Part shown: in pieces, positions 1-64,000 of the stretch
How positions within the stretch are numbered: position 1 is the first letter of the stretch
Layout: every line of letters starts with the position of its first letter
DNA from: an uncultured Oscillospiraceae bacterium
GTDB taxonomy: Bacteria > Bacillota > Clostridia > Oscillospirales > Ruminococcaceae
Assembly (NCBI GenBank): GCA_964370845.1
Contig: CAYJLB010000008.1
Coordinates: 552-64,551 of the forward strand
Direction of reading: 5' to 3'
DNA: 64,000 nt
Notes under the pieces: model-generated
Seen by the model: the letters and a program-made list of their open reading frames with translations, nothing else
What the model was told of the DNA's origin: nothing
Database searches by the model: none
Position numbers and translations under genes: made by a program

Positions 1-1031
1 ATTTCGAACAATTTTGAATATTGCTTAACCAACGCATTTTTAGGAAGTGTCAAAATTTTAACCAATGCATCTTCATCAAGTTCCTCAAGAATCGTGATAA
101 CTGGCAAACGTCCTATTAACTCAGGAACTAATCCAAATTTCACCAAATCTTGTGGAGTAACTTTTTTAAGAACGTCATTTACCTCTTTTTTGTTGCCTTT
201 AATGTTTCCACCAAAGCCAAGAGTAGAGTCATCAGTACGTTTTTTGATGTTTTGTTCAAGCCCATCAAATGCACCACCGCAAATGAACAAAATGTTCTTT
301 GTATCAATTTGCAACATTTCTTGATGAGGGTGTTTTCTACCAGCTTGAGGAGGAACATTAGAAACAGTTCCCTCAATAATTTTCAAAAGTGCTTGTTGAA
401 CGCCCTCACCACTTACATCACGAGTAATGGAAGTGTTTTCAGATTTTCTTGCAATTTTGTCAATTTCATCAATATAAATAATACCTTTTTCAGCAGCTTC
501 AATGTCAAAATCAGCCGCTTGAATAAGTCTTAACAACACATTTTCAACGTCATCGCCAACATAACCAGCTTCAGTCAAAGTAGTAGCGTCAGCAATTGCA
601 AATGGAACATTTAAAATTTTCGCCAAAGTTTGTGCCATAGCGGTTTTACCAACACCTGTAGGCCCTAAAAGCAAAACGTTACTTTTTTGGATTTCTACAT
701 CGTTGTCTAGTTCGGAATTGATACGTTTGTAATGATTATAAACTGCCACTGCAAGAGAAATTTTAGCCTCATTTTGACCAATAATATATTCGTCAAGAAC
801 TTTCTTAATTTCAACAGGTACAGTTAATATAACTTTTTCATTTTTACCTTTTTTTCTTCTATCAGTTTGAGCTTGTGCAGGGATAAAACCCTCTTGTTCC
901 GCTAAAATTTCATAGCAATAAAGAACACACTCATCACAAATATTTGCAGTTGGTGCAGAAAATAGGTTTCTAACCTTGCTTTCAGGCTTTCCGCAGAAAC
1001 TACAATTTTTAATTTTATCATTACTTGACAT
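1..1031 (-). CDS. clpX: ATP-dependent Clp protease ATP-binding subunit ClpX, N-terminal ~343 codons (3' end lies beyond the window edge)
   Basis: Missing from the ORF track because it is open at the edge. My reverse translation from ATG 1031-1029 reads [23 protein letters not shown] (zinc ribbon), then GPTGVGKT (Walker A, near nt 660) and [10 protein letters not shown] (Walker B). It follows tig-clpP as usual in Firmicutes. Confidence 0.93.
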
Positions 1032-1131
1032 TAAAATGCCCATTCCTTTCTGCACGTTTTCGGAAGTTCAAATTTTAAATTTGTTAATACTAACCAAAAA
1101 CTGCAAACGAAAATTTCTTTCGCCTTAAACC

Positions 1132-1722
1132 TTATCTTTTATCAATAACTTTATCGATAATGCCGTACTCAAGAGCTTCTTGAGCTGACATAAAATTATC
1201 TCTTTCAGTGTCTTGCTTGATAATTTCAATATCTTTTCCAGTGTTTTCACTTAGAATTCTATTCAAATTCTCTTTCATTTTAAGCAAGTGGTTAGCTCTG
1301 ATATTAATATCAGTAACTTGACCTTGAATTCCCCCACCAGCTACTAGCGGTTGGTGAATCATAATTTCGCTGTTTGGTAGAGCAAATCTCTTACCTTTTG
1401 TACCGGAAGAAAGTAGGAACGCACCCATTGAAGCCGCCATACCGATACAAATTGTGGATACATCACATTTTATATATTGCATTGTGTCATAAATCGCAAG
1501 TCCGTCAGTTACAGAACCACCTGGGCTATTAATATAAAAACTTATATCTTTTTCAGGGTCTTGGCTCTCTAAATACAACAATTGTGCGACAATAAGGCTG
1601 GCAGTTGTACTATTTACATCTTCGGATAAAACAATAATTCTGTCATTTAAAAGTCTTGAAAAAATATCATAAGACCTTTCTCCTCTACTTGTTTGCTCGA
1701 TTACATAAGGGACTAAACTCAT
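1132..1722 (-). CDS. clpP: ATP-dependent Clp protease proteolytic subunit ClpP
   Basis: ORF 1132..1740. Catalytic Ser context [11 protein letters not shown] and His context IMIHQP. The likely start is the third ATG ([10 protein letters not shown]) at 1722, preceded by AAAGGAA. Confidence 0.95.
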
Positions 1723-1803
1723 TACTACCATTCCTTTCATAATTTGACATTAAGTAAGCCTAAAAAATTTAAGCTTACTTAATGAAAAAAATTTATTTAG
1801 TTA

Positions 1804-3084
1804 TTATTTAACTACCGCGTTTTCTTTAACAAGATTTGCTGCTTTTTCAACAGCCATATCTTTTTTCAATTCTTCAACAGCGATAAATTGTTTAACTTGA
1901 GCAACTTCCATTTTGTATTGTTCAGCGATTTTAGCGAATTCTTCTTCTACAGCCGCTTCGTCAATAACAACGTTTTCAAGTTCAGCAACTTTTTCTAGAG
2001 CAAGACGAAGTTTAACTTGTCTTCTTGCTTGTTCTTCAAAAGTTTTTCTGAATGAAGCCATTTCCATATTAGTGTATTGTAGGTACATTTCCATGTTTAG
2101 ACCTTGTTGTGAAAGTCTTCTTCCAAAGTCATTTACCATATCGTCAATACGTCTTTCAAACATAACTTCAGGAATTTCAGCAGTTAATCCGTCGATAACA
2201 ACGTCCATTAACTTGCCTTCAAATTCAGCTTCAGCTTTGTTTTCAGCAACTTCAGTTAATTTTTTTGTAATATCAGCTTTAACTTCTTCAACTGTATCGA
2301 ATTCAGTAACGTCTTTTACGTATTCGTCATCGAAAGTTGGAAGTTCTTTAGCTTTAATTTCGTGTAATTTAATTTTAAATACAACAGCTTTTCCAGCAAG
2401 ATCAGGAGCTTGATATTCTTCTGGGAAAGTAACGTCAACGTCAAATTCTTCACCGATATTGTGTCCAACAACTTTTTCTTCAAATCCTGGGATAAATTGA
2501 CCACTTCCAAGACCTAGTGTAAAGTTATCTCCCTTTCCACCTGGGAAAGCAACGTTATCAAGGAAACCTTCAAAGTCGATAACAACATCGTCGCCCATTT
2601 GAGCAGCTCTGTCTTCAACAGTGATAATTCTTGTACCTTGTTGTTTTAATTTTTCGATTTCAGCTTCAACAGCTTCATCAGTAACAGCTTCAACTACTTT
2701 TTCTACTTCAATACCTTTATAGTTTCCAACTTCAACAGTTGGTTTAACAGTACAAGTCATTTTGAAAAGTACGCCTTCTTCTTTAGAAACAGAAACAACT
2801 TCAACGTCAGGTCTGTCAACTAAGTCAAGTTTAGCTTCTTCAACTGCTTTAGAAGCAACTTCTGGATAAATTTCGTTGATAGCTTCATCATAGAATGCAC
2901 CTTCGCCGTACATTTTTTCTACAACTTTTCTTGGAGCTTTACCCGCTCTAAATCCAGGAACGTTAACTTTTTTCTTTGCTTTTTGGAATGCTTTTTCTAC
3001 AGCAACTTCGAAGTCAGCAGCGCTAACTTCCACCTCTAATTCATATTTGTTTGTTTCAACATTATTAACTGATTTTAAACTCAT
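1804..3084 (-). CDS. tig: trigger factor (ribosome-associated PPIase chaperone)
   Basis: 426 aa. Ribosome-binding motif PGFRAGKAPRKV near the N-terminus, a central FKBP-like segment, and the conserved tig-clpP-clpX order. Confidence 0.93.
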   Translation of the reverse strand: MSLKSVNNVETNKYELEVEVSAADFEVAVEKAFQKAKKKVNVPGFRAGKAPRKVVEKMYGEGAFYDEAINEIYPEVASKAVEEAKLDLVDRPDVEVVSVSKEEGVLFKMTCTVKPTVEVGNYKGIEVEKVVEAVTDEAVEAEIEKLKQQGTRIITVEDRAAQMGDDVVIDFEGFLDNVAFPGGKGDNFTLGLGSGQFIPGFEEKVVGHNIGEEFDVDVTFPEEYQAPDLAGKAVVFKIKLHEIKAKELPTFDDEYVKDVTEFDTVEEVKADITKKLTEVAENKAEAEFEGKLMDVVIDGLTAEIPEVMFERRIDDMVNDFGRRLSQQGLNMEMYLQYTNMEMASFRKTFEEQARRQVKLRLALEKVAELENVVIDEAAVEEEFAKIAEQYKMEVAQVKQFIAVEELKKDMAVEKAANLVKENAVVK

Positions 3085-3209
3085 TTTTTTCCTCCGTCAT
3101 TTTAATTATCATTATGTTCAATCAACATATCAAGGTAAATTATAACACATAATTCTTAACATTGCTATACCTTTATAACTACAATAAATTATTTTACCTT
3201 TTGCACAAA

Positions 3210-3908
3210 TTACAATATTTTATAAGGATTAAATTGTATATAATCACAAGAAAGCAACTTAAAATCAATTCCGTCACGCACGCCATTAATAGCATAATCG
3301 CAGGAACGACCGTGTATATGCCCATAAAAGCACTGTTTTATGCTATATTTGTTCAACACATCAAGAATTTCCACATTAATATTCACCGAATAAACTGGTG
3401 GATAATGCAGAAAAACCAAAGGTTCAAGGCCAGCTTTTTTCACTGATAAAAGTGAAGTTTCAAGCCTTCCAGCCTCACGAAGTAACACTTTTTTATCAGC
3501 AGAAACTTCCGTTTCATTTATCCAACCACGGGTTCCGCAAATCCCATAATTCTCATACTGAAAATGGTTGTTATGCAAAATGTTCAAAGTGTCAAAATTA
3601 TTCTCGGCGAAAAACTTATTCATCTTGCTCACAGTATTCCACCAATAATCGTGATTTCCCTTTAAAATAATTTTTTTTCCAGGTAAATTGTTAACAAAAG
3701 CGAAGTCAGCAACAGCATCATCAAAGCTCATTGCCCAAGATGTATCACCGATTAAAACCACAGTATCCTCAGGTTTAACGTTATTTTCCCAGTTTTCTTT
3801 TATCTTATCAACATAATTTTCCCAGCCACGAAAAATGTCCATAGGCTTGTTTGTACCAAAGGATAAATGCAAATCTCCAATTGCGAAAAGTGCCACTTTT
3901 GCCACCAC
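3210..3908 (-). CDS. metallophosphoesterase (calcineurin-like phosphoesterase family)
   Basis: Motifs GDLHL, GDTSW, GNHDYWW, LHYPP and GHIH appear in the canonical order. The GTG start is uncertain by a few codons. Confidence 0.75.
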   Translation of the reverse strand: MVAKVALFAIGDLHLSFGTNKPMDIFRGWENYVDKIKENWENNVKPEDTVVLIGDTSWAMSFDDAVADFAFVNNLPGKKIILKGNHDYWWNTVSKMNKFFAENNFDTLNILHNNHFQYENYGICGTRGWINETEVSADKKVLLREAGRLETSLLSVKKAGLEPLVFLHYPPVYSVNINVEILDVLNKYSIKQCFYGHIHGRSCDYAINGVRDGIDFKLLSCDYIQFNPYKIL

Positions 3909-3945
3909 CTGTTATATTTTTTGTCCTTTATTATTGCAATAAATT

Positions 3946-5445
3946 TTATTTTTTCGCAACAATTTTTTCGATGACATAATCTTTCATTCCGTCTTTTTCA
4001 ATAATATCATTGTAAATACTTTCAATTGCTCTTAAATTTGAAATTGAAACAGGAACTTCATTTTTACAAACCTCATGAAGTTTGTCAACAATATCAAATT
4101 CGTCCCCTTCTTGCACAGTTTCAGTCAAAGCTTCAAGAACACTTGATGAGAATTTATAAGGGTCAGCAGTGGAAGCGATAATCGTCTTAGTTTCGTCCCC
4201 AGTTTGCGCCTTATAATCTTGATAAACCTTAACCGCAACAGCAGTATGAGTGTCGCAAGTGTAAGAATATTGGTCAAAAATACTCTTAATTAGCTCTTTA
4301 GTTTCCTTATCATCACAGCAACCAGCATAAAAATCAGCAGAAATTTTCGCCTTAACATCGTCGCTAATTTCGTACTTTCCATTTTGTGCTAAAGAATTAA
4401 ACCACTCATTGATAAGTGCGTCATTTTCCCCTGTCATATGATAAAGAAGTCTTTCCAAATTACTTGAAATTAAAATATCCATTGAAGGTGAAATTGTAGT
4501 GTAAAAATCTCTATTTCTGTCATAAACACCTGTCTTAATAAAGTCAGTTAAAATGCTGTTTTTATTAGAAGCACAGATAAGTTTGTTGATTGGAAGTCCC
4601 ATTTCTTTCGCATAATAAGCAGCCAAAATGTTACCAAAATTTCCTGTTGGAACAACAACATTTACCTTTTCACCAAGGGCGATTTCCTCATTTTTCACAA
4701 GTTCAGCATAAGTGCTGATATAGTAAATAATTTGAGGTGCAAGACGTCCCCAGTTAATTGAGTTTGCACTAGAAAGCATCATATTATTCTCATCGAAAGT
4801 ATTTTTCATAGCTTTATCAGTAAAAATTGCTTTTACACCGTTTTGTGCATCGTCAAAGTTACCTTTAATAGCACAAATTCCGACATTTTTACCCTCTTGA
4901 GTAGTCATTTGTTTCTTTTGAACCTGAGAAACTCCGTCCTCTGGATAAAAGACCATAATTTTAGTTCCGTCAACGTCTTTAAAGCCCTCTAAAGCAGCTT
5001 TTCCAGTATCTCCTGACGTTGCAACTAAGATAACAATATCCTTGTCACATTTAATTTTTTTAGCAGAAGTTGTAAGCAAAAACGGAAGAATTTGAAGCGC
5101 CATATCTTTGAATGCACAAGTAGGTCCATGCCATAATTCAAGCATATAAACTCCTTCTTTTAAATGTGCAATTTCAGCAATATTTTTTGTTGCAAATTTT
5201 TTGGCATTATAAGCACTTTCAACACAATGTTTAATTTCTTCAGCGGTAAAATCTGTCAAAAATTTTGAAAAAACAAAGTCCGCACGGCTACTATACTCCA
5301 AATTTTCAAGGGATTTAATATCCTCTAAAGTAATTTTTGGGATTGAAGCAGGAACGAATAAACCGCCCTCTTCGGAAATTCCTTGAACAATCGCATTTGC
5401 TGATTGAACATTTACCTTACTATCTCTTGTACTTTTGTAAAACAT
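3946..5445 (-). CDS. thrC: threonine synthase
   Basis: 499 aa. N-terminus MFYKSTRD.., PLP-lysine context GPTCAFKDMALQ, and long-form ThrC architecture. Confidence 0.9.
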   Translation of the reverse strand: MFYKSTRDSKVNVQSANAIVQGISEEGGLFVPASIPKITLEDIKSLENLEYSSRADFVFSKFLTDFTAEEIKHCVESAYNAKKFATKNIAEIAHLKEGVYMLELWHGPTCAFKDMALQILPFLLTTSAKKIKCDKDIVILVATSGDTGKAALEGFKDVDGTKIMVFYPEDGVSQVQKKQMTTQEGKNVGICAIKGNFDDAQNGVKAIFTDKAMKNTFDENNMMLSSANSINWGRLAPQIIYYISTYAELVKNEEIALGEKVNVVVPTGNFGNILAAYYAKEMGLPINKLICASNKNSILTDFIKTGVYDRNRDFYTTISPSMDILISSNLERLLYHMTGENDALINEWFNSLAQNGKYEISDDVKAKISADFYAGCCDDKETKELIKSIFDQYSYTCDTHTAVAVKVYQDYKAQTGDETKTIIASTADPYKFSSSVLEALTETVQEGDEFDIVDKLHEVCKNEVPVSISNLRAIESIYNDIIEKDGMKDYVIEKIVAKK

Positions 5446-5498
5446 AAAACTCTGTCCTTTCTTTTATCAATAATATATTAATATGTTAAAATAAAAAC

Positions 5499-5870
5499 TT
5501 AAAAATCCAAGTCTGTAGCATCAAAAGAGTTTTCAATATACTCCATTTCCTCCACAAACCCTTCGTGAATGGTTAAAATTGCACTGTCAAATCTTGGTTG
5601 CAACTGGCAATTTTCCTTAGTCAAATAGGCATTTACAGCCTTAGTCATATTCTCAATTTTTTTCCTTGTAATCGCTTCATATCCACTTGCTAAAGTATCT
5701 CTTTTCCTCGCTTTTACTTCAACAAAAGCAATGATTTCGCCTTTTTTTGCAATAATGTCAATTTCTCCACCTTTAATGGTAAAATTCCTCTCTAAAATCT
5801 CAAAACCAGCCAAACTAAGCCGACTACAAACAAAATCTTCACCAATATTTCCAAGTTCACGAGTTGTCAT
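5499..5870 (-). CDS. yraN: YraN family endonuclease-like protein (UPF0102)
   Basis: 123 aa. GEIDIIA..FVEVKAR motif, and the typical position directly downstream of rnhB. Confidence 0.85.
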   Translation of the reverse strand: MTTRELGNIGEDFVCSRLSLAGFEILERNFTIKGGEIDIIAKKGEIIAFVEVKARKRDTLASGYEAITRKKIENMTKAVNAYLTKENCQLQPRFDSAILTIHEGFVEEMEYIENSFDATDLDF

Positions 5871-6482
5871 TTAGTCAATTCCTTTTACTTTTCGCTTTTT
5901 GAAAAAACTTTTACGATAAATCTCACAAATTCCATGCTCATCTAAAAGTTCGTAATGCAATTTTGTGCCGTAACCCTTATGTTGAGCCAATTTGTACTGT
6001 GGATATTTCTCGTCAAGTTTCTTCATATATCTGTCCCTTGCAACTTTTGCAAGGATTGAAGCCGCCGCAATGCTTTGAGAAGTTCCATCACCTTTAACAA
6101 CAGCTGCCAAAGTGAATTCGGTGTCCTTAGGGCACTTATTTCCGTCGATTAACCCAAGGTTAAAGGAAGAATTTAGCCCCTCCATCGCCCTTTTCATAGC
6201 AAGCAACGACGCGTTTAATATGTTAATTTCGTCAATTTCTTCAACACTAGCGGTAGCAATGCAATATGTCACAGCCTTTTCGATAATTTCATCAAACAAA
6301 AGTTCCCTTTTCTTCTCGGAAATTTTCTTGCTATCATTTATCCCCTCAATAATCAAATCAGGAGGCAAAATCACAGCCGCCGCAAAAACGTCGCCAGCCA
6401 AAGGCCCTCGCCCAGCTTCGTCAACTCCACATATTACAGGGAATTTCTCCCTAACCGCCTTGTCATATTGAAACAATTCCAT
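5871..6482 (-). CDS. rnhB: ribonuclease HII
   Basis: GVDEAGRGPLAGDV active-site motif, 203 aa. Confidence 0.92.
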   Translation of the reverse strand: MELFQYDKAVREKFPVICGVDEAGRGPLAGDVFAAAVILPPDLIIEGINDSKKISEKKRELLFDEIIEKAVTYCIATASVEEIDEINILNASLLAMKRAMEGLNSSFNLGLIDGNKCPKDTEFTLAAVVKGDGTSQSIAAASILAKVARDRYMKKLDEKYPQYKLAQHKGYGTKLHYELLDEHGICEIYRKSFFKKRKVKGID

Positions 6483-7555
6483 TAGCTTTTCCCCTTTTCC
6501 TTTGTAGGGTCAAAATCGGGTTGTTCCAAAGTAATTCTCCCTAGTTTCCCCGCACGGAATTCATCAATAAAAATAATAGCAGTTCTTTCGGTGTTAATTT
6601 CTCCACCAGCGATTAAAAATCCACGTTTGCTACCAATTTTTTCGAGGATAGAAACTCCCGATTCATTTTCCTGCGTTTCAACACCATATCTATCAAAAAT
6701 ATTCTTTTTATAATCAATATTCAAATACTCTAAAAGCCTTACAGCAAGGTATTCAAGGTCCATTATGTCATCTTTTACAGCCCCTGTAAAAGCTAAATGT
6801 TCCCCAACGGTTTTATCCTCAAACTTAGGCCACAAAACACCAGGCATATCAAGTAATTCAAGGTCTTTATCTAAAGTTACCCACTGTTTTCCACGAGTAA
6901 CACCAGGTCTATCCTCAACCTTTGCCCTTTTGGATTTTGCAAGCTTATTTATAAAGGAAGATTTCCCAACATTTGGAATTCCAACAATCATAATTCTAAT
7001 AGGTCGCCCCACCATACCTTTGCGTTCCCAAGATTCAATTTGCACAGAGAGAAGTTCCCTCAAAGCGGTCATAAACTTGTTCACACCCTTACCAGTACGG
7101 CAGTCGGTTGCAATAGCTAAAATTCCTTTATTTTTATAGTAATTAAGCCATTTCGCAGTAACACTTTCATCGGCACTATCAGCTTTATTTAAGATAATAA
7201 TCTTAGGTTTACTCCCCGTCATGCCGTCCATTTCAGGGTTTTTGCTACTAAAAGGAATTCTTGCGTCAATAATTTCAACAATAGCATCAACAAGCCTTAA
7301 ATTCGCATCAATCAAACGCCTAGTTTTCGCCATATGCCCCGGAAACCACTGTATATTATACTGTGAATTTATGTTATCCGCTGGCTTACTTTTATCACGC
7401 TTTTTCTTTTCAGGCTTAACTTTTTCGGTAACTTTATTAGCAGAAGCATTTCTTAAATACTTGTTACTATTTTTATTTCTGTGGCTATTTTTTTTTGCAC
7501 TTTTCGCTTTTTGTGCATCAGTTTTTTTACCAAAATTTTGTCGCTTTTCAGCCAT
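6482..7555 (-). CDS. rbgA: ribosome biogenesis GTPase A (YlqF/RbgA) with a Lys-rich N-terminal extension
   Basis: QWFPGHMAKTRR, then circularly permuted G motifs (NKADSA before GIPNVGKSSFIN). I place the start at ATG 7555 (RBS GAGAGGAA 9 nt upstream) rather than the TTG at 7588. Confidence 0.88.
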   Translation of the reverse strand: MAEKRQNFGKKTDAQKAKSAKKNSHRNKNSNKYLRNASANKVTEKVKPEKKKRDKSKPADNINSQYNIQWFPGHMAKTRRLIDANLRLVDAIVEIIDARIPFSSKNPEMDGMTGSKPKIIILNKADSADESVTAKWLNYYKNKGILAIATDCRTGKGVNKFMTALRELLSVQIESWERKGMVGRPIRIMIVGIPNVGKSSFINKLAKSKRAKVEDRPGVTRGKQWVTLDKDLELLDMPGVLWPKFEDKTVGEHLAFTGAVKDDIMDLEYLAVRLLEYLNIDYKKNIFDRYGVETQENESGVSILEKIGSKRGFLIAGGEINTERTAIIFIDEFRAGKLGRITLEQPDFDPTKEKGKS

Positions 7556-7580
7556 AAAATAACATTCCTCTCTGTAGGGC

Positions 7581-8132
7581 TTATTCAACTACTCCAAAAC
7601 TATCAAATGGATAAATTCTAAATATAGTTTTCCCCACAATATCTTCCCTTGGAACAAATCCAACTCGACTATCTCTACTATCAGTAGAGTGGTTTCGATT
7701 ATCCCCTAAAACAAAATAGCTGTCCTCTGGTACAATTACAGGATAATCATGTCCGTATTCGTCAAGATAAGTAGGTTCAGCAATGTAAGGTTCATCAATT
7801 GCAACATCGTCAACATAAACTATCCCTTGATTAAAATCAATATCAACTTTTTGCCCAGGAGTTGCAACAATACGCTTTACAATATCTTTTTGCAAACCTT
7901 CACTTCTTACAACTACAATATCCCCAACTTCTGGAGAATAAAACCAGTTCGAAACTAGCAATCTATCATCATTTACAAGAGTGTTCATCATAGAAATTCC
8001 GTCAACTCTTACTTGCTTGCAAACAAAAGTAAAAATTATCAAAATTACAAACAATGCGAACAAAATCGTATGAATCCAGTCGCAAATTTCATCTATTAAA
8101 CTAACATTTTTTTCAGTATTTTGTTGTTCCAT
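7581..8132 (-). CDS. lepB: signal peptidase I
   Basis: Single N-terminal TM, catalytic Ser box DGISMMNTL, and GDNRNHSTDSR box. The start may be ATG 8132 or the upstream in-frame codon at 8153. Confidence 0.88.
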   Translation of the reverse strand: MEQQNTEKNVSLIDEICDWIHTILFALFVILIIFTFVCKQVRVDGISMMNTLVNDDRLLVSNWFYSPEVGDIVVVRSEGLQKDIVKRIVATPGQKVDIDFNQGIVYVDDVAIDEPYIAEPTYLDEYGHDYPVIVPEDSYFVLGDNRNHSTDSRDSRVGFVPREDIVGKTIFRIYPFDSFGVVE

Positions 8133-8171
8133 AACAAAGAATACCTCTTTCAATAAAAATTAAATAATAGC

Positions 8172-8193
8172 AAAAAAGGGGCTATACAGCCCC
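8172..8193 (-). terminator. intrinsic terminator after rplS
   Basis: On the minus strand: GGGGCT-GTAT-AGCCCC followed by TTTTTTG. Confidence 0.7.
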
Positions 8194-8231
8194 AATTTAA
8201 AACTTGTAGTTTAAATCCTACAATAATGCAC

Positions 8232-8576
8232 TTATCTGCGTGCTTCTTTAACTTTTGCTGCTTTACCAACTCTATCACGTAGATAGTATAGTTTAGCACG
8301 ACGAACTTTACCTTTTCTTACAATCTCAACCTTTTCAACGATAGGTGAGTGAACAGGGAAAACTCTTTCAACGCCAACACCGTGTGCAAGACGTCTTACA
8401 GTGAAAGTTTCGTGAATTCCACCGTGTTTTTTGGAGATAACTGTACCTTCAAATAATTGGATACGAGTTTTTTCTCCTTCCTTAATTCTTACGTGAACTT
8501 TTACAGTATCACCGATAAAAATTGCAGGTGTTTCTTCTTTTAAAGAACTGTTTGAAATTAGTTTTAAAGCATCCAC
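8232..8576 (-). CDS. rplS: 50S ribosomal protein L19
   Basis: 114 aa, typical L19 sequence (..[19 protein letters not shown]), GTG start behind GGAGG. Confidence 0.95.
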
Positions 8577-8738
8577 TTTAAATACCTCCTAAAATTTTCA
8601 GACATTCGTGTTTTTTATTAAAGCAACCTACAAACAAAGGTTGCAAAACAGAGGACTGCCCGCTTTAATGTCATCTCTCAAATTACTTAAGAGTTTGGCA
8701 CTAACCCCCGTCAGAAAGACCGACGGACATCTAAATGC
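8577..8738 (-). promoter_or_regulatory. ~160-nt structured 5' leader of rplS (possible L19 autoregulatory leader)
   Basis: A long untranslated gap lies between the strong promoter and the rplS start. It contains hairpins (GTCCGTCGGTCTTTCTGACGGGGG; GCAACCT-N8-AGGTTGC followed by a T/A-rich run). The class is not verifiable by eye. Confidence 0.4.
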
Positions 8739-8744
8739 TTTAAT

Positions 8745-8773
8745 ATTATATCACAATCCCAAACTTATTGCAA
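8745..8773 (-). promoter_or_regulatory. sigma-A type promoter for rplS
   Basis: Minus strand: TTGCAA (8773-8768), 17 nt, TATAAT (8750-8745). Confidence 0.6.
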
Positions 8774-8869
8774 GAGTATTTGTTAATTTTTATCAATTGC
8801 AATGAAAAATAAATACTAAAGTCGGTTATAATTTTTGTACATTTCTTACAAAAGGCAACACTATTCGAC

Positions 8870-9541
8870 TTATCTAAAAATTTCTTCGTTTTGAGCAAAA
8901 ATGTTAATTCTTTTAACGTCAATTCTTTCAAATCCAAGTCCTAAAAACTTAGCAAATTCATCAGTTAATAAAGTTGTGTTTAAATTTAAAACTGTCCCCG
9001 CTGGAAACTTCAAACCGAAAGTTAAAACATCATCTGAAATTCCCACATCAAACACGTCAATATGCGGTTTTATGTCAAGGGTAGAAATTCCTTTTCGCTT
9101 AGTTTTTTTCTCAACTTCAATCTTTTCCTTTGCGATAAATTCCTCGAATTTTTTCAATAATTCCACACCAGAAAGAGCAGTTTTTATTTCAATTTTATAC
9201 TCAGCCTTAACAATATCAGTATGCTTTTTCACTGGATAAAAACCTGTCACAATAGCTAAAGATTCAGGCAATTGCTTGTTCATAATTGCTACAACTTCAT
9301 CAATATCCATTTCTTTTGTCAAGCGAATATCCATTATTTCAGTTTCGCTCTCAACACCTAAAGAAAGAGCCAGTGGGAACATTATATAAGGGTGCGGATT
9401 GAACCCTTGTGTGTACCAAATTGGGATTTTTCCGCGGTTAAACGCCCTCGTCATTGTTCGCATTAAATCAAGGTGGGAAATAAATCTTGCCCTATCTTTT
9501 TTACTAAAAACGAGCCTTACATCAATACTATCTTTTACCAC
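8870..9541 (-). CDS. TIGR03936-family radical-SAM-associated protein (DUF2344)
   Basis: 223 aa, FSKKDRARFISHLDLMRTMTRAF N-terminus typical of this family. It overlaps the upstream radical SAM gene by 14 nt. Confidence 0.8.
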   Translation of the reverse strand: MVKDSIDVRLVFSKKDRARFISHLDLMRTMTRAFNRGKIPIWYTQGFNPHPYIMFPLALSLGVESETEIMDIRLTKEMDIDEVVAIMNKQLPESLAIVTGFYPVKKHTDIVKAEYKIEIKTALSGVELLKKFEEFIAKEKIEVEKKTKRKGISTLDIKPHIDVFDVGISDDVLTFGLKFPAGTVLNLNTTLLTDEFAKFLGLGFERIDVKRINIFAQNEEIFR

Positions 9542-11375
9542 AATAAAGCCCTCCTGTTTCGCTTTTTATTCCACAACCGCTACATTGTTCCATACAATTT
9601 TTCGTTGTAACAGCTTGGTGAGCCTTTTTATTTTCCTTAATTAAATAATTTTTTGACACCAAATAATCCAAGTGGTCCCAAGGCAAAATTTCCTCATAAT
9701 CACGTTTTCTATTAGCGTAAAATTCTGGAGAAACTTCACATTCTGCAAATGCTTCTTCCCACAAATCAAAACGGAATAAATAGTCTTGAGCATCTAAATT
9801 TGCACCTTTTTTCCACGCAGAATAAACCACGTCGCAAAGCTTTCTATCCCCTTTCGCAAGGACAGCTTCAAGAAGTGAAACCTTGCTATCATGCCAACTT
9901 ACACGGACTTTTTTGGAAGAAATTGACTTTAACAAATGACTTTGTTTTTCTTTAATTTTTTCCATTGTGTCCTGTGGTTCAAATTGGAATGGAGTGAAAG
10001 GTTTTGGCACAAAAGTTGCACAAGAAATTGATACTGTAAGCATTTTTCCACGCAATTCTTTTGGCACCTCAAAGTATAAATCAACAACTTTTTCTGCAAT
10101 TTTAGCAATTGCCTTCATATCCTCCAAAGTTTCGGTAGGAAGCGACATCATAAAGTATAATTTTACATTAGAATAACCGCCCTCGAACGCCATTTTGCAG
10201 GTTGAAAAAATTTCTTCTTCAGTGATATTTTTATTGATAACATCACGCAAACGCTGGCTTCCGGCTTCGGGTGCAAAAGTTAAACTTGTCTTTCTAATTT
10301 GTTTTAGCTTGTCCATTAAACCTTGAGAAAAATTGTCAATTCTCGTTGAAGGTAAGGACAAATTCACGTTATTTCCAAGGGTATAATCAGTTATACTATT
10401 CAACATTCCCTCTATATCGGAATAATCACTTGTACTAAGTGAGGAAAGTGAAACCTCCTCATAACCTGTATTTTCGCATAAACATTGAAGTTGGTTTGTA
10501 ATTGTGTCAACATTTTTCTCTCTTAAAGGACGATAAATGAACCCAGCTTGACAAAAACGACAACCTCTCGCACAACCACGCAAAACCTCAACAACTGCCC
10601 TATCATGTACAATTTCTGTAAAAGGAACAACAAAATTATCTGGATAATAAACCTTATCAAAGTCGGAAATCAGTCTTTTTTCCACAGTTTTTGGAGCTTG
10701 TTCAATATTAGGTTGCACCGATTTTATGGTCTTGTCATCATTGTATTCAACGTCATAAAATTCAGGCACATAAACGCCCTTAATCTGACAGGCTTCACGC
10801 AAAAATTCAGTTTTTGTAGGATTATTCGGCTTCATTTTTGCGTACAAATCCATTAGTTCAAGGTTAACTTCCTCCCCCTCACCAAGGATAAAAATGTCGA
10901 TGAAATCCGCCAATGGCTCAGGGTTACAAGCACATGGTCCACCCGCCACAACTATTGGAAACAAGTCCGTTCTATCCTTAGATTTTACTGGCAAACCAGC
11001 TAAATCAAGCATATTTAAAACTGTAGTATAGCAAAGCTCATATTGCAAAGTAAAGCCAATAAAATCGAAATCTTTAATAGCTTCAAGGCTTTCTAAACCA
11101 TAAAGAGGAATGTCATTTTCACGCATTTCCTTCTCAAAATCAGGCAATGGAGCAAAAACACGCTCACACCAATAATTCTCCCTTTGATTTTTCAAAGCAA
11201 CAAGGATTTTCATTCCAAGGTGGGACATTCCCACATCATAAGTGTCGGGGAAACAAAAGGCAAACCGCACATCTACCTTACTTTTATCTTTATGAACGCT
11301 ACCAAATTCCCCGCCGATATAGCGAGCTGGCTTTTGCACGTTCAATAAAACTTTCTCAATTTTTTCTCTTAACAT
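9528..11375 (-). CDS. TIGR03960-family B12-binding-domain radical SAM protein
   Basis: 615 aa, CxxxCxxC cluster motif in RGCARGCRFCQAG. The N-terminal part resembles a B12-binding domain, and it pairs with DUF2344. Confidence 0.85.
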   Translation of the reverse strand: MLREKIEKVLLNVQKPARYIGGEFGSVHKDKSKVDVRFAFCFPDTYDVGMSHLGMKILVALKNQRENYWCERVFAPLPDFEKEMRENDIPLYGLESLEAIKDFDFIGFTLQYELCYTTVLNMLDLAGLPVKSKDRTDLFPIVVAGGPCACNPEPLADFIDIFILGEGEEVNLELMDLYAKMKPNNPTKTEFLREACQIKGVYVPEFYDVEYNDDKTIKSVQPNIEQAPKTVEKRLISDFDKVYYPDNFVVPFTEIVHDRAVVEVLRGCARGCRFCQAGFIYRPLREKNVDTITNQLQCLCENTGYEEVSLSSLSTSDYSDIEGMLNSITDYTLGNNVNLSLPSTRIDNFSQGLMDKLKQIRKTSLTFAPEAGSQRLRDVINKNITEEEIFSTCKMAFEGGYSNVKLYFMMSLPTETLEDMKAIAKIAEKVVDLYFEVPKELRGKMLTVSISCATFVPKPFTPFQFEPQDTMEKIKEKQSHLLKSISSKKVRVSWHDSKVSLLEAVLAKGDRKLCDVVYSAWKKGANLDAQDYLFRFDLWEEAFAECEVSPEFYANRKRDYEEILPWDHLDYLVSKNYLIKENKKAHQAVTTKNCMEQCSGCGIKSETGGLYCGKR

Positions 11376-11452
11376 TAATATGACCTATCCTTTCTCATAG
11401 AGGTTTAACTGCATATTTATTTTATTATATACTATTTTAAAAGAAATTTCAA

Positions 11453-12025
11453 CTATGAAAAAAATTCACTTACAAAAATAAACAAAAGTGAAGCTAAAAG
11501 CAGGTAATTTACTTGATTTATAACCGCCAAATAAATGGAAAATGTTAAGATAATTCCTATAAAAACTAAGCTTATTGCCTTGGAAATAAATTCAGATTTT
11601 GCTGGATAATACCGCTGTAATGCAAGGTTTAACATCTTTCCACCATCGAAATGTCTTAGGGGAAGTAGGTTAAAACTTCCGATGATTAAATTCATTACAG
11701 CAAACACTTGAAATAATGCACTTTCTACAAAAAAATAAATTAAAAACAGTGAGAAATTACAAATTATCCCAGCGGACAAAACTAACATATTTTCTTTGTA
11801 ATTAAGAAAATTTTCCCTTGTAGAAATTTTTATTCCTCCACCATAAAAGGTAATTTTTTCAACTTTTCCGCTGAAAAATTTTATCATAGCAATATGCCCG
11901 AACTCGTGGATAATGCTTGCTATAATGGATAAAAGGAACAATCCTGTCCTATCGAAAAAGGAAAGGATTGCAAGGCAGGCAAAAAAGCTGAACTTAATAG
12001 AAATTTTATTTTTAATTTTAATAAT
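11453..12025 (-). CDS. small M50 (site-2 protease) family metalloprotease, start codon uncertain
   Basis: HEFGH zinc motif plus NLLPLRHFDGG (the NxxPxxxxDG motif of S2P). The reading frame stays open upstream of the first ATG (11941) through a hydrophobic segment (FSFFACLAILSFF) up to a TGA at 12031-12029. Confidence 0.7.
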   Translation of the reverse strand: MIKIKNKISIKFSFFACLAILSFFDRTGLFLLSIIASIIHEFGHIAMIKFFSGKVEKITFYGGGIKISTRENFLNYKENMLVLSAGIICNFSLFLIYFFVESALFQVFAVMNLIIGSFNLLPLRHFDGGKMLNLALQRYYPAKSEFISKAISLVFIGIILTFSIYLAVINQVNYLLLASLLFIFVSEFFS

Positions 12026-12057
12026 TTGTCATTCCTTTCTTATTTTTTTAAATAGAT

Positions 12058-12324
12058 TTACACGTCAAAAAACTTTCTCACTTTCTCCATTTTATCGCTG
12101 ACAATTTTGTCCGCTGTGAAAGAAGTGTTAAGTTTTAATTTCAAATATTCGGAAAAAATTCCGTAAATATGAGGCTTTACACACCTTAAAACTGCTAAAG
12201 TTCCGTACAATCCCACTGAAAAGACAATTTCTATCACAAGCAAATCTTTGTATGTAATTCGCCTTTCTTCCTCAAATTGATAGTCACTTTCATCACTGTA
12301 AATTAACAAGGAAATGTTCTCCAT
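12058..12324 (-). CDS. hypothetical small membrane protein (88 aa)
   Basis: ORF with one hydrophobic segment, directly upstream of and co-oriented with the M50 gene. No recognisable motif. Confidence 0.4.
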   Translation of the reverse strand: MENISLLIYSDESDYQFEEERRITYKDLLVIEIVFSVGLYGTLAVLRCVKPHIYGIFSEYLKLKLNTSFTADKIVSDKMEKVRKFFDV

Positions 12325-12437
12325 AAAACACCATTCCTTTCTGAAACTACTTCTATTAATAAATATTCACTGTAAAAAAATAATATTCTGCCGAAAAATT
12401 GTCCTTTTTGAAAAATACTTTTAATTTATAATTTAGT

Positions 12438-12466
12438 TTGACTTTTTTTGTGAAATTGTTTATAAT
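12438..12466 (+). promoter_or_regulatory. sigma-A type promoter of the lipoprotein/ABC operon
   Basis: TTGACT (12438-12443), 17 nt, TATAAT (12461-12466). Confidence 0.6.
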
Positions 12467-12682
12467 TAAATTTATAATTTATAAATAGTTGTTTTCATTC
12501 GATTTACTTTTCCTGTCATTTTTTGTGGAAAAATAAACGTTGGGTAAAGCGGGAAACTGTTTTGCCTCCCTTTTTTGGAAAGAATGAACTTTTTTTACTG
12601 CTTATGCGGTTTATTTAGGTTGCTTTCTTTTCTTTAAGGAGCAACTTTTTATTTTATTTAAGGAGAAAGGATTGGGCAAAAA
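12467..12682 (+). promoter_or_regulatory. ~210-nt structured 5' leader with terminator-like hairpin (candidate riboswitch/attenuator, class unknown)
   Basis: 8-bp hairpin 12543-12550/12559-12566 with loop GGGAAACT. Stem GTTGCT/AGCAAC (12619-12624/12640-12645) is followed by TTTTTATTTTATTT. The block 12526-12582 is homologous to 18877-18933. Confidence 0.4.
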
Positions 12683-15600
12683 ATGAAAAAATTATTGGCA
12701 TTATTTTTAGCATCGTTTATGTTACTTGCTACCGCTTGTGAAAGTGACGAAAATTCCAAAGAAACGGGAGAAGTTTCACCCGAAATTGAAAAAAGTGTGG
12801 AAATATTCGAAGGAATTGACTTTGAAACTTCCGAATATAAGCACATTACAAATGGCGGAATTACTACAGATGACGTTCTTCCATATGCAATTGACGCAAT
12901 TACTGGAGCAACTGTTACTGTTGAGGGGCCTGCTGTTGACACAAGTATCCCCCTTTCAGTTCGTGAACTTGAAAATAAAAATGAGGGAATTGTCCGCGGA
13001 ATTTACAGCGATTCAACTGGTGAATTTATCTACGAGGGTGTGGATTTATACTATATTATAAACGAAATGACTGACGGAGATAATGGAATTTTCCTCACAG
13101 ATAATGCTTATGCTGTTGAGCTTCGCAACGATGAAAGGGCGACTATTGCAACAATTAAAATAGAAGATATTACTAAAGCCCACGAAAATAATGAGCCTAT
13201 TATCATAGCTTACGGAATTGGAACTGTTGACGGAGAAATTTCTTCTCCTTTTGTTTATGACGGTGAAACGGAGGAAGCTGTTCCTCTTGGATATATTGAG
13301 GAATTGAACAACGATGACGGTTGTTTAAAACTTGTTTTTGACGGAAATAAATATTCAACCGAAAACAATTACACAACTTTCGACAATGTAGCTTATATTT
13401 ACATTCAAGAGGAAGTAACTCCTGGATTTAAGCATACTTTAGCCGACAACGAAAGCTATGATTCTTCCGATTATTTAGACTATATTTTGACAATCCGTGG
13501 TGGAGCGTTAGGACGTGAGTTCACTATGACTTTGGAGGAACTTGAAAACTTAGTTAAATATGATGAAAATAATGACGTAATCGAGGGTGGAATTGGCTTT
13601 AGAGAACGTTATTCCCTAGCTAACAATGCTTATTGGTATGTAAATGAGTATGAGGGACTTGATTTGTACAAAATGCTCACTTATTTAGGTATGAGAACTG
13701 CCGAAGATATGGGGCGAGCAGACTCAAGAAACACTTTAATTAGCTTTATTGCTGCGGACGGACACCCTTCTAACGAAACTTTTTCTGTGGAAACTTTATC
13801 CTATCCCGATGTGTTTGGATTTTATCAAAAAAATGCTTTAGACACTGGGGACGGGTCATATGCACCGTCAAATAGCGACCTTGTTAATTCGGGTTATCCT
13901 GTGTTGCTTGCTTATGGTGTAAACAGCTATCCTTACACAATTTCTACCTTTGATAATGGCTATTTATCAGGTCTTGGAAACAGCGGTGGACCTTTTAGAA
14001 TTGTATTTGGAAAAACTCAATATTACCACGCAAACGGCTCTTATCAAGTTCAATTTGTAAACGAAATTATTGCCGGTGAAAACATTCAATATAACACTCA
14101 CAAATACAGTGATAATGCTGATTATAACGCACTTTCAAACAATACAATTTCCTTAAACATTACAAACTGGAAAGAGGAAACTATTGCAAATGAAAATATT
14201 TCAGTTGGTGAAATTGAAGACATTATTTACGGTGAAAATGTGGACTTTAAAGTTGCTCAAACTGCAAAAGTTAAGGATATTTATGAAGTTGAAGAACTTG
14301 ACATTTATGAGGGAGTTGACCTTGAATATTTCTTAATGGAATATGCAAAAGTTCCTGGAACTGTTGGAACTGTAACTTTCACTTCGGAAAATGGTGAAGT
14401 TTTAACTACCGACATTGACAGAATTTTCGGGCTTGGAAAAAACACTTCCGACGGTGAGGAAGTTAAGGCTGAATTATCTCCTATTTTAGCTTTTGCAAAA
14501 AATGGCTCTCCTTTAGTAATTGACGAAAATTCAGCAGGATATGAGGGAGAAGTTTCCTTAAATCCTTTGTCAGATAGCGACCCTACAACCTATTCTGTAA
14601 ACAATAGCGGAGGACCTTTAGCTGTTATTTTACCAAAAACTACAACTGAAAATGCTGAGTTTTTAGCCAATGTAGTTTCAATAAATGTAACTATCGAAAT
14701 GGACACCTATTCCCACTTAGAAGCTCCTTATGACAGCCTTTCAAAAAGCGAAGTTTCTTTCTACGGTGAGGGTTTAGAAAAAGAAATGACTTACACAGTG
14801 GCGGAAATTGAAGCTATGCAAATTGACGCTAAAACTTATGATTATAGCGTAGTAAACAGCGAAAACGCAAACAGCTACGAAGAACGTTACAGAGGTGTTC
14901 CACTTTACAATATTTTAACGGACATTGGCTTAATGAGTAACGCTGGCGATGTGATTGTTCACTACGGAAATGGGGAAACTAAAACAATTTCTCTTTCATT
15001 ATTAAAAGGGCAAAATTATCAAAACTACATTTCCCCAGATAAAGGGAATATTTCAGCAATGCTGGCTTTTGGAATCGGACAGACTGATGAAACTGCAAAA
15101 TATGGATATCCTCTTGTGCAAGATGAAAATTCTGACGGATTTTTTGGAGAAATCGGCAATTTAGGTGGTCCTTTGAAATTAGTTGTTCCGCAAGAAGATG
15201 AATCCGCTATAAATGGTGAACTTTTCTGTGAAAATGTGACAGCAATTGAAGTTACTGCAAATGATATTCAAACTTGGGGACATGAAATGAGTGACATTTA
15301 TGCTGAATTTTTGGACTACGAATTTGAATTTGTTGTCAAAAATGAAGTACACGAATGGCGAGAAACCTTCACTGTTGCTCAATTAGAAGCGTTAACTGGC
15401 TACATTGTTCGTGATACTTACTCCGTTCTTGAAATTGGAGAGTGCGAGGGTGTTGACATTTGGAACTTTGTAAACTTAATTGCTGGGGAAGTTGAAGGGA
15501 TTGAAAACCCTGTTTCAGTAACAGTTTACGCTGAGGACGGATACAAAAATGACCTACTTTCAACTTATAATTTAGAAGCTCTTGAAGAAGGAGTTCTTGA

Positions 15601-15838
15601 CGCAAATAACGAGAGAAAAGCCTTGATAATTGCATACGCACTGAACGGTTACCCACTTGTTGACAGCGAAAATCACGAGGGTTACACAGGGCTTGCGGGC
15701 AATAGTTCAGGACCTCTTAGAGTTATCGCTGAAAATGTGCAAGGTGCTTCTGTAAAATTATTTAACAAACTTATTGTTACAATTGAGGGCGATGAGGAAA
15801 TCAACATTACAGTTGACGAAAGCATTTTTGAAAAATAA
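12683..15838 (+). CDS. 1051-aa secreted lipoprotein with five tandem sulfite-oxidase/MsrP-like (Oxidored_molyb-like) modules
   Basis: Signal peptide plus a Cys in MKKLLALFLASFMLLATAC. Five ~160-200 aa modules each show Y.GVDL.., a ..(A)Y(A/G).NG.PL.. segment, and GGP(F/L)(R/K/A)(I/L/V)V (nt ~13985, ~14606, ~15165, ~15707; degenerate CLKLVF at ~13320). Fold assignment is by eye. Confidence 0.8.
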   Translation: MKKLLALFLASFMLLATACESDENSKETGEVSPEIEKSVEIFEGIDFETSEYKHITNGGITTDDVLPYAIDAITGATVTVEGPAVDTSIPLSVRELENKNEGIVRGIYSDSTGEFIYEGVDLYYIINEMTDGDNGIFLTDNAYAVELRNDERATIATIKIEDITKAHENNEPIIIAYGIGTVDGEISSPFVYDGETEEAVPLGYIEELNNDDGCLKLVFDGNKYSTENNYTTFDNVAYIYIQEEVTPGFKHTLADNESYDSSDYLDYILTIRGGALGREFTMTLEELENLVKYDENNDVIEGGIGFRERYSLANNAYWYVNEYEGLDLYKMLTYLGMRTAEDMGRADSRNTLISFIAADGHPSNETFSVETLSYPDVFGFYQKNALDTGDGSYAPSNSDLVNSGYPVLLAYGVNSYPYTISTFDNGYLSGLGNSGGPFRIVFGKTQYYHANGSYQVQFVNEIIAGENIQYNTHKYSDNADYNALSNNTISLNITNWKEETIANENISVGEIEDIIYGENVDFKVAQTAKVKDIYEVEELDIYEGVDLEYFLMEYAKVPGTVGTVTFTSENGEVLTTDIDRIFGLGKNTSDGEEVKAELSPILAFAKNGSPLVIDENSAGYEGEVSLNPLSDSDPTTYSVNNSGGPLAVILPKTTTENAEFLANVVSINVTIEMDTYSHLEAPYDSLSKSEVSFYGEGLEKEMTYTVAEIEAMQIDAKTYDYSVVNSENANSYEERYRGVPLYNILTDIGLMSNAGDVIVHYGNGETKTISLSLLKGQNYQNYISPDKGNISAMLAFGIGQTDETAKYGYPLVQDENSDGFFGEIGNLGGPLKLVVPQEDESAINGELFCENVTAIEVTANDIQTWGHEMSDIYAEFLDYEFEFVVKNEVHEWRETFTVAQLEALTGYIVRDTYSVLEIGECEGVDIWNFVNLIAGEVEGIENPVSVTVYAEDGYKNDLLSTYNLEALEEGVLDANNERKALIIAYALNGYPLVDSENHEGYTGLAGNSSGPLRVIAENVQGASVKLFNKLIVTIEGDEEINITVDESIFEK

Positions 15839-15859
15839 ATAGCGAAAAAGGAAGATTAA

Positions 15860-16918
15860 ATGAAAAAAATAATTGCAATTTTACTGGCTTTAACCTTGAC
15901 AATTTCCCTTTCTGCATGCAATAATAAAAAGAATAGTCAAGTGGAAACTTCAGCTACAACTGCCCAAACTACTGCACAAACTTATCCATTTGAAACTGTA
16001 ATCGACGCTTCCGACGACGTTTTGGAAGTGCCAGAGGACAGCGATAATATTACTGTAGCTTCAACTTATGCTGTAGTTGTGCCATTTTTGAAGGCTTTGC
16101 AAATTACTGAAAATGTAGTTGCGATTAATGCTAAAACTAAGTTTTGGACGGACACTGACGGATTTTTGGATAATGCTGGCACTGTAGGACGTGGAGTTGT
16201 TGACCTTGAAGCACTTGCTACTTTTGAACCAACTTTGTTTATAAATCGAGCATTTGACGATAAAACTAAAACTGCTGTGGAAAATCTTGGAATAGAGTAT
16301 ATGGCTGTCCACGCTGAAACAATTGAGGACACTTACAAAACCCTCACTATGCTAGGCGATTATTTCGGAGCGTCCGAGAGAGCAAACGAAGTGATAACTT
16401 ATATGGAAGAAAAATTTGCTGAAATTGCTGAAATTGTCAGTAAAATCCCCGAAGATGAAAAAGTTTCTGCTTTTGTAATGGGAGGGCAACTTGGAAGTGT
16501 TGCTGGGCAAAACTTTTTGCAGTCAGAAATGATTGAGCTTGCTGGAGGAATTTCCCTTGGAAAAGAATATTCCACAAGCGATAGTTGGGCAATGATTGGA
16601 GTGGAGGAAATTTTTGCAAATGACCCTGATTTCCTATTCACAACAGCTTCCACTGTTTTAGATTATTCAATTGAAAAAATTTATGGTGATGACACTTGGG
16701 GAGCATTAAAAGCTGTCCTTAATGAAAATATTTATCAAATTCCAGCGAAAATTCACGCTTGGGATTTACCTGGAGTTGAGCCTGTAATCGGGACTTTTTG
16801 GCTACTTCATAAAATGTACCCTGAATATTTTTCTGCAAATGAATTACAAGCCGAAATTGATGAATATTACACATTTATTTTTGGTGAAACTTTTGACAGC
16901 GAATATTTAGGCTACTAA
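15860..16918 (+). CDS. ABC importer substrate-binding lipoprotein, class III (FecB/BtuF/FhuD-like periplasmic binding protein)
   Basis: Lipobox LSLSAC, 352 aa, placed directly before a FecCD permease and its ATPase. Substrate cannot be deduced. Confidence 0.8.
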   Translation: MKKIIAILLALTLTISLSACNNKKNSQVETSATTAQTTAQTYPFETVIDASDDVLEVPEDSDNITVASTYAVVVPFLKALQITENVVAINAKTKFWTDTDGFLDNAGTVGRGVVDLEALATFEPTLFINRAFDDKTKTAVENLGIEYMAVHAETIEDTYKTLTMLGDYFGASERANEVITYMEEKFAEIAEIVSKIPEDEKVSAFVMGGQLGSVAGQNFLQSEMIELAGGISLGKEYSTSDSWAMIGVEEIFANDPDFLFTTASTVLDYSIEKIYGDDTWGALKAVLNENIYQIPAKIHAWDLPGVEPVIGTFWLLHKMYPEYFSANELQAEIDEYYTFIFGETFDSEYLGY

Positions 16919-16951
16919 ATCAATTAATTTTATTAGAAAGGTAGGGTTTAA

Positions 16952-17980
16952 TTGAAAAGTACAAAAACTAAAATTTCTTTTTGGAAAATAATTGTAATCC
17001 TATCTTTACTTTTGTTGGTTTGCATAGTCCTTGCGGTTTGTGTTGGGAAATTCCCTGTCACTCCCCTTGAAAGCCTTGAAGTTTTGTTTACACAGATTTT
17101 TGGGCAGGAAAACAACCTTTCCGAAATGACAAATAACGTTGTAATGGGGCTTAGAATTCCACGAATTTTAGTAAGCGTTACCGTAGGAGCTGCACTTTCC
17201 GTCGCTGGGGCTTCTTATCAAGGCGTTTTCAAAAACCCGTTAGTTTCCCCCGATTTTCTCGGTGTTTCTGGGGGAGCGTGCATTGGTGCAGCTTTAGCAA
17301 TTGTAATGGCTCTTCCCTATGAATTTACTCAAATTTTCGCATTTTTGGGTGGAATTTTTGCAGTTGCAATCACAATTTCTATTCCTATGGCTTTGAAAAA
17401 TAAAACTAACATTGTTTTGGTTTTATCGGGTGTAATTGTAGGTTCAGCCGCTTCTTCCGTCCTTGGATTTATCAAATATATTGCTGACCCAGAAACTGAA
17501 CTTGCCGCCATAACTTACTGGACAATGGGGAATTTTTCCTATGTTACTTTGGAGGAATTGTTTGTAGTTTTCCCAGCTGTTTTGATTTGTTTAGTGGTGT
17601 TATTCCTTATTTCTTGGCGAATTGACATACTTTCTTTAGGGGAAGATGAGGCGAAAACTCTTGGGATAAACATTACATTTACAAGAAATATCACAATTAT
17701 TTGCTCAACAATTTTAACTGCAACATCTGTTTCACTTTGTGGAACTATCGGTTGGATAGGGCTTGTAATTCCCCACTTTGCACGAATGACAACGGGAGCA
17801 AACCATACTAAATTGCTTCCTGTTTCAGCGTTAATCGGCGGTTTATTTATGCTTTTTATTGACACTTTAACAAGGACAATTGGACCCGAAGAAATGCCAG
17901 TAAGCATTTTAACTGGAATAATTGGCGCACCTTTTTACTTGATTTTACTAATGAAAAATCAAAAAGAAAGGTTGGTGTGA
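16952..17980 (+). CDS. FecCD/BtuC-family ABC importer permease
   Basis: 342 aa, about 9-10 TM segments, conserved GTIGWIGLVIPHFARM segment typical of FecCD. TTG start. Confidence 0.9.
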   Translation: MKSTKTKISFWKIIVILSLLLLVCIVLAVCVGKFPVTPLESLEVLFTQIFGQENNLSEMTNNVVMGLRIPRILVSVTVGAALSVAGASYQGVFKNPLVSPDFLGVSGGACIGAALAIVMALPYEFTQIFAFLGGIFAVAITISIPMALKNKTNIVLVLSGVIVGSAASSVLGFIKYIADPETELAAITYWTMGNFSYVTLEELFVVFPAVLICLVVLFLISWRIDILSLGEDEAKTLGINITFTRNITIICSTILTATSVSLCGTIGWIGLVIPHFARMTTGANHTKLLPVSALIGGLFMLFIDTLTRTIGPEEMPVSILTGIIGAPFYLILLMKNQKERLV

Positions 17981-17985
17981 TTTAA

Positions 17986-18762
17986 ATGATTTTTGAGATA
18001 AAAGACCTTTATTTTGAATATAAAAAAGGAAAACCTATACTTTCCGACTTAAATTTATCATTAAAAGAGGGGGAAATTCTCACTATTTTAGGCCCTAATG
18101 GAGCGGGAAAGTCCACTTTGCTTTCTTTAATGATAAAGCTTTTAAAACCATGTGAGGGGGAAATTTTTCTCGACAGTGAAAATTTAGCCGACTTAAAGGA
18201 AAAAGATATTGCAAAAAAAGTGAGTTTTGTTCCACAAAGTGTTTCCCCTACTTTCAGTTATTCCGTTTTGGATTACGTTTTAATGGGGAGAGCGCCAATG
18301 ATTTCCTATCTTTCAAGACCCTCAAAAGCAGATATTGAATGTGCAAAAACTGCAATTTCTGACATGGAAATTTCCCATCTTTCCGACAAATCTATCCTTG
18401 AAATAAGCGGTGGAGAGAGGCAACTCGCAACCATTGCACGGGCGATTGTACGCAGTCCAAAAGTGATTTTATTTGACGAGCCAACTTCTCACCTTGATTT
18501 CGCTAATCAATTGAAAGTTTTGCGAATTGTGAAAGGTTTATCCGAAAGAGGATTTTCTGTTGTAATCACAACCCACAACCCTGACCACGCTGTGTTACTT
18601 TCCGATAAAACAGCTTTAATTGACCGAAATGGAAACATTATTAGCGGAAAAACTGAGGAAATTCTCACTGAAAATATGCTAAAAAAAGTCTATGACACCG
18701 ACTTAATTTTGCGTTATATTGACGAAATTGGACGTTTTTCCTGCCTTTATCCTAATTTATAA
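17986..18762 (+). CDS. ABC importer ATP-binding protein (FepC/BtuD-like)
   Basis: Walker A GPNGAGKST, signature ISGGERQ, Walker B ILFDEPTSHLD. Confidence 0.92.
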   Translation: MIFEIKDLYFEYKKGKPILSDLNLSLKEGEILTILGPNGAGKSTLLSLMIKLLKPCEGEIFLDSENLADLKEKDIAKKVSFVPQSVSPTFSYSVLDYVLMGRAPMISYLSRPSKADIECAKTAISDMEISHLSDKSILEISGGERQLATIARAIVRSPKVILFDEPTSHLDFANQLKVLRIVKGLSERGFSVVITTHNPDHAVLLSDKTALIDRNGNIISGKTEEILTENMLKKVYDTDLILRYIDEIGRFSCLYPNL

Positions 18763-18772
18763 CAGTTTAAAC

Positions 18773-18801
18773 TTGACAATTTGTTAAAAAAATGATAAAA
18801 T
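18773..18801 (+). promoter_or_regulatory. sigma-A type promoter for the 19066 lipoprotein gene
   Basis: TTGACA (18773-18778), 17 nt, TAAAAT (18796-18801). Confidence 0.55.
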
Positions 18802-19065
18802 CAAATGTAATTAATTTCAATCTATATTTAAATATCTAATTTATATTCCGAATTTATTTTTCTAAGGCTTAACCGCTATGAAAAGTAAATCTGGGTTAAT
18901 TTGGAAACGAATTAACCTTCCATGTTTGAAAAGGGATAAAAACAGCTTCACAAACTGTTGAAGCAATAGCCAATTTATTGGTTTGTTTATAATGCCTTTT
19001 CGCCTAAAAACGAAAAGGTTTTTATATTTTTGAAGAAATTTCTATTTTGAAAGGAACGTATTAAA
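18802..19065 (+). promoter_or_regulatory. ~260-nt structured 5' leader, paralogous to the 12467-12682 leader (candidate riboswitch/attenuator)
   Basis: Hairpin GGTTAATT-TGGAAACG-AATTAACC (18894-18917). A competing TTAACC lies at 18869-18874. Second hairpin at 18945-18964, then an internal intrinsic terminator. Confidence 0.45.
18995..19030 (+). terminator. leader-internal intrinsic terminator
   Basis: CCTTTTCG-CCTAAAAA-CGAAAAGG followed by TTTTTATATTTTT, 36 nt before the start codon. Confidence 0.65.
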
Positions 19066-20121
19066 ATGAAAAAATTATTAGCCCTATTGTTGTCACTTTC
19101 TTTGGTGGTAACTCTTGCCGCTTGTAGCGAGAATGCTCCTGCTGAAACTACTGAAAACACAACAGTTGCTACTGAAGCACAAACTGAAGCTGAAACCACT
19201 GAAGAAACTGAGGGAGAAACCGAAAGCGACAGTACTGAACTTCCTGCTCCTGAAATTAAGGAAGCTGTTGGAGTTACAATCCCTGAATTTTCTGTGAATG
19301 TAAATGGTGTTGACGTGACAAACGTTACTCTTGCTGACCTTGCTTTATATGAAGTTACTGCACACTCAATCAACAGTGCTGGAACTACATCTGTTACAAC
19401 TTACATAGGATTTACTGTTAAAGATATTCTTGCAGCTTCGGGAATTGAAGCTACTGGTGCAATGGTTGTAACTGCTGATGACGGATATGAAATTGAGTAT
19501 TCTGCGGAAGTTGCAAATGCTGATACTACTTTACTTGCTGTTAGCAAAAACGGCGAACAATTCGGAACTGCTCCTTGGCTTGCTCCTTGTTCTGAACAAG
19601 TTACTGGTCAATACTTAAAAAATGCTATAACTATTTCATTTGACGGTGCTGAAAGTGGCACTAGTGATGAAGAACCAGCAGAAGATGCTGATGCTGAAGT
19701 AAGCGAAGTTCCAGCTCCTGAAAAATCAGACAAAACTGCTCAAGTTACATTCTCTGATTACTCATTCTTAATCGATGGAACTCCAATCACAAATGCTACT
19801 TTAGAAGGTTTATCAATTTACAAAGTTGACGCTTCTACTTTAAAAGATGATGCTGTTACAACTTCAACTTACACAGGTTATGTTCTTTCCGACGTTTTAG
19901 CAGCTGCTGGAATTACTGATTTCACTTCAATTGTTGCTGTTGCAAATGACGGTTACGAAGTTGAATATGACAAAGAAACTGCTATGAACGAGTTCACAAT
20001 TGTTGCAATTGAAAAAGACAAAGAACTTGGCGAAGACGGAACAATTTGGATTGCTCCAGCTACTGAAACTGCTGGCAAAATGTACGCAAAATTAGTTGTT
20101 GAACTAAAGATTAATAAATAA
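19066..20121 (+). CDS. 351-aa secreted lipoprotein with two Oxidored_molyb-like modules separated by acidic T/E-rich linkers
   Basis: Lipobox VTLAAC. Two internally similar modules: ..YEVTAHS..YIGFTVKDILAASGI..VTADDGYEIEY..LLAVSKNGEQ.. and ..YKVDAST..YTGYVLSDVLAAAGI..VANDGYEVEY..IVAIEKDKE.. Confidence 0.8.
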   Translation: MKKLLALLLSLSLVVTLAACSENAPAETTENTTVATEAQTEAETTEETEGETESDSTELPAPEIKEAVGVTIPEFSVNVNGVDVTNVTLADLALYEVTAHSINSAGTTSVTTYIGFTVKDILAASGIEATGAMVVTADDGYEIEYSAEVANADTTLLAVSKNGEQFGTAPWLAPCSEQVTGQYLKNAITISFDGAESGTSDEEPAEDADAEVSEVPAPEKSDKTAQVTFSDYSFLIDGTPITNATLEGLSIYKVDASTLKDDAVTTSTYTGYVLSDVLAAAGITDFTSIVAVANDGYEVEYDKETAMNEFTIVAIEKDKELGEDGTIWIAPATETAGKMYAKLVVELKINK

Positions 20122-20133
20122 TAATCAAAAAGG

Positions 20134-20162
20134 AAAAGGGGGATAGTTTTTATCCCCTTTTT
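20134..20162 (+). terminator. intrinsic terminator
   Basis: GGGGGATA-GTTTT-TATCCCC followed by TTTTT. Confidence 0.7.
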
Positions 20163-20195
20163 GCCATATATTTTTATGAAAGGACGAACATTTTT

Positions 20196-20885
20196 ATGAA
20201 AAAACTAATCAAAACTCTTGCAATTATTACCCTTTCTACTTCAATTTTACTCACCTCTTGCCAAAATAGTAACGGGGGACAAACTATTGAAATCCCACTT
20301 CCTTCCCCTGGTGATGATATGTTTGGCGTTGACACAAACATTAATATTGAAACAATTGACAATTATTTAGGCATTGAGGACGTTGTATATGTTGATATGA
20401 GAATGTTTATCGACACTGCAAGGTATGAGGACATTGGCGGTGAATCCGTTTTAACAAAAACTATAGAAGGCTTTAAAATTATACCTTTCCCTTACATTGC
20501 GACAATGGCTGCACTTCCTGTTGAGGGTGCATTTGTGGGCGACACTTTATTTGATGTTGAATGGGGTAATGGCACTGAAATCCTTTCTGTAACGGAAAAT
20601 TATAAGGAGAGTATGCTTATTTTAGATGAACTTTTTCCTAAAGACAAGAAAATTTTCATAATGTGTGGTGGCGCTGGTTATGCGGGAATGACAAGGGCAT
20701 TGCTAATTCACCTCGGTTGGAACGAAGACTTGCTTTATAACGTTGGAGCTGGCTGGTTTTATGACGGAGAAAATGCCCTTGAGCTTGTAAAATTCCCAGA
20801 AGATGCAAATGACCCGAACATATACGCAACTTGGAGAGCGGATTATGCATATTTTGACTTTAATTTAATGACTCCTGTTGCATAA
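20196..20885 (+). CDS. secreted lipoprotein with rhodanese-like domain
   Basis: Lipobox ILLTSC. The pattern VVYVDMR..(~90 aa)..KKIFIMCGGAGYAGMTRALLIHLGWNEDLLYNVGAGWFY matches the rhodanese layout (xxDxR ... C-loop-R ... G(F/W)..V.N..GG). The loop is longer than the canonical one. Confidence 0.55.
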   Translation: MKKLIKTLAIITLSTSILLTSCQNSNGGQTIEIPLPSPGDDMFGVDTNINIETIDNYLGIEDVVYVDMRMFIDTARYEDIGGESVLTKTIEGFKIIPFPYIATMAALPVEGAFVGDTLFDVEWGNGTEILSVTENYKESMLILDELFPKDKKIFIMCGGAGYAGMTRALLIHLGWNEDLLYNVGAGWFYDGENALELVKFPEDANDPNIYATWRADYAYFDFNLMTPVA

Positions 20886-20912
20886 AACATACAGAAAGGA
20901 ATGGGCATTTTT

Positions 20913-21482
20913 ATGAAAAATAAAGGAATTTTGCTTGTTTTAACCCTTGCTTTAGTGCTTTTTACAAGTTGCTCAACTGAGGTTGAAGAAAGTTCTTCAT
21001 TTCCAATTATAAAATTTGACCACTTTTCTTCGGGGGGAGTTTCGGAGGAATACGAGGCTGTTATTTTGTTCGAGCAAAGTAATTCCACCTTTACTTCATA
21101 TCAAGTTGCATTTTTGTCCTGTAACTGCCGTGATGCTTTGGTGAGTTATTTTTCAGTTATGTACGTTGAACTTTTGAACTCAAAGGAAAATGTTGAGGAC
21201 TCGGCAATACGTTCAATAACCTTTGGAAACAATCAAGGTTTATGGGGGGACAGCAATCCAAACTACTATGTTCCCGAGTACACTGAGGAATATTATGATG
21301 AGCATTTTGTGCAAAAGCTTGTAAAAGCTACAAAATCTGACATTGACAGTTGGGCGGGTTACGGCGAGTCTATTGAGCCTATTGGTGTCGATTTAATCGC
21401 TGGTGCAACTGTTTCAACCAGCAATATAACCTCAATGTTACAAAGTTTATTTGAATACCACGAAGAAAACTATTACTCCTAG
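20913..21482 (+). CDS. secreted lipoprotein with FMN_bind-like C-terminal motif
   Basis: Lipobox-like LFTSC. GVDLIAGATVSTSNI (nt 21390-21410 for DLIAGAT) lies ~25 aa from the C-terminus, as in NqrC/RnfG/PplA FMN_bind domains. The start is probably ATG 20913; the ORF opens at 20901. Confidence 0.55.
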   Translation: MKNKGILLVLTLALVLFTSCSTEVEESSSFPIIKFDHFSSGGVSEEYEAVILFEQSNSTFTSYQVAFLSCNCRDALVSYFSVMYVELLNSKENVEDSAIRSITFGNNQGLWGDSNPNYYVPEYTEEYYDEHFVQKLVKATKSDIDSWAGYGESIEPIGVDLIAGATVSTSNITSMLQSLFEYHEENYYS

Positions 21483-21713
21483 ACGGGGAAACCCCGTTGT
21501 TATGCCCGCGTTTTTACATTGCATAATTGGAAAATTTCTGCCCGCGAGGTCGGAATTCGTAGGGCAAGGGCTCTGCTCTAGCCGTTAGTTGCATAAACTA
21601 AAGGTTTTACTCAATTTTTTTCTCAAAAAAATTGCGGGCAACGTGACGTTGCATCCATTCCCGCGTTTTTACGTTGCATAATTGGAAAATTTCTGCCCAC
21701 GAGGTCGGAATTT
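21483..21713 (-). repeat. two units of a GC-rich intergenic repeat family (terminal palindrome GCAACGTGACGTTGC at 21638-21652)
   Basis: The reverse complement aligns by eye with 41384-41609 (agagcagagcccttgc..ccgacctcg.gg..acgtaaaaacgcggg..). It lies between the stop codon at 21482 and the terminator at ~21800. Confidence 0.8.
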
Positions 21714-21796
21714 TGTAAATGCAGAATTTATTTTTTCCCTTTTCTTGAAATCTTATAGGGAATGCATTATATGCATTCCGCAATATCAAACAAAAC

Positions 21797-21843
21797 TAAA
21801 AACCAGCAAAAACTATCATTACAATAGTTTTTGCTGGTTTATT
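21797..21843. terminator. bidirectional intrinsic terminator
   Basis: AACCAGCAAAAACTAT-CATTACA-ATAGTTTTTGCTGGTT, flanked by an A-run and a T-run. It serves the convergent operons on either side. Confidence 0.8.
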
Positions 21844-21868
21844 TACATTATAATAAAATATTAAATGA

Positions 21869-22591
21869 TTACAAAACCTTTGATAAAAAGTCTTGTAAAC
21901 GTGGGTTTTCTGGGTTTGAAAAGAACTTAATTGGCTCGTTTTCTTCCTTAATTACACCCTCGTCCATGAACATTACGCGGGTTGCAACTTCCCTTGCAAA
22001 GCCCATTTCGTGGGTTACTACCACCATGGTCATTCCATCTCGTGCAAGCTCTTTCATAAGCTCCAAAACTTCACCAACCATTTCAGGGTCAAGCGCTGAG
22101 GTAGGCTCATCAAACAAAAGCACATCAGGGTTCATTGCTAAGGCTCTTACAATTGCAATACGTTGCTTTTGCCCACCTGAAAGCATTGCTGGATAGCTTT
22201 GCGCCTTATCACTAAGTCCAATTCTTTCAAGAAGTTTAAGAGCATTTGCTTCAGCGTCCTCTTTGGATTGCAATTTCAATTTCACAGGAGCTAAAGTTAT
22301 ATTTTGCAAAATTGTCAAATGTGGAAACAGGTTAAAATGTTGGAAAACCATTCCCATTTTTTGTCTTAGTTTATTAATATTAGTTTTTTTGCTGTTAATT
22401 TGAGTTCCCTCAAACCAAACTTCTCCACCAGTTGGAACTTCAAGAAGGTTTAAACAGCGAAGAAAAGTGCTTTTCCCCGAACCGGACGGACCAACAATAA
22501 CCACTTTTTCACCTTGTTCAATTGTAGTAGAAATTTCGTTTAAAACTAAATTTTTTCCAAAAGATTTTTTAAGCTTTTTGACTTCTATCAC
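21869..22591 (-). CDS. polar amino-acid ABC transporter ATP-binding protein
   Basis: [28 protein letters not shown]. GlnQ/ArtP-like, 240 aa. Confidence 0.92.
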
Positions 22592-23309
22592 TTTTCGCCA
22601 ACCTCCTCTCTAACTTTCTAACTAAAGCTGAAATCAACATTACCAAAAGGAAATAAATTATCGCCGTTGTAAACAGCGGAAAATATGGTGATAATGTTCT
22701 AGCTTGTACACTTTGAGCAGCTTTTGTCACGTCGATAAGAGGAATTAACCCTACAATTGACGTTTCTTTTAAGATTGCAATGAATTCATTACAAAGTGCT
22801 GGCAAAATATTTTTTATCGCTTGTGGTAAGATGATATAACGCATTGTAGCAAATCGTGACAACCCTAAAGAACGTCCAGCTTCCGATTGTCCAGGGTCAA
22901 CAGCTAAAATCCCCGCCCTTATAATCTCGGAAACATAAGCTCCTGAATTAATACCAAAGGCGATTACAGCCACCACCATAGCGGACTCGATTGACACTAA
23001 AAAGATGTAAAACATTATTGAAAGTTGTACAACTATCGGCGTTCCACGGATTACAGCTACATAAGCTTGCAAAAGTTTACTTAAAATCTTGTACTTTCCC
23101 GTTTGATAATTTTCAACTCTTAAAATTGCTACAACAACACCTATTATAACACCTACTAAAGTTGCAAAAATTGTCAAAACAACAGTGTTTTGCAACCCTT
23201 CAAGGAACATAACGTATCTATCTTCCTCAATAAAAGTTTCGTCAAAATTCTTGATAAAACTCTCATACAAACCCACAAAAAAGCTTGCTATTGAATTTAA
23301 AAAATCCAC
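22569..23309 (-). CDS. polar amino-acid ABC transporter permease (His/Glu/Gln/Arg/opine family)
   Basis: EAA-type loop [23 protein letters not shown], 246 aa. Confidence 0.9.
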
Positions 23310-23404
23310 TTAAAAATCCCTTCCTGTTTAAAAATTTTCTCTAAATAAAACATTAGCAGGATATTATAACCCTGCTAATGTGAAATATTGATTATTTGAA
23401 CAAA

Positions 23405-24250
23405 TTATTCGTTAATTGTTACATTTGAGTGGTGGATAAGTGATTCTTCAATTGTTCCGTCAGCAATAAGTCTTTCAATAACTTCATCAACAACTGCTTT
23501 TAGGTCATCATTGCCTTTAGCAAGTGCAATTGCGTATTCTTCAGTTGTGTTTGAACCGTCAGCGTAAACAAGTTCAAAAGTTCTGAATTTATCGTTTTCA
23601 GAAGCAACGTTCTTTGCAGGTAGCATATCTACTACGATTGCATCAATTTTTCCAGTGTCAAGGCTTAGTGAAGCCTCAGCAGCTGAACGGAAAGTTACTA
23701 CAGATGCGCCAGTGTCTTGAAGAACACCAGTTACAGCGTTTCCGTCTTCATCTTCATAACCGTTTACTTCGTCAGAAACGATGAAATCACCAGTTGTACC
23801 ACGTTGAACACCGATTGTCATTCCAGCTAAATCTTCAATAGAATCAGCTTCAGTGTTATCTTTGTTCACGATAATATACTGTACAGAAGTTGTGTAAGGT
23901 ATAGAGAAATCAACGTGTTCTTGTCTATCAGGACGTACTGTCATACCCGCAATACCAAGGTCAGCTTGACCATTTTTTACAGCTAAAACAATTCCGTCAA
24001 ATTCAACGTCTTCAACAACAAGTTCAACGCCAATTTCATCAGCAATAGCTTGAGCAATGTCCACGTCAACACCAGCAACAGTGTTTCCGTCAGTTTTATA
24101 CTCAAATGGAGGGAAAGCAGCATTTGTGTACATTACAAGTTTACCCTCATCTTTAATTTTTTGTAGAGTACTTGCCTCTCCACATGCTGTAAAAGTTGTA
24201 GCTACAAGCACTGCGCTTAAAGCTAAAGCAAAAATTTTCTTCATTTTCAT
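23405..24250 (-). CDS. polar amino-acid ABC transporter substrate-binding lipoprotein
   Basis: Family-3 SBP pattern (..PPFEY..GVDVDIAQAIA..). Signal peptide MKMKKIFALALSAVLVATTFTAC. I place the start near 24250 behind AAGGGAG; the ORF opens at 24337. Confidence 0.88.
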   Translation of the reverse strand: MKMKKIFALALSAVLVATTFTACGEASTLQKIKDEGKLVMYTNAAFPPFEYKTDGNTVAGVDVDIAQAIADEIGVELVVEDVEFDGIVLAVKNGQADLGIAGMTVRPDRQEHVDFSIPYTTSVQYIIVNKDNTEADSIEDLAGMTIGVQRGTTGDFIVSDEVNGYEDEDGNAVTGVLQDTGASVVTFRSAAEASLSLDTGKIDAIVVDMLPAKNVASENDKFRTFELVYADGSNTTEEYAIALAKGNDDLKAVVDEVIERLIADGTIEESLIHHSNVTINE

Positions 24251-24471
24251 TTTCATTCTCCCTTTCAAAATTGCATAATTATTCATTATTTCATTATTAT
24301 ATACTATTAATTTAACATATAAATAACGATTATGCAAGTTTTTTTAATATTTTAAAAAAATAAATTAAACATATTACAAATTAAACTGGCAGTTTCATTT
24401 CTATTTGGTGATTTTGCCAAAAATTATGTTAAAATTTTATGACTAGCTACAAATTATAAGAATTATAAAAT

Positions 24472-24512
24472 TAAATAAAAATAGTACGTCAGAAATTTCT
24501 CCAACGCACTAT
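24472..24512 (-). terminator. intrinsic terminator after the PspC-domain gene
   Basis: Minus strand: AATAGTGCGT..loop..ACGTACTATT (one mismatch) followed by TTTTATTT. Confidence 0.5.
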
Positions 24513-24517
24513 TTTTT

Positions 24518-24571
24518 GCAAAATACAAATTATTTTTGAGGCAAAATACAAATTATTTTTGAGGCAAAATA
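24518..24571. repeat. 23-bp tandem duplication (2.3 copies) of gcaaaatacaaattatttttgag
   Basis: Copies at 24518-24540 and 24541-24563, plus a partial copy at 24564-24571. Copy 2 contains the stop codon and last codons of the PspC-domain gene. Confidence 0.9.
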
Positions 24572-24732
24572 ATTGCTGCAATAATGTAAGCCAATAGTCC
24601 AGCTCCGCTAAAACCAATAATAACAGCAAGAATTCTCACAATATTTACGTCCATATTAAAGTATTCAGCAAGTCCTTTGCACACACCTGCAATAATTTTT
24701 CCCTCGTTAATTTTGTAAAGTTTCTTTTCCAT
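24553..24732 (-). CDS. PspC-domain small membrane protein (59 aa; below the ORF-track cutoff)
   Basis: My translation: MEKKLYKINEGKIIAGVCKGLAEYFNMDVNIVRILAVIIGFSGAGLLAYIIAAIILPQK. The (I/M)AGVC.G.AEYF.(I/M)D...VR motif is typical of PspC domains. Confidence 0.75.
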   Translation of the reverse strand: MEKKLYKINEGKIIAGVCKGLAEYFNMDVNIVRILAVIIGFSGAGLLAYIIAAIILPQK

Positions 24733-24754
24733 AATAATCTCCCCTTATAATTTT

Positions 24755-25711
24755 TTACTTAACATTTACAGCACCAATTTGGCTGTTTACAGTGAGTTTA
24801 GCAAAACCTTTTCCACTTTCAGGAGCACCTTTACTTCTATCAACATTTACTGAACCTATGTCACTTTTTGCAACTACTTCATAATTTCCAATTCCGTCAG
24901 TCAATGTTACATCAATTTTCCCAACTTGACTTGTAAAATTGTTATCACCGCATAAAGTTCCAACAAAATCAATTTTTCCTATATCAGTTTTAATTTTTCC
25001 GTCAGTAATTTTTGTTTTTTCAATAGAAATTGCTCCAACATTTGACTTCATTTCGCAATTTTCTAAAGTACAATCCTTAAGTGAAATTTTCCCTATATCA
25101 CTGGTAATTTTTGATTTTGCAAAACCACAATTCTCAATAATGGTGTTCCCAATATTATTTTTTGTTGCAATAAATTCGCAAGCTAAATCCCTTGGCAACT
25201 TTATAGTAACGTTTGGATATTGGGACTTTGAACCACCTTCATTAATAAATGAGTTCACAACGCCTTTCTTTTTTGTTTGTAAAACTTTTACACAACCGTT
25301 TTCATAACTAAGCTTAATATTATCTTCATCAGATTTTGAAACGTCGATATACAAAGTTTTCCCAAAATTCTCACAAGGCTCTATTTTAATATACCCTACT
25401 TGCATTTCAATGTCAAGTGAAAACCGCTTTTTTAAGGTAATTTTTTCAGTATAACTTTCCGTGTGTTCCTCACTTTTATTAGAATTAATCATTTTTATAA
25501 TTACATAAACTGCAAAAATACATACTGCAATAAAAACTAATCTAACAACAACTCCAACAAACGAGCCTAAACCTAAGAAGTTAAAATCAAAAATATTTGG
25601 GATAAATCCAAACCAACTATCCATATTAAATAGTATAAAAACAAAATATGGAAGTATGCAAAATACTATTACAAGTGCAATTATTAGTTTTAATAAATTA
25701 TTATTATTCAT
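24755..25711 (-). CDS. membrane-anchored DUF4097-like beta-repeat protein
   Basis: Two N-terminal TM segments, then repeated (S/T)x(I/V)G.I.(I/V/F) strands (NIGNTII, DIGKISL, NVGAISI, DIGKIDF, QVGKIDV, DIGSVNV, QIGAVNV). Confidence 0.65.
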   Translation of the reverse strand: MNNNNLLKLIIALVIVFCILPYFVFILFNMDSWFGFIPNIFDFNFLGLGSFVGVVVRLVFIAVCIFAVYVIIKMINSNKSEEHTESYTEKITLKKRFSLDIEMQVGYIKIEPCENFGKTLYIDVSKSDEDNIKLSYENGCVKVLQTKKKGVVNSFINEGGSKSQYPNVTIKLPRDLACEFIATKNNIGNTIIENCGFAKSKITSDIGKISLKDCTLENCEMKSNVGAISIEKTKITDGKIKTDIGKIDFVGTLCGDNNFTSQVGKIDVTLTDGIGNYEVVAKSDIGSVNVDRSKGAPESGKGFAKLTVNSQIGAVNVK

Positions 25712-25733
25712 ATCAAATTATTCCTCCTTTTTA

Positions 25734-26594
25734 CTAATTTTCATCAAATCGAACTTCAATATTCCCTATATTTGAGAATAAATCTAATTTATATTTTGAA
25801 TTTTCTCCGTCGAAAGAGCCTTCTTTATCACCGTCAATTCGACCACTACCCAAATCTGTATTTATTTCAACATTAAAATCTTCTTTATCTGAATTTAATC
25901 TTAAATCAACATTTCCAATATTAGTTTCCATATAAAAATCCCCGAAAATTTCTCCTTCAAAGTCCACGTTTCCAATGTCATTTTTTATTTCTCCGTCAAA
26001 AAAAGTACAGTCTTCAACTTCAATTTCCCCTACATTTGACTTTAAATCCACATCTTCCGCCTCAACATTTTTTATGTCAATGTTGCTTAAATCAGTGTTA
26101 ACTTCAAGGGATTCAAGTTCAAATCCACTCACAACAACTTCTCCAACGTTATTTTTAACCTCAATTGAGCTAATTTCTTGCTCTTTTGGTATGTAAATTT
26201 TAACTTTTATACTTTCACTAAAGCTTTCACCAATTGAAATAAAAGGACCTACATCAAATGACCAATTGAACAACTTTCCACCAAGGACTGGAAGGGTTTG
26301 ATTTATAACAATAAAATTTTCTCCACTTGAAATTTCTAAAGTATCAACAACGGAGTTTTCTACTTCAATATAAAAATCATCGGATTGAATTATTTCAACA
26401 GCCCCTGCTTCTATGTCTATGTTTAATTTAATTTCTTCATTTGTTTTTTGGAGATTGTATTGAAAATCTTCCCTATCATAAAATCCGCCTATTTCAATCC
26501 CGTTTATCATAGCGTAAAATAATGCAACTAAAGCAATAACTAAACCTACTAAAATGGTTATTATTGCGCCTAAAATCTTCTTGCCCTCTTTCAT
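25734..26594 (-). CDS. membrane-anchored DUF4097-like beta-repeat protein
   Basis: One N-terminal TM, then repeated NVGEVVV, LSNIDI, NVGEIEV, DIGNVDF, NIGNVDL, NIGNIEV strands. Confidence 0.65.
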   Translation of the reverse strand: MKEGKKILGAIITILVGLVIALVALFYAMINGIEIGGFYDREDFQYNLQKTNEEIKLNIDIEAGAVEIIQSDDFYIEVENSVVDTLEISSGENFIVINQTLPVLGGKLFNWSFDVGPFISIGESFSESIKVKIYIPKEQEISSIEVKNNVGEVVVSGFELESLEVNTDLSNIDIKNVEAEDVDLKSNVGEIEVEDCTFFDGEIKNDIGNVDFEGEIFGDFYMETNIGNVDLRLNSDKEDFNVEINTDLGSGRIDGDKEGSFDGENSKYKLDLFSNIGNIEVRFDEN

Positions 26595-26608
26595 AAAAAC
26601 ATTCCTTT

Positions 26609-27367
26609 CTAGCTTAATATACCTGATTTTCTAAGTAGTGTAACAGGAGCTGTAATTGCTGCTGCACCAAATTTAAATATATATTTTGCAAAAATACATA
26701 ATAGGTTAGCAATACCAAAGAACATAATTGTCAGCCCGATTAAAATTATTCCCACAACTAAATTTGATGGAATAACCATTATAGTTGTCACCAAAAGGGC
26801 AATTGGAAGTATAATAAAAACCGCTAAAACTGCCACTGTTGCCACAAAAAGCGTAATAACAACTCCAAAGTATGTAGCAAGGACTGAAAGCCAAATTGGA
26901 AAGGTTAAAACTAATATAATCACTAAAACCAAATTAGCTTCGGGACTTCTTTTTCCTTTGTTTTTAGGGCTTTTGATAGGGTTTACACGTTCATTTCTTG
27001 TGTAATTCACACGCTCAAACTTTTCTTCTGCTGCTGAATTTTCTACAGTTTCAGATTCTACACGTTGGAATTTTTCTTCCTCAACCTCAACTTTTTCAGC
27101 AGTTTTTTCCTCCTCAAAAAAAGTATTTTGGGAAGAAATTTTTCCCGACGAAATCATATATCCACTAGAAGTAATAATACTTTCAGCGATTTCAATAGGG
27201 TCCCCAAGGCTTTTCACGACCTCTTTTTCATTTTCAATTCCCGCATCATCGAATATTTCGTTATAATAAGAAAGTGCCTCTTTTTTCTCGTCATAAGGCA
27301 AAGGGTCAATTCTTCTTGCAACTATATCCATAAACTCCGCTCTTGTTAAATTTGTAAACTTATTCAT
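26609..27367 (-). CDS. DUF1700-domain membrane protein
   Basis: N-terminus MNKFTNLTRAEFMDIVARRIDPLPYDEKKEALSYYNEIFDD is typical of DUF1700. C-terminal multi-TM region. Start ATG 27367 lies 4 nt after the PadR stop, behind GAGGGGGAG. Confidence 0.7.
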   Translation of the reverse strand: MNKFTNLTRAEFMDIVARRIDPLPYDEKKEALSYYNEIFDDAGIENEKEVVKSLGDPIEIAESIITSSGYMISSGKISSQNTFFEEEKTAEKVEVEEEKFQRVESETVENSAAEEKFERVNYTRNERVNPIKSPKNKGKRSPEANLVLVIILVLTFPIWLSVLATYFGVVITLFVATVAVLAVFIILPIALLVTTIMVIPSNLVVGIILIGLTIMFFGIANLLCIFAKYIFKFGAAAITAPVTLLRKSGILS

Positions 27368-27371
27368 AACT

Positions 27372-27704
27372 TTATTTCTCCCCCTCATCAAATTTATCAA
27401 ATAATATTTTCTCTATGCTTTTGCGATAACTTACCCATTCGTCTTTGTTGAGTTCCAAAGTTTCCCGACCTTTGTTTGTAATTCTGTAATATCGCCTGTT
27501 CCGACCCATAAACTCTTTATCATAAGTTTCAAGGCAATTATTTTTCTGCAATCGTCTTAGCACAGGATAAAGAGTTGACTCTGATATTTCCATAGCATCT
27601 TTAACTTCTTGAGTTATTTTATAGCCATATGTATCTTCTTTTTTCACAATTGCAAGGACTAATGAATCTAAAAGGGTTGAACTTGTTGAAAAAGCCATAA
27701 GCAA
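27372..27704 (-). CDS. PadR family transcriptional regulator
   Basis: 110 aa winged-helix protein, ..DTYGYKITQEV....STLYPVLRRLQKNNCLE.. motif. Confidence 0.9.
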   Translation of the reverse strand: MLMAFSTSSTLLDSLVLAIVKKEDTYGYKITQEVKDAMEISESTLYPVLRRLQKNNCLETYDKEFMGRNRRYYRITNKGRETLELNKDEWVSYRKSIEKILFDKFDEGEK

Positions 27705-27749
27705 ATTTTCCTTTCTATAATATATTTATTAAAACAATATTTTTTCTTT

Positions 27750-27785
27750 AACAATATTATACATCATATAGTATTGTTTTGTCAA
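27750..27785 (-). promoter_or_regulatory. promoter of the padR operon with an embedded inverted repeat (putative PadR operator)
   Basis: Minus strand: TTGACA (27785-27780), 18 nt, TATAAT (27761-27756). The inverted repeat AACAATA(27750-27756)/TATTGTT(27772-27778) spans the spacer. Confidence 0.45.
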
Positions 27786-27920
27786 TAATTATTTTTTATT
27801 CTTTATTTTTTTAGATAAAACTGACTGCAAATTTAAAACTTCACAGTTTTCAATTATAATACTTTTACTCTTGCTCTTTTGCTTTTTATCGGGCAAGGCA
27901 AGCCTTGTACCTTGTTCATA

Positions 27921-27955
27921 ACACAAAATCCGCCTACTATAAAGCAGGCGGATTT
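27921..27955 (-). terminator. intrinsic terminator after the LacI-family gene
   Basis: Minus strand: AAATCCGCC-loop-GGCGGATTT followed by TTGTGTT. Confidence 0.65.
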
Positions 27956-27959
27956 ATTC

Positions 27960-28958
27960 CTAATTTTCTTTTTTAATTGCAGTTGACTTTCTTTCGATAA
28001 GTCTTGCGTGTAGCAATAAAGTTGCTATTGGAACTTCATTTAGTAAGCTATTTAATGCATAATAACCACTTTTCCCTATTTCAATACAATCCTGTCGTAT
28101 TGTTGTAAGGGGTGGAATTGAATATTCCGAACTGTTAATATCGTCAAACCCAAAGCAACTTATGTCCTCGGGCACTCGAATTCCCATTTCTAAACATTGC
28201 GACATTACAGCGTGTGCAAGCAAGTCGTGACTACAAACTATTGCTGTTACACCCTTTTCAATAAGTCTAGGAAGGTGTTTAAACACACATTCTGACACAA
28301 AATACGCATCGCCATAAAGCTCTTTTTCAAACTTTATCCCGTGACGTTTTAATGCAAATTTAAAGCCTTCATAACGTTCTTTTGTATAATAAGCACCTAA
28401 AAGTCCGCTTAAATAGGCAATTTTCTTGTGCCCTAAATCGCATAGATGTTTAATAGCAATTTCCATTCCCTCTTTGCTGTCAACACCAACACTTGTAACA
28501 TTAGGATTTCCAATTGAAGTATTATCATATAAAACTGAAGGAGTTTTGCAAGTTGCAAACTGCTTTGTCCACTCATCATGCAAAGAAAAACCTAGAACAA
28601 AACCGCCAATATAATCATTCCCCATCATAAAAACATCGTAATTCGCACTTTTCATCATCTTTTCATCTACTTCAATTATATCGACTTTATAAGAAGCTTG
28701 TTCAGCCATTTGACGGAAGCCTAAAATCAAATCATAACCAAAATCAGCTTTTTCAGAATACTCCATATTTCTTATCAAAATAGCAATTTTGCCTTTTTCC
28801 ATATTTTTACGGTCGAACTTTTTATAACCCATTTCTATTGCTGTTTCTATTACTCGTTTTCGTGTTAATTCACTAATGTCATCAGCTCCATTTAAAGCCT
28901 TCGATACTGTACTTTTTGTTACATTTAATTCTTGAGCTATGTCTTGAATTCTTACCAT
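27960..28958 (-). CDS. LacI family transcriptional regulator
   Basis: N-terminal HTH MVRIQDIAQELNVTKSTVSKALNG plus a periplasmic-binding-fold core. Adjacent to the pullulanase/maltodextrin locus. Confidence 0.92.
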   Translation of the reverse strand: MVRIQDIAQELNVTKSTVSKALNGADDISELTRKRVIETAIEMGYKKFDRKNMEKGKIAILIRNMEYSEKADFGYDLILGFRQMAEQASYKVDIIEVDEKMMKSANYDVFMMGNDYIGGFVLGFSLHDEWTKQFATCKTPSVLYDNTSIGNPNVTSVGVDSKEGMEIAIKHLCDLGHKKIAYLSGLLGAYYTKERYEGFKFALKRHGIKFEKELYGDAYFVSECVFKHLPRLIEKGVTAIVCSHDLLAHAVMSQCLEMGIRVPEDISCFGFDDINSSEYSIPPLTTIRQDCIEIGKSGYYALNSLLNEVPIATLLLHARLIERKSTAIKKEN

Positions 28959-29071
28959 AACTATGAAACTCCTTTCTTGCTATTTCTAAATTTGTAATTA
29001 TTTTGTGTTTTTAACAGATGACCACAGGTTACTCCTACAGCAAAATTAGACTTTTTTGCTCTGTTTGGTGT

Positions 29072-29096
29072 GGGAATGGATGCAACGTCACGTTGC
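29072..29096 (+). repeat. short copy of the repeat-family terminus (gggaatggatGCAACGTCACGTTGC)
   Basis: The 24 nt tggatgcaacgtcacgttgc and flanks match 39803-39822 and the reverse complement of 21638-21660. It overlaps the pullulanase stop codon. Confidence 0.75.
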
Positions 29097-31013
29097 AAAA
29101 ATTATCCCTGTGCTGCCAGCCATTTTAAATTCGCTATTTATAAAAACTTCTTCGCTAACAAATTTTTCTCCGTCAAGTAGAATTTTCCATTCCCCTTTTG
29201 GAAGTTTAATAGTTTTCTTTACAAAGTTTGGATTATAAGCAACAAATATCTTTCTTTCGCCATCGTTTATAATAAAGCTTACAATATTACTGTCTTTTTG
29301 CTTAATAAACTCGAAGTGGGAAGATATTTCAATATTTTTGTCGCTTAATATTGTAACAGATTTTCTAAATTTAATCAAGTTTTTATAAAATTCAACTAAA
29401 TCGCTGTTTTCCTCCGCCCTAGTCCAGTCAAGCATATTTAATTTTGGTGAAGATTTATAGCTGTCCCCTTCCCCTTTTTTGGTTCTTGCAAATTCTTCAC
29501 CCGCTTGGAAGAAAATTCCTCCCCCACAAGTAAAGTAAATAGTTGCACAAAACTTATTAAGCTGAAGTATTTCTTTGCTTATTTCCTCAAAATCCACATT
29601 GTCGCTCATTGACATTGCAAGTTTGTCATATAAAGTGAAATTATCGTGGGCAGGAACATAGCTTATAATTTGTTTAGCTTTTCGCACGTCAACTTTATCG
29701 CTATCACACCAAGCGGTTACAGCGGATTTTATTTCAGTAGAAAGGTCTTGTTTACCATTTACATAACCGCAAACTTCCTCATAAAAAACGCTTCCCTTAA
29801 TCGCATCTCGTGTATCATCAGAGAAAATTGCAATATTTGTGTCAAGCATATCAATGTTATCTTTTGTGGCTGGAACTGCACCCTTTGCCATAGCTGGAGT
29901 GTCCGCAAACCAAGGCTCTCCATACATTAAAATTGACTTTCCATTAGGAAGTTTGTCCAATTCCTCACGAATTAAATTCATTGTTACAGTGTCGTGAAGC
30001 CCCATTAAATCAAATCTAAAGCCATCTAAATGATATTCTTTTGCCCAATACAAAACTGAATCCACCATAAATTTTCTAAACATAAATCTCTCACTTGCAG
30101 TTTCATTTCCACAAGCTGAACCATTTGAAAATTCTCCGTCTTTAGTTCTGTGATAATAATAAGGAACTGTATGGTGGAAGTTTGAAGCAACGTCATAAGT
30201 GTGGTTATAAACCACGTCCATAATTACTCCAATATTCGCATCATGCAAAGCTTTTACCATTTGTTTAAGCTCATTAATTCGCACATTTCCGTCCTTTGGA
30301 TTACTTGAATAAGACCCTTCAGGAACGTTATAGTTTACAGGGTCATAACCCCAGTTAAATTGTTTACCATCGCCATTTTCGTCAACACTTCCAAAATCAT
30401 ACATAGGTAAAATATGAACATGGGTTACACCTAAATCTTTTAGGTAATTCATACAAGTATTTTTCCCTGTATTTTCTGTGAAAGCAAGATATTTTCCACG
30501 ATTTTCTTTACTTATCCCACTATTTTTGTCATAGGAAAAATCTTTAATATGAAGTTCGTAAATAATTGGTTGTAAATTGCTGTCATAAGAAAAATTGTCT
30601 TTGTCCCAGTCTTTTGGATTAGTTTTTTCAAGGTCAACAACCATACCTTTTCTTCCGTTTACACCACAAGCTTTTGCATAAATATCCACAACTTCAAAAG
30701 TTTTACCCATTGAAGTTACCGAATAGGTATAATAAAAATCAGTTAAATCCTTATCGCTTTCGAAAAAGTAAACGCCATTCTCCCCTTTTTCCATTTTATA
30801 AGAAGTTATAGCTTTTTCATTAGGATGTCCATTTTTAAAAAGGTTTAATTTTATTTCCTTTGCTACAGGTGACCAAACTTTAAAAGTTGTGCCATTTTTG
30901 TGCAAAGTTACACCTAAATCCTTGCCTTCATATTTAAATTGTTCCTCAAAAGAATGAGAATCGTAAAATTTTATTAGTTCATTTTTCTCCATACTAACAA
31001 ATAGTCCTTTCAT
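29088..31013 (-). CDS. pulA: type I pullulanase (GH13)
   Basis: GH13 regions DGFRFDLMGLHD, LMYGEPW and ISYVPAHDNFTL, with an N-terminal CBM48-like segment. The start is possibly the second ATG (MEKNELIKFYD). Confidence 0.88.
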   Translation of the reverse strand: MKGLFVSMEKNELIKFYDSHSFEEQFKYEGKDLGVTLHKNGTTFKVWSPVAKEIKLNLFKNGHPNEKAITSYKMEKGENGVYFFESDKDLTDFYYTYSVTSMGKTFEVVDIYAKACGVNGRKGMVVDLEKTNPKDWDKDNFSYDSNLQPIIYELHIKDFSYDKNSGISKENRGKYLAFTENTGKNTCMNYLKDLGVTHVHILPMYDFGSVDENGDGKQFNWGYDPVNYNVPEGSYSSNPKDGNVRINELKQMVKALHDANIGVIMDVVYNHTYDVASNFHHTVPYYYHRTKDGEFSNGSACGNETASERFMFRKFMVDSVLYWAKEYHLDGFRFDLMGLHDTVTMNLIREELDKLPNGKSILMYGEPWFADTPAMAKGAVPATKDNIDMLDTNIAIFSDDTRDAIKGSVFYEEVCGYVNGKQDLSTEIKSAVTAWCDSDKVDVRKAKQIISYVPAHDNFTLYDKLAMSMSDNVDFEEISKEILQLNKFCATIYFTCGGGIFFQAGEEFARTKKGEGDSYKSSPKLNMLDWTRAEENSDLVEFYKNLIKFRKSVTILSDKNIEISSHFEFIKQKDSNIVSFIINDGERKIFVAYNPNFVKKTIKLPKGEWKILLDGEKFVSEEVFINSEFKMAGSTGIIFAT

Positions 31014-31105
31014 ACTAGGTTTTTTCTAAAATAAAGGAGTGCGACGAAACTGTTATAAATTTCGCACACTCCTTAAAGTCATATTAATTTTGTGCAAAGT
31101 TTCCT

Positions 31106-31954
31106 TTAGCCTTTAACAGCTCCACCAGCACTTTGAACATAAAATCTTTGAGTTAAAATAAATAGAATTGCGATTGGAATAGAGATTATGATACAGCCTG
31201 CATAGAATTGTGTAAAGTAAGTTTCAATATATTCTTTTTCAAGCATTTGCCATAGACCTATTGCAATTGTATAATATTCCACGTCGTTTCCAAGGATAAC
31301 TTTTGCAAAGATAAAATCTACCCAAGGTCCCATAAAAGCTGTCAAAGATGTATAAACAATCATTGGTTTTGAAAGTGGAAGAATTATTTTAACAAATACT
31401 TGCCACTTAGTAGCACCGTCCATAAACGCCGCTTCGTCGATAGCTTTTGGAATAGTGTCAAAGAAACCTTTTACGATATAAAATCCAAGTCCCGCTCCCC
31501 CTGAATATACAAGGATTAAAGCTAGATGTTTAAGCTCACCTGTTTCAAGAAGACCTGCACCTTTAAGAATGTAATACACCGCAATCATTGACATAAATCC
31601 AGGGAACATTCCCAAAATCAATGCACCGTTTAAGAATTTCTTTCTAGTTTTAAATTTTTGTCTTGACATAATAAATGAAACTGAAAGAACAAAGAAAGTT
31701 GCAATAATACATGTAAAAATTGCGATAACTAATGTGTTCATAAACCATTTTGGGAAGTCGATTAATGAACCGCTTTCAAATAAGCCAATATAGTTATCAA
31801 AAGTGATTTCTTTAGGAATAATGTAACTCAAATAACTTCCAGGTTCCCCTCTTAAAGAAGTTAGAATTACATAAATAATTGGAAGTATCCAAATTATACT
31901 TAAAATACCAAGTATAATATGAACAATAGTATTGGTTATTTTCTTTCTGCTCAT
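31106..31954 (-). CDS. carbohydrate ABC transporter permease (MalG-like)
   Basis: EAA loop DEAAFMDGATKWQVFVKIILP, 6 TM. Confidence 0.9.
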   Translation of the reverse strand: MSRKKITNTIVHIILGILSIIWILPIIYVILTSLRGEPGSYLSYIIPKEITFDNYIGLFESGSLIDFPKWFMNTLVIAIFTCIIATFFVLSVSFIMSRQKFKTRKKFLNGALILGMFPGFMSMIAVYYILKGAGLLETGELKHLALILVYSGGAGLGFYIVKGFFDTIPKAIDEAAFMDGATKWQVFVKIILPLSKPMIVYTSLTAFMGPWVDFIFAKVILGNDVEYYTIAIGLWQMLEKEYIETYFTQFYAGCIIISIPIAILFILTQRFYVQSAGGAVKG

Positions 31955-33336
31955 TATTGGAACCCTCCTTCATTTTTATATGCTGAGGTTCTTCTGTATG
32001 CAATTAAGCTTAGTACAGCGGAGATAATAAATATCATAATACCGATTACAGAACCCATTTTGTAGTCACGCTCATTTATTGTCAGCTTATAAAGCCATGT
32101 AACAAGCAAGTCCGTTTCCCCAGCGTAGTAGTAGTCAATTCTGTCTGGGCCTCCTCCTGTTAATAGGAAGATTACGTTAAAGTTGTTTAGATTTCCAATA
32201 AATGTTGTAATTAGAACTGGACCAGTCACAAAAAGCATATATGGAAGTGTGATTTTGAAGAATTTTACAACAGCACTTGCACCCTCAACGTCAGCAGCTT
32301 CATATAAATGTACAGGAATATTTTGTAGTACACCTGTGTGATTTAACATTGTGAAAGGAACACCAATCCAAATATTTATAATAATTACCATTATTTTCGC
32401 AGTTAATCCATCTTGCCAGAAAGGAATGAACGCAGTAGGATCAATTAATCCCCATTCTCTTAACAAAACGTTTACAGGACCATTTTGGCTAAATATTGTT
32501 CTCATAGAAAGTAGCGATACAAAGCTTGGAATTGCTATTGAAAGCATAAAATTAAATCTCCAAAAAGCTTTTAACTTAGTATCTCTTCTATTAATAACAA
32601 GAGCTAAAATCATACCTAGGAAATAGTTTGAGAAAGTTGCAAAAAATGCCCAAACAAGTGACCAAATTGCAACAGGTAGGAATGTTGTACCAATTCCCGC
32701 TCCACCAATATTAAGAATATTAGTGAAGTTATCAAGTCCTACCCAATCGAAAAGATTTCCCGGTGGTAGGTGGTTTTTGTCATAGTTAGTAAATGCGATA
32801 AAAATCATAAATACTAACGGAACAATTGTAAATGCTAAAATACCAACAATAGGTGGTGCTAATAATAAAACGTGAATTTTTTCATCTAAAAGTGATTTTA
32901 AATCCTTAACAAAAGATGTTGGGTTTTTGCCGTTTTTCACCAGTTGTTCAGTTTCAAAAGCACTTTTAATTGAAGCTATTGCAAAAATCACAAAACCTAG
33001 TGTAACAAAAAGTGTAACTACCCCATAAAGTAGGGCAAGCATTGAGTTGTCACCTAAAACATACTCATAAATCCCTAAATCTTCATTATAAACTTCTTCT
33101 TGAACTTTTGTTCCAAGAGTGATGAAGTTTGTGATTGAAGAAATACCGAAAGTTGCCATATAAAGGAAATAAACTACTTCTATTGCTAGAAATAACAAAC
33201 CTTTAATAATTTGCTTATTTACTAAATTCCCAAGCCCAAAAAATATCAATGATAATTTGGTAATGACACTGCCTTGCGACAGTGCCATTCCAACGTTATA
33301 ATCATCGAAAGGGACATTTGATATTATTTTTTTCAT
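31954..33336 (-). CDS. carbohydrate ABC transporter permease (MalF-like, long N-terminus)
   Basis: EAA loop EAADVEGASAVVKFFKITLP, 460 aa with extra N-terminal TMs as in MalF. Confidence 0.9.
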   Translation of the reverse strand: MKKIISNVPFDDYNVGMALSQGSVITKLSLIFFGLGNLVNKQIIKGLLFLAIEVVYFLYMATFGISSITNFITLGTKVQEEVYNEDLGIYEYVLGDNSMLALLYGVVTLFVTLGFVIFAIASIKSAFETEQLVKNGKNPTSFVKDLKSLLDEKIHVLLLAPPIVGILAFTIVPLVFMIFIAFTNYDKNHLPPGNLFDWVGLDNFTNILNIGGAGIGTTFLPVAIWSLVWAFFATFSNYFLGMILALVINRRDTKLKAFWRFNFMLSIAIPSFVSLLSMRTIFSQNGPVNVLLREWGLIDPTAFIPFWQDGLTAKIMVIIINIWIGVPFTMLNHTGVLQNIPVHLYEAADVEGASAVVKFFKITLPYMLFVTGPVLITTFIGNLNNFNVIFLLTGGGPDRIDYYYAGETDLLVTWLYKLTINERDYKMGSVIGIMIFIISAVLSLIAYRRTSAYKNEGGFQ

Positions 33337-33373
33337 AATGTTCCTCTCCCTAAAATTTAATTTCTTTTATAAA

Positions 33374-34675
33374 TTATTCAACTATAAAGTTTGCAACAAA
33401 TGTGTCTAACTTTTCTTGTGCATTGTCTTTTGTTAGTTCGCCACTTGTGATTTCAGTGAATAATGAAGTTGCATTTGACCAATATTTAGCTGAGAAATTT
33501 GAGTTTGCTGGTTGTACAACGATAGCTTTTTCAACCATTCCAACGATTGCTGCTGCAACTGGGTCAGCTTGTACTGCTGCATCTTGAGCTGCGTTGATGT
33601 TTGCAGGAATTTGTCCTGATTCAACGTATCTCTTTAGTTGGTTTTCTTCATTACCAATAAATGCAGCAAATTCAATTGCAACTGGTAGATTTTTTGATTG
33701 AGCGTTTACACCGATAGCTTTTGAGCCATAGAATGCTTTAAGTTGTGTGTCAGTCCCGTTTACATTAAATGTTGGGATAACACCAAGACCTAAATCGTCG
33801 CCTAGAATATCAAGGTACATTTGGTGGTTCCAAGAACCGTCAAACCATACACCTAATTCGTGGTTAGTGATTTTTTCTGAAACGTTAATTCCTGAATCAA
33901 AAGCAACTTTTGGGTTGTTTCTTAGGTCGATTAGGTAGTTTGTAACAGCAAGACCAGTTTCGTTGTTCCAGTCACATCCAGCTGCATAATCTGAACCTGA
34001 AGCACCAAAAACTTGGTTGCCAGCTCCGTAGTAGTAAGCTCCACCTTTCCAGCCACCAGCTGAATCAAATTGGAAGTTAATAACGTTTTCAGGAGTTTCT
34101 TTATTAATGATAGTTTCTAATGATTTAACATCTTCTTCAGTCATAAGAGTTTTGTCATAGTACATATAGTAAGTATTGTGAGTGAAAGGAATACCATATA
34201 CAGCACCATCTTCTGGGTCAGTTACTGTGTTAATAACAGTTTGTTCAATTGAAGATTCAATCATTTCAAGAGTTGAACCACCAAGTCTTGCAATTGCACC
34301 AGCATCAGCAAGTTCCATTGCACCGTCACCAACAAAGAAGAACACGTCAGCAGCTGCTCCAACGTCTTTTAGAATTTCTGCATTAATAACGTCTTCACCA
34401 ACAACTTCATAGACAAATTCGATGTTATATTCTGGGTGAAGTTCTTGGAAAGCTTCTCCCATTGATTCGATTGTACCATTTGTGTGTTGGTTTTCAGGAG
34501 TCCAAACTTTTAAAGTAACGTCTTGTACTTCTCCGCCCCCTGCAGCAGTAGTTTCGCCAGCATTAGTTGCAGCAGGTGTAGTAGTATCACCTGAACCACT
34601 ATCACTTGTACAACCAGCCATTAAACCTGTCATAACTGTAGTAGCTAATAGAGCCGCTAAAATTCTTTTTTTCAT
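33374..34675 (-). CDS. maltodextrin-type ABC transporter substrate-binding lipoprotein
   Basis: Lipobox LMAGC, family-1 SBP size (433 aa). First gene of the operon that ends with the pullulanase. Confidence 0.85.
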   Translation of the reverse strand: MKKRILAALLATTVMTGLMAGCTSDSGSGDTTTPAATNAGETTAAGGGEVQDVTLKVWTPENQHTNGTIESMGEAFQELHPEYNIEFVYEVVGEDVINAEILKDVGAAADVFFFVGDGAMELADAGAIARLGGSTLEMIESSIEQTVINTVTDPEDGAVYGIPFTHNTYYMYYDKTLMTEEDVKSLETIINKETPENVINFQFDSAGGWKGGAYYYGAGNQVFGASGSDYAAGCDWNNETGLAVTNYLIDLRNNPKVAFDSGINVSEKITNHELGVWFDGSWNHQMYLDILGDDLGLGVIPTFNVNGTDTQLKAFYGSKAIGVNAQSKNLPVAIEFAAFIGNEENQLKRYVESGQIPANINAAQDAAVQADPVAAAIVGMVEKAIVVQPANSNFSAKYWSNATSLFTEITSGELTKDNAQEKLDTFVANFIVE

Positions 34676-35040
34676 TTTTTCTTTCTCCTTTTTAAATAAA
34701 AATTTTTCATTTAATTATCTAAACTTTATATTAATTTCGTAAAGTTTAGTATAAATTGATTATATATGTTAAGACTGTGAAAGTCAAGTGAAATGATAAA
34801 TTCATTTCAAAGTTTATTGTGTTTCAACTAATTTTGTGAGTAAAAACTGTACAATTTGAACAATTAAATGCTGTTTTTTCCACTATTTAAAGAATAGATT
34901 TATATTTAGTCAATAAACACATCTGATAAAAATGTTAAGTTTTTATGTCTATTTTGCTACGAAAATCTTAATTTTTGTCGTAATTACGAAACCCTACGAA
35001 ATTTTTATTAATTAATTATGTTATCACAATAAAATAATAC

Positions 35041-35087
35041 AAAAAACCCCTTTTAACATAAACTTGTTTTAGTATATGTTAAAAGGG
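35041..35087 (-). terminator. intrinsic terminator after mtlD
   Basis: Minus strand: CCCTTTTAACAT-loop-ATGTTAAAAGGGG followed by TTTTTT. Confidence 0.75.
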
Positions 35088-35095
35088 ACTAATTA

Positions 35096-36265
35096 TTATT
35101 TTATTCCGCCAAATTTTTTATCTTTTAGCAAATTGTAGTTGGCTGTAATTCTTTCGATTACATATTCATCTGTAATTCCTGTAAATTCTTTAATCGCATC
35201 TACAATTCCAACTTGGGAAATTTTATTTTGAAGTTCTACAGCTTGAGGGTCGTTTTCATTTACATAATTTAATGCTGCACCCGCTCCAATCATTAAATAT
35301 TCCACTGGCAAACCGTAATTATACGCTGTGAGCATTGGATTTACCAAACGGTCAGTAGCGCTTAATTTACGAAGTGGCTCACGTCCTACACGTCCAACAT
35401 CGTCTTTTAAGTAGTGATTTTTAAAACGGTTTATAATTTTGTCAATATATTTTAAATGAGCTTCTTTGTCTAGTCCGTGTTTTAAAACTAGTCCATTTCC
35501 ACTTTCTGTCATTGCCATTTTTACAATATTGTAAATTGTAACGTCATTAATACTCTCGTCAACAGTGCTGTAACCTTTTAAGTTTCCAAGGTAGGAAGTG
35601 ATTGCGTGCCCTGTATTTAATGTAAACAATTTTCTTTCAATGTAAGCAAGTAAGTCGCCAGCTAAGTTCATTCCGTTAATTTTAGGAATTTCGCCTTTGA
35701 AAGCTTTTTCTTCAACATTCCATTCATAGTATCTTTCTACAACAACATCGATTATATTCTCACTTTTTACTGGAGGAACAATTCTGTCAACAGAACAATC
35801 TGGGAAGCCGATATATTTATCTGCATAAGCCTTAATTTCCTCTGACAATTGTTCATAAACAAGGTCTTTTAGCACACTACTTCCACGAACTGCATTTTCA
35901 CAAGCGATAATGTTCATATAATCGCTAAGCCCTTTTTCAAAACGCAAAGCAATACCTTTTGCAATAGTTGGAGCAACAAATTTCAACACTGTAAGACCTA
36001 CAGCAGTAGTTAAAATTTCACTTTCAGCAATAAATTCAATTAATTTTTCATCATTTGAGTGAACTGCGCTTACATTTGTAATAACTTCGGTAGTACATTC
36101 TACGTCCATAACGTGAATTGTATAAGTTTTATCCTCATTAATTTTAGCTAAAACTTCTTCATTTACATCGGCGAACACAACGTGATACCCCGCTTGTGAT
36201 AACAAAGCTCCGATAAAACCTCTCCCAATATTACCTGCACCTAATTGAATAGCTTTTTTTGACAT
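35096..36265 (-). CDS. mtlD: mannitol-1-phosphate 5-dehydrogenase
   Basis: N-terminal Rossmann motif QLGAGNIGRGFIG, ~389 aa. Start ATG 36265 behind AAAGGA; the ORF opens at 36286. Confidence 0.9.
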   Translation of the reverse strand: MSKKAIQLGAGNIGRGFIGALLSQAGYHVVFADVNEEVLAKINEDKTYTIHVMDVECTTEVITNVSAVHSNDEKLIEFIAESEILTTAVGLTVLKFVAPTIAKGIALRFEKGLSDYMNIIACENAVRGSSVLKDLVYEQLSEEIKAYADKYIGFPDCSVDRIVPPVKSENIIDVVVERYYEWNVEEKAFKGEIPKINGMNLAGDLLAYIERKLFTLNTGHAITSYLGNLKGYSTVDESINDVTIYNIVKMAMTESGNGLVLKHGLDKEAHLKYIDKIINRFKNHYLKDDVGRVGREPLRKLSATDRLVNPMLTAYNYGLPVEYLMIGAGAALNYVNENDPQAVELQNKISQVGIVDAIKEFTGITDEYVIERITANYNLLKDKKFGGIK

Positions 36266-36297
36266 AATGATATTCCATCCTTTCACTTTTTAATTCT

Positions 36298-38325
36298 CTA
36301 TTTAAATGTTTTTCCTAGATATGTAGTTAGATGTTGATGCAGAATTTCTTCAAGTTTTGAGTAAATTCCGCTTTCATTTTCTTTTATAACTTCTGAAAGA
36401 AAATCCTCATCTTCAATTAAATTTGCACTAACAAGACCTATCGCCTCTCTCAATTCTTCAGAAGAATTTTTTGGAAGCAGTATTGTTAAACAAGATTTTG
36501 CTTCATCACCATTTGCGTTTACAATTTTTTTCCCTTGCGGAGATAAAAGTGCAACTGTAGGTTGGTCAACGCCATCGCTTACACAATGGAGCAAAACAAG
36601 CTCTAATTCAGAAATAAGTTGAGTGGAAATTTCCTCCCTTTTTACTAAGGCATTATAGATTTTTTCCCCGTTTTCTGCACTATAACCAAAATGATAACCC
36701 GCAACCTTAGCTAAATGTTTAACACTTTCCCCTTCATCAACCTCTATTTTCTTAAAATTAGTTAAAATACTTTGCACTTCTTTTAAAAGCAACCTTGTTT
36801 TTTCAATTTGTGAAATAAAATTCTCACTATTACTACTTTTTATCTCATAATTATTTGAGCGTAAAGTTTCTATTGTATCTCTTATATTTTCATAATCTTT
36901 TGTGGACAAAATTGGATTTACATTAATAACTATTTTTTCATCAGATTGAAGTGGAATAGTTGAAATAATAAAATCGTTTTTCTCCCACTGTTCCTTATTA
37001 TTATACTCGCTTATTTCTGTAATAACTTCATTTGAAAATCGCTTTTTCACTTGGCTATTAAGCATATAAGAAACGCCAATTCCGCCAATACAAACAATTC
37101 CCACTTTTAATCTTCGTTTTAATTTATCCTGTCCAATTTGCATAACTGCTGCCCCAAAATGGGTAGCTAAACAGGCAACTTCACCCTCAGGGACACTCCT
37201 TGAAAATTCTTCTTCCAAAATTTTAGTAGCATTTTTTGTACGGTTATAAATATCGGGATAATTCTTCTTAACCTGCCCGTCTAAAGGGTCTTTTATAACA
37301 TAACCGCTTTTTAATCTTTCGATTGCCGACCATAAATGAATTGTTATTCCACGGATAAATTCCTCATTATTTTTCAAAATTGGAGCAATTCTTGAGTCAA
37401 ATTTTTCTACTATTAAAAAAGCTAAGCTTTTCACTTTATTAAAATTAGCAATTTCTTCATCTTCGCTAATAGGGTTCTTTTGTTTAGCTCTTGCAGAGCG
37501 TAAATCAGTTGCAATCATCATAACTTCCGACTTAGGAATTTCAATTGCAAACCTATTTTCAATCTCATCAGCAATTCTTTTTGCAAGTTGCCAAAGTAGA
37601 CTATTAAAAGGAATATCGCTTTCCTCATTTATTATAGCAGCTTTCTTTATCCTTGAAACCTGAACGCAAAGCCTGTACTCAATAAGTTTAATTGTGTCAC
37701 TTGTAATCCAGTCAAGTTGCATTGATAAAAGAGATATAACATTTTTAACTTCTTCTTCAATATAAGCTGGCGGAAAATCATATTTTACCGACAAACTTTC
37801 AATGTTATGGCTGTCTTTCGACATATAAGAAACTAGAGCGGAACGGATATTTCTTTCAAGACCCTCAACTAAAACGCCAACACCTTTTTTCCTTTGAATA
37901 ACAAGATTAAATCCTGCGAATTCCTCTTGCAAAATATCAAGGTCAAGGCTAATTGTCGCTTCACTTACCTCAAGCATACTCGAATAATAGTAGAGTTTTT
38001 GCCAATCCGTACTATCTAATAAAGCAAATGCGAGAGCTTTTCGGCGTTCATCTTTATTAACAGAGGAAATTCCATTAGTATTGAAAATTTCTCGGGAAAA
38101 AGTGTCTATATTTTCTTTTTCACCCTTTAAAAACAAACCTTCTTTAATACTTGTTTCAAGGGTTAAATCGTACTTTTTAAGCACACTATCAACATTTTCT
38201 AGTTCCCTAAAAACAGTTCGTCTGCTTACTCCAAGTAAAGAAGAAAGTTCCCCAATACTCACAGGTTTTCCCTTATCTAAAATTATTTGAAATAACCGTG
38301 TAAGTCTTTGCGAGATTACTTGCAC
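36298..38325 (-). CDS. mtlR: MtlR-like PRD-domain transcriptional activator (HTH - PRD - EIIB-like - EIIA-like)
   Basis: 675 aa, N-terminal HTH GELSSLLGVSRRTVFRELE, central PRD-like helices, an IVCIGGIGVSYML segment (EIIB-Gat-like), and a C-terminal EIIA-like tail. Directly upstream of mtlD. Confidence 0.8.
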   Translation of the reverse strand: MQVISQRLTRLFQIILDKGKPVSIGELSSLLGVSRRTVFRELENVDSVLKKYDLTLETSIKEGLFLKGEKENIDTFSREIFNTNGISSVNKDERRKALAFALLDSTDWQKLYYYSSMLEVSEATISLDLDILQEEFAGFNLVIQRKKGVGVLVEGLERNIRSALVSYMSKDSHNIESLSVKYDFPPAYIEEEVKNVISLLSMQLDWITSDTIKLIEYRLCVQVSRIKKAAIINEESDIPFNSLLWQLAKRIADEIENRFAIEIPKSEVMMIATDLRSARAKQKNPISEDEEIANFNKVKSLAFLIVEKFDSRIAPILKNNEEFIRGITIHLWSAIERLKSGYVIKDPLDGQVKKNYPDIYNRTKNATKILEEEFSRSVPEGEVACLATHFGAAVMQIGQDKLKRRLKVGIVCIGGIGVSYMLNSQVKKRFSNEVITEISEYNNKEQWEKNDFIISTIPLQSDEKIVINVNPILSTKDYENIRDTIETLRSNNYEIKSSNSENFISQIEKTRLLLKEVQSILTNFKKIEVDEGESVKHLAKVAGYHFGYSAENGEKIYNALVKREEISTQLISELELVLLHCVSDGVDQPTVALLSPQGKKIVNANGDEAKSCLTILLPKNSSEELREAIGLVSANLIEDEDFLSEVIKENESGIYSKLEEILHQHLTTYLGKTFK

Positions 38326-38487
38326 TATCGCTCCCCCTTTCTTATTAAAATATTTATCTTATTCAATTATATCACATTGTTTATAGCAATTCAATACAAA
38401 GAAAAATAAGTTTGTCACACTTTTTTGTGACATATTATTGTTTAATTTTTAACAAAGTTTATTTAACCATTTTACTAAGAAAAACCA

Positions 38488-38516
38488 TTGACAAAAAGAC
38501 GAAATTACTATATAAT
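38488..38516 (+). promoter_or_regulatory. sigma-A type promoter
   Basis: TTGACA (38488-38493), 17 nt, TATAAT (38511-38516). Confidence 0.6.
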
Positions 38517-38561
38517 TTTAAAGGTTTTGATATATTTTTTTATCAGAAATAACTTTAAACT

Positions 38562-39527
38562 ATGGGGGATAATATGAACTTAAGAACAAAAAAACTTGTT
38601 GAATTTGCACAACAACACAACTTAAATTTCGACAACAGCACACTTTCTGTTTACGGACATTTCCAAGGATTTGACGTAATAATCAACCGAATCAACAACC
38701 AAAACTTTAACATTTTTATGAGCCTTAGAAGCTATTCAGGGGCATTACAAAAAGATGAATTTAAGCAATTTACTAAAGAAACAAAGGAACTTTTTAGCGC
38801 TCAAGTTAATAATGGTCAAACTGTAACTTTTACAACTACTAGCGGACTTAGCGATAAAGGTTGCTTTGAAAAACTACATTTTGGACTAGTTAAAACAGTG
38901 GAATTCTTAAGAACTTCTGGTTACACAAGCGTTTGCCACGGTTGTTCTGACGAAAAAGAAACTTCTGCAACTGTGATAAATGGACATGGATTTCAACTTT
39001 GCGATAGCTGTTTTGATAACGTTAGCCAAAGTTTAAGCGAAAAAGATCAAGCTGTTGCTGAAAAATCCGAGAACTACGCATTTGGTATTGTTGGCGCGTT
39101 AATCGGCTCATTAGTCGGTGTTGCTTCTATTGTTATAATCGGTCAACTTGGCTATGTTTCAGCAATTTCTGGTTTAATTATGGCTGTTGCTACGTTAATG
39201 GGTTACGAAAAATTAGCTGGAAAACTTAGCAAAATAGGCATTATAATTTCCCTTGCTATTATGGCAACAATGGTTTTCGTTGGAAACAGATTGGACTGGG
39301 CATTTGCTATTGCAAAAGAATTTGAAACGGATATTTTTGATGCCTTTGCGTCAGTTCCAGCTTTAATTGAATACGCTGGTGCGGAATCTGATTACAACAC
39401 TAACCTTATTATGATAGGGATTTTTGTGTTAGTAGGTTGTATTGGACCAGTTATAAACGCATTTAAAAATCCACTGAAAAAGTCAAAAATTGTAAAACTT
39501 ATGTCAAGAAGTCAAGTGCAAATCTAA
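38562..39527 (+). CDS. hypothetical protein: cytoplasmic alpha/beta N-domain + CxxC..CxxC zinc-ribbon + 4-TM C-terminal domain
   Basis: 321 aa, CHGCSD..(16)..CDSC, then four hydrophobic helices. Has its own promoter and terminator. No family recognised. Confidence 0.6.
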   Translation: MGDNMNLRTKKLVEFAQQHNLNFDNSTLSVYGHFQGFDVIINRINNQNFNIFMSLRSYSGALQKDEFKQFTKETKELFSAQVNNGQTVTFTTTSGLSDKGCFEKLHFGLVKTVEFLRTSGYTSVCHGCSDEKETSATVINGHGFQLCDSCFDNVSQSLSEKDQAVAEKSENYAFGIVGALIGSLVGVASIVIIGQLGYVSAISGLIMAVATLMGYEKLAGKLSKIGIIISLAIMATMVFVGNRLDWAFAIAKEFETDIFDAFASVPALIEYAGAESDYNTNLIMIGIFVLVGCIGPVINAFKNPLKKSKIVKLMSRSQVQI

Positions 39528-39544
39528 ATTATTTAATATACTAA

Positions 39545-39590
39545 AAAGGTTATTACGAAACTAAAATATGTTTCGTAACAACCTTTTTGT
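39545..39590. terminator. intrinsic terminator (GTAACGAAAC-type hairpin)
   Basis: AAAGGTTATTACGAAAC-TAAAATAT-GTTTCGTAACAACCTTT followed by TTG. Confidence 0.75.
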
Positions 39591-39620
39591 TTATTTATTT
39601 ATACTCGCACTTTTTTGTAA

Positions 39621-39838
39621 CGGGAGGGCATGGAAACCCTCCCCTACAAAATCGCGTGAACTTTGTAGCCACTTTATCAAACCTTTGCGTGTCCGCCAGC
39701 GGGGGCTTCCCGCCAACGTCACGTTGCCTTATATTAATTTATTTGTCAAACTATAACCTCGCAGAAACTATTTCCCCTCTTGCACTTTGTATAGTGCGGG
39801 CATGGATGCAACGTCACGTTGCCTTTTGTTGTTTAATT
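39621..39838 (+). repeat. two units of the GC-rich intergenic repeat family
   Basis: Terminal palindromes at 39713-39727 (cCAACGTCACGTTGC) and 39808-39822 (GCAACGTCACGTTGC). Internal hairpins GGGAGGG-N8-CCCTCCC and CTACAAA-N11-TTTGTAG. Confidence 0.8.
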
Positions 39839-40503
39839 TTCATCTTTTTCCAACAAATAAACCCGTAAATATCATTAATAAAAAACATTATAAAGCAAAT
39901 TATCATTGTCAAATAACTGCTGTTTTCTATTGTCGCTAAAGTCCACAAAGCTATTAAAACTAAGTCATTAAGCCCATAAGCAACCGCATAATATTCGCTT
40001 CTAAGAAAAGTTAACGACGCAGCTACGAAGCTTGTCAAAATCGACAAAGTGCTAAGAAGCAAATTTGCTGTGTTAAAATAATCTAAAATAAAGTAAAAGG
40101 CGGTTGTCACAACTATCGCTAAAACTACTAAAGCCACAATTTTTTTCTTTGTAATGTCAGCAACCGCAACTTCGCTTGAATTGTCCGAATATGGGTTTTT
40201 AAGCCATTGTATTAGGGACAAAAGTGCCATGGGGGCAGTCATTCCGATGTAAGTCAAAACCTCTCCATAATAAGCAAAACCAAAAGAAATCGCTCCATAA
40301 AAAAGGCTGAAAACTATAATCAAAAACTGTCCGAAAGGGTGTCCTTTAGCCAAATAAATTAACGAAGAAACTCCTATCAATGAAGTTATTAGTGATGGGA
40401 GGTAAAAATTTTGCCCCAAAATAGATGAAATTGTGATAACTGCAACTGAAACAAGCCAAATTGTTACATCAATTTTGTTTAGGCAATTCAAATTTTTAAA
40501 CAA
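39814..40503 (-). CDS. pnuC: PnuC-family nicotinamide riboside transporter
   Basis: 229 aa, about 7 TM. Segments LRSEYYAVAYGLNDLVLIALW and FFINDIYGFICW resemble the conserved PnuC motifs (..NxYGWxxW). Assignment is by eye. Confidence 0.7.
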   Translation of the reverse strand: MFKNLNCLNKIDVTIWLVSVAVITISSILGQNFYLPSLITSLIGVSSLIYLAKGHPFGQFLIIVFSLFYGAISFGFAYYGEVLTYIGMTAPMALLSLIQWLKNPYSDNSSEVAVADITKKKIVALVVLAIVVTTAFYFILDYFNTANLLLSTLSILTSFVAASLTFLRSEYYAVAYGLNDLVLIALWTLATIENSSYLTMIICFIMFFINDIYGFICWKKMKIKQQKAT

Positions 40504-40526
40504 TATAATTTTCCTTTCAAAAAAAG

Positions 40527-41219
40527 TTACAGCAAAAGCTCAAAAGCAAACCTTTGTGTTCCGTCTGCAACATAAATTATTCCGCAATATAAAAAGTCGT
40601 TTTTCTTGACAAAATTTAACATTGGAACATTTTCTTCATGGGTGTCAATTCGCAAATTACAACCCTTTTCTACAGCCTTAACTTTTGCAAAATCAAGGAT
40701 TTTTTGTGCAATTCCTTGATTTTTACAATCGAGTTTCACCGCGACTCTATGCAAAACTCCGTAGTCTTTATCCGTTTTCCATTCACCGTCAAAAATTTTT
40801 TCATAAGTCGGCTCATCGGAAAAAGTTAATGCAAAATATCCCTTAACTTCCCCGTCATCATAGACAAAAGCCATATCATTTTTTATGTCATTTTCAATAG
40901 AATTTTGGTTTGGATAACCCTTTTGCCACTGGTCAATTCCACTTTTTTTGAAATTTTCAACAGCTCCATTTATAATATCAACAATTTTTTCCACATCGTT
41001 TAAACAAGCTTTTCTTATCGTCACATTTTTCTCTTTAAGCAGCCATTTTTCTAAATTTTGTGCTCCTGAAAACTGTTCTTCACTCAAAAATTCAGAGCAA
41101 GTTGCCTTTAATCTGATTAAAAACCACTTTGACAAATCCGCTTTTTCAAATGTATTTTTTCCAAAGATTTCAATTAATTTATCAGAAAAATCCTTTTCAA
41201 TTTGTGTTAATTCAGCCAT
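40527..41219 (-). CDS. GNAT family N-acetyltransferase
   Basis: Acetyl-CoA binding motif HRVAVKLDCKNQGIAQKILDFA (Q/RxxGxG/A type), 230 aa. Confidence 0.8.
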   Translation of the reverse strand: MAELTQIEKDFSDKLIEIFGKNTFEKADLSKWFLIRLKATCSEFLSEEQFSGAQNLEKWLLKEKNVTIRKACLNDVEKIVDIINGAVENFKKSGIDQWQKGYPNQNSIENDIKNDMAFVYDDGEVKGYFALTFSDEPTYEKIFDGEWKTDKDYGVLHRVAVKLDCKNQGIAQKILDFAKVKAVEKGCNLRIDTHEENVPMLNFVKKNDFLYCGIIYVADGTQRFAFELLL

Positions 41220-41383
41220 TGATTTTCTCCTAAAAATAAAATTTCATACTAGACAATTATAACACAATTTTCTTTTAAGTCAATCAAAATATTAATTTTC
41301 AGTTTAAAGTTTGAAAAATAATATTTTTCAAACCGCAGTTTTGTGCTATAATTAAGTTGGGAATTTATTTTTATTTAATAAAA

Positions 41384-41609
41384 GGCAAGAGCAGAGCCCT
41401 TGCACTACAGGAAATCCGACCTCGTGGAAACAAATCATCTCATTTATCAACGTAAAAACGCAGGCATAACAGCGGGGTTGCCCCGCCAAAGTCACGTTGC
41501 TTTTTGTTGTTTAATTAGCCAAACCATAACCTCGCGGGTAGATTTTTTCTATTTCACAACGTAAAAACGCGGGCATAACAGCGGGGTTGCCCCGCCAACG
41601 TCACGTTGC
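41384..41609 (+). repeat. two units of the GC-rich intergenic repeat family
   Basis: Units at ~41384-41500 and ~41517-41609, each ..acctcg.gg..caacgtaaaaacgc.ggcataacaGCGGGGTTGCCCCGCcaa.gtcacgttgc. Same orientation as 39621-39838. Confidence 0.85.
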
Positions 41610-41658
41610 GAAAGTTTTTTTCGTTTTAAATCGTTTACTTTATAAAGGAGGAGATATT

Positions 41659-42156
41659 TTGAATGATAAAGAACTCGAACTATACATCGAAACCCTTATA
41701 AATCAATACTCTGACACTGTTTTAAGACTAAGTTATAGCTACTTAAAAAGCCTTGAAGATGGAAAAGATGTCACCCAAAATGTGTTCATTAAATTATTCA
41801 CCAACCCGCAAAAATTCAAGGACAAAAACCACGAAAAGGCTTACATATTGCGAATTACTGCAAACTTATGCAAGGATTATTTGCGTTCAGCTTGGAGGAA
41901 AAAAACTATGCCACTTGACGAATGTAGTGACATTGTTGCACCTCTAGAAAGTGAGGAAAACAGCATGATTTTTGCGGTAAATCAACTCGATTCTAAGTAC
42001 AGAATTGTCATTTATTTGCATTATTATGAGGGTTATAAAGCTAGGGAAATCGCCAAAATTTTAGGCGTTCCAGTGGCTACAATTCACACCAGATTAGTCC
42101 GTGGCAGAGATAATTTAAAGAAAATTTTAGGAGGAAACGATTTTGAAACGTTATAA
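41659..42156 (+). CDS. ECF-subfamily RNA polymerase sigma-70 factor
   Basis: Region 2 and region 4 features (..AREIAKILGVPVATIHTRLVRGRDNLK). I place the start at TTG 41659, 8 nt after GGAGGAG. The ORF-track extension to 41587 runs into the repeat. Confidence 0.88.
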   Translation: MNDKELELYIETLINQYSDTVLRLSYSYLKSLEDGKDVTQNVFIKLFTNPQKFKDKNHEKAYILRITANLCKDYLRSAWRKKTMPLDECSDIVAPLESEENSMIFAVNQLDSKYRIVIYLHYYEGYKAREIAKILGVPVATIHTRLVRGRDNLKKILGGNDFETL

Positions 42157-43228
42157 AGAAGAACTTGACAAAATTCAATTTACCGAGCTTGATAAACTTG
42201 ACTTAATCAATCACGTTAAGGCGAACAAAAACACCAAAATTTACAGAAAACCACACTTGTCTTTTGCAAAAGTTGCCGTTATAATCGTTGCAATTTCATT
42301 GCTTACAATTACAGCTTACAGCACTGGAATTACTGATTCTGTGCGGGAAATTTTTGCGCCTATACTTGGAACAAACCTTACACAAACAGAAATTATTGAC
42401 GATATTGGACACCCTGTTGACGCTAGTGCTACTGTGAACGGAATTACAGTTTCCGCCCAAGCTGTTGCTGGTGACAAGAACAACGTATACATTGTTTACT
42501 CTGTGAAAACTGAAAATGGTGAAGCTTTTAATTTGCCTGAAGGAATTTCTATGAATAATTTGCACTTCGTCAATTCACATGGAATTACTGAAAATTTATA
42601 TTTTAACTCTATAGAATTTTCCGATATTTTGAATGGATATTTTATCACAGACGCTACTCACTTTATTTTAAATCAATATTTTGAGGGTATTGGAAGTAGT
42701 TCAGGTTTTACAAAAACTCAACCTATCGATGGTGTTGACAACGAATTTCAAATTATCGAAGAAGTTACAATTGATGGAAGTCTTTTAAACAGGCTTGTAA
42801 AAGCGACTTTTACCGACCTTGGATATTATGATAGATCTACACAAAAAAGCGTAATTCTTTTTGAGGGAACTTGGGAGTTTGAATTTAGGCTTACTTACAA
42901 CAATACAAGCACAGTTTATCGCATTGACAAGGATTTCACTTTGACAGAAAACCCTTATGGAATAACAGATTTTTCCATTTCACCGCTAGGTTATAGGCTT
43001 AATTATAGAAACAACGATGGACTTGAATTGATAGATAGCAATTCCGTTTCTATAACAAAAAAAGATGGAACAGTTATTACTAATTTTGAGGGTGGTTTTG
43101 GTTCAGGTGTAAGCAGAAACGGAAAAGATGTCTTAGGCGATATGCACGGGGAATTCGGGGAAATTATCCCTCCAAATGAGATGGAGAGCATTACCATTAA
43201 TGGCGAAACTATACTTTTAAATAAGTAG
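42143..43228 (+). CDS. anti-sigma factor-like membrane protein (DUF4179-type)
   Basis: Overlaps the sigma gene by 14 nt. It has a short cytoplasmic N-terminus, a single TM (VAVIIVAISLLTITAYS) and a large extracytoplasmic domain. Confidence 0.7.
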   Translation: MKRYKEELDKIQFTELDKLDLINHVKANKNTKIYRKPHLSFAKVAVIIVAISLLTITAYSTGITDSVREIFAPILGTNLTQTEIIDDIGHPVDASATVNGITVSAQAVAGDKNNVYIVYSVKTENGEAFNLPEGISMNNLHFVNSHGITENLYFNSIEFSDILNGYFITDATHFILNQYFEGIGSSSGFTKTQPIDGVDNEFQIIEEVTIDGSLLNRLVKATFTDLGYYDRSTQKSVILFEGTWEFEFRLTYNNTSTVYRIDKDFTLTENPYGITDFSISPLGYRLNYRNNDGLELIDSNSVSITKKDGTVITNFEGGFGSGVSRNGKDVLGDMHGEFGEIIPPNEMESITINGETILLNK

Positions 43229-43268
43229 CAAAAAAGAGGAAACAAATTAATGTTTCCTCTTTTATTAT

Positions 43269-45125
43269 TTATAAAGTTTCTGAAAGACCTAGTCTATCTA
43301 AAGTTTCTTTTGTTGGAATTCCAAATTCGTCCCAACCACGAAGCTCATAATATCTGTCAAGCATTCCGTCAACGTCAGGGATATTATTCGCAGAACCACC
43401 TGTCATACGACGTTTTTTCATTCTTCCTGGAAGTTTATCATCTTTTCTTGACTGCCCGTCACGAACTAAATACATTCTCTTTAAGTTGAAAATTCTTTCA
43501 CCAGTTTCCATTAATTCAGCGGCAGTTGTATCCCAACCAGTAATTTGATTTAACCACTCAACCACGCAATCAGCAGTAGCTGAACCCGCTCCAGGAGCGC
43601 CCATTAAGAACTTACATACTGTCAAAGAGTCGCATAAACACATAATATGCTCAAGTTCAACGTTCATTTCAGGTTTATTTTCAGTGGAATGGTTTTTAAG
43701 TTCAACAAATTTGTCACCATAAAATCCAAATCCATCATAAGTTCCACCGTATTCATTACCGTGTGAGTTTGCGGATAAGTGGCAAGCTCCACGAGGGCTT
43801 ACTGCATAAGCAAGTCCAATACTATCAGCGTAACGTGGGTCATGAGCAGGGAAATCCATTCCTCTAACATGTACAGCAAATTCAGGAGCAATTCCTCCTA
43901 AATGTTCAGCAGCAATTCTTGAACCATCGGCTAAAATATCACCAAAATCTTCACGATAAGCGATTTTTCTCAAAATTTCAATCATATCATCGCCTTCGCC
44001 CCAACGAGCTTTACAACCAAGCATTTCTTCGGTAACAAGACCTCTTTCATATGCTTCCATAACAAACCCAACCGCTCCACCAGCACCAATAGTGTCAAGT
44101 CCGTATCTGTTGCACATTTCATTACCCATACAAATAGCTTCATAGCTGTCAATTAACAAGTTTGAACCCAAAAGTCCCACTGTTTCGTATTCAGGACCAG
44201 CAGTTTCCTGAGATTTATATTTACCCTCTTTAACTTCAACAACTCGTCCACATCTAATTGAACAGTTTGCACAAGAATAACGCCCTGTCAAAAGGTTTGC
44301 GTTAAGGTAAGGCGTTGCAATTCCTTCAGTGTCAAAGCTTCCCTGTGCCCAGTTTTTGATTGGCAAGTCACCGATTTCCTCAATAAAAGGTACAGCACCA
44401 GAAGTTCCGCCCTCTCTCATACCTTCCATATTTTTCATGATAACAGGCGCCCATTTTCTAACGGAAGCATTAAATTCGTCAGGTTTTGCAACAGGAGTAT
44501 CAACATCACCGTCAACAACAATCGCTTTAAGTAATTTTGAACCCATAACAGCACCAACACCGCATCTACCCGCAGTTCGCCCGTCATTTCCGTCATTCAT
44601 AATACAAGAAATTAGCGACAAGTTCTCACCAGCAACACCAATACTTGCAGTACAAGAACGTTTTCCGTGGTCAGCTCTTAAAATATCGTCAACTTCAAAA
44701 GTATCTTTTCCCCAAAGGTGAGCCGCATCTAAAATTTCGATTTTTCCGTTAACAATGTTTAAATAAACAGGTTTTGGAGATTTACCAGTGATAATTAGCC
44801 CATCAAAGCCAGCTTTCTTAATTCTAACTCCCCATTTACCGCCCGAATTAGCCTCACCATAAGAACCAGTAAGTGGTGAACGTGTAACAACTTGATAACG
44901 TCCGCCGTTTGGAGTTTTTGTCCCCTCAACAGGTCCTGTCAAGAAAATTAGTGGGTTTTCAGGGCCAAGTGGGTCCGTTTCAGAAGTTGTTTCATCATAC
45001 AAAATTCTTGCACCAAGTCCACTTCCTCCGATATATTTCCTCATAACTTCTTCACTATAAAAAGTGTTTTCCATCTTACCTGTAGTAAGGTCAATTCGCA
45101 TTATTTTGCCTAAGTATCCGTACAT
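43269..45125 (-). CDS. aor: aldehyde:ferredoxin oxidoreductase family (tungstopterin) enzyme
   Basis: 618 aa, N-terminus MYGYLGKIMRIDLTTGK.. typical of AFOR_N, and Cys-containing 4Fe-4S ligand segments (CANCSIRCGR). Confidence 0.88.
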   Translation of the reverse strand: MYGYLGKIMRIDLTTGKMENTFYSEEVMRKYIGGSGLGARILYDETTSETDPLGPENPLIFLTGPVEGTKTPNGGRYQVVTRSPLTGSYGEANSGGKWGVRIKKAGFDGLIITGKSPKPVYLNIVNGKIEILDAAHLWGKDTFEVDDILRADHGKRSCTASIGVAGENLSLISCIMNDGNDGRTAGRCGVGAVMGSKLLKAIVVDGDVDTPVAKPDEFNASVRKWAPVIMKNMEGMREGGTSGAVPFIEEIGDLPIKNWAQGSFDTEGIATPYLNANLLTGRYSCANCSIRCGRVVEVKEGKYKSQETAGPEYETVGLLGSNLLIDSYEAICMGNEMCNRYGLDTIGAGGAVGFVMEAYERGLVTEEMLGCKARWGEGDDMIEILRKIAYREDFGDILADGSRIAAEHLGGIAPEFAVHVRGMDFPAHDPRYADSIGLAYAVSPRGACHLSANSHGNEYGGTYDGFGFYGDKFVELKNHSTENKPEMNVELEHIMCLCDSLTVCKFLMGAPGAGSATADCVVEWLNQITGWDTTAAELMETGERIFNLKRMYLVRDGQSRKDDKLPGRMKKRRMTGGSANNIPDVDGMLDRYYELRGWDEFGIPTKETLDRLGLSETL

Positions 45126-45250
45126 ATATAGCCATCCCTTTCTATTGAAAAAATTTCACAATAGTTGTTATATCATTAATAATTTCATTATCTCATATTT
45201 TAAATATAATTTCAAGTACTTTTTATAAATTTTATTAATAAAATATAAAT

Positions 45251-46261
45251 TTAAAGATTTTCTAGGGATAAAGTAGCAATTCCGTTTAGGTCAAGTCCAG
45301 CAATTTTTCCAGCTTTATAATCAAAAAAGCCTTGAGAAGCAATCATAACTGCATTGTCACCGCAAAGGGACAAAGGCGGAATATACAAGGATTTCCCCTC
45401 TTTTTCACAAGCTTTTGCCATTTTTTCACGAAGACCCGAATTTGCGGAAACTCCACCAGCTACAGCAATTTTATCATATCCTAAAATTTCAGCCGCTTTC
45501 ATAGTTTTTTCCACCAAAATGTCAGTTATTGTCTTTTGAAAAGAGGCAGCAAGGTCATTTTTGTCCATTTCGTCCCCTTTTTGAGTGCTGTTATGAACAA
45601 GATTTATTACAGCAGTTTTAAGCCCCGAAAAGCTAAAATCAAGCTCGCTTCCTGTCACTTTTGGGTGAGGGAATTTATAAGCATTTTCATTTCCAAGTTT
45701 AGCAGCTTTATCAATATGAACTCCTCCAGGGTAAGGAAAACCCACTACCCTAGCCACTTTGTCAAAACATTCCCCCGCCGCATCGTCACGAGTTCGCCCG
45801 ATAACTTTAAAGGTAGTGTGGGTTAAAACTTCCACAATATGGCTGTGTCCACCGCTTGCAACCAAACATAAATAAGGCGGTTTTAATTCAGGAAAAGCGA
45901 TGTAATTTGTAGCAATATGCCCTGCAATATGATGAACAGGTATAAGTGGCAAATTTTTCGACAGTGCAAGCCCTTTTGCAAAGCTAATTCCAACCAACAA
46001 AGCGCCGATTAAACCAGGGGCATAAGTAACAGCAATTCCGTCAATTTCATCAAGGGTTAAACCCGCATCAGCTAAGGCTTTTTCCACAGTTGGAAGTATA
46101 TTTTCACAGTGTCTTCTTGAAGCAATTTCAGGAACCACACCGCCAAATTTTTTATGTTCTTCAATTTGGGTCGAAACAACGGAGGAAAGAACCTTTAAAC
46201 CGTCTTCCACCACCGCTGCCGCAGTTTCGTCACAAGAACTTTCAATTCCAAGTATTTTCAT
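45251..46261 (-). CDS. tsaD: tRNA N6-adenosine threonylcarbamoyltransferase TsaD
   Basis: MKILGIESSCDETAAAVV.., HHIAGH metal motif, 336 aa. Confidence 0.95.
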   Translation of the reverse strand: MKILGIESSCDETAAAVVEDGLKVLSSVVSTQIEEHKKFGGVVPEIASRRHCENILPTVEKALADAGLTLDEIDGIAVTYAPGLIGALLVGISFAKGLALSKNLPLIPVHHIAGHIATNYIAFPELKPPYLCLVASGGHSHIVEVLTHTTFKVIGRTRDDAAGECFDKVARVVGFPYPGGVHIDKAAKLGNENAYKFPHPKVTGSELDFSFSGLKTAVINLVHNSTQKGDEMDKNDLAASFQKTITDILVEKTMKAAEILGYDKIAVAGGVSANSGLREKMAKACEKEGKSLYIPPLSLCGDNAVMIASQGFFDYKAGKIAGLDLNGIATLSLENL

Positions 46262-46731
46262 TATTTTATGTCATTCCTTTCTTCACTATTTAGGAAAATT
46301 TTTGTCATAATAAGTGCATTTTCTATCGGTTTTTCATAGAAATTTTTCCTCATTCCAAGTATTTCATAACCGAATTTTTTATATAAATTTTGGGCAACAA
46401 TATTGCTTTCTCGAACTTCAAGACTTGAAGAAATACCTTTATTCAAAAGGATTAATTTGTGGATTTGAGTCAGCAAATTCTCACCAATTTTATTTCCACG
46501 CATTTGGGGTAAAACTGCAATATTGTTAATGAAAAATTCCCCGAAAAAAATTCTTCCATTAACAAAACCACAGATTTCATCACCATTTTTTGCTACAATT
46601 GTAATAGCTTCCTCAATAAATAATTCGTTGTAAAAAGCGTCTTTAGACCAAGGCATTGAGAAGCTTTCAAGTTCAACTTTATACACTCCCTCAACATCTT
46701 GATGTTCCATTTTTTTGTAAATTATGTCCAT
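46261..46731 (-). CDS. rimI: ribosomal-protein-alanine N-acetyltransferase
   Basis: GNAT motif VLPQMRGNKIGENLL. 1-nt start/stop overlap with tsaD, the usual rimI-tsaD pairing. Confidence 0.85.
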   Translation of the reverse strand: MDIIYKKMEHQDVEGVYKVELESFSMPWSKDAFYNELFIEEAITIVAKNGDEICGFVNGRIFFGEFFINNIAVLPQMRGNKIGENLLTQIHKLILLNKGISSSLEVRESNIVAQNLYKKFGYEILGMRKNFYEKPIENALIMTKIFLNSEERNDIK

Positions 46732-46756
46732 ATTTTAACTCCATTTTTGTTGAGGT

Positions 46757-49291
46757 TTAACCTTTTGCAATATACCAACTTTCACCACAATTCACGTCCG
46801 CAGTAAGTGGAACTGATAGTTTTACCGCATTTTCCATTTCCTCTTGCAAAATCGCAGATGCTCTATCTTTGTCAGCTAAAGAGCTTTCCACAATCAATTC
46901 ATCGTGAACTTGCAAAATCAGCCTTGCATCAAGTTTTTCCGCTAAAAGTCGCTTGTAAACTTTCACCATTGCAATCTTAATTATATCCGCAGCTGCCCCT
47001 TGAATAGGCGCGTTCATAGCCGCTCTTTTACCGAAAGCTTGCAACATTTTGTTTGAAGAAGAAAGTTCAGGAATGTACCTTCTTCGGTTAAAAATCGTTG
47101 TAACAAAACCATTTTTTATCCCGTCGGCAACAGTTTTATCCATATATTCGGACACATTTTTGAAATTTTCAAGATAATCTTTTATATAAGTGTTAGCTTG
47201 CGCCATTGTGACACCGATGTCTTTTGCTAAAGAAAAAGCTCCAATTCCGTAGATAATTCCAAAGTTTACAGCCTTTGCTGCACTTCGCATTTCTGGCAAA
47301 ACAAAATCTTCGGGAATGTCAAAAACTTGTGAGGCAGTCCTTGTATGAATGTCTTTATTTTCAATAAAAGCCTCTTTCATGTTAGGGTCATCGCAAACGT
47401 GTGCTAAAACACGCAATTCAATCTGACTATAATCGGCATCTAGCAGAATATAATCCTCTTTTGCAACAAAGAATTTACGCATATTTCGCCCAATTTCCTT
47501 GCGGACAGGGATATTTTGCATATTGGGTTCTGTGGAGGAAATTCGCCCTGTTCGGGTTTCAGTTTGGTTAAATGATGAGTGAATTCGCCCGTCCTCACCC
47601 GTAACTTTAAGCAGTCCCTCAACATAGGTGGAATTTAATTTTGTAAGAGTTCGATATTCAATTATTAGGCTTATAATCGGGTGTTTTGAAACCAAACTTT
47701 CAAGAACTTCCGCATTGGTTGAGTACCCTGTTTTAGTTTTTTTCTTTGCTGGCAACCCTAGTTCCTCAAATAGTACAACTCCAAGCTGTTTTGGTGAAGA
47801 AATGTTGAATTCATGCCCCGAAAGCTCAAAAATTCGACCCTCAATTCCTTTTATATCAAGGGTAAGTTTTTCTCCAAAATCAGTAACTCCCTTTGTGTCA
47901 ATTTTTATTCCTAAGTATTCCATTGAAGCCAAAACTTCGCACAAGGGTTGCTCAACTTCAAAAAGAAGATTTTCCATTTCAGTGGCTCTAATTTCATTAA
48001 GCAATTTATCGCACAAATCCGCTAAAGAAGCCATATCCGCCCATTCCGCCATATCATTTCGATAAGAAACTTGGTAAGCATTACATAGATTTTCAACAGT
48101 ATAATCACTCGCCATTGAATTCAGAAGATAACCAGCTAAATCTGCCGAAAAAGTCAAATTTTCCAAGTTTTTTCCAGCTTTAAAACAGAATTTATATGCA
48201 ACTTTTGGATTAATAGTTCTTTTTTTGTTTTCGCTTGCAAAATATGACAAAATTATACTTTCATCTTTTGTATAATAGATTGTATCGGCTAAAAATATTT
48301 CCAATTGTTCATTCTTATAAATAAAAGTTGTTTCTTTTGTGAAAAGTGCTAGTTTTTCAATTGTTAATTCTTCTAATTTGATGGGAGCTTTTGGCGTGTT
48401 ATCTTCAATTATAAGGGAAGTTTGCTCACTTTCTCCCTTAATTTTAAGCCTTTCAGCTAATTTAAACATTTCCAAATCCACGAGTAAATCTTTTAACTTA
48501 TCTTCCTGTCTTTCCTTTAAAATATAGGAAGAAATGTCACTTTCAATTGGTGCATCTTGGGAAATTGTAGCAAGCCATTTTGATGTAAATGCGTCCTCTT
48601 TCCCCTTTTCAAGCTTCGCCTTTACACCTGCTGAAACCGTGAGATTTTCAATGTTTTCGTAAAGTTCCTCAACGGTTGGATAGGCTTTTATTAAGGTTAG
48701 GGCAGTTTTTTCTCCAATTCCTGCCACTCCAGAAATATTGTCCGAGCTGTCCCCCATTAAAGCCTTTAAATCGATGAGTTGGATAGGTTTTAAGCCATAA
48801 TTTTCAACAAAAAGTGCCTCGTCATAGCTAATTGTTTCCTTGTTTGTGGCAAGTCGAATTGTTACATTATCGTTGATAAGTTGTAAATTGTCCCTGTCAC
48901 CAGTTAAAATGTAACATTCATCATTGCTTTGAGTGGAAAATTTTGCTAAAGTGCCTAAAACGTCATCAGCTTCAAATCCCTCAACCTCAAGAACTGTAAC
49001 TCCCAAAAGTTTAAGCAAATCTTTCATAACAGGAAGCTGTGAAGCCAATTCCATAGGCATACCTTTCCTATTCGCCTTGTAGCTTTCCACCTTTTTATGG
49101 CGAAAAGTTGGCGCCTTTAAGTCAAAAGCAACAACAACACAATCAGGTTTAAGAAGTTCAATTTCTTTCAAATAAATGTTCATAAAACCAGTTATTGCGT
49201 TGGTGAAAAAACCTTTTTTGTTGGAAAGCACTTTAATTCCGTAAAAAGCACGGTTTAAGATACTATTTCCGTCTATAGCTAAAATTTTCAT
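46757..49291 (-). CDS. polA: DNA polymerase I
   Basis: N-terminal 5'-nuclease (MKILAIDGNSILNRAFYG), polymerase motif A DYSQIELRVLAH, motif C QVHDELI. Confidence 0.95.
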   Translation of the reverse strand: MKILAIDGNSILNRAFYGIKVLSNKKGFFTNAITGFMNIYLKEIELLKPDCVVVAFDLKAPTFRHKKVESYKANRKGMPMELASQLPVMKDLLKLLGVTVLEVEGFEADDVLGTLAKFSTQSNDECYILTGDRDNLQLINDNVTIRLATNKETISYDEALFVENYGLKPIQLIDLKALMGDSSDNISGVAGIGEKTALTLIKAYPTVEELYENIENLTVSAGVKAKLEKGKEDAFTSKWLATISQDAPIESDISSYILKERQEDKLKDLLVDLEMFKLAERLKIKGESEQTSLIIEDNTPKAPIKLEELTIEKLALFTKETTFIYKNEQLEIFLADTIYYTKDESIILSYFASENKKRTINPKVAYKFCFKAGKNLENLTFSADLAGYLLNSMASDYTVENLCNAYQVSYRNDMAEWADMASLADLCDKLLNEIRATEMENLLFEVEQPLCEVLASMEYLGIKIDTKGVTDFGEKLTLDIKGIEGRIFELSGHEFNISSPKQLGVVLFEELGLPAKKKTKTGYSTNAEVLESLVSKHPIISLIIEYRTLTKLNSTYVEGLLKVTGEDGRIHSSFNQTETRTGRISSTEPNMQNIPVRKEIGRNMRKFFVAKEDYILLDADYSQIELRVLAHVCDDPNMKEAFIENKDIHTRTASQVFDIPEDFVLPEMRSAAKAVNFGIIYGIGAFSLAKDIGVTMAQANTYIKDYLENFKNVSEYMDKTVADGIKNGFVTTIFNRRRYIPELSSSNKMLQAFGKRAAMNAPIQGAAADIIKIAMVKVYKRLLAEKLDARLILQVHDELIVESSLADKDRASAILQEEMENAVKLSVPLTADVNCGESWYIAKG

Positions 49292-49492
49292 AAGTGATAA
49301 TTCCTTTCATTAAATACAATTAATAATATTATATCACATATTATAGGAAAATAAAAGTCAAGATTTTATAGTTTACGCAAAAACAAAGTTAAAAACAACA
49401 TATTAATATTTAATAATAGTTAATTAAGTTAGCCGAATGATAAAAAAAATTGTGTCGAATTTGTTAATTATTCATAAAAATTAAATAAGGTA

Positions 49493-49521
49493 TTGCAATT
49501 TTATTATAAATGATATATAAT
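49493..49521 (+). promoter_or_regulatory. sigma-A type promoter
   Basis: TTGCAA (49493-49498), 17 nt, TATAAT (49516-49521). Confidence 0.55.
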
Positions 49522-49595
49522 AACACTTGTAAGTACTTTAATAAAAGTATAAAAAATTAATTAGACATCAAAAATAAGAAGGGACTGAGTAGATT

Positions 49596-51659
49596 ATGAA
49601 AAATTATGAAAGTACGAGGATTAAAAATATCGCTGTGGCAGGGCAGGGTGGTTCGGGAAAGACTGCACTTGTAGAAGCTTTGCTGTACAAAAGCGGTATG
49701 ACCGACAGACTTGGAAAAGTTGCAGACGGAAACACTGTGAGCGATAACGCTCCCGAAGAAATAAAGAGAAGTAGTTCAATTTATACCTCTCTTTCCTATT
49801 ATGAAAAAGATGACTTTAAGGTGAATTTGCTTGATACTCCTGGATTTTTTGATTATGAAGGAGCAATGCAAGAAGGTATTTATGCTTGTGGCTGTACCCT
49901 TATCACAGTTTCGGGTAAATCTGGCGTGAAAGTTGGTACCGAAAAAGCTTATAAATATGCAAAACAATACGGACATTCTTCTATGTTCGTTATCACTAAA
50001 ATTGATGAACAAAATGCTGATTTCTATAAGGTTTTGGCTGACCTAAAAACTGCTTTTGGACCTTCTGTTTGTCCAATCGTTGTTCCTTATGACATTGACG
50101 AGAGCACTAAGGGCTATGTCAATTTGATTGAAATGAAAGCTTATAAATATAATGATAAAGGTGAAGCTGTTGAAATCGATATGCCTGAGTCGGAATATCG
50201 CCTTGACGGACTTGTTGCCGCTGTGAGCGAAGCTGTTGCTGAAGTTGATGAAGAACACTTTGAGAAATATTTCTCTGGTGAACAATTCACTCAAAAAGAA
50301 CTTATCGACGGTATCCACAAAGGTATGAACGAGGGTATTATCACTCCTGTAACTTGTGTGAGTTCCACTACTTTAGCGGGAATTGATATGCTTCAAAAAG
50401 AAATTACTTTGCTACTTCCTGCCCCTGTTGAAAACGCTGTTATTTTAGCGGAAACAGAAGATGGTGAGCCTTGCGAAGTTGCTTATAATGATTCAGACCC
50501 GTTGTCAGCTTTTGTCTTTAAGACAGTTTCTGACCCATTTATTGGAAAACTTTCCTACATAAAAGTTATTTCTGGAAAAATTACATCTGGTACAGAATTT
50601 TACAACCCACGCACTAAATCTACTGAAAAAATCGGTAAAATTTACACTATGCTTGGGAAAAAACAAATTGAAATCACTGAAGCTGGAACTGGGGAAATTT
50701 TTGTTGCTACAAAACTTTCAGTTGCAACTAATGACACAATTTGTTCAGCAAAAAGAGTTGTAATTTTCCCTAAAATTGATTTTGTAAAACCTTGCTATAG
50801 CATGGCTGTTTTCACAAAAACTCAAGGTGATGAAGGAAAAATCTCTCAAGGTATTCAAAAATTAATCGACGAAGATATGACTTTAACATATATTCAAGAT
50901 AAGGATACTCACGAGCAAATTTTAAGCGGTATGGGCGAACTTCACTTGTCCGCTGCTTTAGCAAAATTGAAAACTGGTTTTGGTGCGGAAGTTGCACTGG
51001 CTGTGCCAAAAATTCCTTATAGAGAAACAATTCGCAAGAAAGTTAAAGTTCAAGGGAAATACAAAAAACAATCAGGCGGTCACGGGCAATATGGTGATGT
51101 TTGGATTGAATTTGAGCCTTGTGTTTCCGATAGTTTAGTCTTTGAAGAAAAAGTTTTCGGTGGCGCTGTTCCTCGAAACTACTTCCCTGCTGTTGAAAAA
51201 GGTTTGACTGATTGCGTTGCTAAGGGTGTGCTTGCTGGCTTCCCTGTTGTTGGGCTAAAAGCTATCTTAGTAGACGGTTCTTACCACCCAGTTGACTCCT
51301 CTGAACTTGCATTTAAAATGGCTGCTTCAGCGGCTTATAAAGAGGGCTTGAAGATTGCTGAACCTATACTTCTTGAGCCAATTTGTGAGCTAAAAGTTAA
51401 AGTTTCTGATGACAACACTGGTGATGTAATGGGCGACCTTAACAAACGCCGTGGTAGAGTTCTTGGAATGAATCCACTTGGTGAGGGAATGACAGAAGTA
51501 GTTGCAGAAGTTCCACGAAGCGAAATGCAAAACTATACAATGTTTATTCGCCAACTTACTCAAGGTAAAGGTTCTTTCTCCCTTGAATTTGTTAGATATG
51601 AACAACTTCCACCACACTTAATTGCTGATGTAATTGCTAAAAACGCTTTAGCTGAATAA
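49596..51659 (+). CDS. elongation factor G family GTPase (EF-G2-like paralogue)
   Basis: 687 aa, G1 AGQGGSGKT, G3 LLDTPG, five-domain EF-G length. The G1 differs from canonical AHIDAGKTT. Confidence 0.85.
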   Translation: MKNYESTRIKNIAVAGQGGSGKTALVEALLYKSGMTDRLGKVADGNTVSDNAPEEIKRSSSIYTSLSYYEKDDFKVNLLDTPGFFDYEGAMQEGIYACGCTLITVSGKSGVKVGTEKAYKYAKQYGHSSMFVITKIDEQNADFYKVLADLKTAFGPSVCPIVVPYDIDESTKGYVNLIEMKAYKYNDKGEAVEIDMPESEYRLDGLVAAVSEAVAEVDEEHFEKYFSGEQFTQKELIDGIHKGMNEGIITPVTCVSSTTLAGIDMLQKEITLLLPAPVENAVILAETEDGEPCEVAYNDSDPLSAFVFKTVSDPFIGKLSYIKVISGKITSGTEFYNPRTKSTEKIGKIYTMLGKKQIEITEAGTGEIFVATKLSVATNDTICSAKRVVIFPKIDFVKPCYSMAVFTKTQGDEGKISQGIQKLIDEDMTLTYIQDKDTHEQILSGMGELHLSAALAKLKTGFGAEVALAVPKIPYRETIRKKVKVQGKYKKQSGGHGQYGDVWIEFEPCVSDSLVFEEKVFGGAVPRNYFPAVEKGLTDCVAKGVLAGFPVVGLKAILVDGSYHPVDSSELAFKMAASAAYKEGLKIAEPILLEPICELKVKVSDDNTGDVMGDLNKRRGRVLGMNPLGEGMTEVVAEVPRSEMQNYTMFIRQLTQGKGSFSLEFVRYEQLPPHLIADVIAKNALAE

Positions 51660-51665
51660 AATTTT

Positions 51666-51707
51666 AAAGGTTGTAACGAGAATTATTTTTCGTTACAACC
51701 TTTTTTT
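51666..51707 (+). terminator. intrinsic terminator (GTAACGA-type hairpin)
   Basis: AAAGGTTGTAACGA-loop-TCGTTACAACCTTT followed by TTTTT. Confidence 0.8.
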
Positions 51708-51843
51708 ATAATAATAAATAAAAATTTTGAAAATATTATCTTTTTTTTATTGACAATTATGTATATTTAGTAGTATAATAAAAATTGAATTCAATATTAA
51801 TATAAATTTAATTCAATTTAGTTTGTAAAGGAATGACGTTAAA

Positions 51844-53349
51844 ATGAAAAATGTTAATCAATATAGCAAGAGTGAATTTGCTATTACTGCCCAATTTACT
51901 GGAAACCCTTTTGACAAAGTGATTAATTGCAAGGTTATCAGCCCAAAAAACGAAACGTTTCTCACTGAATTATTTTACAATGGTGGAAAGGAGTTTATTG
52001 CAAGAATTTACACCGATGTTGTTGGTGAATATTCTTACGAAATTTTTGACGAAGAAAAAGTTTATGAAAGTGGAAACTTTAACTGCGTGAAAAAAGATGG
52101 ACTTCACGGAAAATTCCGTCAATCTAAAGCTGACCCTACAAAAATTGAATATTACGACGGAACTCCGTATTATATGCTTGGATTTGAAGTTGACTGGTTA
52201 TTTTTACTTGACGACTTGCAAGAAGATTTCCCTAAAGCTAAAGTTTTAATCGATACAATCGACAAATATAAATTCAATATGGCTGTTGTTAGCCTTTATG
52301 CTCGTGACGTTACTTGGAGCGAGAGAATTGGCGGTTATGGCACAGAATTCGACTTTTCTAACCCAAAACAAGGCCCTTTTAAACAAAATCCTGACAACTA
52401 CGAGGACACTGATTATGACACTTTAGATGTGGATTTCTTTAAACGTGTGGACAAAATTATGGATTATCTTTGCGAAAAAGACATTTCCGTTCACTTTATG
52501 ATTTATGTTTGGAACAAATTTGTTAAGTGGGCTCCCCTTTTCTCCGAGCAAGATAATCGTTTCTATAATTATGTTATAAATCGCTATATGGCTTATCCAA
52601 ATATGCTTTGGGACGTTTCAAAAGAAGCTCTTTCTTATGGAGTTGTTACCGAAGAAGATATTTATAATAAGGCGAAAATTCTCCGTGAAAAAGACGTTTA
52701 CAAAACTTTAGTTACCGTTCACGACGGTGGTTTTTGTAAAAATCACCCTGACGTTATTGACATGCATTCAATCCAAAATTGGGAATTTAATTTGATGCAA
52801 GGAATGCTTGATATTACTAATCTTGGTCACAATAATATAGTTTGTAACGTTGAACACGGCGGCTATGAAAAAGGTATTTATGCTGGATTCCACGGTGCTT
52901 ATGTTGACCCTGTTATCTGCCTTGAAAGAAATTATATTTGTATGTTTGTAGGGCTTTATACCGTTTATTATTGGCAAAATTCTTCTTGGAATATTGTAGT
53001 TTGGGATATGGATTCACTTGCTGATGACTTTAAACCAAAACTTGAATACTACAAAAATATGGCGAATTTTATGAAAGACATTAAGTTTGAAACATTAAAG
53101 CCTTCAGATATGTTTAACAAGAGAAAACTTGCTCTTGAGGACGACAAATATATGTATATACTTAAACCAACAGGAATGTCCCACCTTACTTTATGGAAAA
53201 TGAACCCAGAAATAGGTAGCGATGTTTTATGGTTTAATCCTGTCACAAATGAATATATTTCCCAAGAAATGAACGAGTATGACCGTACTTACGGCTACCC
53301 ATCACCTTGGGGCGAGGATCTTTCTATCGTTAGAATTTGCAAACCGTAA
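51844..53349 (+). CDS. putative cytoplasmic glycoside hydrolase (DUF5060/DUF4038-like TIM-barrel)
   Basis: 501 aa with no signal peptide. An N-terminal Ig-like segment is followed by ..YYMLGFEVDWLF.. and aromatic-rich barrel-like segments. The family call rests on overall resemblance only. Confidence 0.45.
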   Translation: MKNVNQYSKSEFAITAQFTGNPFDKVINCKVISPKNETFLTELFYNGGKEFIARIYTDVVGEYSYEIFDEEKVYESGNFNCVKKDGLHGKFRQSKADPTKIEYYDGTPYYMLGFEVDWLFLLDDLQEDFPKAKVLIDTIDKYKFNMAVVSLYARDVTWSERIGGYGTEFDFSNPKQGPFKQNPDNYEDTDYDTLDVDFFKRVDKIMDYLCEKDISVHFMIYVWNKFVKWAPLFSEQDNRFYNYVINRYMAYPNMLWDVSKEALSYGVVTEEDIYNKAKILREKDVYKTLVTVHDGGFCKNHPDVIDMHSIQNWEFNLMQGMLDITNLGHNNIVCNVEHGGYEKGIYAGFHGAYVDPVICLERNYICMFVGLYTVYYWQNSSWNIVVWDMDSLADDFKPKLEYYKNMANFMKDIKFETLKPSDMFNKRKLALEDDKYMYILKPTGMSHLTLWKMNPEIGSDVLWFNPVTNEYISQEMNEYDRTYGYPSPWGEDLSIVRICKP

Positions 53350-53354
53350 TAAAA

Positions 53355-53388
53355 AAACACTTGTCACTAAAAAAAGTGGCAAGTGTTT
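53355..53388. terminator. bidirectional intrinsic terminator
   Basis: AAACACTTGTCAC-TAAAAAAA-GTGGCAAGTGTTT between convergent genes. Confidence 0.7.
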
Positions 53389-53409
53389 CGATTATTTTTA
53401 AGCAAGCAA

Positions 53410-53904
53410 TTAATAAGCACCTTTTGAATAGGTAACTTCATAGCTATGCGTGTATATTTCAAAGACAATTCCGAACGGGTCTTCAACATAACACATTTTG
53501 TAAGGTTTTTCATTTGGGTAATATTCTTTAATTGGCATACGTTGTTTACCACCGTGCTTTACAATTTTTTCTATCAAGCCTTCAATGTCAGGGTCTTGTA
53601 CTGAAAAATGGAAAAGTCCTGTGTTTTTGAACTCAAATGGCTGTTTTTGCTTATCATTGTCTACAAATTCAAACAATTCAATTCCGATAGCATTTGAAGT
53701 TACCATATGTGCAATTTTAAAATCACCATGGCCTTTTCCAAACACTTCTTCACACATAATTCCTATTGCTGAAGAATTTTCCTCTTTGATAACTGATGGT
53801 TGCATAACAACGTACCAACCCATTACTTCGCTGTAAAACTTTAACGCCTGTTCTAAATTAGGTACAGACAAACCTATATGAGAAAATGCTCTTGGATAAT
53901 TCAT
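53410..53904 (-). CDS. VOC (glyoxalase/bleomycin-resistance/dioxygenase) family protein
   Basis: 164 aa. FSHIGLSVPNLEQALKFY N-terminus and a second beta-alpha-beta-beta-beta half with HFS.. Confidence 0.8.
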   Translation of the reverse strand: MNYPRAFSHIGLSVPNLEQALKFYSEVMGWYVVMQPSVIKEENSSAIGIMCEEVFGKGHGDFKIAHMVTSNAIGIELFEFVDNDKQKQPFEFKNTGLFHFSVQDPDIEGLIEKIVKHGGKQRMPIKEYYPNEKPYKMCYVEDPFGIVFEIYTHSYEVTYSKGAY

Positions 53905-53981
53905 TTTCGTTACCTCCTTTAAGTTATATTTATATTATAACCTAAGTGTGGGTATTATGACAATAACGTACTTTTTTGTAC

Positions 53982-54323
53982 CTACATATCCCCTAGGGTT
54001 ATTTCGTTTTTAATTGCATATTCTTTTGAAAAATCGCAAAATCCCTCTACAAGCGGAATGAGAACTTTGTATTCCGTTGACAAAGAATATACAACGTTTA
54101 AAGGTTTTTCCGACACTACTGTCCTTATTAAAATGTCGCTTTGTTCAAGTTCTCTAAGCTGGGTTATTAACATTTTATGAGTTATGTCAGGAATTCCTTT
54201 TTGAAGCAAAGAAAATCTATTGTCACCGTTTAAAATATGCCAAAGTATTCGCATTTTCCACTTTCCGCCTAACAAATCCATGGATAATAGCAAGCCACAA
54301 GTATATTGTTTTTTTATTTTCAA
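53982..54323 (-). CDS. HxlR family transcriptional regulator
   Basis: C..LLSMDLLGGKWKMRILWHIL..RFSLLQKGIPDITHKMLITQLRELE is the canonical HxlR signature. Confidence 0.88.
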   Translation of the reverse strand: MKIKKQYTCGLLLSMDLLGGKWKMRILWHILNGDNRFSLLQKGIPDITHKMLITQLRELEQSDILIRTVVSEKPLNVVYSLSTEYKVLIPLVEGFCDFSKEYAIKNEITLGDM

Positions 54324-54451
54324 AGTTATCCTCCCCTTTTCAAAAATATGCCACTTTAACTATAACATAAATTTGAAAATAAAACAAGATTTTGCAAAAA
54401 ATACATAACTTTCCACCAAGATGTGTTAAGGGGAAATACTTTACATTGTTC

Positions 54452-54479
54452 TTGACATATTTCCAAAATATGTTATAAT
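54452..54479 (+). promoter_or_regulatory. sigma-A type promoter of the ABC exporter operon
   Basis: TTGACA (54452-54457), 16 nt, TATAAT (54474-54479). Confidence 0.55.
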
Positions 54480-54482
54480 TAC

Positions 54483-54510
54483 TTATCAGTTTACTAAATT
54501 AAACTGATAA
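54483..54510 (+). promoter_or_regulatory. perfect 11-bp inverted repeat immediately after the -10 box (operator or 5'-UTR hairpin)
   Basis: TTATCAGTTTA (54483-54493), CTAAAT, TAAACTGATAA (54500-54510). Confidence 0.45.
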
Positions 54511-54544
54511 AAATCTACAATAAAAGGAGCGTGAGTTTTAGAAT

Positions 54545-56332
54545 ATGTTATCAAATATTAAATATCTTTACAAAAAAATATCAAAGTACAGCAAAAAATT
54601 AATCTTATTACAAACTTTTGAGATTATCACAAGTGTTCTCTCCCCATTTGTGGCAATGATGTTGCCTGCTTTCATTATTTTTATGGTGGAAAGTAGCTAT
54701 TCAATTGAAAAAATAATACCTTTGATAATTTTAGCGTTCATACTATATGCAGTGGTTGCTTGTGCTAAAGATTATCTTGTACAAAGTGCAAATTTTAGAT
54801 ATGTTGAGTTTAGAATGAGAGTTTTAATCCCTGTGTTCTTTAAAAAATGTACAAGCCTTGATTATAACCTTTTTGAAAATGAAGAAGTGCAAAAATCCGC
54901 TACACAAGGCTATTCTGCGGTTATGGAAAGCAACAATGGTGCAGATGATTTAATAAAATCTACTACTGCATTTTTTCTAAATCTATTTGGAATTTTGCTA
55001 TATACTGTCTTTGTTGCAACTATTCACCCTTTGTTAATTCTAGTATTTTTCGGAAGTTCAATAATACAATATGTTGTATATTCAATTGTTATAAAATATG
55101 TAGGGAAACAATGGGATAAAAAAGGCTCATCTATGCAAACTCAACGTTACTTAAACACAAGAAGTTATGACCCTGTAAGCGGTAAAGACATACGAATTTT
55201 CTCCCTTTCTGGCTGGATTTTCGACAAATATAAACGTGCTGTTGAGGAAACTTGCAAGTATGAAAAGAAAAATCGTTTCGCTTTTTTCTTTAGCGACCAA
55301 GTGGGAAACGTTATGCAAATTACACGGGATATTTTTTGCTACGGATATTTATTTGCCCTCTTAGCAAGCGGTTTGACTGCTGCTGAATTTGTGGTTTTAA
55401 TTGGGGCAGTTGCAGGCTTTTCAACTTGGTTTACTGGGCTTGCAAACTCCATTGTTTTCTCCCAACAATCGTCCATGATTTTCTCTATGTACAGAAAATT
55501 CTTGAAAATTGAAAACGTAAAAACTGAGGGAAAAGTTATCGAAAAAAGCGAAAACGGGTATAATATTACCTTTGAAAATGTTAGTTTTCGTTATCCTAAT
55601 GCTGAAAAAGATGTGCTTAAAGATGTAAATTTCACTGTAAATTCAAACGAAAAAATTGCTTTAGTTGGAATAAATGGAGCTGGAAAAACCACTTTAATTA
55701 AGCTTTTATGCGGTTTTTATACGCCAACTTCGGGACGAATTTTAATTGACGGATTGGACATTACAACTTTAGAGAAAGAAAAATACTTAGAAAAAATTTC
55801 AGCAGTGTTCCAAGATTCATTCCTACCTCACGTTACTGTTGAAGAAAATGTAACCTGCCAAGTTTTTGAAAATGACAAAGAGAAAGTTGTTACAGCATTA
55901 AAACAAGGTGGAATTTTTGACAAGATTTTCTCCCTTCCACAAAAAGAAAAAAACTACATAGGCAAGGAAATGAGCAAAAATGGAGTGGAATTTTCAGGGG
56001 GCGAACGTCAAAAATTGTCCTTTGCAAGAGCAATGTTTAAAAGAGGGAATTTGCTTATTTTGGACGAGCCAACAGCGGCACTTGACGCGATTGCAGAGCA
56101 AGAAATGTACGAACAATACGCAAAATTCTCCCAAAACAACACCTCAATCTTCATTTCACACAGACTTGCTTCCACTCGATTTTGCGACAAGATTTTTCTA
56201 TTAGATGGTGGAATTATCGCCGAAAAAGGTAGCCACCAAGAATTGTTAGCTGCAAAAAAAGGCTATTATCAAATGTTTGAGGCACAAAGGAAACATTATG
56301 TTGAAGAACAGGAGGTTTTGGCTTATGATTAA
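54545..56332 (+). CDS. ABC exporter, fused permease/ATPase (half-transporter 1)
   Basis: 6-TM N-domain, Walker A GINGAGKTT, signature FSGGERQK, Walker B LILDEPTAALD. Confidence 0.9.
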   Translation: MLSNIKYLYKKISKYSKKLILLQTFEIITSVLSPFVAMMLPAFIIFMVESSYSIEKIIPLIILAFILYAVVACAKDYLVQSANFRYVEFRMRVLIPVFFKKCTSLDYNLFENEEVQKSATQGYSAVMESNNGADDLIKSTTAFFLNLFGILLYTVFVATIHPLLILVFFGSSIIQYVVYSIVIKYVGKQWDKKGSSMQTQRYLNTRSYDPVSGKDIRIFSLSGWIFDKYKRAVEETCKYEKKNRFAFFFSDQVGNVMQITRDIFCYGYLFALLASGLTAAEFVVLIGAVAGFSTWFTGLANSIVFSQQSSMIFSMYRKFLKIENVKTEGKVIEKSENGYNITFENVSFRYPNAEKDVLKDVNFTVNSNEKIALVGINGAGKTTLIKLLCGFYTPTSGRILIDGLDITTLEKEKYLEKISAVFQDSFLPHVTVEENVTCQVFENDKEKVVTALKQGGIFDKIFSLPQKEKNYIGKEMSKNGVEFSGGERQKLSFARAMFKRGNLLILDEPTAALDAIAEQEMYEQYAKFSQNNTSIFISHRLASTRFCDKIFLLDGGIIAEKGSHQELLAAKKGYYQMFEAQRKHYVEEQEVLAYD

Positions 56333-58124
56333 ACATTTTAAAAGTTTTTCTAAATTAGTGAAAATTATTTCAAAAATTTTCTATATTCCCACCATAACCC
56401 ACTCCCTTTTAAGAGCGGTTCAGCCATTTATTAGCCTATATTTTTCTGCTGAAATTCTTAACAGTGTAATAGAAAATGACGTTGAAAGTGCCATTGTTTC
56501 GGCGATTTGGCTTATTTCAACAAATGCTGTCATAAATCTTATTGCAAGTGTTGCAATGCATTTTTTGTGGTATTATATTGCAAACGGGTCGGCTAAAATT
56601 GACCTTTCAATAATAAAAAAGGCAATGAATTTCCCTTATACTGAATACGAAAAAGCTGAAACCATGTACACAATTAGGCGAACTCGTGCCTCTGCTGCTA
56701 ATTTAGGTGGAATTTCAAGGCAAATTTTTGCATTTATGAGCATTTCTCAAAGTTTCTTTTCATTGATTTTTGCTTTAGTTTTTATGGTGAATTTGTTCAT
56801 TCAAATTGATTATTCAAACGGTGCAATGCCCATTATTATAAGCGGATTTTTCATACTTTTTTACTTTGGAATAAGCTTTTTTGCATACAAAATCTCAGGA
56901 AAATTCCAGGCTAAATTCAAAGATTTTATGAAGGAAACCGACCATCATATTGGCGTTGGAATTTACTGGGGACAATCCATTATGAACTTGCAAAACGCAA
57001 AGGACATTCGCCTTTATAAAATGAGCGGAATGCTTGAGCATTATGTAAAACTTGCTTTTTGTGGAAATGACAACCGTTACACAAAATTTTCGGGGACAAG
57101 CGGAAAAAATGCTGCTCTTGTATCCTTGTTAAATCGAATGGCTGAGATGGTTGCATTTTTGTTTATTGTAATTCAAGCTGTCGGGAAAGTTATCGGAGTT
57201 GGGGACATTTTGCTATACACGGGAGCAATTAACCGATTTTCCACCGATATTGTAACTTTAATTTCAAGCATTAGCGAATTTACTGCAAGACAAGATTATT
57301 TGGACTCTTACAACAAATTTTTGGACAAAAAATATGATGAGGACAATGGGGATTTGTCAATTGATTTTTCTTCTGTCAAAGGCTTTGAGTTTGAGCTTAA
57401 GAATTTGTCCTTTGCTTATCCAGAAAGCGAAAAATTAATACTTGACGACTTGACTTTGAAGTTTCATATAAACGAAACAACTGCTATAGTTGGACAAAAT
57501 GGAGCAGGAAAAACTACTTTAATCAAGCTTTTATGCCGACTTTATCAGCCTACAAAAGGGGAAATTTTACTCAACGGAATAAATATTAATCGTTACAAAA
57601 AAGAAGATTACTTAAAATTATTTTCAGTAGTTTTCCAAGATTTTCAGCTTTTCTCCTTTAATTTAGATGAAAATGTTGCCTGTGGATATGAAATTGACGA
57701 GGAAAAAGTCTTGAGAACTTTAGAAGATGTTTCATTAAAAGAACGGATTTTAGCGTTGAAAGATGGAGTTAAAACGAAACTTTTCAACGACAATGGAGAA
57801 GGTGTAAATCTTTCCGGAGGAGAAGCACAACGGGTTGCAATTGCTCGTGCTTTGTATAAAGACGCTCCTTTTGTGATTTTGGACGAACCTACAGCGGCAC
57901 TTGACCCAATTATGGAGATGAATATTTACAACGATTTGAAGAATTTAACAAAGGAAAAAACTTCAATTTTCATTTCGCACAGAATGGGAAGTTGCAAGTT
58001 CTGCGACAGGATTTATGTCCTTGAACAAGGGAAATTAGCGGAAAGTGGTTCGCATTTAGAGCTTGTGGAAAATAACGGATTATACGCAAAACTTTTTGCT
58101 ACTCAAGAGAAATATTATCATTAA
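56325..58124 (+). CDS. ABC exporter, fused permease/ATPase (half-transporter 2)
   Basis: Start ATG 56325 overlaps the upstream stop (ATGATTAA), behind GGAGG. GQNGAGKTT, LSGGEAQR, VILDEPTAALD. Confidence 0.9.
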   Translation: MIKHFKSFSKLVKIISKIFYIPTITHSLLRAVQPFISLYFSAEILNSVIENDVESAIVSAIWLISTNAVINLIASVAMHFLWYYIANGSAKIDLSIIKKAMNFPYTEYEKAETMYTIRRTRASAANLGGISRQIFAFMSISQSFFSLIFALVFMVNLFIQIDYSNGAMPIIISGFFILFYFGISFFAYKISGKFQAKFKDFMKETDHHIGVGIYWGQSIMNLQNAKDIRLYKMSGMLEHYVKLAFCGNDNRYTKFSGTSGKNAALVSLLNRMAEMVAFLFIVIQAVGKVIGVGDILLYTGAINRFSTDIVTLISSISEFTARQDYLDSYNKFLDKKYDEDNGDLSIDFSSVKGFEFELKNLSFAYPESEKLILDDLTLKFHINETTAIVGQNGAGKTTLIKLLCRLYQPTKGEILLNGININRYKKEDYLKLFSVVFQDFQLFSFNLDENVACGYEIDEEKVLRTLEDVSLKERILALKDGVKTKLFNDNGEGVNLSGGEAQRVAIARALYKDAPFVILDEPTAALDPIMEMNIYNDLKNLTKEKTSIFISHRMGSCKFCDRIYVLEQGKLAESGSHLELVENNGLYAKLFATQEKYYH

Positions 58125-58128
58125 AAAA

Positions 58129-58171
58129 GGGTGTAACGAAACAACTAAGTGTGTTTCGTTACGCCTTTTTT
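58129..58171 (+). terminator. intrinsic terminator (GTAACGAAAC-type hairpin)
   Basis: GGGTGTAACGAAAC-loop-GTTTCGTTACGCC followed by TTTTTT. Confidence 0.8.
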
Positions 58172-58308
58172 CGTTTTTTATTACATAAATCCCTTCTTTT
58201 ACTAAATAAAAATAGAGCTTTATACAATTTTGTAAAATGTGTAAAAAAGACTTGTAAAAGCTATTTTATTTTGTTATAATAAGCAAAATAAAACTAAAGG
58301 AAAATAAA

Positions 58309-59181
58309 ATGAGTGAATTAAAAAAATACCTAACTTTTGAAAAAATAAAGGATTTTATCATGCTAAATATCGGAATGTTACTTTTAGCTATCGGAATTTA
58401 TTTTTTCAAGTTTCCAAACGATTTTTCAACTGGCGGAGTGAGCGGAATTTCTGTTTTGCTAACTGCTTTCCCTATCCCTTTTTCAAGTAGCACAATAATG
58501 CTGATTATCAATATGTTTTTCCTTATTTTAGGTTTTATTGTACTAGGCAAGAAAATTGGCGCAAAATCCATTTATTGCACAGTAGCTTTATCCCTTGTTT
58601 TGCAAGGGTTTGAGTGTATCTATCCCCTTTCAGCACCTTTAACTGACCAAAAAATGCTAGAGCTTGCATTCTCAATAATTCTCCCTGGGATAGGCTCTGC
58701 TATAATCTTTACTTTAGGCGCATCTTCGGGTGGAACAGATATTTTAGCCCTTATTATTGGTAAAAAGACTGGACATGAATTAGGTTTTTCCCTATTACTT
58801 AGCGATTTTTTCATTACTATTTCCACACTTTTCTTCTTTGGAATTGAAACTTGTTTATATTCTGTTTTAGGATTAATTTTAAAGTCTTTTGTTGTTGATA
58901 ATGTTATTGAAAATATTAGCACAAAGAAAATTGTTATTATTATAAGTGATAAAGAAGCTGAAGTTACTGATTATGTAACGAAAGAGCTTAAACGTGGAAT
59001 TACTATTTGGGGCTGTATTGGTGGTTTTACTGGCGCAAAAAAAGCAACTATGTTAACTGCACTCAATAGGGTTCAAGCGAGAAATCTTAGAACTTATGTT
59101 AAGAGCATTGATAAAAAAGCCTTTATAATTATAAATAACTCCACCGAAGTTATCGGTAAAGGATTTTATAGGAGTAATTAA
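58309..59181 (+). CDS. YitT family membrane protein (DUF2179 C-terminal domain)
   Basis: 290 aa, 5-6 TM with the FPNDFSTGGVSGISVLL motif, and a soluble C-terminal domain. Confidence 0.85.
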   Translation: MSELKKYLTFEKIKDFIMLNIGMLLLAIGIYFFKFPNDFSTGGVSGISVLLTAFPIPFSSSTIMLIINMFFLILGFIVLGKKIGAKSIYCTVALSLVLQGFECIYPLSAPLTDQKMLELAFSIILPGIGSAIIFTLGASSGGTDILALIIGKKTGHELGFSLLLSDFFITISTLFFFGIETCLYSVLGLILKSFVVDNVIENISTKKIVIIISDKEAEVTDYVTKELKRGITIWGCIGGFTGAKKATMLTALNRVQARNLRTYVKSIDKKAFIIINNSTEVIGKGFYRSN

Positions 59182-59186
59182 TAAAT

Positions 59187-59852
59187 TTAATTTAAGAATT
59201 TGAATTCATTTTTGTGATAGTCAATCAAACCGTCTTTTTTCATTTTTGACAATTCGTTTGATAAGGCACTTCGGTCAGCACACAAAAAGTTGGAAAGTTC
59301 TTCCCTATTTAAACTTATATTAAAATTTCGCAACCCTTTACTCTCATATTGTAAGTATGCAAGTATTTTTTCTCGCAAAGTTTTCTGAGAAATTATATCA
59401 ATTCTTCTGTTGAGGTAAAGGGTTTTGTTTGCCACAATTTTCAGCATATTTGTAATTAATTGCTGATGAAATTTACAGGAAGAACTGCATGAATAAATAA
59501 TTTTTCTATAATCAAAAAACATAACAGCACTTTCCTCTGTCGCAATAATTGAAACAGGGCTACGAACAATCTCCGCACAGGCAAAAACTTCCGCAAAAAT
59601 ATCCCCTTCGGAAACTTTTGTAAGAATTACTTCATTTCCGTCATAATCGGTTTTAATAATCTTCAAACCGCCTTGAATAACCGCACCAACAAAATTAATG
59701 CTATCTCCTTCATTTAAAACAATTTCGTTTTTACCATATTTTTTCTCAAAAGCATTTAGACAGGACAGCATAGAAGTAAAATCTGTTTCCGAAATATTAT
59801 TGAAAAGCTTGTTTTTTATGATTTTATTGTAATTTTTTTCCATAGTTATCAC
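59187..59852 (-). CDS. Crp/Fnr family transcriptional regulator
   Basis: N-terminal cNMP-binding beta-roll (..GDSINFVGAVIQGGLKI..), C-terminal HTH REELSNFLCADRSALSNELSKM. Confidence 0.88.
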   Translation of the reverse strand: MITMEKNYNKIIKNKLFNNISETDFTSMLSCLNAFEKKYGKNEIVLNEGDSINFVGAVIQGGLKIIKTDYDGNEVILTKVSEGDIFAEVFACAEIVRSPVSIIATEESAVMFFDYRKIIYSCSSSCKFHQQLITNMLKIVANKTLYLNRRIDIISQKTLREKILAYLQYESKGLRNFNISLNREELSNFLCADRSALSNELSKMKKDGLIDYHKNEFKFLN

Positions 59853-59885
59853 ATTTCCTTTCAGTAATATTTTTTTTACGTTGTT

Positions 59886-59901
59886 TGTTGTCTAGACAAC
59901 A
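59886..59901. promoter_or_regulatory. perfect 16-bp palindrome TGTTGTCTAGACAACA in the divergent Crp/Fnr - ferredoxin intergenic region
   Basis: Seen directly. It lies ~7 nt upstream of a TTGACT hexamer on the + strand. The size fits a Crp/Fnr dimer site. Confidence 0.4.
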
Positions 59902-59979
59902 GAAATCTTGACTTAATTATACTATAATATACTTAAATTAGTCAATAATTATATTAGATATTTTAAAGGAGATATTATA

Positions 59980-60654
59980 ATGAGTAAAAAAATAATAAAA
60001 ATCGATGAAGAAAAATGTGTAGGTTGTGGACTTTGTGCAAATGCATGTAAGCAAAGTGCAATTGAAATGATTGACGGAAAAGCAAGAGTAACTCATGATG
60101 ATTACTGTGACGGAATTGGAAACTGCTTGCCTGTATGTCCTGTAAATGCAATTAGTTTTTCTGACAAAGATGTAGTAAATGCAGTCAAACCAGTTGCAAA
60201 ACCTTTGCCTTGTGGTTGTCCTGGAAGCAATTCAAAAGAGTTAAAACCAGTAGCCCAAGACGAAAATTTACCATTAGCAAAGCCTGTTTCAGCGTTAAGA
60301 CAATGGCCTGTACAAATAAAACTTGTGCCCGAAAATGCACCTTATTTTAACAATTCACATTTATTAATCGCCGCAGATTGCACGGCTTACGCTTATGGAA
60401 ATTTCCACAATGAATTTATGAAAAATAAGGTAACTTTAATCGGTTGTCCAAAACTTGACGAGGGCGATTATACTAATAAGTTGACAAATATTATTTCAAA
60501 CAACGACATTAAAAGCGTCACTGTAATTCGTATGGAAGTGCCTTGTTGTGGAGGAATTGAAAATGCCACTGTTAACGCGCTTAAAGCAAGTGGGAAATTT
60601 ATCCCTTGGCAAGTGGTTACTATTTCTACAAATGGCTCAATTTTGGATAATTAA
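59980..60654 (+). CDS. 4Fe-4S dicluster ferredoxin-domain protein with Cys-rich C-terminal domain
   Basis: CVGCGLCANAC and CDGIGNCLPVCP motifs. Further Cys pairs PCGCPG and VPCCGG. Confidence 0.8.
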   Translation: MSKKIIKIDEEKCVGCGLCANACKQSAIEMIDGKARVTHDDYCDGIGNCLPVCPVNAISFSDKDVVNAVKPVAKPLPCGCPGSNSKELKPVAQDENLPLAKPVSALRQWPVQIKLVPENAPYFNNSHLLIAADCTAYAYGNFHNEFMKNKVTLIGCPKLDEGDYTNKLTNIISNNDIKSVTVIRMEVPCCGGIENATVNALKASGKFIPWQVVTISTNGSILDN

Positions 60655-60726
60655 CTTTTGTAAATAAGTATTTTGCTTTGTGAAAATTGCAATAACTAAC
60701 GCAATGTATAATACTTTTTCTACAAA

Positions 60727-60764
60727 TAAAAACTGTGTACTATTATTAAGTACACAGTTTTTTA
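60727..60764. terminator. bidirectional intrinsic terminator
   Basis: AAAA-ACTGTGTACT-ATTATTA-AGTACACAGT-TTTTTT between convergent genes. Confidence 0.8.
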
Positions 60765-61748
60765 TTATTCTTGAATTAAAGCGTTTATTTCAGGGCTTTG
60801 GTAAACTCTTACATAATCAACTAGCATAGTTTGTGGCCAAATTGATTCGTCAACACCTTTTAAACCGCCCCAGCCTCCGCCAACAGCAATGTTTAAAATT
60901 AAGTGCATTTTTTTGTCGAAAGGCCATTCTTTATAAGATGGATTTTCTTTATAATCATTAGGATTATACTCAAAATAAAGTACGTCATTCACAAAAACTT
61001 TAACTTTATCAGGAAGCCATTCCACTGTATAAGTGTTAAATTCTTCTGACACATTTTCAACTTTTGTTGTTGCAGTTTTTTGCGTTCCGATGCTGTGGTA
61101 ATATGAAAGGGTATGCACTGAACCGTGAACCGTTCCGTGGTCATAGCCAACGTGTTCCATTATGTCAATTTCTCCAGAATCTGGCCAACCTCCGTATTCC
61201 CAATCGGTAGAAAGCATCCAGATTGCTGGCCATGTTCCAAGACCTTCAGGAAGTTTTGCTCTTACTTCGATTTTTCCGTAAAGCCAATCTTGTAATCCTG
61301 CTGAAACTAGACGAGTTGAAGTATATTCCATTCCTTCATATTCTTCTCTACGAGCTTCGATTTCCAAATATCCGTCAACAATTCTTACGTTTTCACCCTC
61401 AGTGTAATATTGAAGTTCTTGGTTTCCCCAGCCGTGTCCTCCAACGTCATATTTCCAGTTTTCAGGGTTTGGTTTATCACCCTCATCAAATTCATCAGCG
61501 AAAATTAACTCATAAGTTAAATTTGCTTCATCATATTCGTAACCTTTTGCTTTAACATCATATGTAGGTCCATCTGTTGGGCCTCCCGCTAATTCGGGAG
61601 GAATTTTATTTCCTGTTTTGTATTCCATAGTAGTTTCTTCACTTTCTGTAGTTTCAATTATTTCATTATTATTGTTTTCGCTACAGCCAACTAAAGCTGT
61701 AGAAAGTAGTATTGCCGTTAAAAATAAAGATAGTATTCTTTGTTTAAT
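60765..61748 (-). CDS. GH16 beta-glucanase (laminarinase-type) lipoprotein, probable non-ATG start
   Basis: Catalytic ExDxxE as GEIDIMEH. The frame is open 120 nt upstream of the first ATG (61628) and encodes KQRILSLFLTAILLSTALVGC (signal peptide + lipobox). GGAGG (61761-61757) sits 8 nt before an in-frame ATT at 61748. Confidence 0.8.
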   Translation of the reverse strand: MKQRILSLFLTAILLSTALVGCSENNNNEIIETTESEETTMEYKTGNKIPPELAGGPTDGPTYDVKAKGYEYDEANLTYELIFADEFDEGDKPNPENWKYDVGGHGWGNQELQYYTEGENVRIVDGYLEIEARREEYEGMEYTSTRLVSAGLQDWLYGKIEVRAKLPEGLGTWPAIWMLSTDWEYGGWPDSGEIDIMEHVGYDHGTVHGSVHTLSYYHSIGTQKTATTKVENVSEEFNTYTVEWLPDKVKVFVNDVLYFEYNPNDYKENPSYKEWPFDKKMHLILNIAVGGGWGGLKGVDESIWPQTMLVDYVRVYQSPEINALIQE

Positions 61749-61823
61749 ATATATAACCTCCTTGTAAAAATCAGATTTTGTATTTAGAAAAAGTGAACAG
61801 CTAGAGTGTTTAACCCTAAACTA

Positions 61824-62738
61824 TTATTCTCCTGTAATACCAGTGTTTTCAATACCTTGGATAAACTGTTTTTGTACAAATCCATATAGAATTATCAACG
61901 GTAAAATTGATATTAATGTAGCTGACATTTTATACGCTTCATTAATCTTAAATGCTTCACCCGAAGCGGAAACTGAGCTTGCAAATTCGCTGTCGAATAA
62001 GGCAAGTTTGCTTGGTAATAATTCAATGCTACCTCTTACTAATGTTCCTGTGACAAAAGTTTCGTTCCAGTTCCATACGAAAGAGAATAAGAACACTATT
62101 AAAATAGTAGATAATGACATTTTTACTGCAACGTTAACAAATATTTTGAAAGAGTTCGCTCCGTCAATCATTGCTGCTTCGTCTAATACTCTTGGAATTA
62201 AATTAAAAAAGTTGTAGAATATTAGAATTAAAACTGTTGAATAAACGCCTTGCCCTAAAAGTGCCATTGCAAGTTGTGGGTATGGAGTTCCGATAAAGAC
62301 AAATCCTAACGCCTCTTGCGCTGTCACAAACATCATAAGTCTTGGAACCATTAGAACAGTTGTTGGAATTACAAATGACATAATAATCATTGCTAACCAA
62401 AACTTTTTGAACTTAAAATCATATCTTGAAAGAGCGTATCCTGTTAATCCTGAAACAACAGTTTGACAAATTGCTAAAGCTCCTGAAAAGAAAATTGTAT
62501 TTAATAATGTTGGACCTAAATCAAGAACTCCCGCTGCGGTAGTAATATTTTCAATTGAAAAATTCTTCGCAATCCATTCAACTTCTGGGTCAACAACGTC
62601 AGCACTGCTCATAAAAGCTTTTGATATCATTTGAAAGATTGGTTCTAAGTAGACAAAGCTTATACAAATTAATATGAAATAAACAATAAATGTAAGTGCT
62701 TTTTTTGTAAGGGATATTTTATCTAATTTAAGTTTCAT
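61824..62738 (-). CDS. carbohydrate ABC transporter permease
   Basis: EAA loop DEAAMIDGANSFKIFVNV, 6 TM. Confidence 0.9.
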   Translation of the reverse strand: MKLKLDKISLTKKALTFIVYFILICISFVYLEPIFQMISKAFMSSADVVDPEVEWIAKNFSIENITTAAGVLDLGPTLLNTIFFSGALAICQTVVSGLTGYALSRYDFKFKKFWLAMIIMSFVIPTTVLMVPRLMMFVTAQEALGFVFIGTPYPQLAMALLGQGVYSTVLILIFYNFFNLIPRVLDEAAMIDGANSFKIFVNVAVKMSLSTILIVFLFSFVWNWNETFVTGTLVRGSIELLPSKLALFDSEFASSVSASGEAFKINEAYKMSATLISILPLIILYGFVQKQFIQGIENTGITGE

Positions 62739-63613
62739 TAATGATACCCCTTTCTTGGTTTTCTTTCTTTAAATATTAAGAAAGAAATTCCTATTATGAT
62801 TAGTACAACTATACTATAAATCCATGCGTAAGTTGCTGCGTAACCAAGTCCTGTACTCATATTACCTGTACTTTCTTTAATCAATTGATACATTGGATTT
62901 CCCTCGTATAAACCGATTTGTACAATTGTAAAAATCGTTGAAACTAGCATAATTGGCTTTATAATTGGAATTGTTATCTTCCATAAAATTTGCCAGCTAT
63001 TTGCTGAGTCAATTCTTGCTGCTTCAAATATACTAGGATTAATTTTTTGTAAACCGTTAATCATTAGTACGATTGGAATACCTGTAAACCATAAAATTAC
63101 TGTTAATTGTTCAAAAATATCTACTAGAAAATCTGCCACCATAGGTGAATAACTTTCAATAATTTTCAAAATAAATACATCTGAATAAGCATTAGCCATC
63201 ATCAAAGCTTCTACTTGATTACCTGAATCTAGAATTTGATACATAACTGGTCCCGACATAATTATTACAGGAAGGAAATATATCATTCTTAGAATTCCTT
63301 TACCCTTAACCAAAGTGTTAAGTAAAAGTGCTAACAAAAATGAAACAACAATTACAACAAAAGTATAAGGAATTACCATAGTAATAAAATCAAGTAGTGC
63401 CTTTAAAAATTCAGCATTTCTGAAAAATGCAGTTATGTAATTTTCAAATCCAATAAATGTAATTTCGTACCCTGCAATAGTAGTTTCAATACTTGTAAAA
63501 CTAAAATAAGCAGTTAAAATAAATGGAACTAAAGTAAAAACTAAAAATCCTATTATCCATGGTAACATAAATAAATAACCGGCTTTATTGTGCCTTTTTT
63601 CGATTGATTTCAC
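62738..63613 (-). CDS. carbohydrate ABC transporter permease
   Basis: EAA loop FEAARIDSANSWQILWKITIP, 6 TM. Confidence 0.9.
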   Translation of the reverse strand: MKSIEKRHNKAGYLFMLPWIIGFLVFTLVPFILTAYFSFTSIETTIAGYEITFIGFENYITAFFRNAEFLKALLDFITMVIPYTFVVIVVSFLLALLLNTLVKGKGILRMIYFLPVIIMSGPVMYQILDSGNQVEALMMANAYSDVFILKIIESYSPMVADFLVDIFEQLTVILWFTGIPIVLMINGLQKINPSIFEAARIDSANSWQILWKITIPIIKPIMLVSTIFTIVQIGLYEGNPMYQLIKESTGNMSTGLGYAATYAWIYSIVVLIIIGISFLIFKERKPRKGYH

Positions 63614-63624
63614 TTTACCCCTCC

Positions 63625-64000
63625 TTATTGAATTACTTGAGCTGTCATTGTTTCTATTGTTTTTCCGTTGTAATCAAAATCTGTTTTAGTATAATTGATT
63701 ACAACTTCTTGAGTTTCACCTGATTGTGATGTGTAAGTGTTTAAGATTACACCATTTTCAAGAACTTCTCTGTTTACCCAAGTTGAATTAACCACTTCTT
63801 TTAAGACATTATTTACTTCACCATAAACTTCATTAATTAAGTCTTTATAAAGAGAAAATTCTGTTGAATAAAAGTTTGAAGATTGAGTGTCTTGCAATAA
63901 ATAAGAAGGCTCCTCTGATAAAATAAATGCTGGATAAATATTATAATCAATCATTTTTAATATATCAGATTGGCTATAAAATGAAAAGTTTACATAAGGT
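63625..64000 (-). CDS. C-terminal fragment of an unidentified protein (frame open to the window edge), first visible gene of the GH16/permease operon
   Basis: The reading frame continues upstream of the listed ATG (63954) to nt 64000. No motif recognised. Confidence 0.45.
   Translation of the reverse strand, partial: PYVNFSFYSQSDILKMIDYNIYPAFILSEEPSYLLQDTQSSNFYSTEFSLYKDLINEVYGEVNNVLKEVVNSTWVNREVLENGVILNTYTSQSGETQEVVINYTKTDFDYNGKTIETMTAQVIQ

Follow-up and report, generated by a model that had tools for sequence, protein, structure and literature searches.

A clostridial FecCD-type importer locus with surface lipoproteins and two Moco/Wco riboswitches, a probable tungsten/molybdenum acquisition system

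Surface-anchored, multi-module binding proteins placed ahead of a type-II importer and its substrate-binding protein (SBP) are found in the Isd system of Gram-positive bacteria, where NEAT receptors and IsdEF handle haem, and in the BtuG/BtuH proteins of Bacteroides, which handle B12. MolBC-A (HI1470/HI1471/HI1472) of Haemophilus influenzae is a type-II ABC importer of molybdate and tungstate (PMC4031551). The canonical importers of these anions, TupABC, ModABC and WtpABC, are of type I with another SBP fold, and are often under the control of Moco/Wco riboswitches, whose P3-less members have been proposed as sensors of the tungsten cofactor (PMC2408646). PruR is a periplasmic pterin-binding protein (PDB 7kou, 7kom, 7rkb, 7kp2; PMC11194511), a single-domain signalling partner of the c-di-GMP enzyme DcpA, described in Proteobacteria only. 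Extracytosolic electron-transfer proteins flavinylated by ApbE, such as PplA and other FMN_bind proteins, are surveyed in two studies (PMC8238504, PMC11334425), neither of which mentions Mo, W, FecCD or rhodanese partners.

The locus described here shares features with each of these systems. It lies in a 64,000-nucleotide stretch of DNA from an uncultured Oscillospiraceae bacterium, referred to as the window. A preliminary description had placed seven co-oriented genes in it, and these were recovered as plus-strand open reading frames, g1 to g7, at the same coordinates. They are arranged in two transcription units, starting with g1 and g5, each with a Moco/Wco riboswitch ahead:

12438-12466, plus strand: promoter-like site of unit 1 (TTGACT, 17 nt spacer, TATAAT; 11 of 12 consensus positions, a consensus match only)
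12485-12601, plus strand: Moco/Wco riboswitch aptamer 1 (RF01055; 61.5 bits, E 2.5e-12), P3 stem missing
12617-12660, plus strand: expression platform 1, terminator hairpin and U-run, predicted OFF switch
12683-15838, plus strand: g1, 1051-aa lipoprotein with N-terminal flavinylation motif and five Cys-less SUOX-fold modules
15860-16918, plus strand: g2, class-III substrate-binding lipoprotein (PF01497)
16952-17980, plus strand: g3, FecCD-family type-II permease (PF01032)
17986-18762, plus strand: g4, ABC ATPase (PF00005)
18773-18801, plus strand: promoter-like site of unit 2 (TTGACA, 17 nt spacer, TAAAAT, TG extension; 11 of 12 consensus positions)
18834-18951, plus strand: Moco/Wco riboswitch aptamer 2 (RF01055; 77.1 bits, E 6.3e-17), P3 stem missing
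18994-19030, plus strand: expression platform 2, intrinsic terminator GCCUUUUCG...CGAAAAGGU and U-run (hairpin 18994-19019)
19066-20121, plus strand: g5, 351-aa lipoprotein with two Cys-less SUOX/PruR-like modules (about 62-196 and 217-351)
20139-20164, plus strand: hairpin and T-run in the g5/g6 gap, possible partial terminator
20196-20885, plus strand: g6, 229-aa lipoprotein with divergent rhodanese-like domain
20901-21482, plus strand: g7, 193-aa FMN_bind-like lipoprotein with C-terminal flavinylation motif
21800-21840, no strand assigned: predicted bidirectional terminator hairpin closing the locus
43269-45125, minus strand: aldehyde:ferredoxin oxidoreductase (AFOR), tungstoenzyme family (AFOR_N 6.6e-78, AFOR_C 1.3e-126), a likely cofactor consumer

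Both aptamers exceed the RF01055 gathering score of 36 bits, and a covariance model built here gives them 89.4 (aptamer 1) and 89.7 bits (aptamer 2). P3 is deleted in both, in aptamer 1 at model positions 58-72, and from their sequences the leaders are Moco/Wco riboswitches of the proposed tungsten-cofactor type. In an alignment of 30 aptamer hits, compensatory changes occur in 23 of 29 pairs, against 0 of 500 shuffles, and in slid controls pairing falls to 36-48%. In the folds of 12570-12660 and 12600-12660, the 5' half of terminator 1 can alternatively pair with the GGAAAGAA segment on the 3' side of the aptamer. At the second platform, the 5' half of terminator 2 is predicted to pair with the aptamer GAAAAGG once the aptamer is unfolded; both platforms are predicted to be OFF switches of the terminator/antiterminator type. 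The preliminary description had sought a cobalamin riboswitch only, missing both Moco/Wco riboswitches, and its absence was upheld: an Rfam search at permissive thresholds found neither this nor any further family at the locus. The promoter, leader and terminator attributed to g5 also stand, given the promoter-like site, the terminator and the 3' hairpin with T-run, except that the leader is corrected to a Moco/Wco riboswitch.

For the ABC core, all three anticipated Pfam matches were obtained (PF01497 6.6e-22 for g2, PF01032 2.3e-87 for g3, PF00005 1.9e-31 for g4). Among solved structures, g3 is closest to MolB HI1471 (220.6 bits; HmuU 173, BtuC 130) and g4 to MolC HI1470 (151.9 bits; FhuC 128), and the g2 family profile finds MolA HI_1472 as its best characterised PDB match (87 bits, full length; Ni-CeuE 75, IsdE 46, BtuF 41). 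These sequence comparisons place g2-g4 in a type-II clade in which MolBC-A is the only characterised member, and not among the TupABC, ModABC and WtpABC importers. The likeness to MolBC-A covers the FecCD-fold permease, the ATPase, the class-III SBP and the link to Mo/W supply; unlike the cassette, MolBC-A is Gram-negative, has no surface accessory proteins and is not known to carry a Moco riboswitch. As MolA is a low-affinity oxyanion binder, and the three PDB entries nearer to g2 than MolA (4hn9, 4ovk, 4pag) are uncharacterised, clade membership does not fix the substrate. The statement that the locus maps onto no characterised system goes too far where the ABC core is concerned, since this part maps to MolBC-A, but holds for the accessory proteins.

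Inspection of g1, g2, g5, g6 and g7 shows signal peptides ending in a lipobox-type Cys, invariant across the g5 and g6 families, in keeping with the proposal that all five non-membrane, non-ATPase proteins are lipoproteins and that the locus sets surface lipoproteins beside a FecCD/BtuCD-class importer. Five modules in g1 and two in g5 had been read as degenerate sulfite-oxidase-fold units. Against the PF00174 cut-off of 24 bits, g5 matches in two stretches (38 bits), as expected, and g1 in one stretch only (26.2 bits) instead of five; the count of five and two is nevertheless confirmed, because internal profile searches recover five g1 modules (71-241, 265-462, 504-670, 680-862 and 893-1035; with the profile of module D, E-values range from 1e-10 to 1e-13) and the AlphaFold model of g5 contains two, both confident. 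The reading of the fold is supported by Pfam and by Foldseek, and that of degeneracy by the missing Mo-ligating Cys, whose position is variable and never Cys in the aligned modules (a weak alignment, hhalign E 0.12). The top fold match of g5 is YedY/MsrP, and PruR fits its modules about as well as the SUOX-fold enzymes do (Foldseek probability 1.0; TM 0.5-0.61 when normalised to full PruR chains, among them the neopterin complex 7rkb); the structure search thus led to no unrelated characterised family, PruR being a Cys-less branch of the same fold.

Like PruR, the modules are secreted SUOX-fold units without a Mo-ligating Cys and of similar size (about 135 aa; matched PruR chains 134-149 residues). 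They keep the Y/W-x-G-F and G-x-P-type motifs of the SUOX family, and those of g5 an invariant D-G-Y and an invariant Trp, which may be the counterparts of the Tyr and Trp that sandwich the pterin in PruR. Unlike PruR, they are arranged in tandem, are lipid-anchored, are linked to both an ABC importer and a Moco/Wco riboswitch, and have kept a long beta-hairpin tipped by N-S-x-G; any binding of pterin by them is putative. With the SUOX-family molybdoenzymes (YedY/MsrP, 1xdq; SorA, 2ca4; PF00174) they share the fold and above-cut-off Pfam scores, but they have no canonical Cys ligand, no catalytic partner domains and no Tat signal, the signal peptides being of Sec/lipoprotein type without a twin-arginine motif, and they are repeated.

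The PF00581 match predicted for g6 was not obtained in Pfam and NCBIfam searches. Its rhodanese-like nature is upheld by the top Foldseek matches of its model, almost all rhodaneses, and by its family profile, which extends to proteins that carry genuine PF00581 domains; as modelled, g6 is a divergent rhodanese-like protein, with an invariant Cys157 within an F-x-M-C-G-G-x-G-Y loop. Strong homologs of g6 occur as fusions with surface domains of the SLH and Big_2 kind. For g7 the expected PF04205 match is itself sub-threshold (0.016), although 22 of 23 family members match FMN_bind. The announced flavinylation-motif protein is confirmed by a conserved ApbE-type motif at the g7 C-terminus (D-x-x-x-G-A-T-V-S-T-S-N), besides which g7 has an invariant S-C-x-C-R-D, and a second conserved motif was found at the g1 N-terminus (DAITGATVT, residues 70-78; Thr77 invariant in 31/31 homologs). 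These motifs are of the [S/T]GA[S/T] type known from secreted ApbE-flavinylated lipoproteins, and an ApbE gene lies directly 3' of g7 in two loci (L021 and L038); unlike in established FMN_bind proteins, g7 is sub-threshold and a very short stub carries the g1 site.

Conservation across Clostridia, a point that the preliminary description had left to be checked, holds for both the cassette and its riboswitch: the cassette recurs at 62 loci in species-representative genomes, and most complete loci keep the gene order. Its carriers are gut and digester Clostridia. In 24 loci the aptamer precedes the first cassette gene by 14-254 nt, in every case on the same strand as the cassette, and it is absent from 21 of the 33 long-form loci. 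In short-form cassettes (g2-g3-g4-g5), g5 strictly accompanies the importer. Recurrent neighbours are AFOR, ThiS/MoaD, ThiF/MoeB, MOSC, XdhC, MoaA and MoaE; the AFOR family adjoins the cassette in 11 other loci besides the one in the window, and MoaD and ThiF adjoin short-form cassettes. The company of AFOR and moa/moe genes, together with the upstream P3-less Moco RNA, is shared with TupABC, ModABC and WtpABC. In L067, a riboswitch-controlled operon joins a single-module g5 homolog to TupA- and TupB-like genes, MoaE, MoaA, MoaB and MoeA. No ModA-like match was found near any cassette.

The reading favoured here, with a probability of roughly 0.55, takes the locus for a system that acquires tungsten/molybdenum to serve the molybdopterin-cofactor pathway, is repressed when the cofactor is sufficient and most likely supplies metal for tungsten enzymes. 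Its accessory proteins g1, g5, g6 and g7 are best read as a new surface capture and redox layer; no such system was found described in the literature searched, in agreement with the earlier view of the gene combination. Among the ligands first considered, only a pterin or Mo/W species fits, and ferric siderophore, corrinoid and haem do not, owing to the riboswitches on both units and in 24 loci, the tungsten-enzyme and cofactor neighbours and the MolBC-A-like core. The current model proposes that low tungsten cofactor would let both riboswitches read through, and that g5, the importer's obligatory partner, and g1 would then bind a scarce W/Mo species at the cell surface, within the cleft where SUOX enzymes carry their metal-pterin. 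The optional trio g1/g6/g7 would use covalent flavins and reactive thiols (g6 Cys157, g7 CxC) to convert non-importable species into free oxyanion, candidates being thio-tungstate or thio-molybdate of sulfidic guts, organic chelates and metal still bound to pterin; the conversion of thiometalates and chelates is one that we purely infer. The oxyanion would be passed by g2 to g3/g4 and imported, and its metal would be built into molybdopterin to equip enzymes such as AFOR. Against this reading, we know of no precedent for surface capture proteins serving freely diffusing oxyanions, such proteins normally serving bulky cofactors like haem and B12, and the 21 long-form loci without riboswitch also count against it. 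So does the module fold, which is a pterin-binding one matched equally well by PruR, and the large L060-L066 operons contain a cofactor chaperone of XdhC type as well as a surface metallophosphoesterase (Metallophos), both of which suit the handling of a cofactor better than that of an oxyanion.

These last points are those on which a salvage of pterin cofactors, itself unlikely, would draw. The PruR-like modules would catch molybdopterin, Moco/Wco or cPMP, a stable precursor, outside the cell, where other microbes or the diet would provide them, the flavinylated proteins and the g6 thiol would keep the pterin/dithiolene reduced, and the type-II importer would carry the organic cofactor as such into the cell, just as BtuFCD carries B12. 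The PruR match extends to the missing Cys and perhaps to the retained D-G-Y and Trp, bulky cofactors are typically taken up through multi-module surface receptors, and the MoaD/ThiF genes beside short-form cassettes would still be required if cPMP were imported; how pterins pass membranes is unknown according to a 2026 review (PMC13259868). However, g2, g3 and g4 are all nearest to a small-oxyanion importer and not to BtuCD or haem importers, de novo cofactor genes (MoaA, MoaE, MoaB, MoeA) lie nearby in L064-L067, a g5-type module also accompanies the TupABC-like tungstate transporter of L067, and the pocket of PruR is reportedly too short to hold Moco. Free Moco is, moreover, chemically labile.

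It is quite improbable that g1, g5 or both are genuine oxidoreductases outside the cytosol (of MsrP/YedY type, or a reductase of a new kind), fed with electrons through the flavinylated g7 and g1 N-terminus, with the importer merely co-regulated. The above-cut-off PF00174 scores, the YedY/MsrP fold match and the flavinylated electron-transfer partners would suit such enzymes, but the Mo-ligating position is not Cys, cofactor-loaded SUOX enzymes are exported folded and the signals here are Sec/lipoprotein ones, the modules are PruR-sized and repeated five and two times, and short-form cassettes tie g5 to the importer. Genes of cofactor-using enzymes, too, can follow Moco riboswitches (PMC2408646), and in L037 a second riboswitch lies ahead of genes resembling FDH, MobA and FdhD (judged by eye); yet an OFF switch under abundant cofactor has the wrong sign for an enzyme requiring it. 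An ordinary FecCD/BtuCD-class importer of iron chelates, haem or corrinoids, joined by unusual accessory lipoproteins, is the least credible explanation. Such ligands are what the PF01497/PF01032 families mostly import, IsdE is among the best NCBIfam matches of g2 (9.8e-15, far under the IsdE cut-off), and corrinoid methyltransferase genes lie upstream in L001. Nevertheless, a Pfam search of the seven proteins found no NEAT or other haem-binding domains, bearing out the earlier remark on NEAT, and the cobalamin riboswitch is missing; Isd and BtuG/BtuH, for their part, resemble the locus in architecture but have unrelated binding folds, different ligands and no flavinylated or rhodanese-like partners. 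The riboswitch class and the recurrent neighbours are Mo/W-specific, and IsdE, BtuF and siderophore SBPs rank well under MolA for the g2 family, as BtuC and HmuU rank under MolB for g3.

The seven co-oriented genes g1 to g7 are read here, with a probability of roughly 0.55, as a cofactor-repressed system for W/Mo acquisition, for which we infer both ligand and chemistry. All are + strand open reading frames with exactly the coordinates assigned to them in the preliminary description, and the ABC core predicted there is borne out by Pfam, which finds a FecCD-fold permease, an ABC ATPase and a class-III SBP encoded together in g2-g4. The features of the window are as follows.

12438-12466, promoter-like site
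12683-15838, + strand, g1, five-module lipoprotein, 1051 aa
15860-16918, + strand, g2, class-III SBP, PF01497 (6.6e-22)
16952-17980, + strand, g3, FecCD permease, PF01032 (2.3e-87)
17986-18762, + strand, g4, ABC ATPase, PF00005 (1.9e-31)
18773-18801, promoter-like site
18994-19019, terminator-like hairpin
19066-20121, + strand, g5, two-module lipoprotein, 351 aa, with a terminator-like hairpin 3' of it
20196-20885, + strand, g6, rhodanese-like lipoprotein, 229 aa
20901-21482, + strand, g7, FMN_bind-like lipoprotein, 193 aa
21800-21840, terminator-like hairpin
43269-45125, - strand, aldehyde:ferredoxin oxidoreductase (AFOR) gene, stand-alone among the housekeeping genes TsaD, GNAT and DNA polymerase I

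A lipobox-type Cys closes the short signal peptide of all five non-membrane, non-ATPase proteins, as had been described, and family alignments show this residue to be invariant across the g5 and g6 families. The untranslated tail from g7 to the bidirectional terminator holds a 56-nt direct repeat (21502-21557 and 21657-21712), unique within the window, whose copies are 95% identical and lie 155 nt apart.

The long leaders of g1 and g5, whose identity the preliminary description had missed, are Moco/Wco riboswitch aptamers (RF01055). Under the Rfam covariance model, with a gathering score of 36, aptamer 1 (12485-12601, before g1) reaches 61.5 bits and aptamer 2 (18834-18951, before g5) 77.1 bits; no other Rfam match anywhere in the 64-kb window exceeds its gathering score, and permissive thresholds return nothing else credible there. 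Both aptamers lack model positions 58-72, which form the P3 stem. Regulski et al. described P3 as missing from 58 of 176 Moco RNAs, and the P3-less RNAs, whose occurrence matches that of tungsten-cofactor ('Tuco') metabolism almost perfectly, were proposed as Tuco sensors (PMC2408646). Lacking P3 and having an AFOR gene in the window, both aptamers classify on sequence with the P3-less 'Tuco' subclass, whose sensing of Tuco is a proposal. In the folds of both leaders, the conserved 3' GAAAGG segment of the aptamer is able to pair with the 5' half of the downstream terminator hairpin, and the terminator with its U-run forms once this segment is excluded from the fold. Because these two pairings are alternatives in both leaders, their architecture is predicted to be that of a ligand-triggered transcriptional OFF switch.

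A cassette-specific covariance model, built from five aptamers, gave 30 matches in 26 sources, all on the cassette strand, and in 24 loci 14-254 nt separate the 3' end of the aptamer from the first cassette gene downstream. The aptamer of locus L004 and both copies in L014 were independently confirmed by Rfam. In the aptamer alignment, which had itself been fitted to the covariance model, compensatory changes occur in 23 of 29 pairs (0 of 500 shuffles), and paired cells amount to 90.6%, compared with 36-48% in slid controls. The riboswitch is present in 12 of 33 loci of the long form (g1-g7) as against 10 of 11 of the short form (g2-g3-g4-g5). Of the long-form loci, 21 have no riboswitch; a core-motif search upstream of them revealed no missed aptamers, and four of them give no Rfam match at permissive threshold. 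Locus L059 carries tandem riboswitches 5' of g1 (6443-6553 and 6635-6759), and L037 has an extra one after g7 (12356-12460), followed by genes that by eye resemble formate dehydrogenase (FdhA), MobA and FdhD.

By sequence comparison, the importer encoded by g2-g4 has MolB/MolC/MolA as nearer relatives than the systems for haem, siderophores or B12. The nearest solved structure to g3 is HI1471 (MolB), with 220.6 bits versus 173 for HmuU, 170 for FhuB, 149 for BhuU and 130 for BtuC, and that to g4 is HI1470 (MolC), with 151.9 bits versus 128 for FhuC. A g2 family profile of 15 sequences, searched against PDB sequences, has MolA (HI_1472) as its best characterised match (87 bits over the full length), above the H. 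pylori Ni-chelate binder CeuE (75 bits), IsdE (46) and BtuF (41). Three uncharacterised structural-genomics SBPs outrank MolA (4hn9, 156 bits; 4ovk, 129; 4pag, 94) and might provide templates for analysis of the g2 ligand site. MolBC-A is a type-II importer of molybdate/tungstate (PMC4031551).

The sulfite-oxidase (SUOX) fold earlier proposed for the modules of g1 and g5 is upheld by Pfam matches above cut-off and by Foldseek. With a cut-off of 24 bits, PF00174 (Oxidored_molyb) matches g5 in two stretches (38 bits) and g1 in one (26.2 bits, a narrow pass), so that Pfam alone yields 1 + 2 stretches of the 5 + 2 modules that had been counted; the full count is recovered by internal profiles and by the g5 model. 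A profile of module D detects g1 modules at residues 71-241, 265-462, 504-670, 680-862 and 893-1035 (E 1e-10 to 1e-13), the g1 modules are mutually detectable by profiles built from each, and the AlphaFold model of g5 comprises two well-predicted modules with disordered linkers between them. Whole-protein and single-module profiles of g5 found only spurious matches among PDB sequences (designed 'Cake' proteins and a PSI subunit), and fold comparison was therefore needed. The g5 modules match YedY/MsrP (1xdq, 1xdy) and SorA (2ca4), with probability 1.0 to 1xdq and 2ca4, and equally the structures of PruR (7kom, 7kou, 7rkb with neopterin, 7kp2), with E 1e-4 to 7e-4, probability 1.0 and TM 0.5-0.61 normalised to PruR.

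PruR is a Cys-less secreted SUOX-fold protein in which a pterin is sandwiched by a conserved Tyr (N-x-Y) and Trp and a P-W motif stands in for the Cys (PMC11194511), and it has been reported from Proteobacteria alone, as the partner of DcpA (PMC11194511; PMC13259868). The modules are likewise secreted SUOX-fold units, of roughly 135-170 aa, without the Mo-ligating Cys, but no DcpA-type GGDEF/EAL gene is found next to any cassette examined. D-G-Y and one Trp, which may be the counterparts of PruR Y104 and W160 but have no sequence bridge to them, are invariant in every module. Both g5 modules share G, D, D-G-Y, A, W and A-P as invariant residues, together with a near-invariant Asn at the hairpin tip. 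The tip of this long beta-hairpin carries N-S-x-G, whereas in SUOX enzymes the Mo-ligating Cys sits on the hairpin. An hhalign comparison of the module profile with E. coli MsrP, weak (E 0.12), topologically sensible and used solely to locate the Cys position, places the Mo-ligating Cys of MsrP at a variable, non-Cys column and its W-I-G-F opposite the invariant Y-x-G-F of the modules.

Two of the surface proteins are predicted to be flavinylated. The FMN_bind call made for g7 finds backing in its family, 22 of 23 homologs matching PF04205 weakly (best 2.5e-5), while the window protein itself stays below the cut-off (16.3 bits against 22). The C-terminal motif of g7 is D-A-V-[T/S/A]-G-A-[T/S]-V-S-T-S-N, with the [T/S/A]-G-A-[T/S] core in 38/38 homologs, and that of g1 is D-A-I-T-[G/S]-A-T-x-T, with Thr77 in 31/31; both fit the [S/T]GA[S/T] motif of ApbE targets (PMC11334425). 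S-C-x-C-R-D (g7 residues 73-78), also invariant in 38/38 homologs, suggests a redox-active or metal-binding dithiol beside the flavin site. The g7 profile has no match among PDB sequences. No ApbE/Ftp gene was found within the 64-kb window; in two Peptococcaceae MAGs a homolog (E 1e-37 to 1e-40) lies directly 3' of g7 (L021, 3005-3799; L038, 5955-6707). Two published flavinylation surveys make no mention of Mo, W, FecCD or rhodanese partners.

The rhodanese-like assignment of g6 stands by fold and by a profile bridge to PF00581 proteins, without the expected match of g6 itself to PF00581 or to any other Pfam or NCBIfam family. The family counts 734 matches in a 90%-identity collection, and none of the g6 homologs among the matches listed has a Pfam domain. 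Foldseek matches of the g6 model (pLDDT 73, medium confidence) are almost all rhodaneses (among the top ones 1e0c, probability 0.99, E 8.8e-3, and 3iwh, TM 0.63). Cys157, directly after the central strand (152-156), is invariant in the family and opens a glycine-rich loop, C-G-G-(G/A)-G-Y, without basic residues, whereas the canonical rhodanese active-site loop consists of six residues and is cationic; sulfur transfer by g6 is putative. An exhaustive profile search gave 322 representatives and reached PF00581 proteins at E 1e-17 to 1e-28, with bona fide PF00581 domains in the weaker matches. Strong homologs (P0243, P0244, P0247, P0263 and P0277) are fused to SLH x3, Cu_amine_oxidN1, Big_2 or PAP2, from which it appears that the g6-type module is also displayed at the surface by other anchoring strategies. 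Together, the PF00581-bearing matches and these fusions support the rhodanese relationship and the surface location of g6.

The gene neighbourhood, whose conservation across Clostridia had been raised in the preliminary description, recurs at 62 loci in species-representative genomes, nearly all Clostridia and mostly from animal guts and digesters; carriers include Oscillospiraceae, Flavonifractor, Acutalibacteraceae, Christensenella sp. MSJ-20, Lachnospiraceae, Peptococcaceae, Tissierellia and others. At least 229 proteins, at about 45-55% identity, make up the g5 family; most of them are unnamed, those with a source name are without exception called hypothetical proteins, and the neighbourhoods of diverged homologs keep the same seven-gene order. 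A tblastn map distinguishes the long form (roughly 35 loci), the short form (11 loci), two loci with g1, g5, g6 and g7 and without local permease or ATPase (L014, L034) and large rearranged operons (L060-L066); g1, g6 and g7 are present or missing as a set, and g5 consistently accompanies the importer. The rearranged operons L064 (2236-20191), L060, L065 and L066 are riboswitch-led and of about 16 kb, with two tandem g2 paralogs and a third SBP, two permease/ATPase sets, two unassigned lipoproteins, a single-module g5, XdhC, a metallophosphoesterase lipoprotein of the cell surface and a radical SAM enzyme resembling AmmeMemoRadiSam. These are followed by a protein of 386-399 aa without family match and then by g6, g7 and g1, and a second riboswitch sits after g1, before MoaA.

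Recurrent neighbours, whose identities were confirmed with Pfam or NCBIfam, include AFOR near the cassette in 12 sources, the window among them (where no riboswitch precedes the AFOR gene in the Rfam search of the 64 kb), ThiF/MoeB-like proteins in 12 loci, and ThiS/MoaD, MOSC, XdhC, MoaA, MoaE, MoaB and MoeA. A P-loop NTPase of about 174 aa (PF03266 NTPase_1, 1.5e-26) adjoins the cassette in 24 loci, in most cases immediately 3' of the last gene (for example L051, 12288-12812; L006, 5262-5909), and might serve in the cytosol as a handling or insertion factor. The window lacks this gene, and no remnant of it was found after g7. In L067 (1567-8747), a P3-less riboswitch precedes a TupA-like SBP (2.9e-38) with an N-terminal extension of about 150 aa and a TupB-like permease (2e-34), both scoring below the equivalog cut-offs, and the operon continues with an ATPase, a SAM methyltransferase, a single-module g5-type lipoprotein, MoaE, MoaA, MoaB and MoeA. 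Because of these recurrent neighbours and the riboswitch operons of L037 and L067, the cassette is, as judged from gene context, part of a W/Mo-cofactor regulon.

The preferred reading proposes that scarce W/Mo species would be captured at the surface by g5 and g1, that the optional flavin/thiol trio g1, g6 and g7 would turn thio-, chelated or pterin-bound metal into an importable oxyanion, and that the MolBC-like core (g2-g4) would import it. The chief alternative is that a pterin cofactor or a precursor would be salvaged. It is favoured by the PruR-like fold of the modules, by the receptor-like architecture and by two kinds of gene within the L060-L066 operons, XdhC and the surface metallophosphoesterase, but is unlikely in view of the MolBC-like ABC core, the de novo biosynthesis genes nearby and the TupABC-linked g5 homolog. 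A further and more radical reading, given a low probability, is that the cassette would represent the first bacterial W/Mo acquisition from the pterin cofactor pool, by salvage or piracy: the seven PruR-like modules would capture extracellular Moco/Wco, MPT or cPMP from neighbours or diet, and either the whole pterin would be imported or the flavin/rhodanese-thiol layer would oxidatively strip the metal and pass the oxyanion to the MolBC-like importer. If true, this would be a W/Mo analogue of haem or B12 piracy, with new extracellular redox chemistry.

Cofactor-preloaded SUOX enzymes are expected to be exported via a Tat signal, and they differ from the modules in having this route and the conserved Mo-ligating Cys. 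The short Sec-type lipoprotein signals of the module proteins have no twin-arginine motif and the Cys position is non-Cys in the weak MsrP alignment (E 0.12), which makes a true extracytosolic molybdoenzyme very improbable despite the shared fold. Uptake of Fe, haem or B12 deserves still less credence: the core is nearest MolBC-A, and the locus has none of the Isd/NEAT haem and BtuFCD corrinoid traits, namely NEAT domains, a cobalamin riboswitch or a BtuF-like SBP.

Anaerobes of guts and digesters depend on W and Mo enzymes (AFOR, formate dehydrogenases and others) for fermentation and for the detoxification of aldehydes, and to our knowledge W/Mo uptake is known solely through Mod/Tup/Wtp and the poorly understood MolBC-A. 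The ABC core and its riboswitch are of already known kinds. No description of the accessory layer or of the whole gene combination was found in the searchable literature, and Regulski et al. mention, for the P3-less regulons, no more than 'genes of unknown function' and a predicted 'MPT oxidoreductase' (PMC2408646). The cassette is widespread, occurring in 62 species-representative genomes, and its metagenomic homologs, all unnamed, number in the hundreds. It would add, for Gram-positives, a MolBC-type importer with a riboswitch of the tungsten-cofactor type, the first physiological context for Cys-less SUOX/PruR-like modules beyond Proteobacteria, an orphan surface rhodanese-like family and two classes of predicted ApbE substrate not listed before. 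Its existence suggests that in sulfidic, chelator-rich habitats W/Mo acquisition requires extracellular capture and redox chemistry, which can be put to a direct test in Christensenella sp. MSJ-20, a carrier of the cassette that is listed as a named strain and whose genome is complete. The 30 P3-less aptamers on one operon type also form a clean set for riboswitch work.

Six long-form cassettes without a Moco riboswitch have in common an invariant CGGUGGACGAGCC, 100-300 nt 5' of the g1 homolog (L011, ~1593; L012, ~3775; L031, ~3781; L033, ~3690; L040, ~3697; L056, ~1244). It is placed in a hairpin that has no matching Rfam family and whose closing stem covaries (GAGAG/CUCUC, AAAGG/CCUUU, CAAAU/AUUUG), and terminator-like hairpins come after it. 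The element might serve this operon as another kind of leader RNA or as a site bound by protein.

Follow-up and report, generated by a model that had tools for sequence, protein, structure and literature searches.

The window analysed here, 64,000 nucleotides (64 kb) of DNA from an uncultured Oscillospiraceae bacterium, carries a cluster of seven genes encoding an ABC importer of BtuCD/FecCD type together with four lipoproteins, two of them with predicted PruR-like pterin-binding folds. Leader 1 precedes four of the genes (those for a 1051-aa lipoprotein, the substrate-binding protein, the permease and the ATPase), and leader 2 precedes the other three, all of which encode lipoproteins:

12683..15838, + strand: 1051-aa lipoprotein, with an FMN_bind-like N-terminus and five sulfite-oxidase-fold-like repeats
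15860..16918, + strand: substrate-binding lipoprotein, Peripla_BP_2 (class III, FhuD/BtuF/MolA type), Pfam 78.5 bits
16952..17980, + strand: FecCD/BtuC-type permease, Pfam FecCD 293 bits
17986..18762, + strand: ABC ATPase, Pfam ABC_tran 110 bits
19066..20121, + strand: 351-aa lipoprotein, two tandem ~130-aa PruR-like/sulfite-oxidase-fold modules
20196..20885, + strand: 229-aa lipoprotein, invariant C157-GGxGY loop and weak rhodanese matches
20901..21482, + strand: 193-aa lipoprotein, C-terminal FMN_bind-like motif and invariant SCxCRD

FecCD, Peripla_BP_2 and ABC ATPase proteins are thus encoded together, as in a type II ABC importer. The AlphaFold model of the 351-aa lipoprotein (pLDDT 82) contains two tandem modules of ~130 aa, and its best PDB matches in Foldseek were to PruR (7kom, 7kou, 7kp2 and 7rkb; prob 1.0, TM(target) 0.5-0.6), with YedY/MsrP and SorA ranking after PruR. 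Module 1 holds an invariant P-W-x-A-P-C motif (P170-W171). On the strength of the model, these modules would have a pterin-binding-type fold, and the type of ligand is probably the one bound by PruR. The 1051-aa lipoprotein has an N-terminal FMN_bind-like motif, DAITGATVT (FMN_bind, E 0.037), a weak Oxidored_molyb match (26 bits, residues 695-811), and five repeats told by the motifs (Y/C)(E/R)G(V/L)(D/P)(L/I) and GGP; the count of five modules is a reading by eye of these repeated motifs in the sequence. An HMM of the 351-aa lipoprotein's modules found nothing significant in the 1051-aa protein, and HHalign aligned a module of the former to one module of the latter (residues 724-771, 85.8 %). 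The Oxidored_molyb profile matched the cluster's modules, which are ~130 aa long, over part of its length and at no more than 26-38 bits.

The AlphaFold model of the 229-aa lipoprotein is of low confidence (pLDDT 58.8), and its weak rhodanese-like fold matches are suggestive of a rhodanese-like protein. The 193-aa lipoprotein carries a flavinylation-type motif, D..(S/T/A)GA(T/S)V, in its C-terminal part, and ApbE is encoded elsewhere in the genome. PDB sequence searches with these two lipoproteins returned nothing significant. The cluster's lipoproteins bear Sec/lipoprotein signals with no twin-arginine motif. None of the cluster proteins reached an NCBIfam curated/equivalog cut-off. The 351-aa lipoprotein has many homologues in metagenomes; among the matches listed, every source name was 'hypothetical protein'.

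Class, conservation and proposed switching of the leader RNAs

A covariance-model scan of the entire 64-kb window against Rfam at gathering thresholds returned exactly two matches, one in each leader, and both were to the Moco/Tuco riboswitch, RF01055 (gathering score 36 bits). They are also the only RF01055 matches in the 2.32-Mb assembly. Each match spanned model positions 1-135 without truncation, the sole deletion in either leader being positions 59-73, the optional P3 stem. The elements of the two leaders are as follows:

12438..12466, + strand: predicted sigma-70-type promoter of leader 1, TTGACT-17-TATAAT, 11/12 consensus matches
12485..12601, + strand: aptamer 1, Moco/Tuco (RF01055), P3-less; 61.5 bits, E 2.5e-12, with covariation
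12495-12500/12582-12587, + strand: aptamer 1 P1
12503-12513/12527-12537, + strand: aptamer 1 P2
12542-12552/12557-12567, + strand: aptamer 1 P4, with the GAAA tetraloop at 12553-12556
12568-12569/12577-12578, + strand: aptamer 1 P5
12577..12632, + strand: antiterminator of leader 1, overlapping the 3' strands of aptamer P5/P1 and the 5' arm of the terminator
12617..12660, + strand: intrinsic terminator of leader 1, stem 12617-12629/12636-12647 with core GTTGCT/AGCAAC, then TTTTTATTTTATTT
18773..18801, + strand: predicted promoter of leader 2, TTGACA-17-TAAAAT with extended TG
18834..18951, + strand: aptamer 2, Moco/Tuco class, P3-less; 77.1 bits, E 6.3e-17
18927..19032, + strand: expression platform of leader 2, antiterminator versus terminator plus U-run, from folding energies

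The core nucleotides of the class (CCGA, GGG, CCUCCC and UUUGGAAAGG) are present in the model alignment and form invariant columns across the 12 aptamers described below, in all of which the P4 tetraloop GGAAAC is likewise invariant. The P2 tetraloop-receptor is near its consensus (CCUAAG...UAUGG) in leader 2 (UCUAAG...UAUGA) and degenerate in leader 1 (CCUGU...UGUGG). Both RNAs lie in the 5' leaders of Mo/W-cofactor-linked genes, and each has a terminator and an antiterminator. We are therefore highly confident that leaders 1 and 2 belong to the known Moco/Tuco class and act in cis as regulators; the RNA itself is a new member of a class described in 2008, not a new class. Regulski et al. defined that class, its P3-less subtype and its link to tungsten (PMC2408646); P3 was missing from 58 of the 176 original examples, and the archetype is the E. 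coli moaA leader (PMC2408646). Judged by their sequences, the two leaders are of the P3-less subtype, which was tied to the tungsten cofactor in 2008 by correlation and not by a measured W-over-Mo specificity. P3 is absent here, and the host encodes a tungsten-type aldehyde:ferredoxin oxidoreductase (AOR).

The first-pass annotation of this DNA had called the RNA unclassified and could not fit it to the Moco consensus. That label has to be withdrawn: the cmscan against Rfam named beforehand as the check gave, at 61.5 and 77.1 bits, just the confident match to a known class that was to count against it, and Rfam places both leaders in the very class that had been passed over, probably because the P3 stem is missing. 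What had been described of the structure fared better, as both leaders share a structured cis-regulatory RNA, a riboswitch, with a terminator at its end. The near-consensus promoter predicted for leader 1 does leave ~210 nt before the ATG at 12683, and 12541-12586 aligns without gaps to 18892-18937 at 29/46 identities. The 8-bp hairpin noticed in that block (12543-12550/12559-12566 versus 18894-18901/18910-18917), which is P4, is paired in both leaders, with four of its eight pairs differing (T.G vs T-A, A-T vs T-A, G.T vs T-A and C-G vs T-A). Its loop keeps GGAAAC as reported, but not the reported size of 8 nt, since the G-C pair 12552/12557 closes a GAAA tetraloop. The upstream similarity GAAAArTAAAy corresponds to the 3' strand of P2. 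The downstream elements CCTyCC and TTTGrAAAG were found as CCTCCC/CCTTCC and TTTGGAAAG/TTTGAAAAG, and CCTCCC...TTTGGAAAG comprises P5 and the conserved junction leading into P1; the GTTGCT/AGCAAC stem with its T-run was located at 12617-12647.

Taken alone, the resemblance of the two leaders in primary sequence hardly exceeds chance: their best ungapped 46-mer had 30 identities, whereas 100 shuffles averaged 26.2 and peaked at 29. The significance of their likeness comes instead from the covariance-model matches and from covariation over 12 aptamers. A scan for homologues of the 351-aa lipoprotein, taking one genome per species, gave 40 loci, the majority from MAGs of Oscillospiraceae and other Clostridia, and at 10 of these, all in other species, the orthologous cluster is directly preceded by an RF01055 match on the coding strand. 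Together with the two leaders here, these ten make up the set of 12 aptamers, from all of which P3 is absent. RNAalifold recovered P1, P2, P4 and P5 from this set, and 18 of the 26 pairs show compensatory changes. Paired cells amounted to 91.7 %, against 77.1 % in column shuffles (0/500 as high) and 35-50 % in a control with partners slid by 1-3 columns, and the covariation score was 0.527 vs 0.250. Covariation thus supports helices P1, P2, P4 and P5, and the conservation in orthologous leaders that the first-pass annotation had asked for extends to ten further species.

At 28 of the 40 orthologous loci there is no riboswitch, even by a covariance model of our own (R1) made from the 12 aptamers; the R1 search added one 39-bit match, at locus L031, before an ArsR/Fdh/MobA/FdhD/FocA group. 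Among 40 genomes of relatives in the same family or order, none had an RF01055 match. The second riboswitch copy within the cluster is unique to this genome among the 41 examined.

Downstream of aptamer 1, the 3' strands of P5 and P1 have an alternative partner. The segment GGAAAGAA (12577-12584), which constitutes those strands, pairs with UUCUUUUC (12625-12632), and further pairs join G12586 to C12623 and AACUU (12587-12591) to AGGUU (12617-12621); the partner region, 12617-12632, covers the terminator's 5' arm and loop. The terminator hairpin folds at -10.9 kcal/mol, compared with -2.3 +/- 1.6 for shuffles. When left free, segment 12575-12660 folds into the antiterminator (-18.6 kcal/mol), and with 12575-12587 blocked, as a mimic of the folded aptamer, it folds into the terminator (-16.5 kcal/mol). 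In leader 2, the antiterminator pairs UGAAAAGG (18927-18934) with CCUUUUCG (18995-19002), and the terminator pairs GCCUUUUCG (18994-19002) with CGAAAAGGU (19011-19019) ahead of a U-run; the free segment folds at -26.0 kcal/mol, and blocking the aptamer strand gives -23.9 kcal/mol. In each leader, antiterminator and terminator exclude one another, and a hairpin followed by a U-run lies between aptamer and ORF in 12/12 aptamers. As long as no ligand is bound, the aptamer's 3' strand (GGAAAGAAUGAAC) would base-pair with the terminator's 5' arm, allowing read-through into the operon; with the cofactor bound, P1 and P5 would retain that strand, the terminator would form and transcription would stop. 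We infer that ligand favours termination, making each leader a putative OFF switch for feedback repression of the operon.

Cofactor metabolism of the host and of other genomes with the cluster

In the assembly, which is 88.8 % complete, there was no match to MoaC, MoaA (Mob_synth_C), MoeA_N, MoCF_biosynth (MogA/MoaB-type) or MoaE, and none to enzymes of the DMSO-reductase or xanthine-dehydrogenase families. A molybdate/tungstate binder of the ModA/WtpA type was not found there either, the best SBP_bac_11 match scoring 33.6 bits vs 130-197 for true ones. The sole PBP_like_2 protein, considered as a TupA tungstate binder, was ruled out, as it is PstS beside PstC. The only pterin-cofactor enzyme found in the assembly is encoded in the same 64-kb window as the cluster and is the probable consumer of the sensed cofactor:

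43269..45125, - strand: aldehyde:ferredoxin oxidoreductase, tungsten-type, AFOR_N + AFOR_C

The 40 genomes of relatives, drawn from 24 genera of the family and from 16 further families within the order, with completeness of 90 % or more in 32, contained MoaC in one case and AOR in none. PolA of the contig is 60-67 % identical to that of same-family genomes, its nearest named matches being uncultured Clostridiales, Ruminococcus and Oscillospiraceae MAGs, and the GC and tetranucleotide profile of the contig is typical of the assembly; a mis-binned contig behind the absence of moa genes is ruled out on these grounds. With MoaC missing from nearly all relatives and the contig placed within the lineage, an assembly artefact is an improbable explanation for the absence. 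Going by its gene content, the host apparently makes no Moco/Tuco itself.

The cluster was found in about 40-50 species, and nearly all of the 40 loci keep the seven genes in order. Of 41 cluster-bearing genomes, 37 encode AOR, and its genes flank the cluster in several (L045/L046, L011, L022, L023, L028 and L033); genes for a ModE/TunR-like regulator and for MoaD/ThiS- and ThiF-like proteins also adjoin it in several loci. MoaC occurs in 30 of the 40 other cluster genomes, and MoaA and MoeA in 30-31 of 41 (this genome included). A cluster confined to cofactor auxotrophs is ruled out, given the pathway in those 30 genomes. MoaA, MoaC and MoeA are all missing in 10 of 41, this one included, 8 of which keep AOR, with the reservation that MoaA/MoaC/MoeA genes lie on one contig in many positive genomes, so MAG incompleteness could mimic some of the losses. 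A strong ModA/WtpA match is missing in about half of the cluster genomes.

Candidate cargo of the importer and comparison with known systems

We reasoned that the cargo is most likely the pterin cofactor itself, that is, Tuco, Moco or metal-loaded molybdopterin, because no biosynthesis genes were found, yet a tungsten-type AOR is encoded; on present evidence we would put this at an even chance. The multi-module PruR-like surface lipoproteins would then capture the cofactor, those of flavin- and rhodanese-like type might maintain it in a reduced, sulfurated state, and the BtuFCD-like pump would import it to supply AOR. Observations that run against a cofactor cargo are the pathway in 30/40 other cluster genomes, the similarity of the substrate-binding protein to MolA, the 88.8 % completeness of the assembly, and the lack of the riboswitch at 28/40 orthologous loci.

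A smaller, though still appreciable, chance falls to a riboswitch of the known class controlling a MolBC-A-like type II importer of plain tungstate or molybdate, or of a metal-chelate complex. The cluster would then be an ordinary metal-uptake operon of the Moco regulon, which leaves the accessory lipoproteins unexplained: the seven surface modules of pterin-binding fold have no role in oxyanion uptake. Moco riboswitches classically control molybdate/tungstate transporters (PMC2408646), and the substrate-binding protein does match H. influenzae HI_1472 (MolA, 3psa/3psh; 35 bits, E 7e-8), but it is nearer to unliganded structural-genomics proteins (4ovk, E 6e-21). About three quarters of the cluster genomes are capable of synthesising the cofactor, and for these the metal alone would suffice; for the half or so without a strong ModA/WtpA the cluster could be the metal transporter. 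In the host, however, searches gave no MoeA, MogA, MoaA, MoaC or MoaE, and MoaC is missing in 39/40 relatives, so free metal would be useless to its AOR; nine other cluster genomes are likewise without MoaA, MoaC and MoeA, and 7/9 keep AFOR_C genes.

It is improbable that the lipoproteins instead form a flavin-linked molybdo- or tungsto-enzyme system outside the cytoplasm (such as an MsrP-/sulfite-oxidase-like reductase with flavinylated carriers), the riboswitch merely matching synthesis of the apo-enzyme to cofactor supply. Both sulfite-oxidase-fold lipoproteins have Oxidored_molyb matches, the 1051-aa and 193-aa proteins have FMN_bind-like flavinylation motifs in a genome that encodes ApbE, and Regulski et al. 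read similar Syntrophomonas wolfei genes, recorded in 2008 behind P3-less copies of the riboswitch, as putative sulphite oxidases (PMC2408646). The nearest fold is nevertheless that of PruR, a non-enzymatic pterin binder, and Sec/lipoprotein signals with no twin-arginine motif do not allow export of the proteins with the cofactor already in place. Both switches are, moreover, inferred to be OFF, such that abundant cofactor would repress an enzyme that uses it, contrary to the expected logic, and the embedded ABC importer would go unexplained. The notion that the hairpin is a chance likeness of two AT-rich leaders with no RNA function, to which the 46-mer identity of 30 against a shuffle maximum of 29 lends some colour, is refuted by the covariance-model matches (E 2.5e-12 and 6.3e-17) and by covariation, with compensatory changes and the same operon position in 10 other species, and retains next to no probability.

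Returning to a cofactor cargo, a full-text search found no description of a bacterial Moco/Tuco importer; what it found on Moco uptake concerned nematodes only, plus one speculative sentence on type 11 secretion systems. Moco is commonly seen as a cofactor of which each cell has to produce its own supply. [quoted passage not shown] The value of the present case lies in the operon: a putative OFF switch, in two copies, before an importer, in a lineage without a detectable pathway but with an enzyme that needs the cofactor. Should the cargo prove to be the cofactor, the cluster would let a bacterium take up intact cofactor or metal-loaded molybdopterin, and would imply a Moco/Tuco 'vitamin' economy among gut anaerobes, in which the W-/Mo-enzyme capacity of gut Clostridia is not predictable from biosynthesis genes alone. 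The pairing of riboswitch and operon would also offer a direct experimental handle, with the riboswitch usable as a reporter of cofactor entry.

Cofactor riboswitches are paired with transporters elsewhere, as in FMN-RibU, THF-FolT, TPP-ThiT and preQ1-QueT, and the surface lipoproteins here recall BtuG and BtuH, the accessory B12-capture lipoproteins of Bacteroides. A close parallel may be the cobalamin riboswitch before BtuFCD in B12 auxotrophs, likewise a cofactor-sensing OFF switch ahead of a cofactor importer, and one whose transporter shares the Peripla_BP_2/FecCD/ABC family with the importer here; as the ligand class differs, the analogy would extend to mechanism but not to family. MolBC-A (HI1470/71/72 of H. 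influenzae, for molybdate/tungstate) also shares the transporter family. Unlike the cluster here, it comes without a riboswitch or pterin-fold lipoproteins; the MolA similarity of the substrate-binding protein (35 bits) is below that to several proteins with no assigned ligand (78 bits), and the host here is apparently without enzymes to use a free oxyanion.

With RF01055 the leaders share the P1-P2-P4-P5 architecture, the GAAA tetraloop of P4, the CCGA/GGG/CCUCCC...UUUGGAAAGG core and an intrinsic-terminator platform, and, as for the P3-less subtype, the host has a tungsten-type enzyme. In contrast to the P3-lacking examples of the class, the genes controlled here are a FecCD-type importer and PruR-like lipoproteins, not moa, mod or tup, the host shows no cofactor biosynthesis, and the P2 receptor of leader 1 is degenerate.

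Among proteins of the sulfite-oxidase fold, the lipoproteins here have neither the Tat signal nor the full-length Moco domain of the family's enzymes (YedY/MsrP, SorA). PruR, a binder of pterins, has a degenerate version of the fold, with a P-W motif in place of the Mo-ligand cysteine (PMC11194511). The modules here have in common with it the ~130-aa fold (predicted), secretion and the P-W motif. Neither its operon partner DcpA (GGDEF-EAL) nor a TorS/BaeS-like sensor occurs among the cluster neighbours, which are the importer and lipoproteins, and the 351-aa lipoprotein is therefore not a PruR orthologue, though the fold is common to both. Whereas PruR is a single-domain protein of Proteobacteria that partners the c-di-GMP enzyme DcpA and binds small pterins, the modules here are tandem lipoprotein repeats from Clostridia, encoded with an ABC importer behind a Moco/Tuco riboswitch, and they carry a conserved Cys after the P-W (P-W-x-A-P-C).

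The internal riboswitch of the cluster

The second riboswitch region lies within the seven-gene cluster:

window 18763-19065: second riboswitch region, between the ATPase gene and the 351-aa lipoprotein gene

Among orthologous clusters with called genes (loci L045-L047), the gap between these two genes is merely 43-69 nt, and a covariance model search covering 40 loci (L005-L044) gave no aptamer hit in this gap. Therefore, judging from these sequence comparisons, the internal copy appears to be specific to the host genome.

The AOR gene and flavinylation motifs

An aldehyde:ferredoxin oxidoreductase (AOR) is encoded 23 kb from the riboswitch locus, and no other pterin-cofactor enzyme was detected in the host genome:

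window 43269-45125, minus strand: AOR, 618 aa, with AFOR_N and AFOR_C domains

None of 40 genomes of relatives (24 genera of the same family and 16 other families of the order) contained an AOR. The GC content of the gene exceeds the window background (0.405 vs 0.337), a difference that would be consistent with horizontal gene transfer.

Two cluster lipoproteins carry ApbE-type flavinylation motifs (DLIAGATVS, window 20901-21482; DAITGATVT, window 12683-12930); the genome has one ApbE gene, located on a different contig (G000:C56:10450-11304). The SCxCRD cysteine pair of the 193-aa lipoprotein is invariant.

Gene neighborhoods in other genomes

In L045, two AOR genes bracket the cluster (L045:12844-21038), and L046 has an identical layout. 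This locus also encodes a ModE/TunR-like regulator (HTH_17 and PBP_like), a radical SAM/SPASM protein, a MoaD_arch-like protein, ThiS and ThiF, and a DAO/Fer2_BFD and Pyr_redox_2 pair; a DAO/Pyr_redox_2 pair is likewise found upstream of the cluster in L047. Two Acutalibacteraceae MAGs (L024 and L028) have a shorter cluster that lacks the 1051-aa lipoprotein, with the riboswitch immediately upstream of the binding-protein gene. MoaA, MoaC and MoeA were not found in either genome, and both keep AOR genes.

A weaker Moco-like aptamer was detected at one further locus by covariance model R1, built from 12 aptamers of the cluster loci:

L031:12351-12470: weaker Moco-like aptamer (39 bits), directly downstream of the cluster

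The genes that follow it encode an ArsR-family protein, a formate-dehydrogenase-type molybdopterin oxidoreductase, MobA, FdhD and a formate/nitrite transporter.

Follow-up and report, generated by a model that had tools for sequence, protein, structure and literature searches.

The surface lipoprotein LP1051, encoded in the genome of an uncultured Oscillospiraceae bacterium, probably belongs to a previously undescribed scavenging system for tungsten or its pterin cofactor and is probably not an enzyme. The interpretation we tentatively prefer is that the locus is a surface system repressed by the tungsten cofactor (Tuco), in which a flavinylated receptor would capture a pyranopterin-type ligand for import, a form of cofactor piracy. 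An earlier note on this DNA had regarded LP1051 as an unusual binding protein. That view stood, but the note had missed two Tuco riboswitches, a cotranscribed importer, and the accessory lipoproteins, and it is these elements that lead us to reread the protein as a component of a cofactor or metal acquisition system. We found no prior description of an LP1051-type system in the published literature.

Results

The features of the locus are collected in Table 1, with positions counted along the window, by which we mean the whole stretch of 64,000 nucleotides that was analyzed. LP1051 begins with MKKLLALFLASFMLLATAC, which includes the lipobox, and has cysteines at positions 19, 214, 849, and 921 only; the last three are those that the earlier note had counted in the mature protein, and the fourth is the lipobox cysteine. 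The full architecture is kept in more than 120 protein clusters of 1012 to 1085 residues and in 79 genome loci, which rules out that the open reading frame is a fusion artifact of separate genes, a possibility that the note had raised. Rumen, gut, and digesters are the source of many of the carriers. A five-module profile searched against 1.84 billion representatives matched only 223 clusters, and the best 150 of these 223 were all multimodule relatives or fragments. Because 223 clusters is far below the number expected for a large family, the search apparently did not reach the PF00174 enzyme family. Conservation figures for LP1051 refer to 65 aligned homologs (genome copies).

Table 1. Features of the LP1051 locus
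Feature	Position	Strand	Description or evidence
Promoter of first operon	12438..12466	+	Sigma-70-like, TTGACT-17-TATAAT; consensus match only, 11/12
Riboswitch 1	12485..12601	+	Moco/Tuco aptamer RF01055, P3-less, tungsten-cofactor type; Rfam 61.5 bits
Riboswitch 1 expression platform	12602..12682	+	Pyrimidine tract, weak hairpin, U tract
LP1051 gene	12683..15838	+	Five-module surface lipoprotein, 1051 aa; ORF, architecture kept across homologs
LP1051 signal peptide	12683..12739	+	Sec-type lipoprotein signal, lipobox LLATAC, Cys19; no twin arginine
Most conserved LP1051 segment	12824..12931	+	aa 48-83, ApbE-type motif DAITGAT (Thr77); column conservation
Module 1	12932..13417	+	aa 84-245; SUOX-fold, short PruR-like hairpin, near-universal Cys214 at GGP position
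Module 2	13478..14080	+	aa 266-466; most conserved module, longest hairpin YSLANNAYWYVNEYEG, ~45-aa aromatic-rich insertion
Module 3	14141..14698	+	aa 487-672
Module 4	14744..15262	+	aa 688-860; sole module reaching Pfam PF00174
Module 5	15320..15787	+	aa 880-1035
Substrate-binding lipoprotein	15860..16918	+	Peripla_BP_2, class III (siderophore/heme/B12/MolA type); Pfam 78.5 bits
Permease	16952..17980	+	FecCD/BtuC-type, type II ABC importer; Pfam 293 bits, NCBIfam BtuC/FhuB-like
ABC ATPase	17986..18762	+	
Second promoter	18773..18801	+	TTGACA-17-TAAAAT with TG; consensus match only
Riboswitch 2	18834..18951	+	Moco/Tuco aptamer RF01055, P3-less; Rfam 77.1 bits
Riboswitch 2 intrinsic terminator	18994..19029	+	9-bp stem, U tract
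351-aa lipoprotein	19066..20121	+	Two homologous ~135-aa SUOX-like (PruR-sized) domains; PF00174 38 bits
229-aa lipoprotein	20196..20885	+	Putative divergent rhodanese-like fold, invariant Cys157 in CGGGGY loop
193-aa lipoprotein (u193)	20901..21482	+	FMN_bind, flavinylation motif DLIAGAT

That LP1051 consists of five tandem sulfite oxidase (SUOX)/MsrP-like modules, as the earlier note had proposed, is now supported by sequence profiles (BLASTP, hhalign, and Pfam) and by predicted structure, and the module boundaries agree with those first drawn to within ~20 residues. Each module retrieves the other four by BLASTP (22 to 31% identity, E values of 1e-4 to 1e-10), and profile-profile comparison among the five with hhalign gives probabilities of 80 to 99%. 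When 50 modules taken from 10 genomes are aligned, the proposed common motif layout is recovered as YEG(V/I)xL..LL, DG, LAYG.NG.PLV, N.GGPL, and V..I.V. The similarity to PF00174 and to known structures, which the note had left to be checked, is present: LP1051 scores 26.2 bits, above the gathering score of 24, solely via module 4, with the other modules linked through hhalign, and Foldseek matches the predicted structure to SUOX enzymes. The AF2 model (pLDDT 79) is similar to SorA, SorT, SoxC, nitrate reductase, and YedY, with E values of 2e-7 to 1e-4 (2.4e-7 for SorA and 1e-5 for YedY), and to PruR, with E values of 1e-4 to 8e-4 and a TM-score of at most 0.74 on the target. PruR is also the best PDB sequence match of a generic module profile (7kom, E = 1.7e-4). 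The hairpin is ~18 to 19 residues long in modules 1 and 5, as in PruR, and 25 to 33 residues long in modules 2 to 4. In module 2, 31% of the columns are at least 95% conserved, and the AF2 model gives low pLDDT values for its conserved loops.

The molybdenum-ligand cysteine appeared by eye to be missing, and across the 65 homologs the equivalent position indeed has no cysteine in any module. PruR has a tryptophan in place of this cysteine (PMC11194511), and alignment to PruR places that tryptophan at the residue just after a conserved "YS" in every LP1051 module; the Pro-Trp (PW) motif of PruR is absent at the cysteine position. No conserved hairpin cysteine was found among the aligned homologs, in which the sole near-universal cysteine, C214, lies outside the hairpin. 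The "AY" tyrosine within LAY, which stacks on the pterin in PruR and YedY (PMC11194511), aligns with tyrosine or phenylalanine in all modules. LP1051 and all its partner lipoproteins carry Sec lipoprotein signals without the twin arginine of periplasmic SUOX enzymes. With a Sec rather than a Tat signal, LP1051 would be exported unfolded and without a preloaded cofactor, insertion of the cofactor in the cytoplasm is excluded, and no loading route is known. The PruR precedent and the Sec signal peptides both fit the original suggestion of noncatalytic binding modules, and we infer by analogy that the LP1051 modules are such binders.

The segment ahead of module 1, in which 44% of the columns are at least 95% conserved, contains the motif DAITGAT at nucleotides 12893-12913 (residues 71 to 77), as had been reported. 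All 65 homologs share the pattern [DNS]xI[TA][GS][AS]T, and its final threonine is invariant (65/65). Only ~45 residues precede the motif, too few for a full FMN_bind domain, as the note had remarked; LP1051 matches PF04205 weakly over the last ~25 positions, with 15 bits against a cutoff of 22. An ApbE gene lies directly upstream of the LP1051 homolog in two loci (L044 and L047); the 64-kb window and the remaining loci contain none. Conservation of the motif, the ApbE neighbor in these two loci, and the presence of an FMN_bind partner support the inference that LP1051 is flavinylated on Thr77. Two papers on flavinylation, searched by keyword, mention neither SUOX nor Oxidored_molyb nor tungsten.

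LP1051 heads the first of two transcription units, an operon with a complete type II ABC importer (Peripla_BP_2 protein, FecCD permease, and ATPase) behind riboswitch 1. The PDB relatives of the binding protein are the uncharacterized 4ovk, 4hn9, and 4pag, followed by MolA (3psa, E = 7e-8) and BtuF (1e-4), and its match to NCBIfam IsdE (54 bits) is under the cutoff of that model. The second unit, behind riboswitch 2, encodes the double SUOX-like, the rhodanese-like, and the FMN_bind lipoproteins, and all five of the extracytoplasmic proteins of the two units are Sec lipoproteins. The two halves of the 351-aa lipoprotein match each other in hhalign at 99.9% and module 4 at 74 to 80%, and the protein is kept beside LP1051 in related loci. 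The 229-aa lipoprotein has no match in Pfam or NCBIfam, and its 734 homologs are all annotated as hypothetical; the top Foldseek matches of its AF2 model (pLDDT 74) are nearly all rhodaneses (best, 1e0c; E = 0.025, probability 0.96), which points weakly to a rhodanese-like protein. The most conserved partner of LP1051 is u193 (52 to 71% identity), with a PF04205 match in 25 of 27 homologs and the motif DAV[TS]GA[TS] in most. An AOR gene is also located within the window.

Both aptamers exceed the RF01055 gathering score of 36 bits, and cmscan aligns both with the P3 columns deleted. P3 is likewise missing from every one of the 28 aptamers aligned, which come from the window and from 24 related loci. 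P3-less RF01055 RNAs track tungsten cofactor use (PMC2408646), and it is on this correlation that their assignment to Tuco is based. A consensus scan places the first promoter 19 nt upstream of riboswitch 1. The pyrimidine tract of its expression platform has two alternative partners, the 3' part of the aptamer or the ribosome binding site (AAGGAGAAAGG), with duplex energies of -12.7 kcal/mol for the anti-sequestor and -15.1 kcal/mol for the sequestor; the overall fold does not differ significantly from shuffled sequences (z = -1.25). In riboswitch 2, the 5' arm of the terminator can pair instead with GAAAAGG of the aptamer, and the terminator hairpin (-11 kcal/mol) competes with an antiterminator duplex of -12.2 kcal/mol. 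Both platforms are likely of the OFF (ligand-repressed) type. A model built in this analysis (R1) finds the same aptamer upstream of the LP1051 homolog in at least 40 of 79 loci, and Syntrophomonas carries tandem copies there.

The order LP1051, binding protein, permease, ATPase, double SUOX-like, rhodanese-like, and FMN_bind protein is kept in ~25 loci, and the same genes occur elsewhere in other orders. This layout is found in many Clostridia, often next to genes for tungsten aldehyde oxidoreductase and MoaC, MoeB, and MoaD; of 81 loci, 18 have tungsten oxidoreductase genes within 10 kb, 10 have MoaC, 11 a MoeB-like gene, and 9 a TunR-like regulator. In a second clade, the five modules are embedded in secreted proteins of 1500 to 2700 residues, with SLH domains in the single protein scanned. 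At least 12 loci of this clade have a vitamin-type ECF module (S component PF09819) in place of the ABC importer, in an operon that also holds a small SUOX-like protein and MobB, with ApbE sometimes adjacent.

Discussion

In the model that we prefer, scarcity of Tuco would lead to expression of both transcription units, and an ApbE-type transferase would flavinylate Thr77 of LP1051 outside the cell. LP1051 would serve as a noncatalytic receptor, binding a pyranopterin-type ligand from its environment in its pterin pockets. Candidate ligands are the tungsten cofactor, the molybdenum cofactor, molybdopterin without metal, and a degradation product that other cells release. Most of this work would fall to the N-terminal segment and modules 1 and 2, the most conserved parts of the protein. 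The double SUOX-like lipoprotein and the binding protein may then pass the ligand to the ABC importer or, in the second clade, to an ECF transporter as the end point of the relay, and the covalent flavins and the rhodanese-like cysteine could condition the ligand, acting on its pterin redox state or its dithiolene sulfurs. Inside the cell, the imported cargo would provide AOR-type tungstoenzymes with tungsten and possibly with pterin, and the system would be turned off as Tuco accumulates. The P3-less riboswitches, the synteny, the kinship of the modules to PruR, the Sec export route, and the signs of flavinylation favor this model. Heme, B12, and siderophores are the cargo of type II ABC importers that work with Peripla_BP_2 proteins, and both this importer type and the vitamin-type ECF module that takes its place in the second clade speak for cofactor capture. 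A Tuco-riboswitch "Fe ABC-type" operon of Eubacterium limosum is upregulated under tungsten limitation (PMC11725836), the behavior expected of an acquisition system with negative feedback.

Several observations weigh against cofactor capture. The binding protein is nearer to MolA than to BtuF, and, as MolA/MolBC illustrate, molybdate or tungstate is a possible cargo for this transporter class. Moco and Tuco are also very labile outside proteins. MoaC occurs in at least 10 carriers, and MoeB/MoaD genes adjoin the locus in others; these organisms make molybdopterin themselves and need no pterin salvage, and the metal is more likely to be limiting. The pockets of PruR are too short for Moco (PMC11194511), and the hairpins of modules 1 and 5 are similarly short. 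Moreover, the ECF module near ApbE could have another task, the transport of FAD for flavinylation, which FmnA/EetB perform in Listeria (PMC9973259).

The main rival, which we regard as somewhat unlikely, is that the locus serves high-affinity uptake of tungsten or molybdenum in inorganic form. A MolABC-like importer would carry tungstate or molybdate, and the surface proteins would mobilize metal that occurs in sulfidic guts in forms inaccessible to TupABC, such as thiotungstates or thiomolybdates, with the rhodanese-like cysteine accepting sulfur, the flavins performing redox chemistry, and the SUOX-like modules binding the metal species instead of a pterin. Known Moco/Tuco riboswitch regulons do include molybdate and tungstate transporters (PMC2408646, PMC3766115), and the detectable relationship to MolA, the molybdopterin genes of the carriers, the invariant cysteine of the rhodanese-like partner, and the rumen, gut, or digester origin of many carriers all suit this explanation. 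However, the modules are homologous to pterin or cofactor pockets and not to an oxyanion-binding fold, and the binding protein is nearer to uncharacterized proteins and to heme/Ni-chelate binders than to MolA. The ECF replacement in the second clade also argues against it, as we know of no ECF transporter for an oxyanion.

Uptake of iron or another metal chelate, merely coregulated with tungsten metabolism and served by LP1051 and the FMN_bind protein as an extracellular flavin-based reductase, is in our judgment improbable. Peripla_BP_2/FecCD systems are mostly iron-chelate importers, both E. limosum Tuco-riboswitch transporters were read in this way (PMC11725836), and flavinylated extracytoplasmic proteins have been tied to iron assimilation (PMC8238504). 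Yet an OFF switch derepressed by tungsten limitation fits poorly with a supply of iron for active tungstoenzymes (PMC11725836), the operon showed neither a gene nor a regulator related to iron, and seven SUOX-like domains, as well as the MobB and SUOX-like protein of the ECF operon, would be left unexplained.

We give little credence to LP1051 being an actual Mo/W enzyme outside the cell, that is, a reductase or oxidase of the MsrP kind whose synthesis would depend on the supply of cofactor. Such an enzyme would have a non-cysteine metal ligand (e.g., the conserved Ser or Tyr of the "YS" hairpin) and receive electrons via covalent FMN. The SUOX fold and flavin modules suited to electron transfer would be in keeping with such a role, and the 2008 riboswitch paper filed the Syntrophomonas wolfei relatives as possible cofactor-using "sulfite oxidases" (PMC2408646). 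Against this are the ligand position without cysteine in every module of 65 homologs, Sec export with no known cofactor-loading route, the OFF-type platforms, cotranscription with an importer, and a cluster with no MsrQ, heme, or quinol-linked partner. Least credible of all is a pterin sensor like PruR, the closest characterized relative. In this reading, small excreted pterins would bind to the modules and trigger a signal to the cell, and no transporter would be fed. Against it are the link of the locus to an importer and a Tuco riboswitch, the lack of the PW motif, and the neighborhood of LP1051, which consists of the ABC importer and lipoproteins, with no DcpA-type, GGDEF/EAL, or histidine-kinase partner nearby.

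Comparison with known systems

PruR, the periplasmic pterin-binding protein of Agrobacterium, Vibrio, and Klebsiella represented by PDB entries 7kou, 7kom, 7kp2, and 7rkb, resembles the LP1051 modules in being a secreted SUOX cofactor domain without the dimerization domain, lacking the molybdenum-ligand cysteine but keeping the "AY" aromatic residue. PruR, however, is a single ~150-aa domain of Proteobacteria that is paired with the c-di-GMP enzyme DcpA and binds small non-Moco pterins for signaling, whereas proteins of the LP1051 type occur in Clostridia with five to ten modules per surface protein, lack the PW motif, have a much longer hairpin and an insertion in module 2, and add a flavinylation site, an importer, and a Tuco riboswitch. 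The SUOX-family enzymes of PF00174 (SorA, SorT, SoxC, and YedY/MsrP) have the same fold, but LP1051 differs from them in the missing molybdenum-ligand cysteine, in its Sec rather than Tat signal, and in having neither a dimerization domain nor a heme or MsrQ partner. With the ApbE-flavinylated proteins NqrC, RnfG, and PplA, LP1051 shares the Dxx(s/t)gA(T/S) motif and the extracytoplasmic location, and its system further resembles theirs in the ApbE gene adjacent in two loci and in the FMN_bind partner; unlike theirs, its motif does not lie in a full FMN_bind domain, with only ~45 residues before it.

P3-less RF01055 RNAs also lie upstream of FecCD-type importers in E. limosum (fetABC1 and fetABC2), of which fetABC1 is induced by tungsten limitation (PMC11725836), and upstream of SUOX-annotated genes in the "sulfite oxidase" exceptions of S. 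wolfei (PMC2408646). In these reports, the transporters were read as iron uptake systems and the SUOX-like genes were left unexplained (PMC11725836, PMC2408646).

The Isd/NEAT heme relay (IsdX2 and IsdE-IsdF) and the BtuG/BtuFCD system for B12 resemble the LP1051 system in its proposed logic. The receptor folds are unrelated, the cargo of the LP1051 system is only proposed, and its covalent flavin and rhodanese-like partner have no counterpart there. IsdX2 has five NEAT domains, and B12 uptake is subject to feedback via a riboswitch. What the three would have in common are tandem cofactor-binding surface modules, a Peripla_BP_2 lipoprotein with a FecCD permease, and feedback by the end product.

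Results

The surface lipoprotein LP1051 had been read in an earlier note as a chain of five tandem sulfite oxidase (SUOX)-like modules with only three cysteines in the mature protein. Both statements held: the mature cysteines are residues 214, 849, and 921, and each module retrieves the other four by BLASTP (22 to 31% identity, E values of 1e-4 to 1e-10). Every module pair also reaches an hhalign probability of 80 to 99% with profiles built from 42 full-length homologues. The proposed common layout is recovered in an alignment of 50 module sequences from ten genomes as TV.ELE, a hairpin with a conserved YS, YEG(V/I)xL..LL, DG, LAYG.NG.PLV, GY, N.GGPL, and V..I.V. We rejected a fusion or assembly artefact, as the full-length architecture is conserved in more than 120 protein clusters (1012 to 1085 residues, 53 to 63% identity) and in 79 genome loci. 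The carriers, most of them from guts, rumen, and digesters, include Oscillospiraceae, Christensenella, Flavonifractor, Anaerovoracaceae, Mogibacterium, Lutispora, and Syntrophomonas.

Coordinates of the features discussed, in the window and in two homologous loci
Sequence	Feature	Position	Strand	Description
Window	Radical SAM/DUF2344 pair	8870-11375	-	Radical_SAM_N2 protein (615 aa), then DUF2344 protein; upstream of LP1051, opposite strand
Window	Riboswitch 1	12485-12601	+	RF01055 Moco/Tuco (molybdenum/tungsten cofactor) aptamer, Rfam 61.5 bits; 81 nt before LP1051 start codon
Window	LP1051 gene	12683-15838	+	1051 residues, N terminus MKKLLALFLASFMLLATAC; lipoprotein signal with Cys19
Window	DAITGAT motif	12893-12913		In LP1051
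Window	Cys214 codon	13322-13324		In LP1051, module 1
Window	Riboswitch 2	18834-18951	+	RF01055 Moco/Tuco aptamer, Rfam 77.1 bits
Window	u229	20196-20885		229-aa lipoprotein; invariant CGGGGY loop (model and motifs)
Window	u193	20901-21482		193-aa FMN_bind lipoprotein
Window	Sugar-use region	29088-38325	-	Pullulanase-like amylase, sugar-binding protein, mannitol dehydrogenase, PRD/Mga-type regulator
Window	ECF-type sigma factor pair	41587-43228	+	Sigma factor and DUF4179 anti-sigma-like protein; adjoin AOR gene, convergent
Window	Aldehyde oxidoreductase (AOR)	43269-45125	-	AFOR_N + AFOR_C, 618 aa
L044 (Syntrophomonas)	Tandem P3-less aptamers	1667-1806, 7005-7123, 7490-7607		Two strong, one weak
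L044	LP1051 homologue	8822-16858		2678 aa
L001 (Christensenella sp. MSJ-20)	Second aptamer	14211-14325		Before double SUOX-like gene

Membership of the modules in the Oxidored_molyb family (PF00174) stood for module 4 alone, through which LP1051 matches at 26.2 bits, above the gathering score of 24; run separately against Pfam, modules 1, 2, 3, and 5 gave no match. The SUOX fold itself emerges from the whole-protein AlphaFold2 model (pLDDT 79; modules 3 to 5 mostly 85 to 95), for which Foldseek returned the canonical SUOX enzymes SorA, SorT, SoxC, nitrate reductase, and YedY (E of 2e-7 to 1e-4) and PruR (E of 1e-4 to 8e-4, TM-score on target up to 0.74). PDB sequence searches reached PruR only with the pooled module profile, whose top match was Vibrio vulnificus PruR (7kom; E of 1.7e-4), with SorA at 0.5; the module 4 profile found SorA at an E of 0.03 only, and the module 2 profile had no match in the PDB. 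Hits to NCBIfam diheme_GEGP (36 to 39 bits versus a cutoff of 300) reflect a shared SUOX-like segment and not family membership. Among 1.84 billion representatives the module profile recovered 223 clusters, and the best 150 of the 223 have 1 to 10 matched stretches and at most 2981 residues. The modules are therefore a small, distinct branch, separate from the ordinary enzyme family.

PruR is a periplasmic SUOX-fold protein that binds small pterins and has a tryptophan in place of the Mo-ligand cysteine (PMC11194511). Alignment puts this tryptophan directly after the conserved YS in each LP1051 module, at a position that is not cysteine in any of the five, as had been judged by eye. The aromatic residue of the LAY motif is Tyr or Phe in all five modules in the alignment; in PruR this residue stacks against the pterin, and YedY shares it (PMC11194511). 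The only near-universal cysteine across 65 homologues is Cys214 (61 of 65), which stands for the proline of the module 1 GGP segment, outside the hairpin; a redox or ligand role is possible. Its module adjoins the putative flavinylation site. Columns conserved at 95% or more make up 44% of residues 48 to 83, 31% of module 2, 25% of module 1, and 11 to 15% of modules 3 to 5. The hairpin is longest in module 2, which also contains an aromatic-rich insertion. The conserved loops of this module have low confidence in the AlphaFold2 model, and we suspect that they become ordered only with ligand bound.

The DAITGAT motif had been proposed as an ApbE-type flavinylation site lying too near the lipobox for a full FMN_bind domain. 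All 65 homologues conserve it as [DNS]xI[TA][GS][AS]T, with an invariant final Thr, and the match to FMN_bind at this place is limited to the last part of the domain (15 bits). For u193, FMN_bind is matched by 25 of 27 homologues, and the motif reads DAV[TS]GA[TS] in most homologues; a sequence search of the PDB with u193 gave no meaningful match. There is no ApbE gene within the 64-kb window. In loci L044 and L047, the LP1051 homologue is separated from the riboswitches by a gene for an ApbE flavin transferase, and an RnfG/NqrC-like protein is encoded near the L044 homologue.

LP1051 belongs to a first transcription unit with a Peripla_BP_2 binding lipoprotein, a FecCD permease, and an ABC ATPase; a second unit encodes a 351-residue lipoprotein, whose two SUOX-like domains are homologous and of PruR size, together with u229 and u193. 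Each of the five exported proteins carries a Sec lipoprotein signal that lacks a twin arginine. u229 has no family match, and weak fold matches of its model together with its motif weakly suggest a rhodanese fold. A similarity of u229 to DHFR, recorded for the pterin theme of the locus, was set aside as probably due to chance (nonsignificant PDB sequence matches, E of ~0.3).

Both window aptamers lack the P3 stem, a variant that correlates with tungsten cofactor use (PMC2408646), and a strong promoter match precedes each. After riboswitch 2 comes a 9-bp terminator, the 5' arm of which has the aptamer GAAAAGG as an alternative partner, and after riboswitch 1 a pyrimidine tract whose possible partners are the 3' part of the aptamer or the ribosome-binding site. 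Because of these competing pairings, we infer that both look like OFF switches. Our own covariance model of 28 aptamers, which captures the P4 helix only and is thus mostly a sequence model, places a P3-less element immediately before the homologue in at least 40 loci. The nhmmer seed was a manual alignment of aptamers; a two-sequence MAFFT alignment misplaced P2. Tandem copies occur in Syntrophomonas, where those of L044 precede ApbE and the homologue and recall the arrangement of multiple riboswitches described in S. wolfei in 2008. Only in L001 was a second aptamer seen, as it is in the window, before the double SUOX-like gene; in most loci this gene follows the ATPase after a short gap with no aptamer detected.

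The seven-gene order of the window is kept in about 25 loci, with other orders elsewhere. The locus is associated with tungsten genes: within 10 kb, an AOR-family tungsten oxidoreductase is encoded in 18 of 81 loci, a MoeB-like protein in 11, MoaC in 10, a TunR/ModE-like regulator in 9, and a MoaD-like protein in 8. The window AOR, a tungsten-pterin enzyme, is the likely client of whatever the system acquires; RF01055 had no match upstream of its gene. Elsewhere in the window, the radical SAM/DUF2344 pair seems unrelated to LP1051, and the sugar-use region looks ordinary. In a second clade (L040 to L074), the five-module core is embedded in secreted proteins of 1500 to 2700 residues; the one scanned, from L044, also contains three SLH domains, a Reg_prop repeat, and additional SUOX-like modules. 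Among the matches listed, representatives from elsewhere reach 10 modules and 2981 residues. An ECF transporter takes the place of the FecCD importer in at least 12 second-clade loci, in a cluster of an S component (PF09819), a 175-residue SUOX-like protein, EcfA, EcfA', and EcfT, and then MobB. In 18 loci (including L003, L005, L006, L009, L013, L016, and L080), a gene for an NTPase_1 (PF03266) P-loop protein comes after the cluster, just past the FMN_bind gene, and MobB holds a similar place after the ECF module; neither is present in the window.

Discussion

We tentatively propose, as a reading that may well prove wrong, that anaerobic Clostridia of the gut and digesters pirate intact pyranopterin cofactors (tungsten cofactor, molybdenum cofactor, or molybdopterin) that their neighbors release, by means of a flavinylated, Cys-less SUOX receptor on the surface and an ABC or ECF importer. 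The system would be made when tungsten cofactor is scarce, and LP1051 would be no enzyme but a receptor that feeds the importer. Flavins and the rhodanese-like cysteine might, speculatively, act upon the dithiolene or the redox state of the pterin. We favor a pyranopterin-type ligand as the cargo because all seven receptor domains descend from a cofactor/pterin pocket, because both transporter classes carry vitamins and metal chelates, and because the ECF operon contains MobB and a SUOX-like protein.

The strongest rival cargo is inorganic tungsten. Carriers often encode MoaC, MoeB, and MoaD, hence their own pterin synthesis; MolA, a detectable relative of the binding protein, belongs to MolA/MolBC, which shows that this transporter class can carry tungstate; and a rhodanese-like partner would suit thiometalates in sulfidic habitats. 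The ECF module could also traffic FAD for flavinylation, for which there is a precedent in Listeria (PMC9973259). Iron uptake is the published reading of the "Fe ABC-type" operons under Tuco riboswitches in E. limosum, and fetABC1 of that organism is reported to be upregulated under tungsten limitation (PMC11725836). In our view, this response fits acquisition of tungsten or its cofactor better than a supply of iron. That LP1051 is a true enzyme is unlikely, because it has no canonical Mo/W ligation and no cytoplasmic loading, and a PruR-like sensor is also unlikely.

To our knowledge, no importer for Mo/W cofactor or molybdopterin is known in any organism, and none was found by literature searches on Moco uptake and Moco/ECF transport; we likewise found no description of the LP1051 family or system. 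Nematodes take up dietary Moco (PMC7849362). Keyword searches of flavinylation papers turned up neither SUOX nor Oxidored_molyb nor tungsten. Cys-less SUOX pterin binders and riboswitch-controlled acquisition systems are already known kinds. There is a realistic chance that the system described here is the first cofactor importer for Moco/Tuco, and the piracy proposal, if true, would make it the first in any organism. It offers a concrete candidate, a conserved surface system under Tuco riboswitch control whose receptor modules derive from the very pocket that holds the cofactor, and makes the question of cofactor import testable. Even with an inorganic cargo, it would be a second, undescribed route of tungsten acquisition in bacteria whose tungstoenzymes have a proposed role in aldehyde detoxification and in the production of short-chain fatty acids in the gut (PMC11725836).

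Our results suggest that "iron transporters" under Tuco riboswitches should be reexamined, as should the "putative sulphite oxidase" genes of S. wolfei, where two P3-less RNAs were unexplained exceptions in the 2008 riboswitch paper (PMC2408646). They also extend Cys-less, PruR-like SUOX domains, known from signaling in Proteobacteria, to Firmicutes and to a repeated architecture on the surface, and suggest a new class of partner for covalent flavinylation. If cofactor piracy is real, Moco/Tuco would be shared goods like B12, and the proposed system would follow a logic parallel to that of haem capture by Isd/NEAT proteins and of BtuG/BtuFCD.
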